Positions 1-64,000 of a stretch of 64,000 bases of DNA are shown piece after piece. The stretch comes from Thermodesulfobacteriota bacterium. GTDB lineage: Bacteria > Desulfobacterota_D > UBA1144 > Nemesobacterales > Mycalebacteriaceae. The DNA is taken from assembly GCA_965226585.1 (NCBI GenBank), contig OZ245366.1, positions 1,216,001 to 1,280,000 of the forward strand. Reading direction: 5' to 3'. A program made the translations under genes and the position numbers. Under the pieces are notes generated by a model. The model did no database searches and was not told the origin of the DNA. It saw only the letters and a list, made by a program, of their open reading frames with translations. Every line of letters starts with the position of its first letter. The stretch's first letter is position 1.

Positions 1-3000
1 TCACCGTTGCCGCCCTTACGGTTATGGCTCCAACCCCGTTGCTCCCGACTTTCGCCTTGTGGACTTTCACCGTTGCCGCTTCCGTTATGGTTTCCGTTGC
101 GGCTCCGTCCGTCCAAATCTCTCCCATTCCGTCAGATGAAAATATGTTTATAACTGCCGCCGTTCCCGCGTTCACCGCGTATGCTCCCGCGCCGTTTGCC
201 CAAACCCTCGCCCCGCCGGACACATTCACGGTTGCCGTATTTATGGTTGAGGCTCCGGTGCCATTGCTCCAAACCTGCGCCCCGTTCACCACCACAGTTG
301 CCGCTTCCGTTATCGTTGCCTTGCTGTCTCCGTGCGTCCAAATCTCTCCCATTCCGTCTGATGAAAGAATGGTTACAACTTCCGCCGTTCCCGCATCCAC
401 CGCGTATGCACCCGCGCCGCCGTTAGTCCAAACTTTCGCCCCGCCGGACACATTCACGGTTGCCGCCCTTATGGCTGAAATTCCAGTTCCGTTGCTCCAA
501 ACTTTCACCCCGCTGACGGTTGCCGTTCCCGTTGCCTTTATGGTTGTCGCATCGGCTCCGGTTCCGGTTGTCCAAACTTCTCCGTCTGCGTCAGACGAGG
601 TTATAAGCACATCTCCCGATTCTCCCGCAGAGATTGCCGATGAGTTATCGCCTTCCGCCCAAACCTTTCCGCCGCCGGAAACATTCACCGTGTCTGCAAC
701 TACCGCGTTGCTTGTCGCCCCGTTGCTCCACACATTCGCGCTGTTCCAGATATTAACGGTTGTCGCAGTGATGGTGTCAGTTGTGTCGCCTTCCGTCCAG
801 ACCTGAGTGTCCGCGCCGTTGACTGTTGCCGTTGTTGCCGAAACCGCCTGACTTCCCGCGCCGCTTGCCCACACTTTCAAGCCGTCATTGATATATGCCG
901 TTGTTCCTTTTACTGTTGAAACGCCGTCAACTGTTGTCCACATCTGTCCCGTTCCGTCTGCTGATACTATGTTGACCGTTCCCGAAACTCCCGCAGAAAC
1001 CGCAGAACTTGTCGCGCCTTCCGCCCAAACCCTTCCTTCGCCGGAAATATTCAAAGTTTCCGCAACTACCGTGTTGCTTGTGTCGCCACTGCTCCAAACC
1101 TGCGCGCTGTTCCAGATATTGACGGTTGTCGCAACTATGGTGTCGGCTGTGTCGCCTTCCGTCCAGACCAGAGTGTCCGCGCTGTTGACTGTTGCCGTTG
1201 TTGCCGAAACCGCCTGACTTCCCGCGCCGTTTGCCCACACTTTCAAGCCGTCATTGATATATGCCGTTGTTCCTTTTACTGTTGAAACGCCGTCAACTGT
1301 TGTCCACATCTGTCCCGTTCCGTCTGCTGATACTATGTTGACCGTTCCCGAAACTCCCGCAGAAACCGCAGAACTGCCCGTGCCTTCCGCCCAAACCTTT
1401 CCTTCGCCGGAAATATTCAAAGTTTCCGCAACTACCGTGTTGCTTGTGTCGCCACTGCTCCAAGCCTGCGCGCTATTCCAGATATTGACGGTTGTCGCAA
1501 CTATGGTGTCGGCTGTGTCGGCTTCCGTCCAGATTTGAGTGTCCGCGCCGTTGACTGTTGCCGTTGTTGCCGAAACCGCCTGACTTCCCATTCCATTTGC
1601 CCACACTTTCAAGCCGTCATTGATATATGCCGTTGTTCCTTTTACTGTTGAAACGCCGTCAACTGTTGTCCACATCTGTCCCGTTCCGTCTGCTGATACT
1701 ATGTTGACCGTTCCCGAAGTTCCCGCAGAAACCGCAGAACTGCCCGTGCCTTCCGCCCAAACCTTTCCTTCGCCGGAAATATTCAAAGTTTCCGTAACTA
1801 CCGCGTTGCTTGTCGCCCCGTTGCTCCACACATTCGTGCCATTAACTGTTACGGCGGTTATTGCCGTAACCGCATTGCTTGTGTCGCCGTTTGACCACAC
1901 TTGCGCGTCGTTCCAGATATTGACGGTTGTCGCAGAGATGGTGTCGGCTGTGCCGCCTTCGCTTGTCCAGACCTGAGTGCCCGCGCCGTTGACTGTTGCC
2001 GTTGTTGCCGCAACCGCCCGGCTTCCCGCGCCGTTTGCCCAAACTTTCAAGCCGTCATTGATATATGCCGTTGTTCCTTTTACTGTTGAAGAGCTGTTAC
2101 CTGTTGTCCACATCTGTCCCGTTGCGTCATCCGCCACTATGTTGACCGCTCCTGAAGTTCCCGCAGAAACCGCAGAACTTGTCGCGCCTTCCGCCCAAAC
2201 CTTTCCGCCGCCGGAAATATTCAAAGTTTCCGCAACTGCCGTGTTGCTTGTCGCCCCGTTGCTCCAAACATTCGTGCCATTGACCACAACAGTTCTTGCC
2301 GTAACTGCGTTGCTTGTTACGCCGTTTGACCATACTGTTGAGCCCGTTGTTATATCCACGTCTCCCGCCGTTCTGATTGTTGTCGCTTGCGTTCCGTCTG
2401 ACCAAACTTTCGCGCCGGTCTTGATATTCACATCTCCGCCGGCGGCAATCGCGTTTGATTGCGAGCCGCTCGCGCCCACTATCCCGCCGTTGACTAAAAC
2501 GGTTGTTGCTGAAACGGCGTTGCCTCCTGCGCTGTCAGTCAAAACTGAGGCTCCGTCATGAACTGACACGGTTATTGCCTTAACGGTTGACGCATTGGTT
2601 CCGCCGCCCGTCCAAATCTCTCCCATTCCGTCTGATGAAACGATGGTTACACTTGCCGAAGTTCCCCCCGTAACCGCAGACGAGTTCGCGCCGCCAGCCC
2701 AGATTCTTGCCCCGCCGGACACATTCACGGTTGCCGCCCTTACGGTTATGGCTCCAACCCCGTTGCTCCCGACTTGCGCCTTGTGGACTTTCACCGTTGC
2801 CGCTTCCGTTATCGTTTCCGTTGCGGCTCCGTCCGTCCAAATCTCTCCCATTCCGTCAGATGAAAATATGTTTATAACTGCCGCCGTTCCCGCGTTCACC
2901 GCGTATGCTCCCGCGCCGTTTGCCCACACTCTCGCCCCGCCGGACACATTCACGGTTGACGTATTTATGGTTGAGGCTCCGGTGCCATTGCTCCAAACCT

Positions 3001-5761
3001 GCGCCCCGTTCACCACCACAGTTGCCGCTTCCGTTATCGTTGCCTTGCTGTCTCCGTCCGTCCAAATCTCTCCGGTTCCGTCTGATGAAAGAATGGTTAC
3101 AACTTCCGCCGTTCCCGCATTCACCGCATATGCCCCCGCGCCGTTTGACCAAACTTTCGCCCCTTGTGACACATTCACGGTTGCCGCCCTTATGGCTGAG
3201 GCTCCAACCCCGTTGCTCCAAACCTGCGCCCCGTTCACCACCACCGTTGCCGCTTCCGTTATCGTTGCCTTGCTGTCTCCGTCCGTCCAAATCTCTCCAG
3301 TTCCGTCTGATGAAAGGATGGTTACAACTTCCGCCGTTCCCGCGTTCACCGCGTATGCCCCCGCGCCGCCGTTAGTCCAAACTTTCGCCCCGCCGGACAC
3401 ATTCACGGTTGCCGCCCTTATGGCTGAAATTCCAGTTCCGTTGCTCCAAACTTCCACCCCGCTGACAGTTACCGTTCCCGTTGCCTTTATGGTTGACGCA
3501 TCGGCTCCGGTTCCGGTTGTCCAAACCTCTCCGTCTCCGTCAGACGAGGTTATAAGCACATTTCCCGATTCTCCCGCAGAGATTGCCGATGAGTTATCGC
3601 CTTCCGCCCAAACCTTCCCGCCGCCGGAAACATTCACCGTGTCTGCAACTATGGTGTCGGTTGTGCCGCCTTCCGTCCAGACTTGAGTGCCCGCGCCGTT
3701 GACTGTTGCGGTTTCTGCCGCAACCGCCTGACTTCCCGCGCCGTTTGCCCAAACTTTTACGCCGTCATTGATATATGCCGTTGTCGCTTTTACTGTTGAA
3801 ACGCCGTCAACTGTTGTCCAAACCTCTCCCGTTGCGTCATCCGCCACTATGTTGACCGTTCCTGAACTTCCCGCAGAAACCGCAGAACTTGTCGCGCCGT
3901 TTGCCCAAACCTTTCCACCGCCGGAAACATTCAAAGTTTCCGTAACTACCGTGTTGCTTGTGTCGCCGCTACTCCAAACCTGCGCGTCATTAACTGTTAC
4001 GGTTGTTGCCGTAACCGCATTGCTTGTTACGCCGTTTGCCCAAACCTTCGCTTCGTTCCAGATATTGACGGTTGTCGCAACTATGGTGTCGGTTGTGCCG
4101 CCTTCGCTTGTCCAGACCTGAGTGTCCGTGCCGTTGACTGTTGCCGTTGTCGCCGAAACCGCCTGACTTCCCGCTCCGTTTGCCCATACTTTTACGCCGT
4201 CATTGATATACGCCGTTGTTCCTTTTACTGTTGAAACGCCGCCAACCGTTGTCCAAACCTGTCCCGTTGCGTCATCCGCCACTATGTTGACCGTTCCCGA
4301 AGTTCCCGCAGAAACCGCAGAACTTCCCGCGCCGTTTGCCCAAACCTTTCCACCGTTTGAAACATTCAAAGTTTCCGTAACTATAGAGTTGCTTGTGTCG
4401 CCTTCCGTCCACACTTCAGAGCCGTTGACCACAACAGTTGTTGCTGAAATGGCGTTGGCTGTCGCTCCGGTAGCCCGCACTTTTGAGGCGTTCCACACAT
4501 TCACCGCGCCAGTTGTTGAGATCGTGGTGGCTTCCGTTTTGTTCGTCCACACATCCGCGCCGCTGACATCAACATCACCGGTCGCCAAAATCGCGAAATC
4601 CGAATCATTGCCGCCAATATCTGCGTCCACAACATTCACCGTTGACGCATTAATTGCCGCAAATCCGCCTTCCGTCCAGACGGAAAGACCGTCCGCTTCT
4701 CCCGCCACTACTGACAGGGTTCCCGTGGTTGAAGCTTCAATGGCAATACTTCCGGCTTCATCCGCAAAGATAGCCGAACCGCCGTTTCCGCCTATGTTTA
4801 TGTCTCCGCCGCTTGTGGATGTTGCTATAATGCCGTTCCCGCCTTCAGTGGATCCGCCGCCTCTTCCATAGACAACTCCGTTTGCGAGAGCAAGGTCAAT
4901 ATTTCCGCTAACCGTGTTGGCTATGATGCCGTCTTTACCAACTATGCAGGAAAGGTCGTTCGCAACTGTTATGTCTATCTTTCCCGCGCCCCCGGTGGAT
5001 GCCGCCAAGCCGTAAGACTCTCCCACGGATGAGGCGAAAATTGCCGCGCTGTCTATAAGTTCAACTGTTATGTTTCCGCTTGTGGATGTGAGTGTCGCGC
5101 CTTTGGTGTCTCTAACTGTGTATTCCTTGCCTGAGCCACTTCTGGCTCCATACAGATGGATTGCCGAATATATCCCGTTAAATGAAAGTTCAATATCTCC
5201 GCCTACTGTGTTTGCTATAAGACCGTTTGTGCCTTGTTTGTCTGAAACGATTAGTCCCTGATTGGAGAAGTCCGCGACCACTTTTCCGCCTTCGCTTGAC
5301 GCGACAATTCCGGTTCCGCCATCTCCCTCAATTTTAATTTTTGAGTGGTTGTGAATGTCTATATTCACATCGCCCGTTCCGGCTGTGATGGTAGCAACGT
5401 TTCCGCCGGTTCCGCTTTTGGCGGTGTACGACTCATCATCGGTTCGGAAGGCAGCGGCAGTCGCGCCGCCGATAACTACTGTGTCTCCGCCGTCTGTTTG
5501 GATTGTTGCAACATTTGCATCGTAAGAAGTAAAGGCGGCAGACCCTGTGGCGGAGTTGACTGTAACAACGGGGTTGTTCGTAACAGAGTCAGGCACCCCG
5601 CCTGAGATGTTAAGCGCGGCGTCTCCTGTTGTGGAGGTACAGTCAAACGCGGTTCCGGCGGTTGGGGTTACATCGCCGCAATCTGTTTGTGCATGGGAGT
5701 TTTGCGGCGCAAAAGCAAACAAAATTGCGAACAGAAAGATGATGGTTAATTTTCTGTGCAT
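1..5761 (-). CDS. Giant autotransporter-like adhesin, 5' part (>1920 aa, runs off left edge; absent from ORF track)
   Basis: Manual minus-strand reading from ATG at 5761 gives MHRKLTIIFLFAILFAFAPQNSHAQTDCGDVTPTAGTAFDCTSTTG (signal peptide plus Cys pair). This is followed by a domain homologous to the N-terminus of 38301..42077 (ADFSNQG, KGATLTSTSG) and many VW(A/T)xG repeats. The frame is still consistent at positions 2-10 (..ATV). Confidence 0.88.
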   Translation of the reverse strand, partial: MHRKLTIIFLFAILFAFAPQNSHAQTDCGDVTPTAGTAFDCTSTTGDAALNISGGVPDSVTNNPVVTVNSATGSAAFTSYDANVATIQTDGGDTVVIGGATAAAFRTDDESYTAKSGTGGNVATITAGTGDVNIDIHNHSKIKIEGDGGTGIVASSEGGKVVADFSNQGLIVSDKQGTNGLIANTVGGDIELSFNGIYSAIHLYGARSGSGKEYTVRDTKGATLTSTSGNITVELIDSAAIFASSVGESYGLAASTGGAGKIDITVANDLSCIVGKDGIIANTVSGNIDLALANGVVYGRGGGSTEGGNGIIATSTSGGDINIGGNGGSAIFADEAGSIAIEASTTGTLSVVAGEADGLSVWTEGGFAAINASTVNVVDADIGGNDSDFAILATGDVDVSGADVWTNKTEATTISTTGAVNVWNASKVRATGATANAISATTVVVNGSEVWTEGDTSNSIVTETLNVSNGGKVWANGAGSSAVSAGTSGTVNIVADDATGQVWTTVGGVSTVKGTTAYINDGVKVWANGAGSQAVSATTATVNGTDTQVWTSEGGTTDTIVATTVNIWNEAKVWANGVTSNAVTATTVTVNDAQVWSSGDTSNTVVTETLNVSGGGKVWANGATSSAVSAGSSGTVNIVADDATGEVWTTVDGVSTVKATTAYINDGVKVWANGAGSQAVAAETATVNGAGTQVWTEGGTTDTIVADTVNVSGGGKVWAEGDNSSAISAGESGNVLITSSDGDGEVWTTGTGADASTIKATGTVTVSGVEVWSNGTGISAIRAATVNVSGGAKVWTNGGAGAYAVNAGTAEVVTILSSDGTGEIWTDGDSKATITEAATVVVNGAQVWSNGVGASAIRAATVNVSQGAKVWSNGAGAYAVNAGTAEVVTILSSDGTGEIWTDGDSKATITEAATVVVNGAQVWSNGTGASTINTSTVNVSGGARVWANGAGAYAVNAGTAAVINIFSSDGMGEIWTDGAATETITEAATVKVHKAQVGSNGVGAITVRAATVNVSGGARIWAGGANSSAVTGGTSASVTIVSSDGMGEIWTGGGTNASTVKAITVSVHDGASVLTDSAGGNAVSATTVLVNGGIVGASGSQSNAIAAGGDVNIKTGAKVWSDGTQATTIRTAGDVDITTGSTVWSNGVTSNAVTARTVVVNGTNVWSNGATSNTAVAETLNISGGGKVWAEGATSSAVSAGTSGAVNIVADDATGQMWTTGNSSSTVKGTTAYINDGLKVWANGAGSRAVAATTATVNGAGTQVWTSEGGTADTISATTVNIWNDAQVWSNGDTSNAVTAITAVTVNGTNVWSNGATSNAVVTETLNISGEGKVWAEGTGSSAVSAGTSGTVNIVSADGTGQMWTTVDGVSTVKGTTAYINDGLKVWANGMGSQAVSATTATVNGADTQIWTEADTADTIVATTVNIWNSAQAWSSGDTSNTVVAETLNISGEGKVWAEGTGSSAVSAGVSGTVNIVSADGTGQMWTTVDGVSTVKGTTAYINDGLKVWANGAGSQAVSATTATVNSADTLVWTEGDTADTIVATTVNIWNSAQVWSSGDTSNTVVAETLNISGEGRVWAEGATSSAVSAGVSGTVNIVSADGTGQMWTTVDGVSTVKGTTAYINDGLKVWASGAGSQAVSATTATVNGADTQVWTEGDTTDTITATTVNIWNSANVWSNGATSNAVVADTVNVSGGGKVWAEGDNSSAISAGESGDVLITSSDADGEVWTTGTGADATTIKATGTATVSGVKVWSNGTGISAIRAATVNVSGGAKVWTNGGAGAYAVDAGTAEVVTILSSDGMGEIWTHGDSKATITEAATVVVNGAQVWSNGTGASTINTATVNVSGGARVWANGAGAYAVNAGTAAVINIFSSDGMGEIWTDGAATETITEAATVKVHKAKVGSNGVGAITVRAATV

Positions 5762-5821
5762 TAAGGGTTCCCTAGAGGCGTTTAGGCATTCATACATCTA
5801 CCGTGAGGGGTTAATCTTGGA

Positions 5822-5849
5822 ATTGTATTGTCTTGGGGTTTTTTGTCAA
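5822..5849 (-). promoter_or_regulatory. Putative sigma70 promoter for the 5761 gene
   Basis: Minus strand TTGACA (5849-5844), 16 nt spacer, TACAAT (5827-5822). Confidence 0.55.
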
Positions 5850-5881
5850 ATGGGGGGGTAGAAAGGGGTTTTTTGCCTTCT

Positions 5882-6125
5882 ATTCCGTCATTCCGTGCCT
5901 GACACTTCCCTCCCCCACCCCGTCATTCCGTGCTTGACACTTCCCCCCCCGTCATTCCTGCGAAAGCAGGAATCCAGTATTAGTTAACCAGTTGAATACT
6001 GGATTCCGTGTCAAGCACGGAATGACGGAAAAAAGACAATCAACGGAATGACGGAAGGGGGGCAGGCAAGGCACAATGACGGAAGGGGGGCAGGCAAAGC
6101 AATGACGGAGGGGGCGGGAATGGCG
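5882..6125. repeat. CGTC-tagged palindromic (REP-like) element cluster: one full 78-bp element (5950-6027), partial copies and satellite units
   Basis: cgtcattcctgcgaaagcaggaatccagtatt...aatactggattccgtgtcaagcacggaatgacg, the same element as elsewhere in the window. Confidence 0.9.
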
Positions 6126-6150
6126 GGTTGCCTTTCCCGCCGTTACCCAA

Positions 6151-9100
6151 TCAAAACGCTATGTTAACGCTTCCCTTAACCTCATTCACAAGAGTGTCGC
6201 CCCAGAAGCCGCCGAAACCGCCGCCGTAATCCAGTTTGAACTCAAACCTGCGGCTCTCTCCGGCTATCCAGCTTACCCCTGCGCCGTAATCAAAGATTAT
6301 CGGGTCTATCGTTCCCTCTATGTCAAACTCCTCGTCTCTCAGGTCAGGGTCTGTTCCCGTCCACTCATTCTTGCCCCAGTCGCCGAGAAGGTCGGCTCCG
6401 GCGCGGAGATATCCGCTTATGTCGTTCACTCCACGTTTGTCCGGCGCGGGGTAGTGCAACTCAACCGAAGGATTGACATACGCCGTCAACTGACGCATTT
6501 CCCTTACCGTCATTCTTCCAAAAGAATCCACAGGTCCAATTTCGCTGAACTCGTTGATTGTGAAATATGCCGCGCCCAACTCAAGACGGGGAACAACCAC
6601 CGCGTCTAAAAAGTATATCGGCGCCTGAACAGCCGCTGAACCGGATGCCGTTCTTAAATCCGGCTTGGCTCTGTACACTTCCTCAAAATCGTTGTGACGG
6701 GTTGACTCCCACTCGGTGTGACCCACCTGCGCGCGCACATCAACATCAAGCAACCACCACACATTGCGGGTCGCGCTTATTCCCGCCATAAATCTGTCGC
6801 CCTCGCCTGAAGCCGCGAGACGCATTGACTGGTCGTAGTTGTCTCTCATACTGTCCGATGATGAAGACTCATATCCGGCGGCAACCGTTATCCGCACAAG
6901 GTCAAACGGCATCTGAACGCCCGCCGTGAACATTGATGAACTGTCATCGTATTTGTAGTTTGCCTCAAACGGATTAAAAGTGTCGTCTCCGTCATAATCG
7001 TAGTTTGTGTTCTGGCTTGTGAAACGCTGTCCGTAACTCGCCCAGACGCATCCGTCTCCGCCTTCCAGTTCGTATGACGCTCCCGTTCCGCACGCGCCCG
7101 TCAACTGTTTTCCAAATCCGCGTATTGAGTACCAGCCCGTCTGCACAAGCGGCTCATACGTCAGCAGGTCATTTCCGGTGAGCAGAGCGGTTAACAGAAT
7201 AATGTTCTTGGATGTTCTGTCTTGCACCGCGATTCCCTTGTCCAGAGCGAATGTCAACTTGTCCAGAACCGCTTGCAATACCGTTTTGTCCTCCGGCACG
7301 GATTCTGCGGTTATGAAGTGATAAAGCGGCAGAGCGTCATCTCCCGTTATTATTCCCGTATCTTCGTCTCCCTCACCGTCACCGTCCTCATCCTTGCCGA
7401 ATATTGACAGGTCATCTGCGGTTACCTTGTTGCAGTTCAGGTCATCAGCATCGCAGAAACTGAGAAGCGCTTTGTCCGGGTCTTCAGCGTCTTCCTGAGT
7501 TATTGCTTCCAGATTTATTGCTCCTTCCACAGAAAAACTGCCGAGTCCGGTGATAAGTCCGCCCTCAAAGATAAGGTCTTCCGCAACTATGAAGGTATCA
7601 ACTCCCGCGCCCAGTTCGTAGGTTTTGCCTTCTTCCACGGAGAAGTTTCCGGATTGGTATTGAAACTCGTCATTTCCCGCGCCCATATCAAAATCTCCGG
7701 TGAAGGTTCCGGTGTTTATAAAAATCTCCCGTCCCATGCCGCTTGTGAAGTCACCGATAACATTCCCCGTAGCCGCGATTGTGAACTCTGCTTCGCCCCC
7801 GCCATTTATGAAAACATCGCCGCTGAGATTTCCCGCAACCGATATAGGTGAAAAAGTTCCGCTTCCACTGCCCTTGTCAACACGCAAACTCGCAGTGCCT
7901 CCGCTTATGTTGGTGTATTCGTTCAGGGTAACGCTTGCGCCGCCGCCGTCCGCGAAGATGGATATCGCGTCTGCGGTCGTGTGGATTTCCGCCGTGTCAG
8001 AAGAGGTTCCTTCCACGGTAACCGTAACACTTCCGCCGCCTTCCGCTCTCGCGCTAATGGCGGTTGCCGTTGAAACCGCGCCTGCGGCGGTGTCGCTCCG
8101 CTCAACTCCGTTGATGTCTGAACCTCCGTCAACGACAACCTCAACACTTCCGCCGCCGGTTGTTACAACCGCGCTAACGGTGTTTCCTTCGCCCGAAGAC
8201 AGACTGTATCCGTTTATTCTCATTCCGCCGTCCACGCTGAATTCTATGTCTCCGTTCGTGGATTCAAGGTCTATGGGGAGGGATGACTCACTGTATCCGC
8301 TCCACACATGGGTTGAATCTCCCGCCAGTGTGGCTTCTATGTCTCCATCGACTGTGGTTATTTTCAATTGGTTGCCCAGCGCCGCCTCAAGTTGCGCGTC
8401 TGTAACGTTGAAGACCACATCTCCCGCCGCTGTTGTAAAGGTGAACAATGCTCCGGCGGCGGTGTCTCCCTGAAGCACATCCGAGGCGAGGTTGACGCCT
8501 ATGCCGCCGTTCGGGCCCGAAGAGATGGCGGTGATGAAGTCGTTCAAGCCCATTTGCAAAGGATTTATCCCGCCCGTTAGGTCCATGCTTACGGTTCCGT
8601 CAAACGTGGTTGCGAGAATTCCGGAGCCGTTGAATGTTCCGCCTTCAACAACATTGAAGGATATGTCTCCGGTAAAACTTTGCATATATCCCCCGCTTGC
8701 CGCGCCTCCGAGGTCAGTCATGTGGAGAACCGCGTCTGCTCCGTTCACCTGAACATGAATATCTCCGGATCCACCCGTGGGCGCTCCTCCTCCCTGCGGG
8801 AAATTTAGAGGACTTGCCAGAAAGAAAGGTCTTGAGCGTCTCGCGTCCACATACGAGTTGATGTTAAGTCTCACATCTCCCGCGCCTGTTTCCGCACGCA
8901 CAAAAGTAGCCGTTGGATCAATCGTGCCGGTTGCTTCTCTTGTTGAGTCGAAAGTTATGGTTATGTTTCCATCTCCGTCAGTTCCTGACGTGGTTGTCGC
9001 ATTAATACCACTCCACGCCGCAGTGTCTTGTGCTCTGCCGAGTTGCGCGCCTCCGCTCACAGTTATGGTTATGTCTCCGCTTGCGGATTCCGCTTTCAAG

Positions 9101-12100
9101 GCGGTCGCGCCCGCGCCGCGAGCGGTCAAAGTTCCGCCGCTTATGGATGCCGTTATGTCTCCCGCGCCTGATTTAAGGTGAACACCGTTCTGACTCGCGC
9201 CTTCCGCGACAATCTCCCCGTGTTGCAACATATCCAAACCGACATCTCCCGCGGCTACCGCTTCCGCGAAGAACGTGGTTGACCCCGTGCCAAATCTACC
9301 TACGGCTATTAATCCGTTCACAACCGCGCTAATATCTCCGCCGCCCGCAGTTACAAGCCTGACGGCTTGCGAACCGGCGCCGGCTCCCGGGGCGCGAATT
9401 ACAGACCTCTCGCCCAACAGGAAAGACAGGTCTCCGCCGCCTCTCGCAATCGCGTCCACGGCGCGCCGCGCGGCTGTTGTGCCGACTGTCTGTACCTGCA
9501 CGCGGTTGGCAATTCTAACTTCCACTCCGCCGCTGTTTGATGACAGTTCAATGGCTGTGCCGCTTGTCGAAGTAATCTCTGATAATCCTGCGGTTGTGAA
9601 TGTGCCGTCTGCGTAGAAGGTTACGGCGTCTGCGGCATCCACATCAACTACCTTACCCCCCGCGCCGCTTGCCGTTATTAAAAACGTTCCGCTGCCGGTG
9701 GAGTTGCTTATGTTGACAGTCGCGCCGCCGCCACTGCGTATGCTTACTATGTTTGTGTTGTCTGATAATGCGCGGAGAATCATCTGACCGTCTAATTTGA
9801 AGTTCACCTCTCCGCTTGTGGTTGCGATGTCAAACAGATTTTCTCCCGCCGCCGCGCCTGTAAGAGTCAGAGCGTTCGTGGTTAAACCGGCGTCAAAAAC
9901 CACATTCACGTTTCCACTGCCGGATGATGCCTTAACAAAAGAATCTGAAGTTGTCCCTGCGCCCGAATCCAGAAGGTTTATGTCTATGGTTCCCGCTCCG
10001 GTTGCTGTCGCGGCAATTCCGGAACCGCTGAATCCGTCAAGGTCTATGTCTGTGGCTCCCGTCCCGCTCGTTGTCGTGGTAATTCCGGAACCGCTGAAGT
10101 CGTCAAGTTTCATGTCTATGGTTCCCGCTCCGCCCGTTGTCGCGGTAACTCCCGAACCGCTGAATTCGCCGCCTTCAACAACGTTGAAAGTAATGCTTCC
10201 GCTTGTGCTGGTCATGATGCCTGTGCTGTCGCCGGTTGAACTGACGCTCGCGTCCGTTCCGTTCACCTGAACATTGATGTCTCCGGTTACGGTTGTCAGG
10301 TTGAAAGCTCTCGCGCCTCTCGCGCTCACCGCTTTGAAGATGTCCATTACTACATCTCCCGCGCTTGTTGACGCTTTCACAATGTCGCTGGCTCCTGATG
10401 CTGAACTCGTTCCGGTTACCGCTCTTGTTGAGTCAAAAGTTATGGTTACGTCTCCCTCTCCGTCAGTTGCTGATGTGGTTGTTACGTCAATACCGTTCCA
10501 CGCCGCAGTATCTTGCGACCTGCCGAATTGCGCGCCTCCGCTCACAGTTACGGTTATGTCTCCGCTTGCAGATTCCGCTTTCAAAGCGGTCGCGCCCGCG
10601 CCGTCCGCGCTCAAAGTTCCGCCGCCTATGGATGCCGTGATGTCTCCCGCGCCTGATCTAAGGTGAACGCCGTTCTGGTTCGCGCCGCCCGCGACAATAT
10701 CCCCGTGCTGTTGCATACTAAAAATAATATCTCCGTCGTCTGAGTCTGAACCTCTCGCTCCCACTCCCGCTTTCGCGCTAACCCCGGTTGTCCCTGAGCC
10801 GGTGCCGGTGCCTATTCTTCCGTTCACAGTAGCGGTAACATCTCCGCCGCCCCTTGTTTCAAGTTGGACTGCCACCGAATCGGCGCCTGACGTGAGAACT
10901 TCAGACCCTCTGTCCAACAGGAAAGATATGGTTCCCGTGCTCGTGCCTCTGTCCACATAGGCATCCACAGCAATCCGACCGGACTCAGTATTGGTTGTCT
11001 GTATCTGCACGCGGTTGGTAATTTGAATATCTATGGGTCCGCCATTTGAGTCCAGGCTAACGGCTACCGTGTCCGAGCCGCCCGATGCCGTAATTGTTGA
11101 GAATCCTCCGGTTGAGGCTGTGCCGCTTGCGTAGAATTCTATGTTGCTATCGGCTTTCACATCAATCGCGCTGCCACCGTGACTGCTCGACACCAAACTA
11201 AAAGCTCCGCTTCCGCCGCTGTTGGTTATGTTGACTGTCGCTCCTCCGCCGGCTCCTATTTTGACTACATTCGTGCTTCTGGCGAATCCGCCTAAGGTTC
11301 CACCGGTGGAGGAAAGAAAAGTCGCGCCTTTCACGGTGAATTTCACATCTCCGCTTGAACTTGTCAGATTGAACAAGCCGTCTCCGTCATTTGTGCTTGA
11401 AAGAGCCATAGTGCCGCCGTCAACCGTTACATCTATTTCTCCACTGCCGGAGACTGCCGTAACCGCAGACGTTTCAATTCCGGTGCTTCTTACATTTATG
11501 AGGTCTGCCGTGATTTTTCCGCTTGCGGATGAGAGGTCGGCAAGTATGGAGTTTGCTCCGGTTACCCCGACAGTTCCGGTTACATTCACATTTATAACCC
11601 CCGCGCCGGTCGCGGTTGCGGAAATCAATTTGCTGTTCGCGCCTGAAAGGACACTGCTTCCCGTTGAATCAAACTTAATGTTCACCGTGCCGCCGTCCGC
11701 CCGCGCTTTTACTCCACTGACATTTGTTGCTGAACTTCTGAGAACCGCGCTGTCTGTAATGTTGACGTTCACCTCTCCGCCGGTTGTGTTCGCGTTGATG
11801 AAGGTGGTAACTCCTCTGATTGTCGCCTCAACTCTCTCCATCACCGAATCGTCTGCAACAATTATGTTCGCGACACCCCCCGTTCCCACGCTCGCGACTA
11901 TTCCATTTGTGCCGCCTCCGCCGTCAGATCCCGATGAGGCGTTAAACCTTACAAGCGTAGAGACACCGCCCACTCCCTCTCTAAGATTTACGTCTATACT
12001 GCCTGTCGCGCTGTCCGCGACTATTCCGTTGCCTTCGTTCGCAATGGCTACGAAGCCGTGAATGTTGGCATATATTTCGCCTGACACGGAGGACAGTTTG

Positions 12101-13269
12101 GCAAGGGAGTTGTTGCGTCCGGCAATTTGCATTCCGTAATCGGTGGTGTTTGCCTCAAACTCAATTTTTCCGGAGTCTGAAGCGAGATCCGCCATTGTGC
12201 TGTCTCTGGCTGTTCCCTGCATTGTGAACGCGCTGTTGCCGCCGAAGACAACTTTTATCCCGCCGTTGGTTGTTCTTGCGCGAACACCGGTTGCCCCAGC
12301 CGCCTGACTTGCGTCTCCTCCGGCTCTGAAACGAAAAGGTCCGGGGTCTGATGCATCCATTGACCCGCCTGTGCCTATGATGGAGATATCCACATTTCCG
12401 GCGCCTGTTAGCGCCTCAATGCCTATGCCGCCTCCCGCCAGAACGAATCCGCCGGTTGTAAGTGTTTTTCCGTTAATGGTAATGTCGCCGCCGCCCGTGC
12501 TGTTGGCGTAAATTCCGACCGCGCCTTTCTCGTTCGCGGCTATCACTGATGTGGTATTCATGTTCACATCTATACTTCCCGCGCCTGAGTATGCTTCAAT
12601 TCCGTAACTTCTTACTATCGGTGTTGCTGATCCGGCATCGCCGGGGATTGTTTCGACACCTCCGGCTGTTCCGCCGCTAACGATAATCTTCGCGGCATCC
12701 CCCACCGATGTTGACGAACTTGAGAGTGTTATTTCAACATTTCCGGTGCTGTCTAAGCCGTTGGCTTTTATTGAAGTGCTTCCCCCTCTCCGCGTCCGCA
12801 AAACCACTTCGTCCCGAATATCTATGTCAATATCTCCCGCGCCCGCGCTCTTGGCTGACAGCAGTATGGTGTTCAAGTAATCATTGCCGCCGTCAAAGGT
12901 TTCTGAGTCAAACATGTCAACAGTCGCGGTTGTGCCCGCTTCAACATACAGAAGTGTGCGGTCATCCCCGCCCGGGCGAATGGTAGAGGCGGATGTGCCG
13001 GATGAGTTGTAAAGCTTAAGGGTTGCCGTTCCGCCGGATGAGATGACATTGAAAACAGCGCTGGTGAACTCGTAATCTCCCGCTGTAAATCCTGTGGCTC
13101 CGCCGTCAACAGTCATAGTTGCGTCTGTTGCGTTGCTACACAGAATTGAGGCGTTTGCGAATGTTTGCGCGCCGCAAGTTGCCTGCGCCCGCGCGCTTTC
13201 CGCGAAGGAGATTGTGAGGATGAAAAGAAGCGTTAAGACTGCTGTTCCGAAACGGCTTTTTTTGTGCAT
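6151..13269 (-). CDS. Giant autotransporter-like protein (2372 aa)
   Basis: Signal peptide, N-terminal Cys pair, G/S/T-rich beta-solenoid repeats (SGDITVTV-like), GxGxD motifs, C-terminal amphipathic beta-strands ending VNIAF. Confidence 0.88.
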   Translation of the reverse strand: MHKKSRFGTAVLTLLFILTISFAESARAQATCGAQTFANASILCSNATDATMTVDGGATGFTAGDYEFTSAVFNVISSGGTATLKLYNSSGTSASTIRPGGDDRTLLYVEAGTTATVDMFDSETFDGGNDYLNTILLSAKSAGAGDIDIDIRDEVVLRTRRGGSTSIKANGLDSTGNVEITLSSSSTSVGDAAKIIVSGGTAGGVETIPGDAGSATPIVRSYGIEAYSGAGSIDVNMNTTSVIAANEKGAVGIYANSTGGGDITINGKTLTTGGFVLAGGGIGIEALTGAGNVDISIIGTGGSMDASDPGPFRFRAGGDASQAAGATGVRARTTNGGIKVVFGGNSAFTMQGTARDSTMADLASDSGKIEFEANTTDYGMQIAGRNNSLAKLSSVSGEIYANIHGFVAIANEGNGIVADSATGSIDVNLREGVGGVSTLVRFNASSGSDGGGGTNGIVASVGTGGVANIIVADDSVMERVEATIRGVTTFINANTTGGEVNVNITDSAVLRSSATNVSGVKARADGGTVNIKFDSTGSSVLSGANSKLISATATGAGVINVNVTGTVGVTGANSILADLSSASGKITADLINVRSTGIETSAVTAVSGSGEIDVTVDGGTMALSSTNDGDGLFNLTSSSGDVKFTVKGATFLSSTGGTLGGFARSTNVVKIGAGGGATVNITNSGGSGAFSLVSSSHGGSAIDVKADSNIEFYASGTASTGGFSTITASGGSDTVAVSLDSNGGPIDIQITNRVQIQTTNTESGRIAVDAYVDRGTSTGTISFLLDRGSEVLTSGADSVAVQLETRGGGDVTATVNGRIGTGTGSGTTGVSAKAGVGARGSDSDDGDIIFSMQQHGDIVAGGANQNGVHLRSGAGDITASIGGGTLSADGAGATALKAESASGDITVTVSGGAQFGRSQDTAAWNGIDVTTTSATDGEGDVTITFDSTRAVTGTSSASGASDIVKASTSAGDVVMDIFKAVSARGARAFNLTTVTGDINVQVNGTDASVSSTGDSTGIMTSTSGSITFNVVEGGEFSGSGVTATTGGAGTIDMKLDDFSGSGITTTTSGTGATDIDLDGFSGSGIAATATGAGTIDINLLDSGAGTTSDSFVKASSGSGNVNVVFDAGLTTNALTLTGAAAGENLFDIATTSGEVNFKLDGQMILRALSDNTNIVSIRSGGGATVNISNSTGSGTFLITASGAGGKVVDVDAADAVTFYADGTFTTAGLSEITSTSGTAIELSSNSGGVEVRIANRVQVQTVGTTAARRAVDAIARGGGDLSFLLGERSVIRAPGAGAGSQAVRLVTAGGGDISAVVNGLIAVGRFGTGSTTFFAEAVAAGDVGLDMLQHGEIVAEGASQNGVHLKSGAGDITASISGGTLTARGAGATALKAESASGDITITVSGGAQLGRAQDTAAWSGINATTTSGTDGDGNITITFDSTREATGTIDPTATFVRAETGAGDVRLNINSYVDARRSRPFFLASPLNFPQGGGAPTGGSGDIHVQVNGADAVLHMTDLGGAASGGYMQSFTGDISFNVVEGGTFNGSGILATTFDGTVSMDLTGGINPLQMGLNDFITAISSGPNGGIGVNLASDVLQGDTAAGALFTFTTAAGDVVFNVTDAQLEAALGNQLKITTVDGDIEATLAGDSTHVWSGYSESSLPIDLESTNGDIEFSVDGGMRINGYSLSSGEGNTVSAVVTTGGGSVEVVVDGGSDINGVERSDTAAGAVSTATAISARAEGGGSVTVTVEGTSSDTAEIHTTADAISIFADGGGASVTLNEYTNISGGTASLRVDKGSGSGTFSPISVAGNLSGDVFINGGGEAEFTIAATGNVIGDFTSGMGREIFINTGTFTGDFDMGAGNDEFQYQSGNFSVEEGKTYELGAGVDTFIVAEDLIFEGGLITGLGSFSVEGAINLEAITQEDAEDPDKALLSFCDADDLNCNKVTADDLSIFGKDEDGDGEGDEDTGIITGDDALPLYHFITAESVPEDKTVLQAVLDKLTFALDKGIAVQDRTSKNIILLTALLTGNDLLTYEPLVQTGWYSIRGFGKQLTGACGTGASYELEGGDGCVWASYGQRFTSQNTNYDYDGDDTFNPFEANYKYDDSSSMFTAGVQMPFDLVRITVAAGYESSSSDSMRDNYDQSMRLAASGEGDRFMAGISATRNVWWLLDVDVRAQVGHTEWESTRHNDFEEVYRAKPDLRTASGSAAVQAPIYFLDAVVVPRLELGAAYFTINEFSEIGPVDSFGRMTVREMRQLTAYVNPSVELHYPAPDKRGVNDISGYLRAGADLLGDWGKNEWTGTDPDLRDEEFDIEGTIDPIIFDYGAGVSWIAGESRRFEFKLDYGGGFGGFWGDTLVNEVKGSVNIAF

Positions 13270-13403
13270 AAAATTTCTCTCCCGATTGTTGACGCCTTAA
13301 AAGATTATGAGACGGCGTTTAAGCGTAAATATACACGCCCCCGCTCTGATATTTCAAGCATTGTTTGAGGAATTATATTGGGTGTAAAAAAAAGGGGAAT
13401 GGC

Positions 13404-14236
13404 GGGAGGGGGCAGAATGACACTTCTCTATTCCGTCATTCCGTGCTTGACACGGAATCCAGTATTCAACCGGTTAAGTAATACTGGATTCCTGCTTTCG
13501 CAGGAATGACGGAAGGGCAGAATGACACTTCTCTATTCCGTCATTCCGTGCTTGACACGGAATCCAGTATTCAACTGGTTAAGTAATACTGGATTCCTGC
13601 TTTCGCAGGAATGACGGAAGGGCAGGAATGACACTTCTCTATTCCGTCATTCCGTGCTTGACACGGAATCCAGTATTCAACTGGTTAAGAAATACTGGAT
13701 TCCTGCTTTCGCAGGAATGACGGGAGGGGGCAGAATGACTCTTCTCTATTCCGTCATTCCGTGCTTGACACGGAATCCAGTATTCAACTGGTTAAGTAAT
13801 ACTGGATTCCTGCTTTCGCAGGAATGACGGAAGGGGGCAACGGAATGACGGAGAGAGGCAACAGAATGACACTTCTCTATTCCGTCATTCCGTGCTTGAC
13901 ACGGAATCCAGTATTCAACTGGTTAATTAATACTGGATTCCTGCTTTCGCAGGAATGACGGGAGGGGGCAGAATGACACTTCTCTATTCCGTCATTCCGT
14001 GCTTGACACGGAATCCAGTATTCAACCGGTTAAGTAATACTGGATTCCTGCTTTCGCAGGAATGACGGGAGGGGGCAACGGAATGACGGAGAGAGGCAAC
14101 AGAATGACACTTCTCTATTCCGTCATTCCGTGCTTGACACGGAATCCAGTATTCAACTGGTTAAGTAATACTGGATTCCTGCTTTCGCAGGAATGACGGG
14201 AGGGGGCAGAATGACGGAAGGGCAGAATGACGGGGA
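13404..14236. repeat. Tandem array of seven 78-bp CGTC palindromic elements (unit about 105-131 bp)
   Basis: Elements start at about 13434, 13539, 13645, 13752, 13883, 13990 and 14121, joined by a near-constant linker ggcagaatgacacttctctattc. Confidence 0.93.
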
Positions 14237-14244
14237 TGGGGCGT

Positions 14245-15288
14245 TCAAAACGCAAAATTGAACTTTGCGGTCAAACTGTTGACCACAGTGTCCAAACTCT
14301 TGGATATACCGCCGTCATAATCAAGGCGAAACTCCATTCTTCCTTTCCAGAAGTGAACCGCGCTTACTCCCAGTCCGTAGTCAAACATTACGCGCTCAAG
14401 GGTTCCTTTTGTTCTTAAACGCGAGCCGTCCACCTCGCCGCGCAGGTTGGACTTGGCGGGAAATATCACTATGTCCGCGCCAAAATTTGCCGATACGCTT
14501 ATCAACGTCTCCATAAAACTCGTTATTGAATGATACGCCGAAAATGACGGCGCGATATACACAACCGCATGCCCGGAGTTGTCAACCGAGAGAGCGGCAT
14601 CATCAGAACCCGCAAGGGTAACCTCGCCCAAACCGTCAAGGGCAAGATATACAACACCCGTTTCAAAACGCGGGGCGAATGAAAACCTGTCATCGCCGAA
14701 AGCCCTCTGAACCGCTCCAACCGCCGCCCATGTTCGCACATCGTTAAGACCGCGATACCTGTTGCCCGTTTCGCTTCGGGTCATATCCCATTCCGTTTGC
14801 GTGAGAGAAATACGGAAATCCGCGTCCACTATGTTTGCCACCGGAAAGGCGGCGGTGATTGCCGCGAGATAACGGCTTGCGTCTGCGTCCGCTTTTGTGG
14901 CGGTTCCGCGACCGGCAACGTCAAGGTCAAAATCCAGAATTTCGTAACCAATGCCGAAAGTAACCGCCGCCCAAGGCAGGGGAAACTGAACGCCGCCGTT
15001 AAAGGTGTAGGCGTCTTCGTTCCAGTTTAGGGTTTTTTCGTGTTTTGAAATCCGCGCTCCGCCGCCCGCCCATACGCAGATGCCGGTTTTAAGTTCCGCG
15101 CTTTCCCCCATTCCGCAACCGTCAAGCAGGGAAACGCCGAATTGTCTGTCTGAGTGGTAGCCCGATTGGACAAAGGCGTCATAGAGCAGAAGCCCTCCTT
15201 CATCGCCGCTTGCGGGGGCTGTGTGGATTAAGGTTGTAAAAATAAGCGCGAGGAGCGCAACTCCGAAAGAGGTGTCAAAACGCAACAT
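14245..15288 (-). CDS. Stand-alone autotransporter beta-domain (outer membrane barrel) protein without passenger
   Basis: Likely ATG at 15288 (GAGG upstream, overlaps the upstream gene's stop). Signal peptide is followed directly by the LLYDAFVQSGY..GC..CVW motif shared with the barrels of the giant paralogs; ends FNFAF. Confidence 0.82.
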   Translation of the reverse strand: MLRFDTSFGVALLALIFTTLIHTAPASGDEGGLLLYDAFVQSGYHSDRQFGVSLLDGCGMGESAELKTGICVWAGGGARISKHEKTLNWNEDAYTFNGGVQFPLPWAAVTFGIGYEILDFDLDVAGRGTATKADADASRYLAAITAAFPVANIVDADFRISLTQTEWDMTRSETGNRYRGLNDVRTWAAVGAVQRAFGDDRFSFAPRFETGVVYLALDGLGEVTLAGSDDAALSVDNSGHAVVYIAPSFSAYHSITSFMETLISVSANFGADIVIFPAKSNLRGEVDGSRLRTKGTLERVMFDYGLGVSAVHFWKGRMEFRLDYDGGISKSLDTVVNSLTAKFNFAF

Positions 15289-16330
15289 TAACTCTGCCTC
15301 TGAACCCGTGCACGAAAGTCTCAAACGAAGAACTCGCGCTGCCGTCATATTCAAACCGCAGGTTCACCCTGCCGCCTTCATCGGCTACAAAATTCATTCC
15401 CAAGCCGTAGTCATACATTACGCGCTCAATTGTTCCGTTTGCTCTGAGAGAATCGCCTCCGGCGGCGGCTCCCTTCCAGCGGGTTTCAGGGTAGTAAGTG
15501 GAAAGTATCTGCGCCCCGGCTTTGCCGAAAAGATTCATGAAATCCGTTACGGGGTACTCAATGCCAAGCGAAGGGTTCAGGTATATCAAAAACTCACTCG
15601 TGTCTTCAAATGTAATGGCATTGTCCGCATCAGAACTTCCTTCCGCTTCCTCGCTGAAAGCGTCAACGGAAAGGTATGCCATTCCGATTTCAAAACGCGG
15701 GACCAAAACAAAGTCTCCCGCGAGAACGGGTTTTTCCACCCCGCCCGCGATTGACACGGTTCTCAAATCAGGCGATGCCGTGTAAGAGTCGCTTCCCGAT
15801 GCGCGGCGGGTGTCCATTTCGGTTTGCGCTATTTGAATACGCATATCCGCGTCCATAGTGTTCAGGATGTATCTTGTGCCTTGTATTCCGGCGATAAATC
15901 TGTCTGTTGTCAGCCCGGCTTTGTCGGCTTGTCCGACTGCTTCAGAGTCAAAGTTTGAGGATTCGTAGGAGATGCCGAAATCTATTTCCGCGAAAGAAAA
16001 TGGCGCGGAAACTCCGCCGGTGAATGAGTAGGCGTCTTCGTCGTATTCAAGCGAGGTGTTGTGGCGTGTGTATCTTGCGCCGGCTGAACCCCAGACGCAC
16101 AATCCGCCGCCCATAAAACCTGTTTCGTCTGTTTCTGTGTCAGCTCCGGCGAGACAGCCGGATTTAAGTCTGCTTCCGAAAGCGGAGTCAGCATAAAACC
16201 CTGATTGTATGAGAGGGTCATAGACAAGCAGTTCGCCGTCTTGAGTCTGAGCCGCCGAGTTATGGGCGGCGAACCCGATTACAAGCAAAAGAAGGGCGAT
16301 TATCGCGCCGTTTAGCCGAAAAGAAATCAT
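15275..16330 (-). CDS. Stand-alone autotransporter beta-domain protein without passenger
   Basis: Likely ATG at 16330 (MISFRLNG..AAQ signal peptide), then LLVYDPLIQSGF..GC..CVW and YDEDAYSFTGG; ends VNVAF. Confidence 0.82.
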   Translation of the reverse strand: MISFRLNGAIIALLLLVIGFAAHNSAAQTQDGELLVYDPLIQSGFYADSAFGSRLKSGCLAGADTETDETGFMGGGLCVWGSAGARYTRHNTSLEYDEDAYSFTGGVSAPFSFAEIDFGISYESSNFDSEAVGQADKAGLTTDRFIAGIQGTRYILNTMDADMRIQIAQTEMDTRRASGSDSYTASPDLRTVSIAGGVEKPVLAGDFVLVPRFEIGMAYLSVDAFSEEAEGSSDADNAITFEDTSEFLIYLNPSLGIEYPVTDFMNLFGKAGAQILSTYYPETRWKGAAAGGDSLRANGTIERVMYDYGLGMNFVADEGGRVNLRFEYDGSASSSFETFVHGFRGRVNVAF

Positions 16331-16418
16331 AATGAGAGTTTCTCCTGCGAGAGTGGTTGCCAATTTTCGCCTAAAAAGAGGCGAATATCAAGGGGAAATG
16401 TGGAAATACAACCTTCCC

Positions 16419-16622
16419 CCGCCATTCCGTTGCCTCCCTCCGTCATTCCGTTGCCTACCCTCCCTCATTCCGTTGCCTCCCTTCCGTCATTCCTGCGGAA
16501 GCAGGAATCCAGTATTGGTTAACCAGTTGAATACTGGATTCCGTGTCAAGCACGGAATGACGGAAGGGAGACAAGCGCGGAATGACGTGGGTGGCGTGTG
16601 TCAACAAGCACGGAATGACGGA
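16419..16622. repeat. CGTC palindromic element (16485-16562) with flanking cattccgttgcc satellite units
   Basis: Direct match to the other copies. Confidence 0.9.
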
Positions 16623-16647
16623 ATTGGGAAGTGAAGGACGGCGGTTA

Positions 16648-19600
16648 CTAAAACGCCAGGTTTAGCCTTCCGGTGAAGGAGTGCACAAACGTTTTGAATG
16701 AAGAACTCATCCCGCCGTCATATTCAAAACTCGCGCTCACTGCTCCGGCGCCGTCAGATGAGAAATTAAACTCCATTCCGCCGCCGTAGGTGTGGGTGGA
16801 ACGCTCAAGGGTTCCGTCAACCTGTGTGGGGTCGTCTTTTATCTTTAACAGCGACTCATGCGTCTTGTTCAAAAGTATGTTGCTTCCGGCTTTTGCCCAC
16901 ACATCCACAAACTGCTGGGCGGGGTAGCGGAACTCTATTGACGGGGCGGTGAAGATAAACAACTTGTTCTCACCCTCAACGGCTATGCCGTCAAATCCGC
17001 TCTCTGTTATTGAATCCATCGCAACATGCGATAATCCCAACTCAAGGCGCGGAGTTATGTAAATCCCGCCCACTACTGACACTCTTTCAATTCCTGCGGT
17101 TGATGACAACGCCCTCAAACGGGGAGACGAAACGGCTTCCTGCTGAACACGGTTTGATTCCACATCGGAACGGCCTACCTGAATCCCAATATCAGCAATG
17201 AAAAGATTGGCTACCGGTCTTGACGCGCCAACTCCCACCATAAAACGCTCAACTTCCGCTTTCGTTTTTACATCAGCGCCTCTCACGCCTATGTCAAAGT
17301 TTGATGTCTCATATCCGCCCGCGATGGTAACTCCCGCAATGGCAAACGGTATGGATATTCCGCCCGAAAAAGTGAAAACATCTTCCTTGTATTCAAGCGT
17401 CCGCTTGTGGCTCACACTCCGCGAGCCGGTTGTCGCCCATGCGCATCCGCCGCCCGCCATCTCTTCAACTTCGCCCTCTGTTGAACCGCAACGCCCTCTC
17501 AGTTTTGACGCGAATGCCCTGTCTGTGTGCCACGCCGATTGTATGAACGCATCGTAAGGCAGTAAGTTTCCGCCCGCTCCGCCCGGAGAAGCCAGACGGC
17601 TGAAACGTATCAGCAGGTCAAAGTCTTCATTAAATCTTGCCGAACCGCCGACTTTTGCCATTATGTTTGCGACCCTTGCCAGAACACTGTCGCGATTGCC
17701 GGAAGACAGAGACGCGGTTGTGTAAAGCGTGTAGTCAAGTTCCGTTGAGGCGTTGCTTGTTCCCATTATTGTCAAACTTGTTGCCAAGTCATCCGGTGAA
17801 ACCGCCGCGCCGAGGTTAAAAATTGTCGCCGCGCCCGCCACGGTTACGCCTTCAGAGTCCGCCGCCGGTGTGAAGTCAACCGCCAGTATGCTTTGTCCTC
17901 TGAACAACGCTCTTTCAAGACCTGTAATTGTGTCATCCGCGCTGACTGTAAGCGTTCCGGTGGTTTCAAACGTGTCTGCGCCCGCGCCGAAGTCTATAAC
18001 TCCCGCTCCCGCAAGCGTCAGCCTGCCATCGTTGTTGAAGGTGTCTGCGCCCGTGCCCATTTCCACCGTTGCGCCGCCGGGGGCAAGTGTCAAAACTCTT
18101 GAGCCAAGATTGTTGAAGGTGTCGTCTCCGCCTTTCATATCCACAACGCCCGTGAAGGTTCCGGTGTTGTTGAAGATGTCGCCGCTGCCTCCCATGTATG
18201 TGTCTCCGTCTATTTCGCCGTCATTTTGTATCTCGCCCGCGCCCGTTCCGGTCATGTTCACGGCAAACCAGGCTCCACTGACAAACGTGCCCGCGCCAAT
18301 CTCAAGTGTCATATTTCCGCCGTCTGATTTGGCGTATATCCCGCGCGTTCCGCGCGGTGTTGCGCCGTTGCCCGAAACGCGGCTTCCTGAACCGCTTAAT
18401 GTAATTGCCACATCTCCGCCGTCAGATTCGGCATATATTCCGTATGCTCTCGCGTCGCCCCTCGACTCGCCCCGGGCAGTTACATTCGCGCCGTTTGCCA
18501 CCGTAACACTCACATCTCCGCCTGTTGCGGTTGATGCGTTGACGGTTGCCGCTTCCTGGCTTACCGTCCACACTTCCGTGCCGGAAAGAACAAGGTTTGT
18601 TTCCACTCTAATCGCGTCTGCGCCGGGGCTGTTTGACCACACTTTCACATTGCCGACTGTTGCCGTTCCGCCAGCCGGGGCGAAAACACTTGCCACTTTC
18701 GCGGCTGATTGGATTGTTCCGTGTGTCCAAATCTCTCCCGTTCCGTCTCCCGTGATTGTAATATCCGCCGTGCGGGGAGCCACTGATGAAATCCCGTATC
18801 TTCCTGAGCCGCCGATTCCGGAGGTGGAGGCGCCGGCATCAGACCGCACTTTTCCGCCGCCCGTAATGCTCACCGTATCCGCTTCAATGGTGTTGCTTGT
18901 TCTTCCACTGCTCCACACCAGCGAGCCGCCGCTGACGGTAACTGTGCCCGCTCTGACAGCTTTTCCGCCGGCAACGGATTGCGCAGACACGATTGCGCCA
19001 CTGTAAATATCTGCGGTTTGCGCGATGATTGCCACGCCTCTTGGACCTCTTGCAATCACTCTTGAGTCGTCAACCACTACCCTTCCGGTTGCGTTTATGG
19101 TTGTGCCGTCTCCCGAAGAATGGGAATCCTTCCGCACTGTTGAGTCGCCGGTAACGTTCACAGACGCCGCCGCGATAACGTTGGTTGAGAAACCTGCCGT
19201 TGAAACCGTAGAGGCGTCAACATTCACGTGCCCTGTTGCATAGACCGATATGACTCTATCGGTAGCACTGTTGGACAAGACATTTGACCCGTCCGTGATA
19301 TCTACATTTCTCGCGTTGACTGTTATTCCGCGGGTTCCGGTTGTCCACACATTTGACCCGCTGATACTCACACTTGAGGTAGTCGCGTGGATGGCTCTTT
19401 TAGATCCATCCCCGTCAGCCCACACATTTGAGCCGGTAACATTTACATTTGTGCCATACGACCATAACGCCCAACCGTCTCTCGCCCACACCTGCGAATC
19501 GGTTATGTCCACGCCTGCCGCCCAAACGGCTATACCTTCTGATTCAGTCCGCACATTTGAACTGGTTATATTCACGTGTGCTGTTCGTCCCCTTATTGCC

Positions 19601-22600
19601 GTTGACGAACCGGTTCCACCCTGTACCCAAACATTGGAACCGGTAACATTCACAACTTGCCCCGACCCCGCTTCCGCGTTAATTGCCGCGCTGGTGTCGC
19701 CTCTTGCCCACACTGTTGAGCCGTTGAAAACTTCTATCGTTCGCCCTCTGATTCCGTCTGACCGTGCCGCGTTCCCCAACACATTTGCCCCGCTGATGAT
19801 TACTCTTCCCGCTTCCGCAACAATGGCTCCGGTTTGAGATATGTTTGTCCACACATTCGCGCTGTTGTGCACTTCCACCGTTCCGGTGGATGTAAAGATT
19901 CCGTCCGCCGTGCCGCCGTCCGACCACACACTTGAGTCGTCAACAAACACACTTCCTCTGAACGATGTAATGGCGGCGTTTGCCCCGCCGTTTGCCCATA
20001 CCATTGCCTTGTTGAATATCCGCGCCGTTTGCGCGTCCACGCCGTTTCCTGCCGATTCCGTCCAAACTTGCGCTCCGTTCACGGTTGCCGTTCCGGTGGC
20101 AAAAACCGCGCTGCTTGCCGCGCCGTTAATCCACACTTTCGCCCCGCTCACTATTTCCGCCGTTCCCGCCGCAACCGCGTCCATATCCGGGCCGCTTCCC
20201 TGCGCCCAAACCTCTGTGCCTGTGCCGTTGACCACCGCCAGAACAGTCGCGACAATCGCCGAGCCGCCATTTTCAACCGCCCAAACTTTTGCGCCGTTAT
20301 AGACGCGAGTCGTGTCCGCCGTTATCGCGTTGGTTATCCCTAAGGTGTTAGTCCACACTTGCGCGCCGCCGTCCACTATTGCGGTTGCCGCCCGTATCGC
20401 GTCCGTTCCGTTGTGTGTCCACACTTGGGAAGAGGAGTTGATGAAAGCGGATTGCGCTATAACGGCTCTGCTTCCCGCGCCGTTTGACCATACTTTAGAA
20501 CTGCTTTCGGTTACCGTTTTAGTTCCGTTGATTGCTTCTCCGGTCTCGCCTTCCGCCCAAACTTCGGAGCCGGTAACGGTTGCCTCGCCTGAGGTAATGG
20601 CGATGCTGTTCTCGCCTTCCGCCCAAACTTTTGAGCCGCTCCGAACCACCGTTCCGGTAGAGTTGATTGAGTTGCTGTCTATGCTCTCCGTCCACACTTC
20701 GGAACTGTCAACGGTTACGACTGAATCGGCGGAAGTGGCGGAAATCGCGTTGCTTGTTGAGCCGTTTGCCCAAACCTTCGCGCCGTCTATAATTCTCACA
20801 TCAGCCGTAATAGCGGATGAAAAATCTCTCGCCCTGATTGATGATGAAGTGCCGCCTTCCGACCACACTTCCGAGTTTCTGACGGTTACAACCCGTCCGG
20901 TGATCGCGCTACTGCTTACGCCGTTCGCCCATACCTTTGCGCCATTGGTAACGGTAACTCCGAGGGAGGCGGTGGCCGGGATGGTATCCTGAATTGATAT
21001 GGAACTGCCGCCTTCCGTCCACACTTCCGCGCCGTTGACGATTATGTCATTTCCGGCGACCGCTCTGCTTCGGCTTCCGTTTGACCATACTTTCGCGCCG
21101 TTTTCAATAGTTGCTCTCTCGAAAACTACGACTGCGTTGGTGTCTGCGCCTAATGTCCACACATTTGAGCCGTTGACGATTACACCACTGCCGCCGCCCC
21201 CGGTAATGGCGCTGGCTCTTATCATGTTTGCCCACACATTTGAGCCGTTGTAGATTCCCGTGGTTCCTCTGCCGATTGCAAGCGCGGCGTAGCCCACAGC
21301 GTCTGTCCATATATCGGAGTTGTCAACGGTTGCCGTTTGCGCCCTCAAAGCCGTGCGGCTACTGCGGTTAGACCACACCTTGGATTCGTTGAAAATATCC
21401 ACATGGCTTGCTCTCGCGACTATTCCGTTCGCGTCTGTTCCTTCCGCCCACACCTGCGAGCCGTTGACGGTTACACTGCCCGCTCTGAATTCGGTTACAG
21501 TAATGGCTGAGCCGCCCGTGCCGTTAGCCCATACTTTCGCGTTGTTTTCAACATCCACACTCGCGCCGCTGATTAATCTGATTGCGTCACGGATTGCGCC
21601 TTCCCTCCACACTTCCGCGTTGTTGACTTTTACGGATGACGTGCTTCCGGTCGCGTAAAGAGCTTCGGATGAACTGCCGTTAGACCATACTTTCGCGCCG
21701 TTTTCTACGATTATCTCGCCGCCGTCTCTCGTATATACCGTCCAACCGCTGCCGCCGGTAGTCCATACCTCTGTGCCACTGCCGTTGACTCTTACATCAG
21801 AGCCGCCGCGTGTTTCAATTGCTGTGGCGGCGATAGTGTTAGCCCAAACTTTTGACCCGTTGTACACGCTCACCGAACCCCCGCCGAGTGAAAGGGCTGC
21901 ATAAGAGCCGGCCGCCGCCGACCAAACCTCTGTGCCCGTGCCGTCAACGGTTACGGTGCTTGAGTTAATGGTTACCGCGCTCGCGCCGTTAGACCAAACT
22001 TTTGACCCGCCGTACACACCCACACCCACAGAGCCTGAACTGCCGATTGTCTGAGAGGGCGCGCCCGCACCGCCGCCTTGCGTCCATACGTTTGACCCGC
22101 CGTTGATTGTTACGGTTGTAGCGTTAATGGCTTGCGATGATGTGCCGTTAGCCCATACCTCGGAACCGTTGACGTTCACCTGCCTGCCGAGAATACCGTT
22201 GCTTCTGACTCCGTTTGCCCCAACCTTTGAGCCGTTCACAACATTCACCGTGCTTCCGGTCGCGTCTATTGCTTTACCGAAACTGCCGTTAGACCACACT
22301 TGCGAGCCGTTGATATCTACCCTGCCTCCGCCGGAGATTGCGCTAATGGCTGAACTGCTCGTGCTGCCGTCAGACCACACTTTCGCGTTGTTTTCAACAT
22401 CCACACTCGCCCCGCTGATTGATGTGATTGCTCTACTGCTTCCGCCGCTCTGCCACACTTCCGCGTTGTTGACTTTTACGGATGAACCGCTTCCGGACGC
22501 ATAAATGGTGTCTACTGCGGAACTGCCGTTAGACCAAACTTTCGCTTCGTTTTCTACGAGTATTTCACCGCCAAGTGTAAGTATTGTTGTTGTTCCGCTG

Positions 22601-25239
22601 TCGCCTTCCGACCATACCTCTGTGCCAATGCCGTTGACGGTTACATCAGAGCCGCCGCTTGTTCGAATTGTTCTGCCGGAAGTGTTAGACCAAACTTTTG
22701 AGCCGCCGTACACATCCACCGAGCCTGAACTGCCGTCTGAAAAAATTGTCGTAGAGAGGCTGCCCACAGACCAAACCTCTGTGCCACTGCCGTTGACGGT
22801 TACGGTTCTGGCGTTAATGGTTCCCGAATCCGCGCCGTTAGACCAAACTTTTGACGCGCCATACACACCAACCGAGCCTGTAACTGCAATGATTGTGTTA
22901 GAAGTGCCGCCTTGCGTCCATACGTTTGACGCGCCGTTGATTGCTACGGTTGTACCACTAATGGCTTGTGATGATGTGCTGTTAGCCCATACCTCGGAAC
23001 CGTTGACGTTCACCTGACTGCCGAGAATACCGTTACTGCTGACCCCGTTCGCTCCAACCTTTGAGCCGTTCACAACATTCACTGTTGCCGTGCCCGTTGT
23101 TACAATGGCGTTACTGTTATCCCCTTCCGTCCACACCTGCGAACTGTTTATGTTCAAATGCGCGGTGGCGGCGGTTGTAACAATGGCGTTACTTGTCGCC
23201 CCGTTTGACCAAACCTTTGAGCCGTTGACCGTTGCGGAGTCTTTTGTAACGAACGCTATGGAATCGGTTCCGTTTGTCCATACTTCCGTTGAGTGATTTA
23301 TGCTGACATGTGTAAATCCTTCCGTTGACGCAACCGCCGCGTTTATGCCGATAGAGTTACCCCCGTCCGTCCACACCTTCGCGCCGTTCAGGTCTGCTAT
23401 CGCGTAAGTCAACTGGCTTGAGCCGTCAACATCTTTGGTTTCCAGTTTTATCGCCGTTGAGTTAGCACCCCTTGCCCCGATTTCGCCGCCGTTTTTCACA
23501 CCCAGCCCGGCAATGCCGCCGTCCGTTGCGGAAACAAGAGCCGATATGGAATTTTCGCCCGTAGTCTCAACCTTCGCGCCGCCAACCACATTCGCAACAC
23601 TTACCCCGTTGCTGAGCGCGCTGGTCGCGCTTTCGCCGAGAGAAGTGAGGTAGTCAGACAAAGATGTTCCGTTGGCAAGGGCGGTTGAAGAATGCCCGGG
23701 GTTGACGACAATCGTTCCGCTGTCATCAAAAGTGAAAAGAGGGTTTGCCTCCGCAAAAGTTTCAAGTTCTCCAATATCGCCCGCCGAAACCGCCGCCCCC
23801 GTTTCGTATCCGTCCACCACGCCAACCATTATTCCGGTTGAGTTGTGTCCCGTTGCCGTAACCCGTGAGGCATTTATATCCGCTCCGGCTGTTCCGCCCG
23901 TGTCTGAAAGCACAACAACGCCGTTTGAGTTGTCTCCGCCGGTTGTGATTCGTGTTCTGGCGTTTGATATGTTCGCGTACGCGCTTCCGCTTGCCGTGTC
24001 CGTCAAAATCTCAACCGCAGTTGATTCCGCGCCAATTGTCTGCACACTCGCGCCGTTGAGGTTCAGGATTACGGTTCCGTCCGGAACTCCGGTGTCGCCC
24101 GTTCCTCTTTTTCCGCTCACGCGGGTTGAAATCGCCACAGAATTTGAACCGTTTGTCCATACGTTTGTGTTGTTCAGATTGAGGGTTGTGCTTCCGCCGA
24201 ATTCGCTTTCCGCGTCAATCGCCGAAGAGTTTGCCTCAGCCGCCCAGACGTTTGAACTTACAGCGTTCACGACAGTATTTGATTGTGAAAGCGCGGTTGT
24301 GTTTATCGCCACCGATTTGCCAAGAGTATCGTTGCCGCCTTTGCGGGTGGACACATTTGAAACAAAGAGGTTAATGGCGGTGTTGACCGCTGAAGATGAG
24401 TTTGTTTCAATGGCGGAAGCCGAGCCGCCGTCTGCCCAGATGTTCGCGCTTACCGAGTTCACGGTAACGTTCAGTCCCGCTTCATAAGACGAAATGGTTG
24501 TCGCCTCTATTCCGTTTGCCCATATATCAGAGCCGCCTATGTTGACAATCGCGTTGCCGTCTCCGGTTGCGTCATCTCCCATGTCCACAGGGTCCGGCGG
24601 GTCCGGCGGCTCCACAGGTTCTTCCGGTTCGTCCGGGTCTAAGTCCGTTACTTCGTCCCCGTTGTCTGTGCCGGTAGATTGACTGCGTCCGTCATCCGAA
24701 CTTCCTCCGGGAATACCGAGAAGTTTGCTGACAATGGAGATGGTTTTCGCGCCGCCGGCTGATGCGTTGGAATAAATTATACTGCCGTTGCTTATGTTCA
24801 CAGATTCGGCGTAGATGGCTGTGGTTCCTTCGCTTCCGTTTGCCCAGGCCGCCGCGCCGTTGACGTTGACAAACGGGGCGTTAATGGCGGTTACGTAAGA
24901 TGCGTTTGCAAATACTTTTCCGGTAGTCAGAATTGACACGTTGCCGGAAATATCTATGGTTGTTGACGCGCCCGCCTCCGTTCCGTCCCCTTCAGTCCAT
25001 ATATCAGTTACTGTGCCGCCCTCGCCGCCTGTCAGGGGAATGCTTACTCCGCCAAGGTCTAATATTGAGTCGCCATCTTCCGTGGTGGTGGTGTCCGTTA
25101 TGGAGTCGCCTCCGGTGTAGTCAATTGCCGTTTGCGCGCGGGCGGTATCAAATCCCGCAAAGGGAACGGCAATTGAAAATGCCACTAAAAGAAAGATAAC
25201 AAGGGCGGAAAACGCCCCGCTTTTAAGTTTAGATTTCAA
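16648..25239 (-). CDS. Giant autotransporter-like adhesin (2863 aa)
   Basis: TTG start, signal peptide, dozens of xVW(A/S/T)xG..AI..VxV repeats, GxGADTF motifs, barrel with YDAFIQSAW..C..GCAW; ends LNLAF. Confidence 0.88.
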   Translation of the reverse strand: MKSKLKSGAFSALVIFLLVAFSIAVPFAGFDTARAQTAIDYTGGDSITDTTTTEDGDSILDLGGVSIPLTGGEGGTVTDIWTEGDGTEAGASTTIDISGNVSILTTGKVFANASYVTAINAPFVNVNGAAAWANGSEGTTAIYAESVNISNGSIIYSNASAGGAKTISIVSKLLGIPGGSSDDGRSQSTGTDNGDEVTDLDPDEPEEPVEPPDPPDPVDMGDDATGDGNAIVNIGGSDIWANGIEATTISSYEAGLNVTVNSVSANIWADGGSASAIETNSSSAVNTAINLFVSNVSTRKGGNDTLGKSVAINTTALSQSNTVVNAVSSNVWAAEANSSAIDAESEFGGSTTLNLNNTNVWTNGSNSVAISTRVSGKRGTGDTGVPDGTVILNLNGASVQTIGAESTAVEILTDTASGSAYANISNARTRITTGGDNSNGVVVLSDTGGTAGADINASRVTATGHNSTGIMVGVVDGYETGAAVSAGDIGELETFAEANPLFTFDDSGTIVVNPGHSSTALANGTSLSDYLTSLGESATSALSNGVSVANVVGGAKVETTGENSISALVSATDGGIAGLGVKNGGEIGARGANSTAIKLETKDVDGSSQLTYAIADLNGAKVWTDGGNSIGINAAVASTEGFTHVSINHSTEVWTNGTDSIAFVTKDSATVNGSKVWSNGATSNAIVTTAATAHLNINSSQVWTEGDNSNAIVTTGTATVNVVNGSKVGANGVSSNGILGSQVNVNGSEVWANSTSSQAISGTTVAINGASNVWTQGGTSNTIIAVTGSVGVYGASKVWSNGADSGTINARTVTVNGSGTEVWSVGSLSTTIFSDGSSGSVDVYGGSKVWSNTSGRTIRTSGGSDVTVNGIGTEVWSEGDSGTTTILTLGGEILVENEAKVWSNGSSAVDTIYASGSGSSVKVNNAEVWQSGGSSRAITSISGASVDVENNAKVWSDGSTSSSAISAISGGGRVDINGSQVWSNGSFGKAIDATGSTVNVVNGSKVGANGVRSNGILGRQVNVNGSEVWANGTSSQAINATTVTINGGSNVWTQGGGAGAPSQTIGSSGSVGVGVYGGSKVWSNGASAVTINSSTVTVDGTGTEVWSAAAGSYAALSLGGGSVSVYNGSKVWANTIAATAIETRGGSDVRVNGSGTEVWTTGGSGWTVYTRDGGEIIVENGAKVWSNGSSSEALYATGSTSSVKVNNAEVWREGAIRDAIRLISGASVDVENNAKVWANGTGGSAITVTEFRAGSVTVNGSQVWAEGTDANGIVARASHVDIFNESKVWSNRSSRTALRAQTATVDNSDIWTDAVGYAALAIGRGTTGIYNGSNVWANMIRASAITGGGGSGVIVNGSNVWTLGADTNAVVVFERATIENGAKVWSNGSRSRAVAGNDIIVNGAEVWTEGGSSISIQDTIPATASLGVTVTNGAKVWANGVSSSAITGRVVTVRNSEVWSEGGTSSSIRARDFSSAITADVRIIDGAKVWANGSTSNAISATSADSVVTVDSSEVWTESIDSNSINSTGTVVRSGSKVWAEGENSIAITSGEATVTGSEVWAEGETGEAINGTKTVTESSSKVWSNGAGSRAVIAQSAFINSSSQVWTHNGTDAIRAATAIVDGGAQVWTNTLGITNAITADTTRVYNGAKVWAVENGGSAIVATVLAVVNGTGTEVWAQGSGPDMDAVAAGTAEIVSGAKVWINGAASSAVFATGTATVNGAQVWTESAGNGVDAQTARIFNKAMVWANGGANAAITSFRGSVFVDDSSVWSDGGTADGIFTSTGTVEVHNSANVWTNISQTGAIVAEAGRVIISGANVLGNAARSDGIRGRTIEVFNGSTVWARGDTSAAINAEAGSGQVVNVTGSNVWVQGGTGSSTAIRGRTAHVNITSSNVRTESEGIAVWAAGVDITDSQVWARDGWALWSYGTNVNVTGSNVWADGDGSKRAIHATTSSVSISGSNVWTTGTRGITVNARNVDITDGSNVLSNSATDRVISVYATGHVNVDASTVSTAGFSTNVIAAASVNVTGDSTVRKDSHSSGDGTTINATGRVVVDDSRVIARGPRGVAIIAQTADIYSGAIVSAQSVAGGKAVRAGTVTVSGGSLVWSSGRTSNTIEADTVSITGGGKVRSDAGASTSGIGGSGRYGISSVAPRTADITITGDGTGEIWTHGTIQSAAKVASVFAPAGGTATVGNVKVWSNSPGADAIRVETNLVLSGTEVWTVSQEAATVNASTATGGDVSVTVANGANVTARGESRGDARAYGIYAESDGGDVAITLSGSGSRVSGNGATPRGTRGIYAKSDGGNMTLEIGAGTFVSGAWFAVNMTGTGAGEIQNDGEIDGDTYMGGSGDIFNNTGTFTGVVDMKGGDDTFNNLGSRVLTLAPGGATVEMGTGADTFNNDGRLTLAGAGVIDFGAGADTFETTGTLTVSADDTITGLERALFRGQSILAVDFTPAADSEGVTVAGAATIFNLGAAVSPDDLATSLTIMGTSNASTELDYTLYTTASLSSGNRDSVLARVANIMAKVGGSARFNEDFDLLIRFSRLASPGGAGGNLLPYDAFIQSAWHTDRAFASKLRGRCGSTEGEVEEMAGGGCAWATTGSRSVSHKRTLEYKEDVFTFSGGISIPFAIAGVTIAGGYETSNFDIGVRGADVKTKAEVERFMVGVGASRPVANLFIADIGIQVGRSDVESNRVQQEAVSSPRLRALSSTAGIERVSVVGGIYITPRLELGLSHVAMDSITESGFDGIAVEGENKLFIFTAPSIEFRYPAQQFVDVWAKAGSNILLNKTHESLLKIKDDPTQVDGTLERSTHTYGGGMEFNFSSDGAGAVSASFEYDGGMSSSFKTFVHSFTGRLNLAF

Positions 25240-25318
25240 AACAAACTCTTGAGGACTGTTGTGTCCGTCAAATTTTTATTCCGCTGTTGCCTTATGATTA
25301 GATAAGACAATTTCCGCA

Positions 25319-25347
25319 ATAGTAATAGCAAATGGTGTTTTCGTCAA
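25319..25347 (-). promoter_or_regulatory. Putative sigma70 promoter for the 2863-aa gene
   Basis: Minus strand TTGACG (25347-25342), 17 nt spacer, TACTAT (25324-25319). Confidence 0.55.
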
Positions 25348-25374
25348 GCCCCCGCCAAGCCCCCGCAGAGGCAC

Positions 25375-25403
25375 TTGAAATGACCGCCGTTTTAGAATAG
25401 TCT
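25375..25403 (+). promoter_or_regulatory. Putative tmRNA promoter
   Basis: TTGAAA (25375-25380), 17 nt spacer, TAGTCT (25398-25403), 13 nt before the mature 5' end. Confidence 0.4.
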
Positions 25404-25416
25404 CAAAGCCCGAAAT

Positions 25417-25766
25417 GGGGGCGAACTGGCTTCGACGTATCTGAAGACAGCTCATGCCGCATGCCGAGCTTGGCTAACTCGTTAAACTGACCTGTCGCTT
25501 ATTAAACGGCGAACCAATTAACGCACTCGCGGCCTGAATAACGCCGCGACGTCCCGCCTGACAATGCCTGCGTGTTTTGCGGGGCGGCATCCTGCAGGCT
25601 GGTCTGCCCGCGCCTCCCGGCTCGCGAGCGGATGAGAAAACAGTCGGGAAAACGGAAGAAGCGCCCGTCCGCCGGCAACTTTTTCCGTAATTACGGCGGA
25701 ATAAGCATGTAGAAGCTGGGCGATTCTCTTTTGCGGACGCGGGTTCAATTCCCGCCGCCTCCACCA
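25417..25766 (+). ncRNA. ssrA: tmRNA (transfer-messenger RNA), tag peptide (A)GEPINALAA*
   Basis: 5' GGGGGCGAA..GGCTTCGAC, 3' GACGCGGGTTCAATTCCCGCCGCCTCCACCA; tag ORF 25508-25537 ends in ALAA-stop; 350 nt. Confidence 0.96.
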
Positions 25767-25777
25767 ACGGAATCCTT

Positions 25778-30049
<4,272 letters not shown>

Positions 30050-30066
30050 AGGACACCACTTTTTCC

Positions 30067-30336
30067 CATCATTCCGTTGCCTCACCCCGTCATTCCGTTG
30101 CCCTCCCCGTCATTCCGTTGCCTCACCCCGTCATTCCGTTGCCCTCCCCGTCATTCCGTTGCCCTCCCCGTCATTCCTGCGAAAGCAGGAATCCAGTATT
30201 ACATAACCGGTTGAATACTGGATTCCGTGTCAAGCACGGAATGACGGAAGTGGAGAAGCGTCATTCCTGCGGAAGCAGGAATCCAGTATTAATTAACCGG
30301 TTGAATACTGGATTCCGTGTCAAGCACGGAATGACG
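30067..30336. repeat. Two CGTC palindromic elements (30169-30246, 30259-30336) plus five 20-21 bp satellite units, between convergent genes
   Basis: Direct sequence match; tandem gtcattccgttgcc(c)tc(a)cccc units. Confidence 0.92.
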
Positions 30337-31725
30337 TTAGCCTTTAAGCGCCTTCATTATCTCTTCTATGGTTGTGTACTTAACCCTCGGTCTTCCCTCC
30401 ACCTCTCCGCGTTTTTTCTCTTTCTCATCCACAACCGACCACTTTTGATAACTTATGTAAGCAGGCTTCCTCTCGTCAAGCAGGGCTTCTATGGAAACCG
30501 CCTTCTCATCCGGCGCAAACAAAACCCCCTTCTCCGCGTCCTCAATCATCAAATCAACCGTTTCCGCAGAGTCGGTTTTGTTTGTCCCTATAACCCCGGT
30601 CGCGCCTCTTTTTATCCACCCTGCGGTGTAAAGACCCGTAAGCGCGCCGCCGCCGGGGGCGTCCAGCACTCTGCCCAGCCCGTTGGGTATCACACCCGCG
30701 CTGTCGTCAAACGGCACATCTTTTAGCGCGATTCCCCTGTATCCAATTGAACGGAAAACTATGTCCGCCCGTATAGTTTCGGTCTCCCCGGTCGGCACGG
30801 CGCGGACGGTTCCGTCTTCCCGCCTCTCAAGACGGTTTTTTACAAATGTTGCACTTGCCACCCTTCCGTCTTTTCCGCTTTCCATCGCAACGGGCGATAA
30901 CAGAAAACGCAGGTGGAGGGTTTTCTTTTCCCCGCTCTGTTCGCGGCGGGAAAAACTTTCCAGAATTTCCAATTTTTTCGCGGTTGCCGCGTCCGGGTTT
31001 TCTTCAAGAAACCGCTTTGAAACGGGGTCAAGATTCAAATCCTCCTCCCGCGTTACGGCAAGAGCGTCTTCAAGGGCTCCAAGTTCCCTGAGTTCGGGAT
31101 TTGTGAACGCCGCCTGCGCGGGTCCCCTCCTCCCGATGATGTAAATCTCTCTTATGCCGCTCGCCTCAAGTTTTTTCATCGCGTAGTCTGCGATGTCTGT
31201 TTTTCCAAGTTCGCCTCCGCTCAGACACAAAATACGCGCCACGTCTATCGCCACATTTCCAACGCCGATGATAATGGCGCGGCTTCCCGACATTTCAAAA
31301 TCCAATTCAGACGAATGGGGATGACCGTTATACCACGCCACAAACTCAGTTGCCGTGTGGCTTCCGGGAAGATTTTCGCCGGGGATTTCCATTCTTTTGT
31401 CCGTTTGCGCCCCGGTGGCGAAAACTATTTGATGATAGCGTTTTTTGAGGTCGGCAAGGGTTATGTCTTTTCCGAACTCAACAAAACCGAAGAAACGGAA
31501 AGACGGATGGGAGGCGATTTTGTCATACATCTTCGCCACCGTTTTAATTTTCTGATGATCCGGCGCAACGCCGTGCCGCACAAGCCCGTGCGGTGTGGGC
31601 AGAGTGTCAAACATATCTATCTGAAGCTCCGCCCCGCTTTTCTTTATAAGGCGGTCTGCGGTGTAGAAACCGGCGGGACCTGAGCCGACAATCGCGATAT
31701 TCAGTTTTTGTTTTCCGCTTTCCAT
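30337..31725 (-). CDS. NADPH-ferredoxin reductase, FprA/adrenodoxin reductase family
   Basis: GSGPAGFY, GLVRHGVAPDH, FVAWYNGHP, GVGNVAIDVAR and GWIKRGATGVIGTNK motifs; start could be 31725 or 31740. Confidence 0.9.
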   Translation of the reverse strand: MESGKQKLNIAIVGSGPAGFYTADRLIKKSGAELQIDMFDTLPTPHGLVRHGVAPDHQKIKTVAKMYDKIASHPSFRFFGFVEFGKDITLADLKKRYHQIVFATGAQTDKRMEIPGENLPGSHTATEFVAWYNGHPHSSELDFEMSGSRAIIIGVGNVAIDVARILCLSGGELGKTDIADYAMKKLEASGIREIYIIGRRGPAQAAFTNPELRELGALEDALAVTREEDLNLDPVSKRFLEENPDAATAKKLEILESFSRREQSGEKKTLHLRFLLSPVAMESGKDGRVASATFVKNRLERREDGTVRAVPTGETETIRADIVFRSIGYRGIALKDVPFDDSAGVIPNGLGRVLDAPGGGALTGLYTAGWIKRGATGVIGTNKTDSAETVDLMIEDAEKGVLFAPDEKAVSIEALLDERKPAYISYQKWSVVDEKEKKRGEVEGRPRVKYTTIEEIMKALKG

Positions 31726-31809
31726 CTGTTTAATCCGCAACCCTCAAATCAACCCGTCTATACGCGCAAGTAGGTTATCAGTATAATTACAGCCGGGTTT
31801 TTTAAAATT

Positions 31810-34110
31810 ATGCCGCGCGCCAATGTGGACAGAGAACATCTTCACCTGAAAATAGTTCAGGAGATCAGCGATTTTATGAATAAATCGACTGGTCTGGACA
31901 CTATTCTCAAAGGTGTGGTCAACAAAATAAGCGAGTCTCTCCACTTCGCGGTCGTGTCAATATACATAACCGACACCGAGAGCGGAAACTTGCGTCTTAT
32001 GGCAAACACCGGATTTAAGACCGAAAAAAAATCCGCAATCACCTTCGCCCCCGGAGAGGGGGTGGCGGGAATGATACTTGAAACCATGCGCCCGTTTGTG
32101 TCTATGAACGTGTCTCAGCACCCGAAATACAAGCCGGTTTTCGGCGCGGGCGAGGAAAAATACGATTGCTATCTCGGCATTCCCATTGTTTTGAACAACC
32201 GCTGTGTGGGCGTTCTTGTGGGGCAGACAAGCGAGCATCGCCACATAACTCCGGCAGAGCAAACGCTTTTTGAGATTATCGCCCTTCGTCTTGCGGGGCT
32301 TCTTGAAGTTGCCGACACGCTTGACCGTTTGCACACGCCTTCAATTCTTGAGCATAAGACCAGAACCTATCAGGGCACGGGGGCGTCTCCCGGAGTTGCC
32401 GTTGGAAATGTGTTTCTCATAAGGGGGCTTTTCGGGCGCGCCGGCGCGGGATTTTCCGCCCCTTTGACGGTTGAGGAAGAGAAAAAACGCCTGCTTGAAG
32501 CCGTCTTGCGTGTGGAGCGCGATATGAAGGAATTGATAGAGGTTTTGCGAAAAGACAACATTCTTTCGCCCGGAGAGGTGGAGATTTTTGAAGCGCATTT
32601 GATGTTGCTTTCAAGCGACAGCGCAGATTCGGTTAGGGGTGTGATTCTCTCCTTTCTTGAAAAGGGCGGGGTTACGGCTGAGAACGCCGTTGTTCAGGGA
32701 ATTGAGTCCATTGCCGGAAGGTTTGAGCATCAGGAAGACCGTTATGTGAGGGAGAAAGCGCAGGATTTCAGAGACATTGGCGAGAAACTGCTTCACGAAC
32801 TTGTGGGGCTTAAAACGCCGGACGGCGCGGAGGCGGGAACGCAGGGCGGCGCGGTGCTTGTGGCTCCTGAAATAGGACCTTCGTTTGTGTCCATGCTTGG
32901 CAAAAACAAGGCGGCGGGCGTGGTAACGGAGCGCGGCGGTGAAACTTCTCACGCGGTCATCATAGCGAAATCGCTTGGCATTCCCGTTGTGATTGGCATA
33001 GACAACATTTGCGATATGGTGAGTTCGGGAGACCGCGTTGTTGTGGACGGGCGCACGGGTTTTGTTTTTGTCAATCCTGATGAGACGCTTGAGAACGAGT
33101 ATCTGGACAGTGGAAGGCGGATTGAGGAGATACGCCACTTTTTTGAGACTGACAAAAAGGCGGGAGAAAACGCGCTTGGCATTTCTCTTACGGCGAACAT
33201 AGGTTTTCCTGATGATGTGGAGGCGGCTTTGCGGCACGGTGTTCGGGATGTGGGTTTGTTCAGAACGGAGTTTGCTTTCACGAGGTTTGAGAAATCCCCT
33301 GATGTTAAGGAGCAGACAAAAATATATTGTGATATGTCGAACCGGTTTGACGGGCACGTAACGGTGAGAACGCTTGATATCGGGGCGGACAAGATGCTTC
33401 CGTATTTCAACATTCCCGAAGAGGAGAATCCGCTTTTGGGGCTGAGGGCGATACGGTTTTCAATGGAGTATCTTGATTTGTTCAGAGACCAGATAAAGTC
33501 CATTGTTCTTGCCGCCGACCATGGGGCGCGGTTGAGGATTCTTCTTCCGATGGTGTCAAACATTTGGGAGGTTGAGACGGCGAAGCAGATAATGGATGAC
33601 GTTGCGTCTGAGATAGGGCTTGCTGAGGAGGATATTCCGGAGCTTGGCGTTATGCTTGAGGTTCCCGCTCTTGTGCCGCTTGTTGACGAGTACGCGAAGA
33701 TAGTTGATTTCATATCAGTAGGCACGAATGACCTTGTGCAGTATCTTCTTGCCGTTGACAGGAATTCAACCGCTGTTGGGCATCTTTACACATCGTTTCA
33801 CCCTGCGGTTTTGCGGGTTTTGGATGAGATCAGAAAAAGCGCGGACAAGAACGGGACAGAGGTTTCCATTTGCGGTGAGATAGCGGGAAGTCCGAAGGGT
33901 GCGTTGCTTATTTTCGCTCTTGGCTACAAGCATTTAAGTGTTTCCCCGTACAGAATTCCCGTTGTGCGGTTCATATCGAACCGTATTAAGAAGGGGGTTC
34001 TCGCGGATTTGAGGAAAGAGTTGATGCTTCAAAAAAGCGATGCCGATGTAGAGCGTCTGCTCGCAGACCATCTTGAGGAGATAGACCCCTCGCTGATGGA
34101 ATTGGGATAG
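31810..34110 (+). CDS. ptsP: GAF-domain PEP-protein phosphotransferase (enzyme I Ntr-like)
   Basis: N-terminal GAF domain, GGETSHAVI phospho-His motif, GLFRTEF, NPLLGLRAIR, SVGTNDLVQY, ICGE. Confidence 0.92.
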   Translation: MPRANVDREHLHLKIVQEISDFMNKSTGLDTILKGVVNKISESLHFAVVSIYITDTESGNLRLMANTGFKTEKKSAITFAPGEGVAGMILETMRPFVSMNVSQHPKYKPVFGAGEEKYDCYLGIPIVLNNRCVGVLVGQTSEHRHITPAEQTLFEIIALRLAGLLEVADTLDRLHTPSILEHKTRTYQGTGASPGVAVGNVFLIRGLFGRAGAGFSAPLTVEEEKKRLLEAVLRVERDMKELIEVLRKDNILSPGEVEIFEAHLMLLSSDSADSVRGVILSFLEKGGVTAENAVVQGIESIAGRFEHQEDRYVREKAQDFRDIGEKLLHELVGLKTPDGAEAGTQGGAVLVAPEIGPSFVSMLGKNKAAGVVTERGGETSHAVIIAKSLGIPVVIGIDNICDMVSSGDRVVVDGRTGFVFVNPDETLENEYLDSGRRIEEIRHFFETDKKAGENALGISLTANIGFPDDVEAALRHGVRDVGLFRTEFAFTRFEKSPDVKEQTKIYCDMSNRFDGHVTVRTLDIGADKMLPYFNIPEEENPLLGLRAIRFSMEYLDLFRDQIKSIVLAADHGARLRILLPMVSNIWEVETAKQIMDDVASEIGLAEEDIPELGVMLEVPALVPLVDEYAKIVDFISVGTNDLVQYLLAVDRNSTAVGHLYTSFHPAVLRVLDEIRKSADKNGTEVSICGEIAGSPKGALLIFALGYKHLSVSPYRIPVVRFISNRIKKGVLADLRKELMLQKSDADVERLLADHLEEIDPSLMELG

Positions 34111-34124
34111 AGGGGGAATTATGG

Positions 34125-34532
34125 TGTCATTCCTGCGGAAGCAGGAATCCAGTATTAATTAACCAGTTGAATACTGGATTCCGTGTCAGGCACGGAATGA
34201 CGGAAGTGGAGAAGCGTCATTCCGTTGCCTCCTCCGTCATTCCTGCGAAAGCAGGAATCCAGTATTAGTTAGCCAGTTGAATACTGGATTCCGTATCAGG
34301 CACGGAATGACGGAAGTGGAGAAGCGTCATTCCGTTGCCTCCTCCGTCATTCCTGCGAAAGCAGGAATCCAGTATTAATTAACCAGTTGAATACTGGATT
34401 CCGTGTCAAGCACGGAATGACGGGAGTGGAGAAGCGTCATTCCGTTGCCTCCTCCGTCATTCCTGCGAAAGCAGGAATCCAGTATTAATTAACCAGTTGA
34501 ATACTGGATTCCGTGTCAGGCACGGAATGACG
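34125..34532. repeat. Tandem array of four CGTC palindromic elements (110-bp period)
   Basis: Elements at 34125, 34235, 34345 and 34455 with constant linker gaagtggagaagcgtcattccgttgcctcctc. Confidence 0.93.
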
Positions 34533-34546
34533 GAAAGGCAAGTATC

Positions 34547-34576
34547 TTGACCTACCCCCATTCTTGTCCATAGACT
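34547..34576 (+). promoter_or_regulatory. Putative sigma70 promoter of the plus-strand autotransporter cluster
   Basis: TTGACC, 18 nt spacer, TAGACT; GGAG ribosome-binding site before ATG 34606. Confidence 0.4.
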
Positions 34577-34605
34577 AATCTTTAATAGAGTTTGGAGCAC
34601 CTAAA

Positions 34606-37600
34606 ATGTCTAAAACCGCAACCACTCTTATTCTGCTTTCTCTCTTACTCGCGCTTGCCGCGCCGCCCTCTTATGCACAAACAGCAACAACCGTTGTAGT
34701 CAACGGCTCTGAAGAGCGGACGGAAGACGACGGAAGCAACACAATAGTGGCGGAAACGGTCAACATTGTGAACGAAGGAAAAGTGTGGGCAAGCGGAGAG
34801 AATAGTTCGGCGATTGCTTCGGGAAATTCGGGAAACGTTACTATTATTTCAGGAGACGGAACGGGAGAGGTTTGGACAACCATTAGCGGCGTTTCAACAG
34901 TGAATGCGACAGGAACGGCGGAAATCAAAAACCTGAAAGTGTGGGCTAACGGTCGCTCAAGCAATGCGGCTAAGGCGGCAACGGCAATAATCAACGGAGC
35001 ACAAGTTTGGACGAACGGAAACTTTTCAAGAGCCGTGTTTGCGACCACGGCGATTGTTCACGGCGCGGACGTTTGGGCTGACGACAGCATTGGAGGCATC
35101 GCTATTTACACACCGCTCGGAACAGCAACCGTAAGTAACAACTCGCAGGTTTGGGCTAACGGCGTTGGAGGCATGGCTATTTTCACACCGGGCGGAACAG
35201 TAACCGTAAGTAACAACTCACAGGTTTGGGCTGACGACATTGGAGGCATCACCATTTACGCACTGGGCGGGACAGTAAATGTAAGCAACTCGCGGGTTTG
35301 GGCTGACGACACTGGAGGCATGGCTATTTTTACAACGGTCGGGACAGCAACCGTAAGTAACAACTCACAGGTTTGGGCTAACGGCGGTGAAGGCAGAGCC
35401 ATTTACGCACCGGGTGGAACAGCAAATGTAAGCAACTCGCGGGTTTGGGCTAATGGATTTGGAAGCACCGCCATTATTGCGAATAACGTAGAGATTGAAG
35501 GTTCTGATGTTTGGACGGAAGAAGATTCCTCCGTTGTTACAATCAGCTCGGGAATTTCAAGCGTGAACAGTTCAAACCTTACTGCTTATAAGGACGGAAA
35601 GGTTTTTGCTCTGGACGCAAGCGAGGGCGACATTGAACTCAACCTTCACAACTCAACAATCGGGTTTAATGGCGCAGGCGGAGAGTTTTTTAAGATTATT
35701 GACACAGAAGACAGCGGAACAGTAAACATTCAATCCCGCAACTCATCTTTCTGGATGGGAAAAGAGAACGCGGCTGTTTTCTCAACCATAGTAGAGGCGA
35801 ACGGAACGGTAACAGACCGGATTGGTGAATTTGAACTGACAGACAGCATTGAAATTTCCGATATGAACAGAGTATGGACAAAAGGCAAAAACGGCGCCGC
35901 CTTCTCTCTTGACTACCAAGGGATGAATGATGTGAAAATCAGCGAATACTTCAACGCTCAACAGGCATGGACGGAAGGGGATAACAGCAACACAATCCGC
36001 ATAAATACGGGAACCGGAGATGTCTCATTCGCCACCACCAGCAAGATATGGGCAAACGGCGCGAACAGTTCGGTGATAAGTGCGGAAACCGGCGGCGGAG
36101 ATGCGAACATTGAAATAGGAGCAGACCATAGTGTCTGGACAAGCGGCGTGAATTCTGTGGCAGTTAAGGCAAAAGCAACCGGAGCGGGAAACGCAAGCGT
36201 CTACACCCGTGCGGGCGCAAGGATTTTCACAAATGCGGCGGATAGTGTGGCGGTTTTTATTCGGGCAGGCGGTTCGGCTGGAAGCAGTGGAGTAGAGTTA
36301 AACATTGGAAATGGCTCGGTTGTGTGCGGTGGTGTGTTTTCAGATTCAAGTGACTGCACACAGGGAGCAAATTCTTACGCCGTGCAGTTTGAGTCTGAGG
36401 AAGGAGATACAAAAATAGTAATCGGCGCGGGCGGCTCTATAGCGGGAGTGGTGTTGCTTTCAGAAAAACGCGATTTTATCTACAACAACGGTTCTTTCAC
36501 GGGTTCGGGAACAACCGGAGACGGTGATGATACGGTTGAAAACAAGGGAACTTTCACCCTCACCGGAGATTTTGACATGGGAGACGGTGAAGACATTTTC
36601 CAAAACAGGGGCACAATAAACGGCACGGGTATGGTCATATACGGTGACGATGACGAAGTTGGTGGGCTTTCTACGCCCGCCCGTCATTCGTCCGCGCCCT
36701 CCCGTCATTCCGCATCCTCCCCTTCCCGTCATTCCGTGCCTGACACGGAATCCAGTATTCAACTGGCTAACCAATACTGGATTCCTGCTTCCGCAGGAAT
36801 GACGGAGGGGGCAGGAATGACGGGGGAGGCAGGAATGACGGGGGAGGGGTCAGCAAGCGGCGACAGCCGTTTCCGCCTTTCCGCCGCCGCGCCGGAACGG
36901 GAGCCGGAACGGGTAACCATCAACTTTGGCGATGGCGATGACCATTTCATAAACGAAGGCACAGTAGTTCTTGGAGGCACGGGCGGCTTTAACGGCTTGG
37001 ACAAAATAACCTTCGGCGTGAACTCAACCCTTGTTGTCTCGGCAGACCCTGAAGAAATGAATGACAAACCGCTCATAGATATTGAAGGCGAGATAACTGC
37101 GGAAGATATTGAGGGTTTTAGAGTCAGGGTTGATGTTCCCGGAACGCACGTAACGGAATACACAATTTTTGAAGCGGATGACTTGCCGGACGGCGAGGAA
37201 AGGCAGGAAGTTGTGGAGCGTCTGAATGCGGAAATAGGCGAAAGGGGAAGTGTTCAGACAGATGGAGACGGCAATCTGTTTTTGACAGCAATATCGTTAA
37301 AAGACGCCAGTTTGGATATTTATGACTCTCTCATCCAATCCGCTTACCGCGCAGACAGGAGTTTTGCCACAAAACTTTCAAGCGGTTGCGGTTACGGATC
37401 TGCGGCGAGTGATGAGATAGACGGAGATTTCTGGACTGGTTGTGTGTGGGCAACATCGGGCGGAAGATACACACGTTATTCTTCAGCAATTAACTATGAT
37501 GAAGATGCCTATACCTTCACCGGAGGCGTTTCAGCTCCGTTCAACAGTATCCTTGTCTCGGTGGCAGGCGGTTATGAAATCTCAACCCTTGATATGGATG

Positions 37601-38271
37601 TGCTGACTGATGAAGGCAGGGCAGACGCAAGCGGAGAAGCGACAAGATTTATGGGCGGTATCTTTGCCTCCACAATAGTGGACAGATACATGGTTGACGG
37701 CAGGTTTCAGTATGTTTCTACGAGTTGGGAGTCAACCCGCTCTGATGGAGATAACCGTTACTCTGCGGATACAAACGCGACAGTATTCGGCGGCGCGCTT
37801 AGCGCGGCAATGCCGTTTTTGTCCGGCAGTTTCGCGTTATTTCCCCGCATAGAGATTGGAGCGTCTTATGTAACAGCGGGCGCGTTTGATGAGACTTCCT
37901 TAACAGACTCAGAAGAGGCAAGGGCTGATGCTTTCAAGGTAAAAGACACAAGTGAGATATTGGTATATGTAAGTCCGTCATTTGAGGCGCGTTCACCTTT
38001 GAGTGAAACGGTAAATATGAGAATTCGCGTGGGGGCGGATATACACATCTTGAACCCTGAAGCCGACCTTGAGGCAACTCTTGATGGCGGTAGCGTTCCC
38101 CGAAGCGGCGGGCAGGACCGGATAATGTTCAACTACGGCGCAGGTTTTGAATACACACCGTATGCTCCTCTGCGGGAATTGAGTGTAAGGATTGACTACG
38201 ATGGCGGAATGAGCGCGAGTTTTGATACTTTCGTGCAAGAGTTCAGAGGCGGCGTTAATTACAGTTTTTAA
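34606..38271 (+). CDS. Autotransporter-like protein (1221 aa) with in-frame palindromic-element insert
   Basis: Signal peptide, VWANG repeats, GDGDD motifs, barrel motif YDSLIQSAY..GC..GCVW; ends VNYSF. Confidence 0.88.
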   Translation: MSKTATTLILLSLLLALAAPPSYAQTATTVVVNGSEERTEDDGSNTIVAETVNIVNEGKVWASGENSSAIASGNSGNVTIISGDGTGEVWTTISGVSTVNATGTAEIKNLKVWANGRSSNAAKAATAIINGAQVWTNGNFSRAVFATTAIVHGADVWADDSIGGIAIYTPLGTATVSNNSQVWANGVGGMAIFTPGGTVTVSNNSQVWADDIGGITIYALGGTVNVSNSRVWADDTGGMAIFTTVGTATVSNNSQVWANGGEGRAIYAPGGTANVSNSRVWANGFGSTAIIANNVEIEGSDVWTEEDSSVVTISSGISSVNSSNLTAYKDGKVFALDASEGDIELNLHNSTIGFNGAGGEFFKIIDTEDSGTVNIQSRNSSFWMGKENAAVFSTIVEANGTVTDRIGEFELTDSIEISDMNRVWTKGKNGAAFSLDYQGMNDVKISEYFNAQQAWTEGDNSNTIRINTGTGDVSFATTSKIWANGANSSVISAETGGGDANIEIGADHSVWTSGVNSVAVKAKATGAGNASVYTRAGARIFTNAADSVAVFIRAGGSAGSSGVELNIGNGSVVCGGVFSDSSDCTQGANSYAVQFESEEGDTKIVIGAGGSIAGVVLLSEKRDFIYNNGSFTGSGTTGDGDDTVENKGTFTLTGDFDMGDGEDIFQNRGTINGTGMVIYGDDDEVGGLSTPARHSSAPSRHSASSPSRHSVPDTESSIQLANQYWIPASAGMTEGAGMTGEAGMTGEGSASGDSRFRLSAAAPEREPERVTINFGDGDDHFINEGTVVLGGTGGFNGLDKITFGVNSTLVVSADPEEMNDKPLIDIEGEITAEDIEGFRVRVDVPGTHVTEYTIFEADDLPDGEERQEVVERLNAEIGERGSVQTDGDGNLFLTAISLKDASLDIYDSLIQSAYRADRSFATKLSSGCGYGSAASDEIDGDFWTGCVWATSGGRYTRYSSAINYDEDAYTFTGGVSAPFNSILVSVAGGYEISTLDMDVLTDEGRADASGEATRFMGGIFASTIVDRYMVDGRFQYVSTSWESTRSDGDNRYSADTNATVFGGALSAAMPFLSGSFALFPRIEIGASYVTAGAFDETSLTDSEEARADAFKVKDTSEILVYVSPSFEARSPLSETVNMRIRVGADIHILNPEADLEATLDGGSVPRSGGQDRIMFNYGAGFEYTPYAPLRELSVRIDYDGGMSASFDTFVQEFRGGVNYSF
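36682..36845. repeat. Intragenic CGTC palindromic element (core 36727-36804) with 21/24/18-bp satellites
   Basis: Translates in frame as RHSVPDTESSIQLANQYWIPASAGMT. Confidence 0.93.
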
Positions 38272-38300
38272 TACCCCTTCTGATTTGCGGAGGCAATGTT

Positions 38301-41300
38301 TTGTCTAAAAAATTATCCTGTATTATTCTGTCTACTCTCTTATTTGCATTTTCCGCGCCGTCATCCTCTTACGCGCAACCAGCAGTCTTCGAAATCTGTG
38401 GCGACAAAAGCATCATACCCAACGCAGTCAATTTAAGATGTATCTCCACAACCGGAAACGCAGTTATTATCCTGTACCTTCCTGGTGCCGAATTTACTGA
38501 AGACAGTGGCAACTTTAGTCTGCTCAACGCCACCGAAGCGGGTGCGGATGCAATCTTTAACACTCACGCTATAAAGATCACAACAACCCAAACAGGCGGA
38601 GATACTATAATTATCGGCGGCGCGGGAAACGCTGCTTTCAGAGCCGATGACGAAGCATTTACCATCAAATCTGGCGGCGGGAATGTTGTTACTATGACAG
38701 CCGGAACGGGTGATGCGAATATAGAAATTTACAATCAATCAAAAGTTCAAATTGAATCAACCGGCGGCGGGAACGGAATTGTCGCTTCAAGCGAAAGCGG
38801 AGATGTGTTTGCGGACTTCTCCAATCAAGGGAGAATCTATTCAGTTCAAGATGACGCGACCGGGTTTATCGCGACAACCAACGGCGGTGAAATCAGCGCG
38901 AATTTTGACGGTTTGTATTCAAGAATACTTATGTACCCCGTAGGCAATCACGGTGGCTCATCAGACGCCAAAGGCGCGACACTCACATCCACAAGCGGCG
39001 ATATAAGTGTTTTGCTTACAAACTCCTCGGCAATCCTCGCCCCGTCTCTGGGAGATTCCCACGGCTTGGAGGCGGTAACGGGAGGGGACGGCGACATAAA
39101 CATACATTTGCAAAATGGAAACGCCTGCATAGTCGGCAGAAACGGGGTTAAAGCCACTACTGTTGACGGAGATATAAACATATACCTGTCGAACGCGCTG
39201 ATTCGCGGCATAGGCACAGGCGGACGGGCTTTGAATGCAACATCTACAAACGGAGATATCACAATCACAGGCGATGGCACGGGCAATATCAACTCTGTTA
39301 GTAACGTCGTCTATCTTGACACCAGCGGCGAGGCAAACATCAGCGGTGTCAGAATCGGGACAGAAGCCGGTACGGCTGTCGAGTCAACGGGAAACCTGAC
39401 TGTTTCAAACGCAGAGATTTGGGCGAACGGCAATTCTAGCGATGCGGTGAAAGCACAGACGGTACATGTATCGGGCGGAATGATCTGGACTAACGGCTTT
39501 TCTAGCGAGGCGGTGAATGCACAGACGGTGTATGTATCGGGCGGAATGATTTGGACTAACGATTTGTTTAGCGATGCGGTGGAAGCACAGACGGTGCATG
39601 TATCGGGTGGAATGATTTGGGCGAACGGCAGCGGTGCATTGTCCTCAGAGACGGTGAATGTGTCGGACGGAATGATCTGGACAACCGGCGATGTTGATGA
39701 TGCGGTGTCCTCAGATACGGTGAATGTGTCGGGCGGAATGATTTGGACAATCGGCGATTCTAGTGATGCCGTGGACGCAGATACGGTAGTGAATGTGTCG
39801 GGCGGAATGATTTGGGCTAACGGCAGATCTAGCGAGGCGGTGAAAGCACAGACGGTGTATGTGTCGGGTGGAATGATTTGGGCTGACGGCTCCCATGGCG
39901 CAGCGGTGAGTGCACAGACGTTAGTAAATGTGTCGGACGGAATGATTTGGGCTGACGGCTCCCGTGGCACAGCGGTGAATGCACAGACGGTAAATGTGTC
40001 GGGTGGAATAATTTGGTCTAACGGCTCGAATAGCCATGCGGTGAGTGCACAGACGGTAAATGTGCCGGGCGGAATAATTTGGTCTAACGGCTCCGGCATA
40101 TTATCCAGTGCTGTGTTTCTCAGAAACATAGAAGGTCCAGCGGAGTTGAAGGTTGGAGGAGGCGCGGTTGTGTGCGGCGGTATACTTTCGGGTTCTGTCT
40201 GCACGGCGGGTGGCTCTGACGTGCATGCCGTGCGTGCTGATGACTTTGCAACCACTGGCGGAACGATAACAACCGAAGACGGCGGCAATATAACGGGCAG
40301 AATTTTGCTTTCAAAACACAACGATGTTTTCTACAACAACGGCTCATTCACCGGACACGGAAACACCAGAGGCGGCGATGACAGGGTTGAAAACAAGGGA
40401 ACCTTCACCCTGACTGGAGACTTTGAAATGGGTGAAGGCGATGACACTTTTGAAAACAAAGACAGTGGAATGGTAGTTTATGGCAACCACTCAATAATCG
40501 CAGAAACCAAGCCTGACCCACCCTCCACGCAACAATCCTCTCCTTCCCGTCATTCCGCATCTTCACCTTCCCGTCATTCCGTGCTTGACACGGAATCCAG
40601 TATTCAACTGGCTAACCAATACTGGATTCCTGCTTCCGCAGGAATGACGGAGGGGGCAGGAATGACGGAGGGGGCAGGAATGACGGAGGGGGCGGGAATG
40701 ACGGAGGGGGCAGGAAACAGCCGTTTCCGCCTATCTTCTGCAGACCCCGCCCCTGCGGACACAACCGCAACCATTAACTTCGGAGATGGCGATGACCATT
40801 TCATAAACAATGGCACAATCGTAATTCAAAACACAGGCGGATTTGCGGGGCTGGAGAAAATAACCTTCGGCGAAAACTCAACCGTAATGGTTACCGCAGA
40901 CTCTACAGAAATGACAACAGACAAACCCCTCATAGAACTTGAAGGCGAGATAACTGCGGAAGATGTTAAAGACTTAAACATAAAATTAGCCAACCCTGAA
41001 AGACATTCAGACGAATTTTCTTTATTCAGTGAAACCGCCTTGCCAGACAGCGAAGCCGAAAGGCAAGAGGTATTGAGCATGATAAGCGGCGGGCTTGGTG
41101 AAGGCAGTAGCGCGGGGATGGATTCAAACGGCAACATATTTGTTGTGCTTGCAAATTCCGTCCACTTTAACTACTTGAGAAACTATGACGCGATGATTCA
41201 ATCCGCTTACCAATCGGATAGTGCCTTTTCAGAAAAACTGCGAGGCAGTTGCTACGGCGGAGAGGCGGAAACACAAGATTTAAGCGGCGGCTGTCTCTGG

Positions 41301-42077
41301 GCAGACGCAGGAAGCCGTCACACACGGCACGACACAAAGGTTAAATACGGAGAAGATGCCTATGTATTTGCCGGAGGTTTGTCCATCCCCGCAGGGCAGT
41401 CCGCCGTGTCAATCGGCGCGGGTTATGAAACATCAGACTTTAACGCCGGAACGGACACAAACGCGGCGGGTGAGCGTTTTATGGCAGGATTATCAGTAGC
41501 AGGTGAGATTTGGAAAAGAATTATCGCAGATGCAAGAACACAGTTTGCAAAAGCGGCATGGGAATCAACATCCGCAAGGGGAGAAGATACCTACTCCGCA
41601 AAGACAAATATAACAACGTGGTCTGCCGCAATAGGGGCGGAAATGCCATTCTTTCCCGGTGGTGTATTTATGGTGGTTCCGCGTCTTGAAGCGGGAGTAG
41701 CCCGTGTATCTGCGGATGGTTTTACAGAAACCGGAGACATGCCTCTTTCTGTTGAAGGATTATCACAAACATATTTGCGTGTAACTCCATCAGTAACGGC
41801 TTATGCTCCCGCAGGGGAAAGTGTAAATATGTGGATGACCGCCGGAGCGGATGCTCACTTAACAGACCCCAAAACAGACTTAAAAGCCGCCTTTTCCCCT
41901 GATGACCCGGTAAATACAAAAGGCGGACTTGAACGCATAAACATAAGATACAGCGCGGGTGCAGAGGTAAGTCCGTTAAAAGGTGTAAGTGTTCGTGTGG
42001 CGTATAGCGGCGGTGTTTCCACTACCTTTGATACGCTTACGCAGACATTTACGGCAAGGTTCGGAGTGGCGTTTTAG
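38301..42077 (+). CDS. Autotransporter-like protein (1258 aa) with in-frame palindromic-element insert
   Basis: TTG start after GGAGG, signal peptide, Cys pair, about 22-aa AQTVxVSGGMIW repeats, barrel ending FGVAF. Confidence 0.88.
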   Translation: MSKKLSCIILSTLLFAFSAPSSSYAQPAVFEICGDKSIIPNAVNLRCISTTGNAVIILYLPGAEFTEDSGNFSLLNATEAGADAIFNTHAIKITTTQTGGDTIIIGGAGNAAFRADDEAFTIKSGGGNVVTMTAGTGDANIEIYNQSKVQIESTGGGNGIVASSESGDVFADFSNQGRIYSVQDDATGFIATTNGGEISANFDGLYSRILMYPVGNHGGSSDAKGATLTSTSGDISVLLTNSSAILAPSLGDSHGLEAVTGGDGDINIHLQNGNACIVGRNGVKATTVDGDINIYLSNALIRGIGTGGRALNATSTNGDITITGDGTGNINSVSNVVYLDTSGEANISGVRIGTEAGTAVESTGNLTVSNAEIWANGNSSDAVKAQTVHVSGGMIWTNGFSSEAVNAQTVYVSGGMIWTNDLFSDAVEAQTVHVSGGMIWANGSGALSSETVNVSDGMIWTTGDVDDAVSSDTVNVSGGMIWTIGDSSDAVDADTVVNVSGGMIWANGRSSEAVKAQTVYVSGGMIWADGSHGAAVSAQTLVNVSDGMIWADGSRGTAVNAQTVNVSGGIIWSNGSNSHAVSAQTVNVPGGIIWSNGSGILSSAVFLRNIEGPAELKVGGGAVVCGGILSGSVCTAGGSDVHAVRADDFATTGGTITTEDGGNITGRILLSKHNDVFYNNGSFTGHGNTRGGDDRVENKGTFTLTGDFEMGEGDDTFENKDSGMVVYGNHSIIAETKPDPPSTQQSSPSRHSASSPSRHSVLDTESSIQLANQYWIPASAGMTEGAGMTEGAGMTEGAGMTEGAGNSRFRLSSADPAPADTTATINFGDGDDHFINNGTIVIQNTGGFAGLEKITFGENSTVMVTADSTEMTTDKPLIELEGEITAEDVKDLNIKLANPERHSDEFSLFSETALPDSEAERQEVLSMISGGLGEGSSAGMDSNGNIFVVLANSVHFNYLRNYDAMIQSAYQSDSAFSEKLRGSCYGGEAETQDLSGGCLWADAGSRHTRHDTKVKYGEDAYVFAGGLSIPAGQSAVSIGAGYETSDFNAGTDTNAAGERFMAGLSVAGEIWKRIIADARTQFAKAAWESTSARGEDTYSAKTNITTWSAAIGAEMPFFPGGVFMVVPRLEAGVARVSADGFTETGDMPLSVEGLSQTYLRVTPSVTAYAPAGESVNMWMTAGADAHLTDPKTDLKAAFSPDDPVNTKGGLERINIRYSAGAEVSPLKGVSVRVAYSGGVSTTFDTLTQTFTARFGVAF
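40548..40714. repeat. Intragenic CGTC palindromic element (core 40572-40649) with 18-bp GMTEGA repeats
   Basis: Direct sequence match; in frame. Confidence 0.93.
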
Positions 42078-42097
42078 AGACGCGGACGCGCCCACTC

Positions 42098-42141
42098 CGT
42101 CATTCCGTGCCTGACACGGAATCCAGTATTCAACTGGCTAA
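42098..42141. repeat. Half (truncated) CGTC element
   Basis: cgtcattccgtgcctgacacggaatccagtattcaactggctaa, then the match stops abruptly. Confidence 0.85.
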
Positions 42142-42168
42142 TTTCATATATATTAAAAAAACAAACAA

Positions 42169-45100
42169 ATGTCATTGCCACAAAAAATATTTTTTTTCTC
42201 TCGTTTTTCCTCACCGCTGTAACGCTTACGGCAATTGCACCTGTTCCCGCTTATTCGCAATTGCAATTCAATTATTGCGACAACCCTCCCCCTCCCTCTG
42301 CGACTTGCACCCCAGACAACATATACATCCGATTTTATCACGAACACATAAGAACCGTACTGCTTGAACCTCCGGACAAAACCTCCGTTGATGAAACAAC
42401 CGTCCGTGACGGAACCATCACCATACTCTTTAACAAACAAGGCAGAATTGCATCAAGAGTACCGGATGGCGCGAACGGGATTTTGGCAACAACTGAAAAC
42501 GGCGATATGACCGCAACTTTTGACGGACTGGGTTCGGGAATCTTTATGTATCCAAGTGGCAAACGCGACACCTACTCAAATGCCAGAGGCGCGACATTCA
42601 CAAGCGATAGCGGCAATATAAGTGTTTTACTAACAAACTCTGGGTCAATCCTCGCGCCGTCTCTGGGAGATTCCCACGGCTTTGTGGCTCAAACGGGAGA
42701 GGACGGAGATATAGACATAGTGATGAAAAACGGGAACTCATGCATAGTAGGCAGAAACGGTGTTAAAGCAACTACTGTTGACGGAGATATACGCATAGAA
42801 CTGTCGGGCGCGCTGATTCGCGGTATAGGCACAGGCGGATGGGCTTTGAATGCAACATCGGTAAATGGAGATATCACAATCACAGGCGATGGCACGGGCA
42901 ACATTGCCTCTCTGAATCATAATAGCAGCGGCGTTTATCTTGACACCGATGGTGAGGCAAGCATCAGCAATATTGATATATGGACGCAAGGAGATGGCGG
43001 CACAACAATAGAATCGGTGAGCGGCTTGCGTGTAGTATCGGGAAACATCTGGGCTAACGGCTCGGGCGGCAATACGGTGGAAGCGGGAACTGTGAATGTG
43101 TCGGGCGGAGATATTTTTACGACAGTCCATAACAGCAATGCGGTGGTTGCGCAGGCGGTGAATATATCGGGTGGAGGGATTTGGACACTCAGAGGCGGGT
43201 CATCAGAGAGCATTTTCAGTACCGCCGTGCTTCTCAGAAACGAAGACGGGCAAGCGGAATTAACGGTTGGAGGAAGCGCGATTGTGTGCGGCGGTGCGCT
43301 TTCGGGCATAATCTGCACGGCAAGCGACTATGGCTATGCCGTGCGTGCTGAGACCCCGGCGGCGACCTATGGCACAAAGATAACAACCGAAGGTAGCGGC
43401 AATATAACGGGCAGAATTGGGCTTTCAGACAACAGCGATGTTTTCTACAACAACGGCTCTTTCACCGGACACGGAAACACCGGAGCCGGTGATGACAGGG
43501 TTGAAAACAAGGGAACCTTCACCCTCACCGGAGATTTTGAAATGGGTGAAGGCGATGACAGCTTTGTGAACATAGACGGCGGAATGGTAGTAGGCGATGA
43601 CACTCACACAATAACGCCTACACCGACTACGGGAACACAATCCTCTCCACCCCGTCATTCCGCATCCTCTCCTTCCCGTCATTCCGTGCTTGACACGGAA
43701 TCCAGTATTCAACTGGGTTACCCAATACTGGATTCCTGCTTTCGCAGGAATGACGGAGGGGGCAGGAATGGCGAGAGTGGGGAATGTCATTCCGCGCCTG
43801 CGTCTTCCACCCCGTCAGCAAGCGGCGACAGCCGTTTCCGCCTCTCTTCTGCAGACCCCGCCCCTGCGGACACAACCGCAACCATTAACTTCGGCGATGG
43901 CGATGACCATTTCATAAACAACGGCACAATCGTAATTCAAGATACAGGCGGCTTTGCGGGCTTGGAGAAAATAACCTTCGGTGAAAACTCAACCGTTATG
44001 GTTACCGCAGATTCTACAGAAATGACAACAGACAAACCCCTCATAGAACTTGAAGGCGAGATAACCGCAGAGGATGTTAAAGACTTAAACATAAAATTAG
44101 CCAACCCCGAAAGACATTCAGACGAATTCGCCCTGTTCAGTGAAACCGCCTTGCCTGATAATGAAGCCGAAAGGCAAGAGGTATTGAGCATGATAAGCGG
44201 CGGTCTTGGTGAAGGCAGTAGCGCGGGGGTGGATTCAAACGGCAATATATTTGTTGTGCTTGCCAATTCCGTTCACTTTAACTACCTGAGAAATTATGAC
44301 GCAATGATCCAATCCGCTTACCACTCGGATAGTGCCTTCTCAGAAAAACTGCGCGGCAGTTGTTACGGCGGGGAAGCGGAGACACAACATTTAAGCGGCG
44401 GCTGTCTCTGGGCAGACGCAGGAAGCCGTCATACGAGACACGACACAAAGGTTAAATACGGAGAAGACGCTTATGTATTTGCCGGTGGTTTGTCCATCCC
44501 CGCCGGGCAGTCTGCCGTATCAATCGGCGCAGGTTATGAAACATCAGACTTTAACGCCGGAACTGATACAAACGCGGCAGGTGAAAGGTTTATGGCAGGA
44601 TTATCAGTAGCAGGTGAGATTTGGAAAAGAGTTATCGCGGATGCAAGAACACAGTTTGCAAAAGCGGCATGGGAATCAACATCCGCAAGGGGAGAAGATG
44701 CCTACTCCGCAAAGACAAATATAACAACATGGTCTGCCGCAATAGGGGCGGAGATGCCGTTTTTCCCCGGTGGTGTATTTATGGTGGTTCCGCGTCTTGA
44801 AGCGGGAGTAGCCCGTGTATCTGCGGACAGTTTCATGGAAACCGGCGGCGGAGATATGCCTCTTTCTGTAGGCGGATTATCACAAACATATTTGCGTGTA
44901 ACTCCATCGGTAACGGCTTATGCTCCCGCAGGGGAAAGTGTAAATATGTGGATGACCGCCGGAGCGGACGCTCATTTAACAGACCCCAAGACAGACTTAA
45001 AAGCCACCTTCTCTCCTGATGACCCTGTGAATACAAAAGGCGGTTTTGAACGCATAAACATAAGATACAGCGCGGGTGCTGAGGTAAGTCCGTTAAAAGG

Positions 45101-45194
45101 TGTAAGTGTTCGTGTTGCGTATAGCGGCGGGGTTTCCACTACCTTTGATACGCTTACGCAGACATTTACGGCAAGGTTCGGAGTGGCGTTTTAG
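42169..45194 (+). CDS. Autotransporter-like protein; ATG (42169) is one base out of frame with the signal peptide and body (open from TTG 42261 in the ORF track)
   Basis: The main frame encodes KNIFFLSFFLTAVTLTAIAPVPAYSQ with no canonical start codon. The C-terminal region is near-identical to 38301..42077 and ends FGVAF. Confidence 0.8.
43653..43800. repeat. Intragenic CGTC palindromic element (core 43677-43755, 79 bp)
   Basis: The loop is 1 nt longer, so the second half reads as LDSCFRRND; the gene frame is restored downstream. Confidence 0.92.
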
Positions 45195-45640
45195 TTTCGC
45201 CTCTTTACCGCACGCGCCATCTCCCTCTCGGCATCCTTCTTCTTAATATCCGCCCTCTTGTCAAACTTCTTCTTCCCCTTCCCCAACGCCAACTCCACCT
45301 TCGCGTAACCGCCCCTGAAATAAACCTTCGTAGGCACAAGCGCGAAACCCTTTATCTGCGTCTTGCCAGTCAACTTGTCTATCTCCCGCTTCTTTAACAA
45401 CAACTTCCGGGAACGGGTCGGGTCGTAACCATCAATATCCGCCGCCTCATACGGCGCGATGTAACTCCCAACAAGAAAAACCTCGCCAGCCCTCGCTACG
45501 GCGTAACTCTCCTTTATGCTCGCCTTGCCGCCCCTTAACGATTTAACCTCGGAGCCGGTTAAAACCATTCCGGCTTCAAACCTCTCCTCTATGCTGTAAT
45601 CCCTGTTAACCGTGGGGTGTTTGCATACCTGCTTCATCAA
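45191..45640 (-). CDS. smpB: SsrA-binding protein
   Basis: FEAGMVLTGSEVKSLR, RKLLL, LGKGKKKFDKR motifs. Confidence 0.96.
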   Translation of the reverse strand: MMKQVCKHPTVNRDYSIEERFEAGMVLTGSEVKSLRGGKASIKESYAVARAGEVFLVGSYIAPYEAADIDGYDPTRSRKLLLKKREIDKLTGKTQIKGFALVPTKVYFRGGYAKVELALGKGKKKFDKRADIKKKDAEREMARAVKRRN

Positions 45641-45642
45641 AA

Positions 45643-46296
45643 TCAGTAAAAAGTTCCCGCCACTCCAAGAACGGTGGCGATAAAACTGACGGGAGCAAGA
45701 TCTTCTATGGTGTCCAAACTGGTGTTGGCTTTCAATATCGTGTCTTTCGCGGCGTGATACAAATCATCCTCATTTACCAACTTCCCTATCGCGCCTTCAC
45801 CCTCGTCTATCTTCTCAAGAATGGAATCCAAACGCGCCGCCGCACTGGACGCCTCACTTAAAAACTTTCCGGCGTCATCTATTATCCCGTCAAAATTATG
45901 CGGCTTCTTGCCGTCAAGAGAATCCCCCGAAAAAAGCATCTCGCCACTGCCGGACGGCAAAGAAAGATTTATGTATCCAGACCCAAGAAAACTGACAAGC
46001 CGTATTGATGCAACCGTGTCTGTGGTAACGGGAGTGTTTTTCGCTATCCGCGCAACCACCTTTATCCTCTCGCCGTCTTCGGAAAACTTTATCTCCTTAA
46101 CATTGCCGACACGCACGCCCTCCATCTTTACAAGCGTCCCCTCGTTCAAACCGGACGCAGACTCAAAATAAATGTTCAGATTTTTGTAACTTGAAAAAAA
46201 CGGCAGGCTTCCCGCGAACTCAAGCACAACAAGAACGGCAAGAATGCCGGTGAGGAAAAACGCGCCCGTCTTTAAATTTTTTCTTCCGCCTTTCAC
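45643..46296 (-). CDS. mlaD: MCE-domain protein (MlaD family)
   Basis: N-terminal TM helix, FESASGLNEGTLVKMEGVRVGNV, helical tail with EGAIGKLVNE. Confidence 0.88.
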   Translation of the reverse strand: MKGGRKNLKTGAFFLTGILAVLVVLEFAGSLPFFSSYKNLNIYFESASGLNEGTLVKMEGVRVGNVKEIKFSEDGERIKVVARIAKNTPVTTDTVASIRLVSFLGSGYINLSLPSGSGEMLFSGDSLDGKKPHNFDGIIDDAGKFLSEASSAAARLDSILEKIDEGEGAIGKLVNEDDLYHAAKDTILKANTSLDTIEDLAPVSFIATVLGVAGTFY

Positions 46297-47060
46297 AATT
46301 CTTCCTCCCTCTCCGCTTCAAAGAAACTCCTTACAAGAGGGTCTTCACTGGCGGAAACCTGTTCAACCGTTCCGGTCTCTATCACCCTTCCGCCATGCAT
46401 TATAGATAACCGCTCGGCAAGGGTAAAAGCAAGTTGTATGTCGTGCGTTACAATCATCTGCGTTATGCCGATATTTTCGCGTATGGCGACAATCAGGTCG
46501 CTCACGGCTTTTTTTGTGGCGGGGTCAAGCCCGGTTGTCGGCTCGTCAAACAGCAAAACATCAGGGTTTGTCAGCAAAGCCCGCGCTATGGCGACACGCC
46601 TTTTCATTCCACCGCTTAATTGTGAAGGCAAAGCGTCTTCCCTTCCCGATATGCCGACAACGGAAAGCGCGGCGCGGGAAAGAGCGGTTATCTCGCGCTC
46701 GTTTTTCATAAAAACCCGCTCCCTTAAATACAACTCCACATTCTCCGCCACCGTCATTGAATTGAAAAGCGCGGACGACTGAAACACAAGAGACACCGTT
46801 GCCCCCGCCTCAGAGGGAGGAAGCGAGTTTATCAGCACCTCGCCCTCATCCGGCTCTTCCAGTCCGCATATCTGGCGCAAAAGCGTGGTTTTTCCCGAAC
46901 CGCTTCTGCCGATAACCACCATCATCTCGCCCGCTTTGACCTCAAGATTCGCCCCGCTCAAAACCTTAAGTTCACCAAAAGTTTTTGTTACACCTTTAAC
47001 CTCAATCCCCGTAGGCTTTCCGCACAGATGCGCCATCAGTATTTCAAGGTCGCCGCTCAT
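46293..47060 (-). CDS. mlaF: ABC transporter ATP-binding protein (MlaF family)
   Basis: GRSGSGKT, FQSSALFNSMTV, LSGGMKRRVAIARA, FDEPTTGLDP, THD. Confidence 0.9.
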   Translation of the reverse strand: MSGDLEILMAHLCGKPTGIEVKGVTKTFGELKVLSGANLEVKAGEMMVVIGRSGSGKTTLLRQICGLEEPDEGEVLINSLPPSEAGATVSLVFQSSALFNSMTVAENVELYLRERVFMKNEREITALSRAALSVVGISGREDALPSQLSGGMKRRVAIARALLTNPDVLLFDEPTTGLDPATKKAVSDLIVAIRENIGITQMIVTHDIQLAFTLAERLSIMHGGRVIETGTVEQVSASEDPLVRSFFEAEREEEL

Positions 47061-47066
47061 AACTTC

Positions 47067-47852
47067 CTACACTATCCCCGCCACAGACAACACTTTGGAG
47101 ATGAAATAATCGCAAACAAGTATCATCACAATTGACGCCACAACCGCCCGCGTAACCGAAACCCCTATCTGGCGGGGTCCTCCCCTTGTTTTAAGCCCGA
47201 TTTTACAGCATATCATCAGGATTACCAGACCGAAGAAAAGCGCCTTTATAACGCCGTTCAAAACCGTTTTGTAGGTTACGAAATCGCCGAGATTGTTGAA
47301 ATACACAACCGCCGGAAGCGACACCTGAGGGTTTGTCGCGCTCACCACCGCGCCGCCTATCCAGCCCGTTACTATCATCAAAAGCACCAGCACGGGCATT
47401 GATATCGCGAAAGCCACAAGGCGCGGAGTTACGAGAAACTTCACGGGGTCTATCTTCATCGTTTGGAGCGCGTCTATCTCGTCATAAACCCGCATTGACG
47501 CCAGTTCCGCGGTTATCGCCGAACCCAGCCGCCCCGCGACAAGAATTGAGCACATAACGGGACCTATCTCCCTTGAAACCGCTATCCCCACAAGACCGCC
47601 AAGCGTTTCCTGTATGCCGAAACCGGCAAGCAGGGGTCCCGTCTGCAGGGCAAGCACCGCGCCGCTTGAAAGCCCGATTATCGCCGCCACAACAAGCGTG
47701 TCCGCCCCGATAACAACTATCTGGAACATCACCTTGTCTGCGTTCGCCCTGATGTCTTTGCACCAGTAGACGGACGAAGCAAACAGGGCGAGAGCGTCTC
47801 CCGTGAAAGCCGCGAACCGGTGTAAAACTCCCCGCTTCATAACTGTCTGCAC
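47067..47852 (-). CDS. mlaE: MlaE-family ABC permease
   Basis: REIGPV, AGRLGSAITAELASMRVYDEIDAL, VGVSVTRAVV-like motifs. Confidence 0.92.
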   Translation of the reverse strand: MQTVMKRGVLHRFAAFTGDALALFASSVYWCKDIRANADKVMFQIVVIGADTLVVAAIIGLSSGAVLALQTGPLLAGFGIQETLGGLVGIAVSREIGPVMCSILVAGRLGSAITAELASMRVYDEIDALQTMKIDPVKFLVTPRLVAFAISMPVLVLLMIVTGWIGGAVVSATNPQVSLPAVVYFNNLGDFVTYKTVLNGVIKALFFGLVILMICCKIGLKTRGGPRQIGVSVTRAVVASIVMILVCDYFISKVLSVAGIV

Positions 47853-49234
47853 ATCTCCTCGCTTTTTACCGCCTCTCCAATCTTAACAGGCAAAAACAGA
47901 AATCTAATCTTCCGCGCTTCAAAATCCGAAGAATATCCAAGCGCGCCGCCCGCAACCAGAAACGATGACTTCTCGCACGATTTTCTGAATGAGAACGTTC
48001 CGAAAAGAAACGAAACCGCCGTTCCCTTTCCTTCCATCGTCCGCACATCAAGAGGCCGCCACAAAAAGGCGTAGTTTCTGTAAAGTTTTCCGCTTGACCC
48101 TATAAACGGCTCTATGGGCGAGAACATATGAAACCGCGCCGCCCCGCGCTCGTCCCGCTTGTAAGTGAACAGGGGCCAGAGGTCAACGCGAATGGACTGC
48201 CTTTTGTTTGTGTTGTGGGGAATCTCGCGCCGGATTTTCAGGGCGAGAAGAAAAGTGTCTTTTGTGGAGACGCTTGAAGTCAGGTTGAAGCGGACTGAGG
48301 TATAGAGGGGCCAGAGGATAAACCGCGTTTTTTTAACGCCGCGTATTTCCGATTTTTCAAAAAACGGGAAAAACCGCACCCGCCTTGAGTTGTCAGACTT
48401 GCTGAAATTGATAAGGGGCCAGGGCACATGATACGACTTCAAATTGGTTGCCGAATCCGTGCTTTTCTGAAACAGGGGCCACAGGTACATACGGTGCGAC
48501 TGGGTTTGGTAGTCAAAACGGTAGTAGAACGGGAAAAACGCCTTGTAGTATCTATAATTGCGGTCTTCCAGTCTGCCCTTCTCTTTTTCCAGATACAGGG
48601 GCCACAGGGCGAAGCGCAGGCGCGAGTTAGAGTCTTTCACAGAGCCGTAAAGGGGCCAGAAGCGGAAGCCCTCTTTGCCGTCCGAATAGAAACCGATAAG
48701 GGGCCAGAGGATGTTGTGCGAAACCCCCGTTTCCGAGCGCGTTTGCAGGTAGAGCGGGAACATATACGTCTTCACCTTGCCGCCGAAATTGCCGTAGAAC
48801 GGGGCGAATGAAAACAGGTTTCTTTCAGGCATTTCCGAAGAGCGGTAGAAAAGCAGCGGGTAGATTCTGAAACTTGTTTCCGTTATGGCGGCGGCTTCCA
48901 CATCCCTTACCTCTCCGCGCAGGGATATCAGGTTGAAAAGAAAACCCGCGTTGTAGCCGTTGTGGTCTTTTCTGAAATTGAAAAACGGATACAGCAGTTC
49001 CACGTTGAGAGTCTCGCGCTGAAGATTTCTGCTGACATGAAAAAACGGTCTGAACCCGTATGAGCCCGTCTCTCTGTCGTCATTTCTTGTTTTTACATAG
49101 GGACCCAGTTCGTAGGCGGAAGTCTTTTCGCTTGAAAACCCGAAAGGGTCCGGCTCCATAACAAACGCGCTTGCGGGCGCGGATAAAAGAACGCACAACG
49201 CGAAAACCGCCGCCTTGATGACTGTTTTTTTCAA
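47837..49234 (-). CDS. Secreted hypothetical protein with about 15 aromatic (F/L)(W/F/Y)P(L/F) hairpin-like repeats
   Basis: Signal peptide ..LLSAPASA; repeats such as LLYPFF, ILWPLI, RFWPLY, ALWPLY, YLWPLF, DLWPLF; overlaps alr and mlaE. Confidence 0.8.
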   Translation of the reverse strand: MKKTVIKAAVFALCVLLSAPASAFVMEPDPFGFSSEKTSAYELGPYVKTRNDDRETGSYGFRPFFHVSRNLQRETLNVELLYPFFNFRKDHNGYNAGFLFNLISLRGEVRDVEAAAITETSFRIYPLLFYRSSEMPERNLFSFAPFYGNFGGKVKTYMFPLYLQTRSETGVSHNILWPLIGFYSDGKEGFRFWPLYGSVKDSNSRLRFALWPLYLEKEKGRLEDRNYRYYKAFFPFYYRFDYQTQSHRMYLWPLFQKSTDSATNLKSYHVPWPLINFSKSDNSRRVRFFPFFEKSEIRGVKKTRFILWPLYTSVRFNLTSSVSTKDTFLLALKIRREIPHNTNKRQSIRVDLWPLFTYKRDERGAARFHMFSPIEPFIGSSGKLYRNYAFLWRPLDVRTMEGKGTAVSFLFGTFSFRKSCEKSSFLVAGGALGYSSDFEARKIRFLFLPVKIGEAVKSEEMCRQL

Positions 49235-50328
49235 GATGGCTTAAACACCTTCCTGACCGTCTTTCCGCCCATAACGGTCATCACCTCGTAAGGCACGGTG
49301 CCGGCCCACGCCGCCACATCGTCAACCGAAACGCGCCCGTCTCCGAAAAGAACCACCTCATCGCCCACGCAAACGCCGGGAATATCCGTTACGTCAACCG
49401 TTGTGGAGTCCATACAAACCTTTCCCGCCACCGGCGCGGCGGCTCCCCTCACCGATACGTTTGCGCGGTTTGAAAGCGCGCGGAAATAGCCGTCTTTATA
49501 TCCGGCGGGAACTGTTGCAAGCACAGACGGTTTTTTTGTTACAAATGTTCCGCCGTATCCTATGGGCTTGCCCGCCTCCACGCGCCTTATGTGCGCGACT
49601 GAAGTTTTTATGCTCATCACGGGCTCAAGCCCTTTTTTCTCAAACGAAGAGCCGTAGAGCATAATTCCGGGGCGCACGGCGTTTCCGAAAGATTCGGGAA
49701 ACCTTTGCACCGCCGCGCTGTTTGCCATGTGTTTTTGCGCCGCCGCCGCGCCGCAGTTTTCAAGGGTGGAAACTGCGCGGTTGAAACGGTCTATCTGCCC
49801 AAGTGTCGGCTCTTTTTCAGGGGCGGAAGAATAAGCGAGATGGGTAAAAACGCCGTCAAGCCGCAGGCTTTTCATTTCCCGCGCTTGCCGGGCGAGAGCG
49901 GCGGCTTCATCCTCCTCCGCGCCGAAACGCCCCATTCCCGTGTCTATTTTCAAATGAAAGCCAACCTGTTTTCCGTTCTTCGCCGCAGATGATGAAAGGG
50001 ATTTGAGGCAATCTGAAGTAAAAATGGAAAGCGTTATGTCCGCCTTTACAGACTGCTCAACCATCGCCCCCGGAACGGCTCCGAGAACAAGCACGGGAGC
50101 AGACACGCCCGATTCTCTCAATTCAAGTGCCTCCTCCATGGAGGAAACTCCAAGCATTGAAACTTGCGGGATTTGTTCAAGAACGCGGGATATTTCAACG
50201 GCTCCGTGTCCGTAAGCGTCCGCCTTGACGACCGCTATAATTCCGACATCGCCGCCAACCGTCCGCGCTGACAGTTCCACATTGTTTTTCAACGCATTTA
50301 AGTCAATTTCAGCCCATACACGGTTCAT
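49231..50328 (-). CDS. alr: Alanine racemase
   Basis: AVVKADAYGHG, HLKIDTGMGR, VRPGIMLYG, IGYG, VCMD motifs. Confidence 0.96.
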   Translation of the reverse strand: MNRVWAEIDLNALKNNVELSARTVGGDVGIIAVVKADAYGHGAVEISRVLEQIPQVSMLGVSSMEEALELRESGVSAPVLVLGAVPGAMVEQSVKADITLSIFTSDCLKSLSSSAAKNGKQVGFHLKIDTGMGRFGAEEDEAAALARQAREMKSLRLDGVFTHLAYSSAPEKEPTLGQIDRFNRAVSTLENCGAAAAQKHMANSAAVQRFPESFGNAVRPGIMLYGSSFEKKGLEPVMSIKTSVAHIRRVEAGKPIGYGGTFVTKKPSVLATVPAGYKDGYFRALSNRANVSVRGAAAPVAGKVCMDSTTVDVTDIPGVCVGDEVVLFGDGRVSVDDVAAWAGTVPYEVMTVMGGKTVRKVFKPS

Positions 50329-50414
50329 TAAATAACAAGGCGCTGCGGGAGATTAAAGGCCTCTGATTATGATAAGATACCACTTCAAGGAAAGCAACAG
50401 GACACCCCGCCAAT

Positions 50415-51575
50415 ATGAACCCCGCCGAGGCGAGATCAACTCAGATAATAGGAATTGTGCTTGCGACCCGTCTGCTGGGAATTTTTCTCATACTTCCGGT
50501 TTTCAGCCCCTATGTGATTGACTATCCCGGCTCATCTCACTTTCTCGCCGGTCTCGCGTTCGGAATGTACGCCCTCACACAGGCGGCTTTACAAATTCCA
50601 TTCGGACGCGCAAGCGACAGGTTCGGGAGAAAGCCCGTTATTGTGGCGGGATTGATGATTTTCTGCGCGGGAAGCGTCTGGTGCGGACTTGCGGACGGAA
50701 TATGGGAATTTGTCGCCGCACGGTCGCTTCAAGGTTGCGGCGCGGTCGGTTCCGTGGCAATTGCCGCCCTGGGAGACTCCACCAGACCGCAAGTGCGCGG
50801 ACAGTGCTTTGCGGTAACGGGAATTATCATCGGGGCGAGTTTTATGGTGTCTATTGTCGCGGGTCCCGCCCTTGTGTCGTGGATTGATTTTCAGGGGCTT
50901 TTCTACATAACGGCGGCGCTTGGAGCGGCGGCGGCGGTTATAACCCTGCTGTTTTTTCCCGAAACGGAAAAGATGCCTGAGCGGTCGCGTGAGGGAGTTC
51001 TGTCTGTTTTGCGGAGACGGGGGGCGAGAAAAATTCTGCTCGGCGCGTTTTTCCTGTCGTCTGTTTTGAGCATATTTCTTTTTGTGTTTCCGCTTAACTG
51101 GGAAGAATCCGCCGGAGGGGAAATCTCGCGCATCTGGACGGCGTATCTTGCCGCGCTCGCTCCCGCCGCGCTGATTACTTATCCGTTTGTGAAACTGATG
51201 GAAAAGCGCGGCACGATGAACATACCGCCGTCTGTGGCGATGGTTCTGCTCGGCGCGGGAACGGCGGCGGCAATGGCAAGCGGCGGAAAAGCGGGAATGA
51301 TAGCGGCGGGCGCGGCGTTTTTTCTGGGTCATTCCATATTTCAGACGCTTCTGCCCACCTTTCTCACAAGCATCGTTCCCGAAGGCGAGAGGGGAAACGC
51401 GAGCGGTTTTCTCAATCTTGCGGGATTTTCAGGGGCTTTTGCCGGAAGCGCGCTCGCGGGGCTTCTCTATGCGGCGGGAGCGGGCGCGGCTCTGGCTTTG
51501 TGTCTGGCGCTGATAGCGATATGGTTCTTTGCGGGCGCGCCTGAGCCGCCCGAAGCGGAGGCGGACAAAGCATGA
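50415..51575 (+). CDS. MFS transporter (YajR-like)
   Basis: RLLGIFLILPV, QIPFGRASDRFGRKP MFS motif A, about 12 TM segments. Confidence 0.88.
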   Translation: MNPAEARSTQIIGIVLATRLLGIFLILPVFSPYVIDYPGSSHFLAGLAFGMYALTQAALQIPFGRASDRFGRKPVIVAGLMIFCAGSVWCGLADGIWEFVAARSLQGCGAVGSVAIAALGDSTRPQVRGQCFAVTGIIIGASFMVSIVAGPALVSWIDFQGLFYITAALGAAAAVITLLFFPETEKMPERSREGVLSVLRRRGARKILLGAFFLSSVLSIFLFVFPLNWEESAGGEISRIWTAYLAALAPAALITYPFVKLMEKRGTMNIPPSVAMVLLGAGTAAAMASGGKAGMIAAGAAFFLGHSIFQTLLPTFLTSIVPEGERGNASGFLNLAGFSGAFAGSALAGLLYAAGAGAALALCLALIAIWFFAGAPEPPEAEADKA

Positions 51576-52462
51576 CTTTTGAACGGATTTATTCGGGAAA
51601 CAAATCAGGCGGCAAACCCGTCATATCGTTTGAAATCTTTCCCCCGAAAACACCTGAGGGAATGGACAACCTTTCCCGCACTCTGGACGAACTCGCCGCC
51701 CTTTCGCCGGGATTCATATCGGTTACCTACGGCGCGATGGGAACAACGAGGGAAAACAGTTTTGAAATCGCCTCGCGCATAAAAGAGATGGGAATTGAGA
51801 CGGCGAGCCACCTGACTTGTGTCGGCTCTTCAAGCGGCGAAATAGAGCGGATATTGGGCGAACTGCGCGAACGCGGGATAGAAAACATAGTCGCGCTGAG
51901 AGGCGACCCGCCCGGCGGAGGAGGAAGCTTTGTCGCGGAAAACGGCGGATACAGTTACGCAAACGAACTGGTAAGCCACATTCGGGATTTTGACAAAAGG
52001 GGCGGCGGCAAAAGTTTCGGGGTCGCCGTTGCGGGCTATCCTGAAAAGCATACCGAAGCGGAGTCTCTTGAAAAAGACATAGAAAACCTCGCGAAAAAAA
52101 CACGCGCCGGGGCGGACGCTGTCATCACACAGCTTTTTTATGACAACGCTTTCTATTTTGACTACCTTCAAAAAGCGCGGAGCGCGGGCATAGAAACGCC
52201 CGTTGTGCCGGGTCTTATGCCGATAGTGTCTGCAAAGCAGGTGGTGAAAATAACTTCAATGTGCGGCAGTTCCATACCGAAAGGGATTATGGCGCGGCTT
52301 GAGGAATGTGAGAAAGAAAACCGGAGCGCGGAGGATGTGGGGGTAAACGTTTGCGCGGCGCAGGCTGAGGAACTTCTGGAAAAAGGCGCGCCGGGAATAC
52401 ACTTTTACGTTCTCAACAGAGCGGCGCAGGTGAAAGCCGTTTTGAACCGGCTCGGTTTATAA
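51572..52462 (+). CDS. metF: 5,10-methylenetetrahydrofolate reductase
   Basis: SFEIFPPK, SVTYGA, HLTC, ALRGD, AGYPEKH, TQLFYD, GIHFYVLN motifs. Confidence 0.95.
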   Translation: MTFERIYSGNKSGGKPVISFEIFPPKTPEGMDNLSRTLDELAALSPGFISVTYGAMGTTRENSFEIASRIKEMGIETASHLTCVGSSSGEIERILGELRERGIENIVALRGDPPGGGGSFVAENGGYSYANELVSHIRDFDKRGGGKSFGVAVAGYPEKHTEAESLEKDIENLAKKTRAGADAVITQLFYDNAFYFDYLQKARSAGIETPVVPGLMPIVSAKQVVKITSMCGSSIPKGIMARLEECEKENRSAEDVGVNVCAAQAEELLEKGAPGIHFYVLNRAAQVKAVLNRLGL

Positions 52463-52470
52463 ATCAGCCG

Positions 52471-53100
52471 TCAGGGGGCGAGACGCTCAACAACCCATCC
52501 GCCGCCGCCCATGCGGTAGCGGATTCTGTCGTGCATCCGGTTTTTTCTTCCCTGCCAGAACTCAAAAACGGAGGGAACAACGCGGTAGCCTTCCCAAAAC
52601 GGCGGACGGGGAACCTTGTCCGTATTTTTGAATTCCTTTTCTCTTTGGGCAAACAACTCGTCAAGCTCGCTTCTGTCGTTCACAACCTCGCCCTGCGGCG
52701 AAGCCCACGCCCCTATCGCGCTCATCCGGGGTCTTGTGGCGAAATAGGCATCCGCCTCCTTGTCTCCGACCTTTTCCACTTTGCCCTCAACTCGCACCTG
52801 CCTTTCCATGGACACCCAGAAAAAACACATTGCGGCGCGGGGGGCGGATTTGAGTTCCGCGCCTTTTCTGCTGAGAGAGTTTGTGTAGAAAACAAACCCG
52901 CTTTTGTCCGCCCCTTTGAGAAGAAGCGTTCTTGATGACGGATTTCCGCCCGCGGCGGTTGAAAGCGTAAAGGCGTTTGGAAGGTCTATCCCAGCATTTT
53001 TCGCGTCTGTGTACCAGAGGTCGAACTGCTCAAAAGGGTCTTTTGAAACGCCGTTTTCATCAAGTGTCATAAGGTTGTATTGCCTGTCTGTTTTTGTCAT
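52471..53100 (-). CDS. pdxH: Pyridoxine/pyridoxamine 5'-phosphate oxidase
   Basis: RTLLLK, FYTN..SRK, RQVRVEG, EFWQGR..RMHDR, ERLAP. Confidence 0.95.
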   Translation of the reverse strand: MTKTDRQYNLMTLDENGVSKDPFEQFDLWYTDAKNAGIDLPNAFTLSTAAGGNPSSRTLLLKGADKSGFVFYTNSLSRKGAELKSAPRAAMCFFWVSMERQVRVEGKVEKVGDKEADAYFATRPRMSAIGAWASPQGEVVNDRSELDELFAQREKEFKNTDKVPRPPFWEGYRVVPSVFEFWQGRKNRMHDRIRYRMGGGGWVVERLAP

Positions 53101-53969
53101 CAGCCGCCACCGCTTAATTCGGAAAGCAGAAATTCGTCAAGGTTTTCGTCTTCAAACTCAAAACCCGCGTCCGCCAGTTTGCCCGGAACCGCCCTCGCGC
53201 TCGCGGTAATAACTTCCCCGCCCATCTCACCGAAAACAAGTTTTATAATCCCCGCAGGCACGGAAAGAAAAACCTTTCGCCCCACGGCGCGCGCAACGGC
53301 GCGAGTGAATTCGCGGTTTGTTGCCGGCGAGGGCGACACGATATTCACCGCCCCCGAAACAGTCTCGTTTTCCATCGCAAACTCCATCGCCCTCACCGCG
53401 TCTTTTAACGATATCCACCCCATATAGCCGCTTCCGTCTCCCGCCACCGCGCCAAGCCCAAGTTTGAAGGGCAGTTTCATAGTTTTAAGCGCGCCGCCCT
53501 TTGATGAGAGGACGATGCCGAACCGCAAATTCACAACCCTTACAGAAGGCGGAACCTCTTTTGCGGCGGCTTCCCACCTGCCCGCGACACGGGCAAGAAA
53601 ACCCTCTCCCTCCGCGCTTTGCTCGTTTAGAATCTCATCCGCCCTGCTTCCGTAAAACCCCGTGGCGGAAGCGCAGAGAAACACCTTCGGCGGTCTGTTG
53701 AGACGCGAAAAGACAGACGCCAAATAACTCGCGCTCTCAACCCTGCTGTTCTCAATCTCTTTTTTGACTGATGAGTTCCACCTTCGCATTATGCCGTATC
53801 CGCAAAGGTTGACCGCCGCGTCCGCGCCCTCAAAATCCGCGTCATGGAAAAACGGACTGCCGCCCCGCATGTTTCTTTCAAGACGCTCAACATCGTGCCC
53901 CCGCGCCTCAAGAGAGGCGGCAAAAGCCGAGCCTATCAGACCGCCGGAACCGGAAATCAGCACTCTCAC
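53100..53969 (-). CDS. TIGR01777/YfcH-family NAD-dependent epimerase-like protein
   Basis: SGSGGLIG, VNLCG, SRV, ASATGFYG, LRFGIVLS..GGAL. Confidence 0.88.
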   Translation of the reverse strand: MRVLISGSGGLIGSAFAASLEARGHDVERLERNMRGGSPFFHDADFEGADAAVNLCGYGIMRRWNSSVKKEIENSRVESASYLASVFSRLNRPPKVFLCASATGFYGSRADEILNEQSAEGEGFLARVAGRWEAAAKEVPPSVRVVNLRFGIVLSSKGGALKTMKLPFKLGLGAVAGDGSGYMGWISLKDAVRAMEFAMENETVSGAVNIVSPSPATNREFTRAVARAVGRKVFLSVPAGIIKLVFGEMGGEVITASARAVPGKLADAGFEFEDENLDEFLLSELSGGG

Positions 53970-54010
53970 AGTTTTTCAATACTGTTTGATAAAGGGCGGG
54001 AAAGCAAACA

Positions 54011-55039
54011 TCAGCGGGAGCCGAATGCGTCTATTATGCGCCCCTGATACATGGCGACCTGTTCGGGCGAAAGGTAGTAATGCGGCGCGCTCAGTATCGG
54101 CAAGTCAACATAAGCGGCGCACTCCTCAATCCTGTCTCTGCACTGCCGTGCCGTGCCGACAACGGCAAAGGTTTCAAGCATCTCGTCGCTAACATTTTCT
54201 ATCATCGCTTCGATGTCTCCGCTGAAATAGGCGTCACGTATCTTTTCCGCCACATCCGCGAATCCGTGCAATTTGAACGGCTCTCTGTAAGTTTTGACTG
54301 TGGCGTAGAACGCGACTGTGGCTTTTGCGGCTCTACGGGTTTGCTCAACATCGCTGTCACCGCAAACGGCGCAGATAAAGATGGTTGACAGGGTAAAGTT
54401 CGCACGGTCTCGCCCCGATTGTGAAAGACCTTCAAGCAGGGCGGGAAGAACCCGCTCTTTTGTGTATTTTTCCGTGCAGACGATATGCCCTATGTATCCG
54501 TCAGCGGAACGGGCGGATTCCCGCGCCATATTTTCCCCGACCGCGGCGAGAAAAACCGGCACTTCCTCGCGGACGGGCTTAAACGGTCTTCTGAAACCTT
54601 TGATGTTGATGTTGTAGTGTTCGCCCTCATACACAACATCCGCCCCCTTGTGAGAGCCGGAAATGACGCGCCGTGCGATTTCAACGCACTCCCTGATTCT
54701 CGCCACCGGTTTGCCGTGCGTTTGTCCGTGCCACATCTCGTTTGTTCGCCGCGCCCCGGAGCCCAGCCCAAGTATCAAACGACCGCCGGACGCTTCGTCC
54801 AAGTCCATCGCGCTTATCGCCGTTATAAGCGGGCTTCGCACAAACGCGAGCGCGACTGATGTGCCAAGTTTAATTTTTGAGGTCGCGGGCGCGATAGCCG
54901 CGAGTTGCTGAAACGCTGTTCTGTAAAGTTCGGTTGTCCAGACGGAATGAAAACCCGCATTTTCCGCCGCGCGGGAGACTTCAACGATTTCCCTTATGGA
55001 GTGAGAGTCAACTATCAGTCCGAGGGGAATGTTTTTCAC
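54011..55039 (-). CDS. Luciferase-like monooxygenase (LLM) family flavin/F420-dependent oxidoreductase
   Basis: AENAGFHSVWTTE, IKLGTSV, SGGRLILGLGSG, VFLAAVG motifs. Confidence 0.88.
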   Translation of the reverse strand: MKNIPLGLIVDSHSIREIVEVSRAAENAGFHSVWTTELYRTAFQQLAAIAPATSKIKLGTSVALAFVRSPLITAISAMDLDEASGGRLILGLGSGARRTNEMWHGQTHGKPVARIRECVEIARRVISGSHKGADVVYEGEHYNINIKGFRRPFKPVREEVPVFLAAVGENMARESARSADGYIGHIVCTEKYTKERVLPALLEGLSQSGRDRANFTLSTIFICAVCGDSDVEQTRRAAKATVAFYATVKTYREPFKLHGFADVAEKIRDAYFSGDIEAMIENVSDEMLETFAVVGTARQCRDRIEECAAYVDLPILSAPHYYLSPEQVAMYQGRIIDAFGSR

Positions 55040-55623
55040 TCTTTCTTCTCTTTGTTGTCCTTATCTGCGGAAGAGTCAGCCGGCGGCGTTTCCGCTTTGG
55101 TTTCCTGCTCTGTCTCCGCCTTCGCTTCTTTCGCTTCTTCTTGCGCCTCCGCCGCTTTGTTTTCTTCCGCCTTCTCGTCTTTCGGCGGCGGCGCGGGAAG
55201 GTTTGATTTGCGCGGTGTTTTCTCGCGTGCGGACGGTTTGTATTCTTCCGCTACCAGTTCTATCCGCGAAACGGGTGCTTGGTCGCCCCTGCGGAATCCG
55301 AGGCTCACTATCCTTGAGTATCCGCCCGGACGCTGTTTGTATCTTTCCGCTATCTCGGTGAAAACCTTGCGCGCGACCTGCTTGTCTGTGATACAGCCGA
55401 ATATGCGTCTTTTGTAGGAAAGCCCGTCGCCCGCCGCGCTATCTTTCGCGCCGTTTTTGGCGATGGTGATGATTTTGTCCGCGAAACGTTTGAGTTCTTT
55501 GGCTTTTACGTCAGTCGTCTGTATTTTCTCGTGACGGAACAACTCTGTGGCGAGGTTTCTTAACATCGCCTTTCTGTGCTTGGTCGTTACGCCAAGTTTT
55601 CTTCCCAGTCTTCTGTTTCTCAT
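55036..55623 (-). CDS. rplQ: 50S ribosomal protein L17 with long charged C-terminal extension
   Basis: RKLG..HRKAMLRNL, RPGGYSRI, RRGDQAP. Confidence 0.96.
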   Translation of the reverse strand: MRNRRLGRKLGVTTKHRKAMLRNLATELFRHEKIQTTDVKAKELKRFADKIITIAKNGAKDSAAGDGLSYKRRIFGCITDKQVARKVFTEIAERYKQRPGGYSRIVSLGFRRGDQAPVSRIELVAEEYKPSAREKTPRKSNLPAPPPKDEKAEENKAAEAQEEAKEAKAETEQETKAETPPADSSADKDNKEKKE

Positions 55624-55652
55624 TTCTCAAACTTCCCGTATCCCTGACAGTT

Positions 55653-56681
55653 TTATGACTTGGCTACGCTTTCCCTCTTTCTGTCGTAAATCTCGCGGTT
55701 GATTTTCATGTCAAGAGACATGGACGGCGAGAGTGTTTTGAGTTTCGCGCGCACATCGTCAAGGGAACTTTTGCCAAAACTCGGAAGGTTGAGCAGTTCG
55801 CCTTCGGTTTTCTGAATCAGGTCGCCGACAAACTCTATCTGCGCCCCCATCAGGCAGTTGAGCGAACGGACGGAGAAATCCACCTCGTCAAGCGGGGTGA
55901 ACAGAATGTCTTCATCACCCTTTACGGTGTATGCCTCTTCGGTCTCCTCCTCCTGATCCTGTTTCTGGTCGTCAAAGTTGATGAACTTCTCAAGTTGGTG
56001 GTTGATTATCTTCGCCGCGTACGCGAGCGCGTCTTCGGAAAGCACCGAACCCTTTGTCCACATCTCTATCACGAGGTTTTCGTAGTCGGTTTTCCTGCCG
56101 ACACGCGCGTTTTTGATTGTGTAGTTCACCTTCGTAACCGGAGAGAAGAACGCGTCTATCGGAAGGTATTCCTCGCCCATTGAACGCGGGTTTTCCCTTT
56201 CCTCAACGGGCTGATAGCCCCTGCCGGTTTCAATGACAAGACTCATCTCAACCTTCGTTTTGTCCGACACGGTTGCTATGAAGTGGTCGCCGTTTAGAAC
56301 CTCAACCTTGTCGGTTGATTTTATGTCCGCCGCCGTTATCTCGCCGGGACCCTGAAAAACAAGGTCAAGCACCTGCGGTTCTGCGGTTGTCGCCTTGAAG
56401 TTGACACCTTTGAAGTTGATGAGGATTTCCGTAACATCCTCCACAACTCCCGATATTGAGGTGAATTCGTGAAGAATGCCCTCTATCTTTACCGCCGTGA
56501 TGGCGGGACCTTGCAGTGATGAGAGAAGAACTCGTCTGAGCGCGTTTCCCACCGTAACGCCGTAACCCCTTTCCAGCGGCTCAAAGCTGAACTTTGAGTA
56601 GAAAGGTGTAGCCGTCTTTTCGTCCTTTTGAACCTTTTTAGGTCTTACAAGTGTCGTCCAGTTATTTTGAAAATCTTTCAA
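55653..56681 (-). CDS. rpoA: RNA polymerase alpha subunit
   Basis: EPLERGYGVTVGNALRRVLLSS, GVVEDV, SVRSLNCL. Confidence 0.98.
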   Translation of the reverse strand: MKDFQNNWTTLVRPKKVQKDEKTATPFYSKFSFEPLERGYGVTVGNALRRVLLSSLQGPAITAVKIEGILHEFTSISGVVEDVTEILINFKGVNFKATTAEPQVLDLVFQGPGEITAADIKSTDKVEVLNGDHFIATVSDKTKVEMSLVIETGRGYQPVEERENPRSMGEEYLPIDAFFSPVTKVNYTIKNARVGRKTDYENLVIEMWTKGSVLSEDALAYAAKIINHQLEKFINFDDQKQDQEEETEEAYTVKGDEDILFTPLDEVDFSVRSLNCLMGAQIEFVGDLIQKTEGELLNLPSFGKSSLDDVRAKLKTLSPSMSLDMKINREIYDRKRESVAKS

Positions 56682-56741
56682 ATTCAGCCCTCCGCTTCAA
56701 TTCCTCTAAAATTCGCCCGCTCTTTTGAACGGGACTTTTCA

Positions 56742-57374
56742 TTAAACCCTTGAGTAGAATTCAACAATCAGGTTCTCGCTAATCGGAACCTGAACGTCTT
56801 CCCTCTCGGGCCTCCTGCTTACCGTTCCCTTGTATTTCTCCCTGTCCAGATTCAGCCACGCGGGAATGCCCTTCTTTTCGGAAACCCCCAGAGATTTGTT
56901 TATGCTCGGCATTTGTCTGCTCCGCTCCCGTATCTCCACAATACTGTCAGGCTGAACCCTGTATGACGCGACATCCACGCGGCTGCCGTCAACGGTGATG
57001 TGTCCAAGGTTCACAAGTTGGCGAGCTTCGTTGCGCGATGAGGCAAATCCGAGCCGGAACACAACGTTGTCAAGCCGCGTTTCTATGATGGAAAGAAGCA
57101 GGGAGCCGGTTACGCCCCTTGTTCTCACCGCTTCGCGGAAGTAAATCTTGAACTGCCTCTCCGTTACGCCGTAAATCCTTCTGGCTTTCTGTTTTTCCCT
57201 CAAACGCAGACCGTATTCCGTAACCCTTCTGCGTATCCTCTTGCCCTGCATTCCGGGCGGATACGGCTTTCTCTCAATGGCGCACTTGCTCGTAAGGCAT
57301 CTTTCGCCCTTGAGGAAAAGCTTTTCGCCTTCCCGCCTGCAAAGTTTGCAAACTGCTCCCGTGTATCTTGACAT
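56742..57374 (-). CDS. rpsD: 30S ribosomal protein S4
   Basis: CKLCRREG, LREKQK, ETRLDNVVFRLG, IVEFYSR. Confidence 0.98.
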   Translation of the reverse strand: MSRYTGAVCKLCRREGEKLFLKGERCLTSKCAIERKPYPPGMQGKRIRRRVTEYGLRLREKQKARRIYGVTERQFKIYFREAVRTRGVTGSLLLSIIETRLDNVVFRLGFASSRNEARQLVNLGHITVDGSRVDVASYRVQPDSIVEIRERSRQMPSINKSLGVSEKKGIPAWLNLDREKYKGTVSRRPEREDVQVPISENLIVEFYSRV

Positions 57375-57392
57375 ATCTTTTTTGTCTCCCGC

Positions 57393-57776
57393 CTATACCC
57401 TTCTCTTGCCCGGAGGTCTGCATCCGTTGTGGGGAATCGGGGTAACGTCTCTAATTGAGGCGACCCTTATGCCCGCCGTCTGGATTGACCTTATCGCGGA
57501 CTCTCTTCCGGGTCCGGGTCCTCTCACGTAAACGCGGGCGGTTTTCATTCCCGAACCGATTGCCCTTTTCGCAACATCTTCGGCGGCTATCTGAGCCGCA
57601 AACGGTGTTCCCTTCCTCGTGCCCTTGAAGCCTCTCGCGCCGCCGCTTGACCACGCGATAACATCTCCCTGAGGGTCTGATATTGTGATAATCGTGTTGC
57701 TGAAAGTGGCGTGTATGTTTATCACGCCGTCTTCAACAGATCTTTTTATCTTCTTTTTTGTTTTCTTTTTAGCCAT
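57393..57776 (-). CDS. rpsK: 30S ribosomal protein S11
   Basis: [27 protein letters not shown]. Confidence 0.98.
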
Positions 57777-57795
57777 TGTTAACTAATCCCGTTTC

Positions 57796-58176
57796 CTATT
57801 TGCCAACCTTCTTCTTCTTCGCTATCGCCGTGCCGCGCGGACCTTTTCTGGTTCTCGCGTTCGCCTTTGTTTTCTGCCCGCGAACGGGAAGCCCGGTGCG
57901 ATGCCGGACGCCTCTGTAACAGCCAATCTCCACAAGGCGTTTGATGTTCATCTGCACATCTTTGCGGAGGTCTCCCTCAACAACGCAGTTTTGTTCTATA
58001 AAAAGCCGTATGTTCGTTACTTCCTTTTCGTCCAGATCTTTCGCCCTTTTTGTCGGGTCTATGTTGAGCGATTTCACTATTCCGGCGGCGGTAGTTCTGC
58101 CTATCCCGAATATGTAAGTCAGGGAAAACTCCACCCTCTTGTTCAGGGGAATGTCAACGCCGGCTATTCTGGGCAT
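57796..58176 (-). CDS. rpsM: 30S ribosomal protein S13
   Basis: [32 protein letters not shown]. Confidence 0.98.
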
Positions 58177-58183
58177 ATCCCGT

Positions 58184-58297
58184 TCACCCCTGCCTCTGCT
58201 TGCAACGCTTGTTGACGCAGATGACCCTCACAACTCCTCTGCGTTTTATAAGCCTGCATTTGTTGCAAATTTTCTTTACCGATGACCTTACTTTCAA
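58184..58297 (-). CDS. rpmJ: 50S ribosomal protein L36 (not in ORF track)
   Basis: Manual translation from [40 protein letters not shown]. Confidence 0.95.
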
Positions 58298-58536
58298 TTT
58301 ACTCTCTCCGGTCTCATTCTGTACGTAATCCTGCCCCTTGAAAGGTCGTAGGGCGATATCTCAATCTTTACCTTGTCTCCGGGAACTATTCTCACAAACC
58401 TCGATCTTGCCCTTCTCATTTTACCTGAAACATAGGCAAGCACACGCGAACCGTTTTGCATCTCAACCCTGAACATCGCGTTGGGCAATGCCTCAACAAC
58501 CGTTCCTTCAAACTCTACCGCGTCATTCTTTCCCAT
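58294..58536 (-). CDS. infA: Translation initiation factor IF-1
   Basis: [38 protein letters not shown]. Confidence 0.97.
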
Positions 58537-58558
58537 AAATATCTCTTTCCGTTCCCTC

Positions 58559-59332
58559 TCAGTTAAACATCGTCAGCACTTCGGGACCGTTTTCCGTGAT
58601 GGCGACTGTGTGCTCAAAATGAACGGACATTTTACCATCACTTGTAACAACAGTCCAATTATCCGGCAAAGTTTTTACATCGGGAGACCCCTCGTTCACC
58701 ATCGGCTCTATCGCGAGAGCCATACCGGGACGCAAAAGCGCGCCGCCTGAACCGTCTCCTCCGGGCGGAACAAAGTTGGGAACCTGCGGCTCTTCGTGAA
58801 GTTTTTTCCCTATGCCGTGACCCACAAAAGCCTTGACGACAGAAAAACCGTTTTTTTCCACATGGCTCTGTATCGCCCCCGATATGCCGTAAAGACGGGC
58901 GGATGGGCGCGCCTTTTCTATGCCTCTCTCAAGCGACTCTTTTGCGATTTTCATTAGACGCTCTCTGCCCGGAGCAACGCGCCCGACCGGAACGGTGATG
59001 GCGGAATCTCCGTGAAACCCTTTTACAACCGCACCGAAATCCATTCCCACTATGTCGCCCTCTTTAAGAACCCTGTCTTTTGACGGTATGCCGTGAACAA
59101 CCTCTTCGTTGACGGCAACGCACACCGAGCACGGAAAGTTCATATACCCTTTGAACGCGGGACGCGCCGACCGTTTTTCGGCAATCTCTTCAGCAACGCG
59201 GTTGAGTTCCCACGTGGAAACACCGTCTCTCGCGGTTTCGCTCAATGTTTCAAGAACCTCTGAAACAACAGCCGCCGCCGCTTTCATGCCATCCAGTTTC
59301 TCTTTTATCTCGCTTGACGTCATCTTCTTCAC
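58559..59332 (-). CDS. map: Methionine aminopeptidase type I
   Basis: [38 protein letters not shown]. Confidence 0.96.
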
Positions 59333-59892
59333 AGCAAGGAAACCACCGAGTCTATCCTCCCCCTGACTTCCTCAATCGCGCCGGTTCCGTCTATGCCGTG
59401 AAAAACCCCTCTGGATTTGTAGTAATCGGCAAGCGGAAGGGTCTGCTCGCGGTACACGTCAAGACGTTTGCGGATAACGGATTCGTTGTCGTCTGTCCGC
59501 CCCTCAATCTCCGCCCTTTTCAAAAGCCGCTCAACCACCTCGCTCTCGTTCACTTCAAGAGAGATAACGGCTGAAATCTTCATTCCCTGTTTTTCAAGCA
59601 TCTCGTCAAGGGCGCACGCCTGCGCGGTGGTTCGCGGAAAACCGTCAAGAAGAAAACCCCCGCCGCCAAGCGCGTCCGTTTTCTGCCTGATAATCTCTAT
59701 CACCACCTCATCGGGAACCAGTTTGCCCTCGTCCATATAAGTTTTCGCCATAAGCCCCGTTTCGGTTTCGTTTTTGACCGCCTCCCTCAGAAGGTCGCCC
59801 GTTGATATGTGCGCCGTGCCGCGGGCACTCACTATGAAATCCGCCTGTGTTCCTTTTCCCGCTCCCGGCGGTCCGAATATTATCAGATTCAT
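59329..59892 (-). CDS. adk: Adenylate kinase (short-LID type)
   Basis: Real start MNLIIFGPPGAGKGTQA at 59892; HISTGDLLR, LDGFPRT, RAEIEGRTDDN. Confidence 0.95.
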   Translation of the reverse strand: MNLIIFGPPGAGKGTQADFIVSARGTAHISTGDLLREAVKNETETGLMAKTYMDEGKLVPDEVVIEIIRQKTDALGGGGFLLDGFPRTTAQACALDEMLEKQGMKISAVISLEVNESEVVERLLKRAEIEGRTDDNESVIRKRLDVYREQTLPLADYYKSRGVFHGIDGTGAIEEVRGRIDSVVSLL

Positions 59893-59917
59893 TTTCCGTC
59901 CTCTCCCGTGTTTTTTC

Positions 59918-61237
59918 TTAGAAACGTCTCCTGCGGCGTCCGGCTTGCGCTCCGCCCCGGCTGCCTCCCGCCCCTGAAAACGATTCGTAGTTGCGTGTGA
60001 TGACAAACGACTGAACCCTCTGCATAAAATCAAGCGTTACCCCGATGATAATCAGAAGCGAAGTGCCGCCGAAGTAGAAAGGCAGATTGAACGGGTCTCT
60101 CTGGAGAAAGCTGGGAAGCACGCAGACGGCAACAAGGTATATGGAACCGATAAGCGTTATCCTGTTGAGAATTGTGCCAATGTATTCCGTTGTTTTCGCG
60201 CCCGGTCTGATGCCCGGAATGTTCGCGCCGCTGTTTTTTACGTTGTCTGAAAGGTCTGCGGGGTCATACACGATGCCGGTGTAGAAAAACGAGAAAAACA
60301 CTATCAGCACCGCAAACACTATGTTGTAGAAAAGAGGATTCTGAAGAACGCCCTCTGAAAGAGTTCTGACAAGCGGGTTGTCCGTTACCACAAGCAGGGT
60401 GGCGGGGAATATCAGCAGAGACGAAGCGAATATGGGCGGAATAACCCCGGACGGGTTTATCTTGAGCGGAAGGTGGGTCGCCTGTCCCTCCATCATCTTT
60501 CTGCCCACAACCTTTCGCGGATGCTGAATTGGAATCTTCCTTGAAGCCGTCTCAACAAAAACGATAACACCCATGACGATTATAAGAAAAACCGCTATTA
60601 AAAGCATTCCAAGCGCGGTTATATCGCCGCCCTGCACAAGCCGCCCCATGTTCCACAGCGCGCCCGGAGTTCCGGCAAGTATGGACATTGTGATTATCAG
60701 CGAAACGCCGTTGCCAACCCCTTTTTCCGATATCTGCTCTCCGAGCCACATAACAAGCATGGAGCCGGACGTGAGCGTCAATATCGCGCTCAGGCGGAAG
60801 CCGAGCCCCGGAGTTTCGGAAGCGCCGCCTTCAAGGGCGAGAGTCAGAACAGTCGCCTGAATAATGGATATCGGCACAGTTCCGTAGCGGGAATACTGGT
60901 TTATCTTCCTTCTGCCCGCCTGACCCTCCTCTTTCTGCATCGCTTCAAGCGAGGGAATCGCCTTCACCATAAGAGACATCAGAATTGAAGATGTGATATA
61001 GGGAATAACGCCGAGAGCGAAAATTGACGCCTGTTCAAGAGCGCCGCCCGAAAACATATTAAAAAGGTCGAAAACCGTTCCGCTCGTGCGCTCAAACAGT
61101 TCCGCAACTTGTGTCGGTGAAACCCCCGGAACCGGGATGAAAACCCCCAGTCTGTAGACGAGGATTATAAAAAGGGTGATTAGCAGCCTTTTGTTAAGTT
61201 CGGAAATGCGGGGAGCCGATGAAGAAGCCGCGCTCAT
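59918..61237 (-). CDS. secY: Preprotein translocase subunit SecY
   Basis: SIFALGVIPYITSSI, WLGEQI..GVGNGVSLII, IPGIRPG, GGTSLLI. Confidence 0.98.
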   Translation of the reverse strand: MSAASSSAPRISELNKRLLITLFIILVYRLGVFIPVPGVSPTQVAELFERTSGTVFDLFNMFSGGALEQASIFALGVIPYITSSILMSLMVKAIPSLEAMQKEEGQAGRRKINQYSRYGTVPISIIQATVLTLALEGGASETPGLGFRLSAILTLTSGSMLVMWLGEQISEKGVGNGVSLIITMSILAGTPGALWNMGRLVQGGDITALGMLLIAVFLIIVMGVIVFVETASRKIPIQHPRKVVGRKMMEGQATHLPLKINPSGVIPPIFASSLLIFPATLLVVTDNPLVRTLSEGVLQNPLFYNIVFAVLIVFFSFFYTGIVYDPADLSDNVKNSGANIPGIRPGAKTTEYIGTILNRITLIGSIYLVAVCVLPSFLQRDPFNLPFYFGGTSLLIIIGVTLDFMQRVQSFVITRNYESFSGAGGSRGGAQAGRRRRRF

Positions 61238-61665
61238 ACAAACTCTACCTTGCCTCCGGATTTCTCTATCTTCTCAACGGAAACCCCGCTCGCGGCGTTC
61301 ACCACAAGGATCAGCTTTTTCTTAACCTCTCCGTTTCCGAGAAGTTTTACCGGACGTTTGCCGCTCACAAGGTTCTCTTTGACAAGCGTTTCGGAATCAA
61401 CTGTCGCGCCGTCATCAAAACGTTCAAGCGCGCTCACGTTGACGGTGTCATATACGTTTCTAAATCTGTTTTTGAAGCCCCTTTTCGGAATCCTCATTTT
61501 GAGCGGTGTCTGTCCGCCTTCAAACCAAAGGGAAACGCCTCCGCCCGTTCTGGAGCCCTGCCCCTTCTGCCCGCGCCCCGAAGTTTTGCCGCGCGAACCC
61601 GCGCCCCTGCCGACTCTGCGGCGGGATTTTGCTGAACCTGCTGGTTTGGGAAGTCTGTCTAACAC
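61234..61665 (-). CDS. rplO: 50S ribosomal protein L15
   Basis: RVGRG..GKTSGRGQKGQ, FEGGQTPL..RIPKRGF. Confidence 0.97.
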   Translation of the reverse strand: MLDRLPKPAGSAKSRRRVGRGAGSRGKTSGRGQKGQGSRTGGGVSLWFEGGQTPLKMRIPKRGFKNRFRNVYDTVNVSALERFDDGATVDSETLVKENLVSGKRPVKLLGNGEVKKKLILVVNAASGVSVEKIEKSGGKVEFV

Positions 61666-61676
61666 TGTTTCTACCT

Positions 61677-62234
61677 CTAAACTCTGTAATACGGCGGAAG
61701 GTCAAGGTCTGAAACCTGCCGGTCTCTCTCCGCCGCAATGTCTTCGGGAAGGGAAAGCATGGAAAGCGCCTTCATAACCGCCGCCACAACGTTGATTGGA
61801 TTTCTTGAGCCCACAACTTTGGAAAGTATGTCGTGTATGCCCGCAAGGTCTGCGACCGCACGCACGGCTCCGCCGGAGATAACCCCGGTTCCGGGAGCGG
61901 CGGGCAGAAGCACAACACGGCTTGAAGAACTCTCGCACGTAACCTCGTGCGGTATGGTTGAGCCGCGAAGCGGAATTTTTATCAAGCTTTTGCGCGCCTT
62001 GTCCGTCCCCTTCTTAATCGCGCCCGGAACCTCGTTTGATTTGCCGAGACCATAGCCGACTATGCCATTTCCGTTGCCCACAACCGTCATCGCGGTAAAG
62101 TGGAACCTTTTTCCGCCCTTGGTAACTTTGGCGACACGCCTTATGTCCACAACCTTCTCCTCCAGTTCAAGACCGGCGGGGTCGATGTATTTAGGACTGA
62201 AACCGGAGCCGATTATACTGCTGTTAGAATTCAA
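61677..62234 (-). CDS. rpsE: 30S ribosomal protein S5
   Basis: RRVAKVTKGGKRF, PAAPGTGVISGG; likely TTG start at 62234. Confidence 0.95.
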   Translation of the reverse strand: MNSNSSIIGSGFSPKYIDPAGLELEEKVVDIRRVAKVTKGGKRFHFTAMTVVGNGNGIVGYGLGKSNEVPGAIKKGTDKARKSLIKIPLRGSTIPHEVTCESSSSRVVLLPAAPGTGVISGGAVRAVADLAGIHDILSKVVGSRNPINVVAAVMKALSMLSLPEDIAAERDRQVSDLDLPPYYRV

Positions 62235-62589
62235 CGCCTTTCTCCCTGAGTCCGCTCGCAAGAGATTTAACCCTTCCGTGAAAAGGGTATCCGCCCCTGT
62301 CAAAGACCGCTTTTTTTACGCCCCCGTCAACTGAAATCTGCCCGAGGTACTCTCCAACGGCTTTCGCCTGTTCAACTTTTGAGTCGCTTTCTCCAATGCT
62401 TTTCCGTATTTCAGGCGTAAGCGATGACGCGGCAAACATGGTTTTGCCCTCAACATCGTCAACTATCTGGGCGTATATGTGCCTTGAAGATTTGAAAACG
62501 CATATTCTGGGAATCGCGGCGGTGCCGGATATAACCCTTCTTATCCGCTTGTGCCTTTTGTTTCTGAGGGCTTTTCTGTCTTTCTTCAT
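62224..62589 (-). CDS. rplR: 50S ribosomal protein L18
   Basis: PRICVFKS..HIYAQ, FDRGGYPFHGRV. Confidence 0.97.
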   Translation of the reverse strand: MKKDRKALRNKRHKRIRRVISGTAAIPRICVFKSSRHIYAQIVDDVEGKTMFAASSLTPEIRKSIGESDSKVEQAKAVGEYLGQISVDGGVKKAVFDRGGYPFHGRVKSLASGLREKGVEF

Positions 62590-63131
62590 TTCTTCACCCC
62601 TGACTTTCCAGCCTTGAGAATAATCCTTTCCGTTGAAAGCCGCACTCCCTTGCCTTTGTAGGAGTCCGGTTCGCGCAGTCTGCGTATCTTCGCCGCCGCT
62701 TCGCCGACAACCTGTTTGTCAATCCCTTCAAGAGTAAGTTTTGTTCCACGCGCCTCCACTTTGGCGGTAACGCCTTCAGGAAGCGGAAAGACAACCGGAT
62801 GCGAATAGCCGAGAGACATCTTGAGGGCGTCTTTTCCCGAAAGTTCCGCCTTGTATCCAGTTCCCACTATCTCAAGCGTTCTTGTGAAACCCTCCGTAAC
62901 ACCCTGAACCGAGTTTGCTATGAGCATCCTCACAAGTCCGTGATACGACCTCGCAGACCTCGCGCCATCTGTTTTCACTTTTACGGCTCCGTCTGCGACT
63001 TCAACCTGAACCCCTTGCGGAACGGAAACAGGCAGTTCGCCTTTGGGACCCTTGACGTTCACAAGTCGCCCCGTCTGACTGACGTCCACCTTCTCAGGGA
63101 GAATCACAGGTTTGTTTCCAATTCTTGACAT
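62586..63131 (-). CDS. rplF: 50S ribosomal protein L6
   Basis: MSRIGNKP, KGPKGEL, LGYSHP, PDSYKGKG. Confidence 0.97.
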   Translation of the reverse strand: MSRIGNKPVILPEKVDVSQTGRLVNVKGPKGELPVSVPQGVQVEVADGAVKVKTDGARSARSYHGLVRMLIANSVQGVTEGFTRTLEIVGTGYKAELSGKDALKMSLGYSHPVVFPLPEGVTAKVEARGTKLTLEGIDKQVVGEAAAKIRRLREPDSYKGKGVRLSTERIILKAGKSGVKK

Positions 63132-63136
63132 ATCAA

Positions 63137-63529
63137 TCACACCACCGTGCAGATAACTTCCCCGCCCACGCCGATATTTCTCGCGTTGCGTCCGGTCATT
63201 ATGCCGTTTGAGGTTGAAAGTATAGCCGTTCCTATGCCCGTAACAACACGGGGAATTTCGTCTTTTCCTATGTACACCCTGCCGCTCGGCTTGCTAATTC
63301 TCGTTATCTCTCTGATGCTCGGAACGCCGTCTCCGGAATATTTGAGCGTAACCTTTATCTGACGGGTTACGCCTTCGCCTTCATCCGTGATTTCCGCAAT
63401 GTAGCCCTCTTCCTTGAGAACCCTCGCAATCTCCCGTTTGATGCCGGAGTGGGGAATTGAAACGTCCCCGTGCCGCGCCATAAGGGCGTTTTTAATTCTG
63501 GCAAGCATGTCCGCTATTGGATCAGTCAT
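63137..63529 (-). CDS. rpsH: 30S ribosomal protein S8
   Basis: DPIADMLARIKNA, RISKPS.RVY, STSNGIMT, GGEVIC. Confidence 0.97.
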   Translation of the reverse strand: MTDPIADMLARIKNALMARHGDVSIPHSGIKREIARVLKEEGYIAEITDEGEGVTRQIKVTLKYSGDGVPSIREITRISKPSGRVYIGKDEIPRVVTGIGTAILSTSNGIMTGRNARNIGVGGEVICTVV

Positions 63530-63549
63530 TTTCTTTATTTCCCGGCGGT

Positions 63550-63735
63550 TTAGAAACTCGCCTTTCTCACTCCCACAATTTCACCCCGGCTCGCGAGTTC
63601 CCTGAAACACAGACGGCAGATGCCGAATTTTCTCATAAACGCGCGGGGTCTTCCGCACAGGGAACAGCGGTTGACCTTCCTGACCGCATACTTGGGTTTC
63701 CTCATGGATTTTTCCCAAAGTGATTTTTTAGCCAT
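63550..63735 (-). CDS. rpsN: 30S ribosomal protein S14 (short, zinc-binding type Z)
   Basis: 61 aa, [18 protein letters not shown]. Confidence 0.96.
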
Positions 63736-64000
63736 CTAAGCGTCCTCCCTGGAAAAAGGCACGCCCAGTTCCTCAAGCAGAACTCTTGCCTCGCCGTCGT
63801 TTTCCGTTGTTGTTACAAAAGTTATGTTGAGCCCCTTCACACGCGCAACTTTGCTGTAGTCAATTTCGGGGAATATGATGTGCTCTTTGATTCCGAGCGT
63901 GTAGTTGCCGTTTCCGTCAAACGATTTCTTGTTGACCCCTCTGAAGTCTCTGACTCGCGGAAGCGCGAGATTTACAAGGCGGTCGAAAAATTCGTACATC
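63736..64000 (-). CDS. rplE: 50S ribosomal protein L5 (3' part; truncated by window edge)
   Basis: [26 protein letters not shown]. Confidence 0.96.

What the first reader, a model, noticed from the sequence alone, without database searches (positions are those of the whole stretch)
36682..43800. A mobile-type palindromic repeat is retained in frame at the same site of three autotransporter genes, with its stop codon absent
Seen: the 78-bp CGTC...GACG element sits inside 34606.., 38301.. and 42169.., each time between the GxGxD-motif segment and TINFGDGDDHFIN. In that frame 13 of the 15 full intergenic copies contain TAA in the loop (e.g. CTG GTT AAT TAA, GTT AAG TAA); the exceptions are 13645 and 16485. 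All three intragenic copies lack it. Two read CTG GCT AAC CAA (QLANQYWIPASAGMT). The third has a 1-nt longer loop, switches to the alternative frame (LGYPILDSCFRRND) and regains the gene frame downstream. In the first two genes the flanking satellites are 18/21/24 bp, versus mostly 20-21 bp at 30067. The homologous segments of the 2372- and 2863-aa paralogs have no insert. Known: Rickettsia RPEs insert in frame into proteins, and CGTC-tagged REPs and Neisseria dRS3 have similar ATTCC-N-GGAAT hairpins. Inference: the repeat has been selected to stay open as a 50-60 aa variable loop or mRNA structure in a secreted adhesin family.
Basis: partly seen in the sequence, partly recalled or inferred. 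Interest (0 to 1): 0.82.

Follow-up and report, generated by a model that had tools for sequence, protein, structure and literature searches.

The report
Hairpin repeat translated inside autotransporter linkers
A short hairpin-forming DNA repeat that litters this small genome also lies in frame inside the predicted flexible linker of 13 related surface-protein genes, where it is likely translated as a tolerated passenger: a tidy new example of a known phenomenon, not a new kind of system.

Summary
The 78-nt CGTC...GACG double hairpin lies in frame at 36727, 40572 and 43677 in three classical autotransporter genes. 13 of 15 intergenic copies in the window carry a loop TAA in that frame. The third genic copy has a 1-nt longer loop and regains the frame downstream. 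Satellites inside the genes have 18- and 24-nt periods.

Genome-wide the picture is wider and more ordinary. About 140 copies exist. 14 of them lie in 13 of 27 paralogous autotransporter genes, always in the same orientation, frame and linker. The stop-free loop is not special: 55 of 126 other copies lack the stop too. Selection on the reading frame is clear: satellite spacing is a multiple of 3 in 25 of 26 genic cases against 32 of 113 elsewhere, 8 spacer lengths all keep the frame, and dN/dS downstream is about 0.09. Nothing shows selection for the peptide: two genes read the element's second half in another frame, and 13 paralogs and a near-identical relative lack a full insert. The insert is predicted to be disordered.

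The elements differ by 0-2 nt where neighbouring synonymous divergence is 0.2-1.8, so they are likely young or homogenised.

In-frame REPs are published, and this scan already reported this case from neighbouring windows of the same genome.

The parts
34606..38271 (+). Autotransporter gene 1 (1221 aa), read through the element
   Evidence: ORF, translation. Its C-terminal 448 aa align with 22 paralogs. It has no Pfam hit on its own.
36674..36734 (+). 5' satellites: repeated CGTCATTC half-sites with a 24-nt period, read as SRHS repeats
   Evidence: TRF. Half-site spacings of 21 and 24 nt.
36727..36804 (+). Element copy in gene 1 (78 nt, loop GGCTAACCAATA, no stop in the gene's frame)
   Evidence: RNA fold -36.6 kcal/mol.
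36793..36847 (+). 3' satellites: 18-nt GGAATGACG units, 3.1 copies, read as (A)GMTEG repeats
   Evidence: TRF. Spacing 18 and 18 nt.
38301..42077 (+). Autotransporter gene 2 (1258 aa)
   Evidence: PF03797 on its C-terminal module, E = 2e-14. The model matches NalP, EstA and EspP translocators.
40535..40581 (+). 5' satellites, 24-nt period
40572..40649 (+). Element copy in gene 2 (78 nt)
   Evidence: It lies within model residues 87-163, which have pLDDT 23-26 and no secondary structure.
40638..40716 (+). 3' satellites, 18-nt period, 4.4 copies
42098..42143 (+). Truncated element (consensus positions 1-46) 21 nt after the stop of gene 2, in the same orientation as the gene
42169..45194 (+). Autotransporter gene 3. 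The ATG at 42169 is out of frame with the long ORF because of a T8 run at 42190-42197
   Evidence: A contig of run X3 has one more T there (table 4).
43640..43686 (+). 5' satellites, 24-nt period
43677..43755 (+). Element copy in gene 3 (79 nt, loop GGGTTACCCAAT). Its 3' half is read in another frame
43756..43794 (+). 29-nt spacer that restores the frame, then the first 10 nt (TGTCATTCCG) of a second copy that is otherwise deleted
   Evidence: The same arrangement stands complete in the two-copy paralog at genome 688627/688736.
13434..14198 (+). Intergenic tandem array of 7 copies (periods 105-131 nt), 6 of them with loop TAA
34126..34532 (-). Intergenic array of 4 copies upstream of gene 1, in opposite orientation, all with loop TAA
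30065..30336 (-). 20/21-nt satellites followed by 2 copies
6151..13269 (-). 2372-aa distant paralog without insert
16648..25239 (-). 2863-aa distant paralog without insert

Best explanation
The 78-nt element in these genes is an ordinary copy of the genome's CGTC-tagged double-hairpin repeat, lying in frame in a predicted disordered linker of classical autotransporter genes, where it is likely translated as a tolerated passenger, with selection acting only on reading frame and stop codons. Shown: the element is two inverted hairpins (CGTCATTCC-N11-GGAATCCAG) around a short central palindrome, and about 140 copies exist, mostly in tandem arrays next to these genes. Shown: 14 copies lie in 13 of 27 paralogous autotransporter genes, always co-oriented with the gene, in one frame and at one linker, about 200 residues before the beta-barrel. 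Shown: all length changes there keep the frame, and the C-terminal module behind the insert is under strong purifying selection. Inferred: one or a few insertions of an array unit were accepted because the linker tolerates extra residues, and they then spread among paralogs by duplication and short-patch recombination. Inferred: the copies are kept nearly identical by the same DNA-level process that homogenises the intergenic copies, possibly involving the small GIY-YIG (Ssn-like) nuclease gene that sits inside split copies of the element. Inferred: the peptide itself has no required sequence.
For: Census: 140 near-full copies. 14 lie in ORFs of 791-1917 aa, each 457-508 codons from the ORF end, and the element strand equals the gene strand in 14 of 14. 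Family: 30 matches to the C-terminal module, in 27 genes of 700 aa or more. 13 have a full element, 1 has a half copy and 13 have none. Autotransporter status: PF03797 E = 2e-14, and Foldseek matches to EstA (E = 1.5e-17) and NalP (TM 0.86). Disordered site: model residues 87-163 have pLDDT 23-26 and no secondary structure, between beta rungs; they correspond to window 40488-40718. Frame selection: 25 of 26 genic spacings are multiples of 3, against 32 of 113 elsewhere, and 13 of 13 genes keep one frame across 8 spacer lengths. Translation of the downstream part: median dN/dS 0.09 over 36 pairs. 11 of 13 genes have an in-frame start followed by a hydrophobic leader. The open frame is not special: 55 of 126 non-genic copies are open in that frame, and identical copies stand between genes. 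The peptide is not constrained: the alternative frame is used in 2 genes. Empty sites exist in paralogs, including one whose C-terminal module is 94% identical to gene 1's. A MAG protein has near-identical flanks and no insert. One filled site exceeds an empty one by 105 nt, the size of one array unit. The genic copies form a subfamily: the C41/C46/C65 signature occurs in 12 of 12 genic against 7 of 97 non-genic 78-nt copies. A GIY-YIG ORF (PF01541, E = 8e-16) lies in the central loop of two split copies. In-frame CGTC REPs and RPEs are published.
Against: Passive inheritance does not explain why the elements differ by only 0-2 nt (mean identity 97.3% over 78 gene pairs) while the adjacent 230 nt average 74% upstream and 82% downstream, and synonymous divergence of the module is 0.22-1.8. 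Some active or very recent process is needed, and I did not identify it. All 14 genic copies share one orientation, although the reverse frame R1 is open in 105 of 126 copies, so tolerance alone does not explain the orientation. There are no RNA or peptide data. The low pLDDT could partly reflect the shallow alignment of 23 paralogs. 'Tolerated' cannot be told from 'mildly useful as a spacer' by sequence. Two of the 13 genes (gene 3 and the one at genome 1190809) lack an in-frame start in this assembly.
Confidence: 0.68

Rival explanations
1. Exapted linker. The element-encoded 50-60 residues would have been recruited as a useful variable-length spacer or surface epitope of the adhesins, and would be kept for that reason.
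For: The insert is kept open in 13 genes. The number of in-frame 18-nt units varies, giving 8 spacer lengths. The position is a predicted flexible stalk before the autochaperone-like region and barrel.
Against: Two genes read the second half in another frame and make an unrelated peptide. 2 of the 3 polymorphic sites in genic copies are non-synonymous (read). 13 of 27 paralogs and the MAG protein P0013 do without it. Conservation follows the hairpin stems, as in intergenic copies, not the codon positions.
Confidence: 0.1
2. Recombination joint. The identical 78-nt patches, possibly nicked by the Ssn-like nuclease, would serve as crossover points for shuffling passenger and translocator modules among paralogs.
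For: The family is mosaic. For example, genome 446471 and 1190809 are 100% identical upstream and 66-78% identical further downstream. Identity changes cluster within about 500 nt of the junction. dRS3/NTS repeats were proposed as recombination substrates in Neisseria (Discussion passage).
Against: In a change-point scan of 300 pairs, 18 were strong. 0 of the 8 in pairs where both genes carry the element fall in the element/linker zone. They lie 309-382 columns upstream, 248 columns downstream or after the stop codon. Pairs without elements show the same kind of junction-area breaks. The scan models one break per pair and is crude.
Confidence: 0.1
3. RNA-level function. The -37 kcal/mol hairpin in the mRNA would pause ribosomes or stabilise or process the transcript, and would be kept for that strand-specific role.
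For: The fold is strong. Non-genic copies within 700 nt downstream of family genes are co-oriented with the gene in 45 of 48 cases, and genic copies in 14 of 14. REPs downstream of genes are thought to act as RNA elements (abstract).
Against: The element is nearly palindromic, and the reverse strand folds as well (-39.5 kcal/mol), so the fold alone gives no strand preference. 13 paralogs lack it. No RNA data exist.
Confidence: 0.08
4. Artefact or dead genes. The inserts would be assembly chimeras, or the genes would be pseudogenes no longer read through.
For: Short-read unitigs cannot bridge the repeat, and no listed piece spans it. Gene 3 and one other gene lack an in-frame start.
Against: The same arrangement appears in 13 loci of a single-contig genome, with the frame kept every time. 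Unitigs of run X1 tile window 36580-36940. An independent run (X3, another study) holds the loop variant and the right junction 36794-36858 without a difference, at flank-like depth. dN/dS downstream is 0.05-0.24 in the 36 pairs with dS below 1.5.
Confidence: 0.02

Closest known systems
CGTC-tagged REPs found inside genes (Di Nocera, De Gregorio & Rocco 2013, PMC3733652; abstract and passages read, Additional file 3 searched)
   Same: These are short stem-loops tagged by CGTC, at high copy number, in dimers and clusters, mostly downstream of genes. Some lie entirely within ORFs and encode 20-82 residues. The authors argue such inserts are neutral in modular proteins. They also note repeat ends that supply stop codons, which is seen here too.
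   Different: Here one paralogous surface-protein family carries the repeat at one homologous linker site in 13 genes, with frame-preserving satellite arrays. Their list holds no 'autotransporter', 'adhesin' or 'surface' entry. They report no dedicated enzyme for CGTC REPs.
Rickettsia palindromic elements (RPE), as summarised in PMC10969869 (passage read) and PMC3733652
   Same: Palindromic repeats are inserted in frame in ORFs that stay functional, and the same families also stand between genes.
   Different: RPEs sit in many unrelated, mostly housekeeping genes. Here all 14 genic copies are in one gene family at one site. Sequence relationship to RPE families was not tested.
Neisseria dRS3/NTS and Ssn-related motifs with the SsnA GIY-YIG single-strand nuclease (Chenal et al. 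2025, PMC11893778; abstract, sections 7, 10, 17 and passages read)
   Same: Each half of the element shares the NTS ends CGTCATTCC...GGAATCYRG. Hundreds of copies cluster around particular genes. A 96-aa single-domain GIY-YIG gene lies between two halves of the repeat.
   Different: The halves do not match the published NTS or the degenerate SRM search pattern. The paper's text has no occurrence of 'in-frame', 'intragenic' or 'within genes'. The nuclease's clade (cd10448) and activity could not be tested.
Classical (type Va) autotransporters: NalP, EspP, EstA, AIDA-I
   Same: Gene 2 has a C-terminal PF03797 barrel, a pore helix and beta-rung passenger.
   Different: The family is narrow: only 3 outside hits, all MAG proteins, and no match in 5 congeners. 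Its passenger carries a repeat-derived linker.

Membership tests
CGTC-tagged REP (Di Nocera 2013) | Short stem-loop tagged at one end by CGTC | tested here: met
   Each half reads CGTC-ATTCC-N11-GGAAT. There are 261 matches to CGTCATTCC-N9-13-GGAATCYRG in the genome; sequences.
CGTC-tagged REP (Di Nocera 2013) | High copy number, mostly extragenic, often as dimers or clusters | tested here: met
   140 near-full dimers, 126 of them outside the family ORFs, mostly in tandem arrays.
CGTC-tagged REP (Di Nocera 2013) | Assignment to one of the four published CGTC families by sequence | not tested
   I did not read the family consensus sequences.
NTS / Ssn-related motif with Ssn nuclease (Chenal 2025) | Match to the NTS consensus or to the degenerate SRM search pattern | tested here: not met
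   0 matches in either strand of the consensus. The genome has 7 SRM matches, against 8-14 in three shuffles, and 0 NTS matches.
NTS / Ssn-related motif with Ssn nuclease (Chenal 2025) | Small single-domain GIY-YIG gene flanked on both sides by the repeat | tested here: met
   Two identical 96-aa ORFs lie in the central loop of split copies. PF01541 E = 7.8e-16.
NTS / Ssn-related motif with Ssn nuclease (Chenal 2025) | Nuclease belongs to the cd10448 clade | not testable with these tools
   No CDD library is available. NCBIfam gave no hit. The best PDB match is 1zg2 at E = 0.26.
NTS / Ssn-related motif with Ssn nuclease (Chenal 2025) | Site-specific cleavage of single-stranded DNA near the hairpin | not testable with these tools
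   This needs an enzyme assay.
RPE-like translated palindromic insertion | The same repeat family occurs between genes and in frame inside ORFs that remain conserved | tested here: met
RPE-like translated palindromic insertion | Insertions spread over many unrelated genes | tested here: not met
   All 14 copies in ORFs longer than 300 aa are in one autotransporter family.
Type Va autotransporter | C-terminal autotransporter beta-domain | tested here: met
   Gene 2's module: PF03797 at 54.4 bits against a cut-off of 26. Gene 1's module has no hit on its own but aligns throughout.
Type Va autotransporter | Pore helix plus beta-barrel fold like solved translocators | tested here: met
   The model has a helix at 311-336 and strands at 355-614. 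Foldseek: NalP 1uyn TM 0.86, EstA, EspP. The model's mean pLDDT is 67.
Type Va autotransporter | N-terminal signal peptide | tested here: inconclusive
   11 of 13 element-bearing genes show a start plus a hydrophobic leader ending YAQ or YSQ, judged by eye. No predictor was run. Gene 3's ATG is out of frame.

The most novel reading that the evidence does not exclude
The elements are actively copy-corrected. A hairpin-specific process, driven by the Ssn-like GIY-YIG nuclease encoded inside split copies, keeps all copies, including those inside coding sequence, within 0-2 nt of each other while neighbouring codons diverge to dS 0.2-1.8. It also installs copies co-oriented with transcription. The autotransporter linker would then be a site of ongoing, frame-filtered insertion and length change in surface proteins.
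Probability: 0.15. Interest if true: 0.65.

Novelty: new member of a known kind. Interest (0 to 1): 0.35.

Why it matters
The case shows how a selfish or structural DNA repeat can persist inside genes that are under strong purifying selection. Only stop-free variants and length changes in multiples of three survive, and only where the protein is flexible. It extends translated CGTC-type hairpin repeats to a small-genome, uncultured bacterium; NCBI labels the only outside relatives found as Thermodesulfobacteriota MAGs, and a run labelled sponge metagenome holds the stretch. It also extends them to a surface-protein family. The contrast between nearly identical elements and well-diverged neighbouring codons gives a measurable handle on how fast such repeats are renewed. 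That bears on the open question of what moves or homogenises CGTC/NTS-type repeats.

Tried and rejected
1. A fuzzy-regex census of the genome timed out and was replaced by blastn.
2. A ORF listing on locus L001 with a 2000-aa threshold returned nothing and served no purpose.
3. A Pfam scan of the five whole proteins gave 0 families. Only the separated C-terminal module of gene 2 hit PF03797.
4. PDB sequence search with gene 1's module: 0 hits.
5. Searches for related DNA in metagenome contigs and genome contigs found no relative. The DNA behind the MAG proteins P0013-P0015 could not be read, so the direction of change (gain or loss) at their empty and half sites is open.
6. No match to the C-terminal module in the 5 congeners (E <= 1e-10, 95-98% complete), so there are no orthologous empty sites in other species.
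7. Expression: no RNA holder was listed.
8. Reads: only Logan unitigs were available, and none of the listed pieces bridges the whole element. Run X3 has no cover at 36658-36696 at 97% likeness.
9. Element as recombination joint: not supported by the change-point scan.
10. The loop TAA contrast as a test of selection: rejected as circular, because genic copies were recognised by being open, and weak, because 44% of the other copies are open.
11. The ungapped identity profile upstream of the element is blurred by indels. I used it only to show that identity falls off right outside the element.
12. The second part of the script failed on a formatting error after printing its main numbers.
14. 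I ran no gene finder. 'Non-genic' means outside the family's long ORFs.

Full report
WHAT IS THERE

The window is bases 1216001-1280000 of a single-contig genome of 1.484 Mb with 51.6% G+C. The feature is a 78-nt element. It consists of two inverted hairpins (CGTCATTCC-N11-GGAATCCAG and its mirror image) around a short central palindrome with a 13-nt loop. As RNA the genic copy folds at -36.6 kcal/mol (z = -6.8), and the opposite strand folds equally well at -39.5 kcal/mol.

Copies stand at window 36727-36804, 40572-40649 and 43677-43755 on the + strand. They lie inside three long ORFs, whose translations run through them.

- The window has 15 further near-full copies. 13 carry TAA in the frame used by the genes, and the two exceptions are 13645 and 16485, as stated.
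- Copies 1 and 2 read CTG GCT AAC CAA.
- Copy 3 has a loop one base longer and reads its second half in another frame (LGYPILDSCFRRND...). The frame returns because the following spacer is 29 nt, so 79+29 = 108. After it come the first 10 nt of a second copy that is otherwise deleted.
- The complete form of this arrangement, two copies in one gene, stands at genome 688627/688736.
- TRF finds 24-nt satellites on the 5' side and 18-nt satellites on the 3' side in the genes. Between genes the periods are 16, 20, 21, 22 and 28 nt.
- The 2372-aa and 2863-aa paralogs have no element and no such linker.

THE WIDER PICTURE

A blastn census gives 170 hit clusters, 140 of them near-full copies, mostly in tandem arrays with periods of about 90-131 nt.

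Fourteen copies lie in stop-free frames of 791-1917 codons. There are thirteen such genes, one of them with two copies. In all 14 cases the element has the gene's orientation and the same frame, and lies 457-508 codons from the ORF end.

A tblastn search with the last 440 residues of gene 1 finds 30 matches, in 27 genes of 700 aa or more. 13 carry a full element. One carries only the first hairpin (SRHSVPDTESSI, then TPSASGDS). 13 have none, including a gene whose C-terminal module is 94% identical to gene 1's.

The three genes of the finding are therefore not three independent events. They are members of a family trait.

WHAT THE GENES ARE

- The C-terminal module of gene 2 matches the Pfam autotransporter beta-domain (PF03797, E = 2e-14, 54 bits against a cut-off of 26).
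- An AlphaFold2 model of its last 615 residues was built on 23 paralogs and has mean pLDDT 67. It shows beta rungs, a long helix and a barrel.
- Foldseek places the model with EstA, NalP (TM 0.86), EspP, AIDA-I, Hbp and BrkA.
- Residues 87-163 have pLDDT 23-26 and no secondary structure. They correspond to window 40488-40718, that is the element with both satellite blocks.
- The insert thus sits in a predicted disordered, Ser/Pro/Gly-rich linker about 200 residues before the barrel. The shallow alignment may exaggerate the low confidence.

The family is narrow.

- Outside this genome, the search found only three proteins, all named by NCBI as MAG proteins of Thermodesulfobacteriota bacteria.
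- No match was found in the five congeners.
- One of the MAG proteins (P0013) has flanks nearly identical to gene 2 and no insert. The other two carry the half copy.

IS THE FRAME SELECTED? YES

- Spacings of 32 nt or less between successive half-sites are multiples of 3 in 25 of 26 cases inside family ORFs. The exception lies at the 5' edge of a stop-to-stop frame. Elsewhere the figure is 32 of 113 (Fisher p = 8e-11). Copies related by descent inflate this test.
- The distance from the element to a conserved anchor takes 8 different values in 13 genes, and element plus spacer always falls in the same residue class modulo 3. Seven independent changes would do so by chance with p of about 5e-4.
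- The module behind the insert evolves at dN/dS 0.05-0.24, median 0.09, over the 36 pairs with dS of 0.02-1.5.
- 11 of 13 genes have an in-frame start followed by a hydrophobic leader.

Translation through the element is therefore strongly implied, although no RNA or peptide data exist.

IS THE STOP-FREE LOOP AN ADAPTATION, OR THE PEPTIDE USEFUL? THE EVIDENCE SAYS NO

- Genome-wide, 55 of 126 non-genic copies are open in that frame.
- Copies identical to the genic ones stand between genes, at genome 780762 and 1334157.
- Comparing genic with other copies is circular, because the genic ones were found by being open.
- Two genes translate the second half in another frame into an unrelated peptide.
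- Of the three sites that vary among genic copies, two change the residue (read).
- Variation sits in the hairpin loops, as in intergenic copies.
- One filled site exceeds an empty one by 105 nt, the length of one array unit.

WHAT REMAINS UNEXPLAINED

- Among the 13 genes the elements are on average 97.3% identical (minimum 92.4%). The 230 nt upstream average 74.0% and the 230 nt downstream 82.1%. The element is the most similar part in 71 of 78 pairs.
- The lowest synonymous divergence between any two modules is 0.217, and between clades it exceeds 1. Copies in different clades can nevertheless be identical.
- The 12 genic 78-nt copies share a signature (C at positions 41, 46 and 65) that only 7 of 97 other 78-nt copies have.
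- So the genic copies are young or are homogenised, mainly among themselves.
- All 14 are co-oriented with their gene, although the reverse frame is open in 105 of 126 copies. Copies within 700 nt downstream of family genes are also co-oriented, 45 of 48.

I tested whether the element is the crossover point of this mosaic family. It is not, as far as a one-break model can tell. Of 300 pairs, 18 show a strong change of identity. None of the 8 such changes in pairs where both genes carry the element falls in the element/linker zone.

RELATION TO KNOWN THINGS

Earlier notes of this scan pointed me to two papers, which I then read in part.

- Di Nocera et al. 2013 (PMC3733652; abstract and passages) define CGTC-tagged REPs and equate Neisseria dRS3 and Rickettsia RPE-4/-6 with them. 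They list REPs inside ORFs encoding up to 82 residues and argue these are neutral in modular proteins. Their Additional file 3 has no autotransporter, adhesin or surface entry.
- Chenal et al. 2025 (PMC11893778; abstract, sections 7, 10, 17 and passages) describe NTS/SRM hairpins and the SsnA GIY-YIG single-strand nuclease. The text has no occurrence of 'in-frame' or 'intragenic'.
- Here each half shares the NTS ends. Two identical 96-aa GIY-YIG ORFs (PF01541, E = 8e-16) lie in the loop of split copies.
- The halves do not match the published NTS or SRM patterns, and the nuclease's clade could not be tested.
- A MITE review (PMC10969869; passage read) describes in-frame RPEs in Rickettsia.
- A full-text search for palindromic + in-frame + autotransporter + repeat returned 15 papers. 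None of the 12 listed concerns such a case, judging by title or abstract. A search for Ssn + NTS + GIY-YIG + hairpin from 2025 returned only the Chenal paper.

READS

- Four runs hold half or more of the sampled words of window 36300-37300. Three are from one sample, and one is labelled sponge metagenome, from another study.
- Only short unitigs were available.
- Those of X1 tile 36580-36940.
- X3 has the left flank, the genic loop variant and the right junction 36794-36858 without a difference, at a depth like the flank's. It has no cover at 36658-36696.
- No listed piece bridges the repeat.
- This, together with 13 frame-preserving loci in a one-contig assembly, argues against an assembly artefact.

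VERDICT

This is a real and clean case of a published phenomenon, and this scan has already reported it from neighbouring windows of the same genome (notes e1-1206535, e1-9083610). Selection on the reading frame is shown. Selection for the loop as a protein part is not shown. The near-identity of the elements against diverged neighbouring codons is the one feature that deserves further work.

Noticed in passing
window 42169-42200: Gene 3's ATG (42169) is out of frame with its long ORF because of a run of 8 T (42190-42197), and read from that ATG the frame stops after 17 codons. One contig of the independent run X3 has one more T, which would join the ATG and signal peptide to the ORF. Runs X1 and X2 show T8. 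This may be homopolymer phase variation, a strain difference or a homopolymer error.
   Followed up: partly
outside the window: G000:C1 about 690232, 780651, 832941, 1189477, 1210499: In five family genes the stop codon TAA is the loop TAA of a truncated element (...GCGTTT TAA TACTGGATTCC...), in the same element frame as the intragenic copies.
   Followed up: partly
genome-wide; in the window e.g. 42098-42143 after gene 2: Non-genic copies within 700 nt downstream of family genes are co-oriented with the gene in 45 of 48 cases. Upstream the counts are 19 same and 15 opposite.
   Followed up: partly
outside the window: G000:C1 about 1209374-1209664 and 1333305-1333595: Two identical 96-aa GIY-YIG ORFs each sit in the central loop of a split element and read in the element's reverse orientation. 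The open reverse frame of the element's left half is in frame with the ORF.
   Followed up: partly
window 36793-36847 and 40638-40716: Each 18-nt satellite unit carries GGAGG followed 8 nt later by an in-frame ATG. This looks like a Shine-Dalgarno sequence plus start, repeated just before the C-terminal module. It is probably without consequence, because a product started there would lack a signal peptide.
   Followed up: no
window 40714-40733 (GGAAACAGCCGTTTCC) and the homologous sites: The conserved RFRLS motif just after the insert is itself encoded by a small 6-bp hairpin in several paralogs.
   Followed up: no
outside the window: G000:C1:1189478-1192993 (-): This element-bearing paralog begins, in its stop-to-stop frame, inside the signal-peptide region, and its first in-frame start is at codon 78. 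The gene may be frameshifted at its 5' end.
   Followed up: no
window 30046-30726 (+): A 226-codon ORF runs through the satellites and two reverse-oriented copies, whose reverse frame is open. It overlaps the minus-strand ORF 30337-31740 and is probably spurious.
   Followed up: no
window 38301-42077: Pfam scanning of the whole 1258-aa protein returned no family at E <= 0.01, while its last 435 residues alone match PF03797 at 2e-14. This is a caution for scans of long repetitive proteins.
   Followed up: yes
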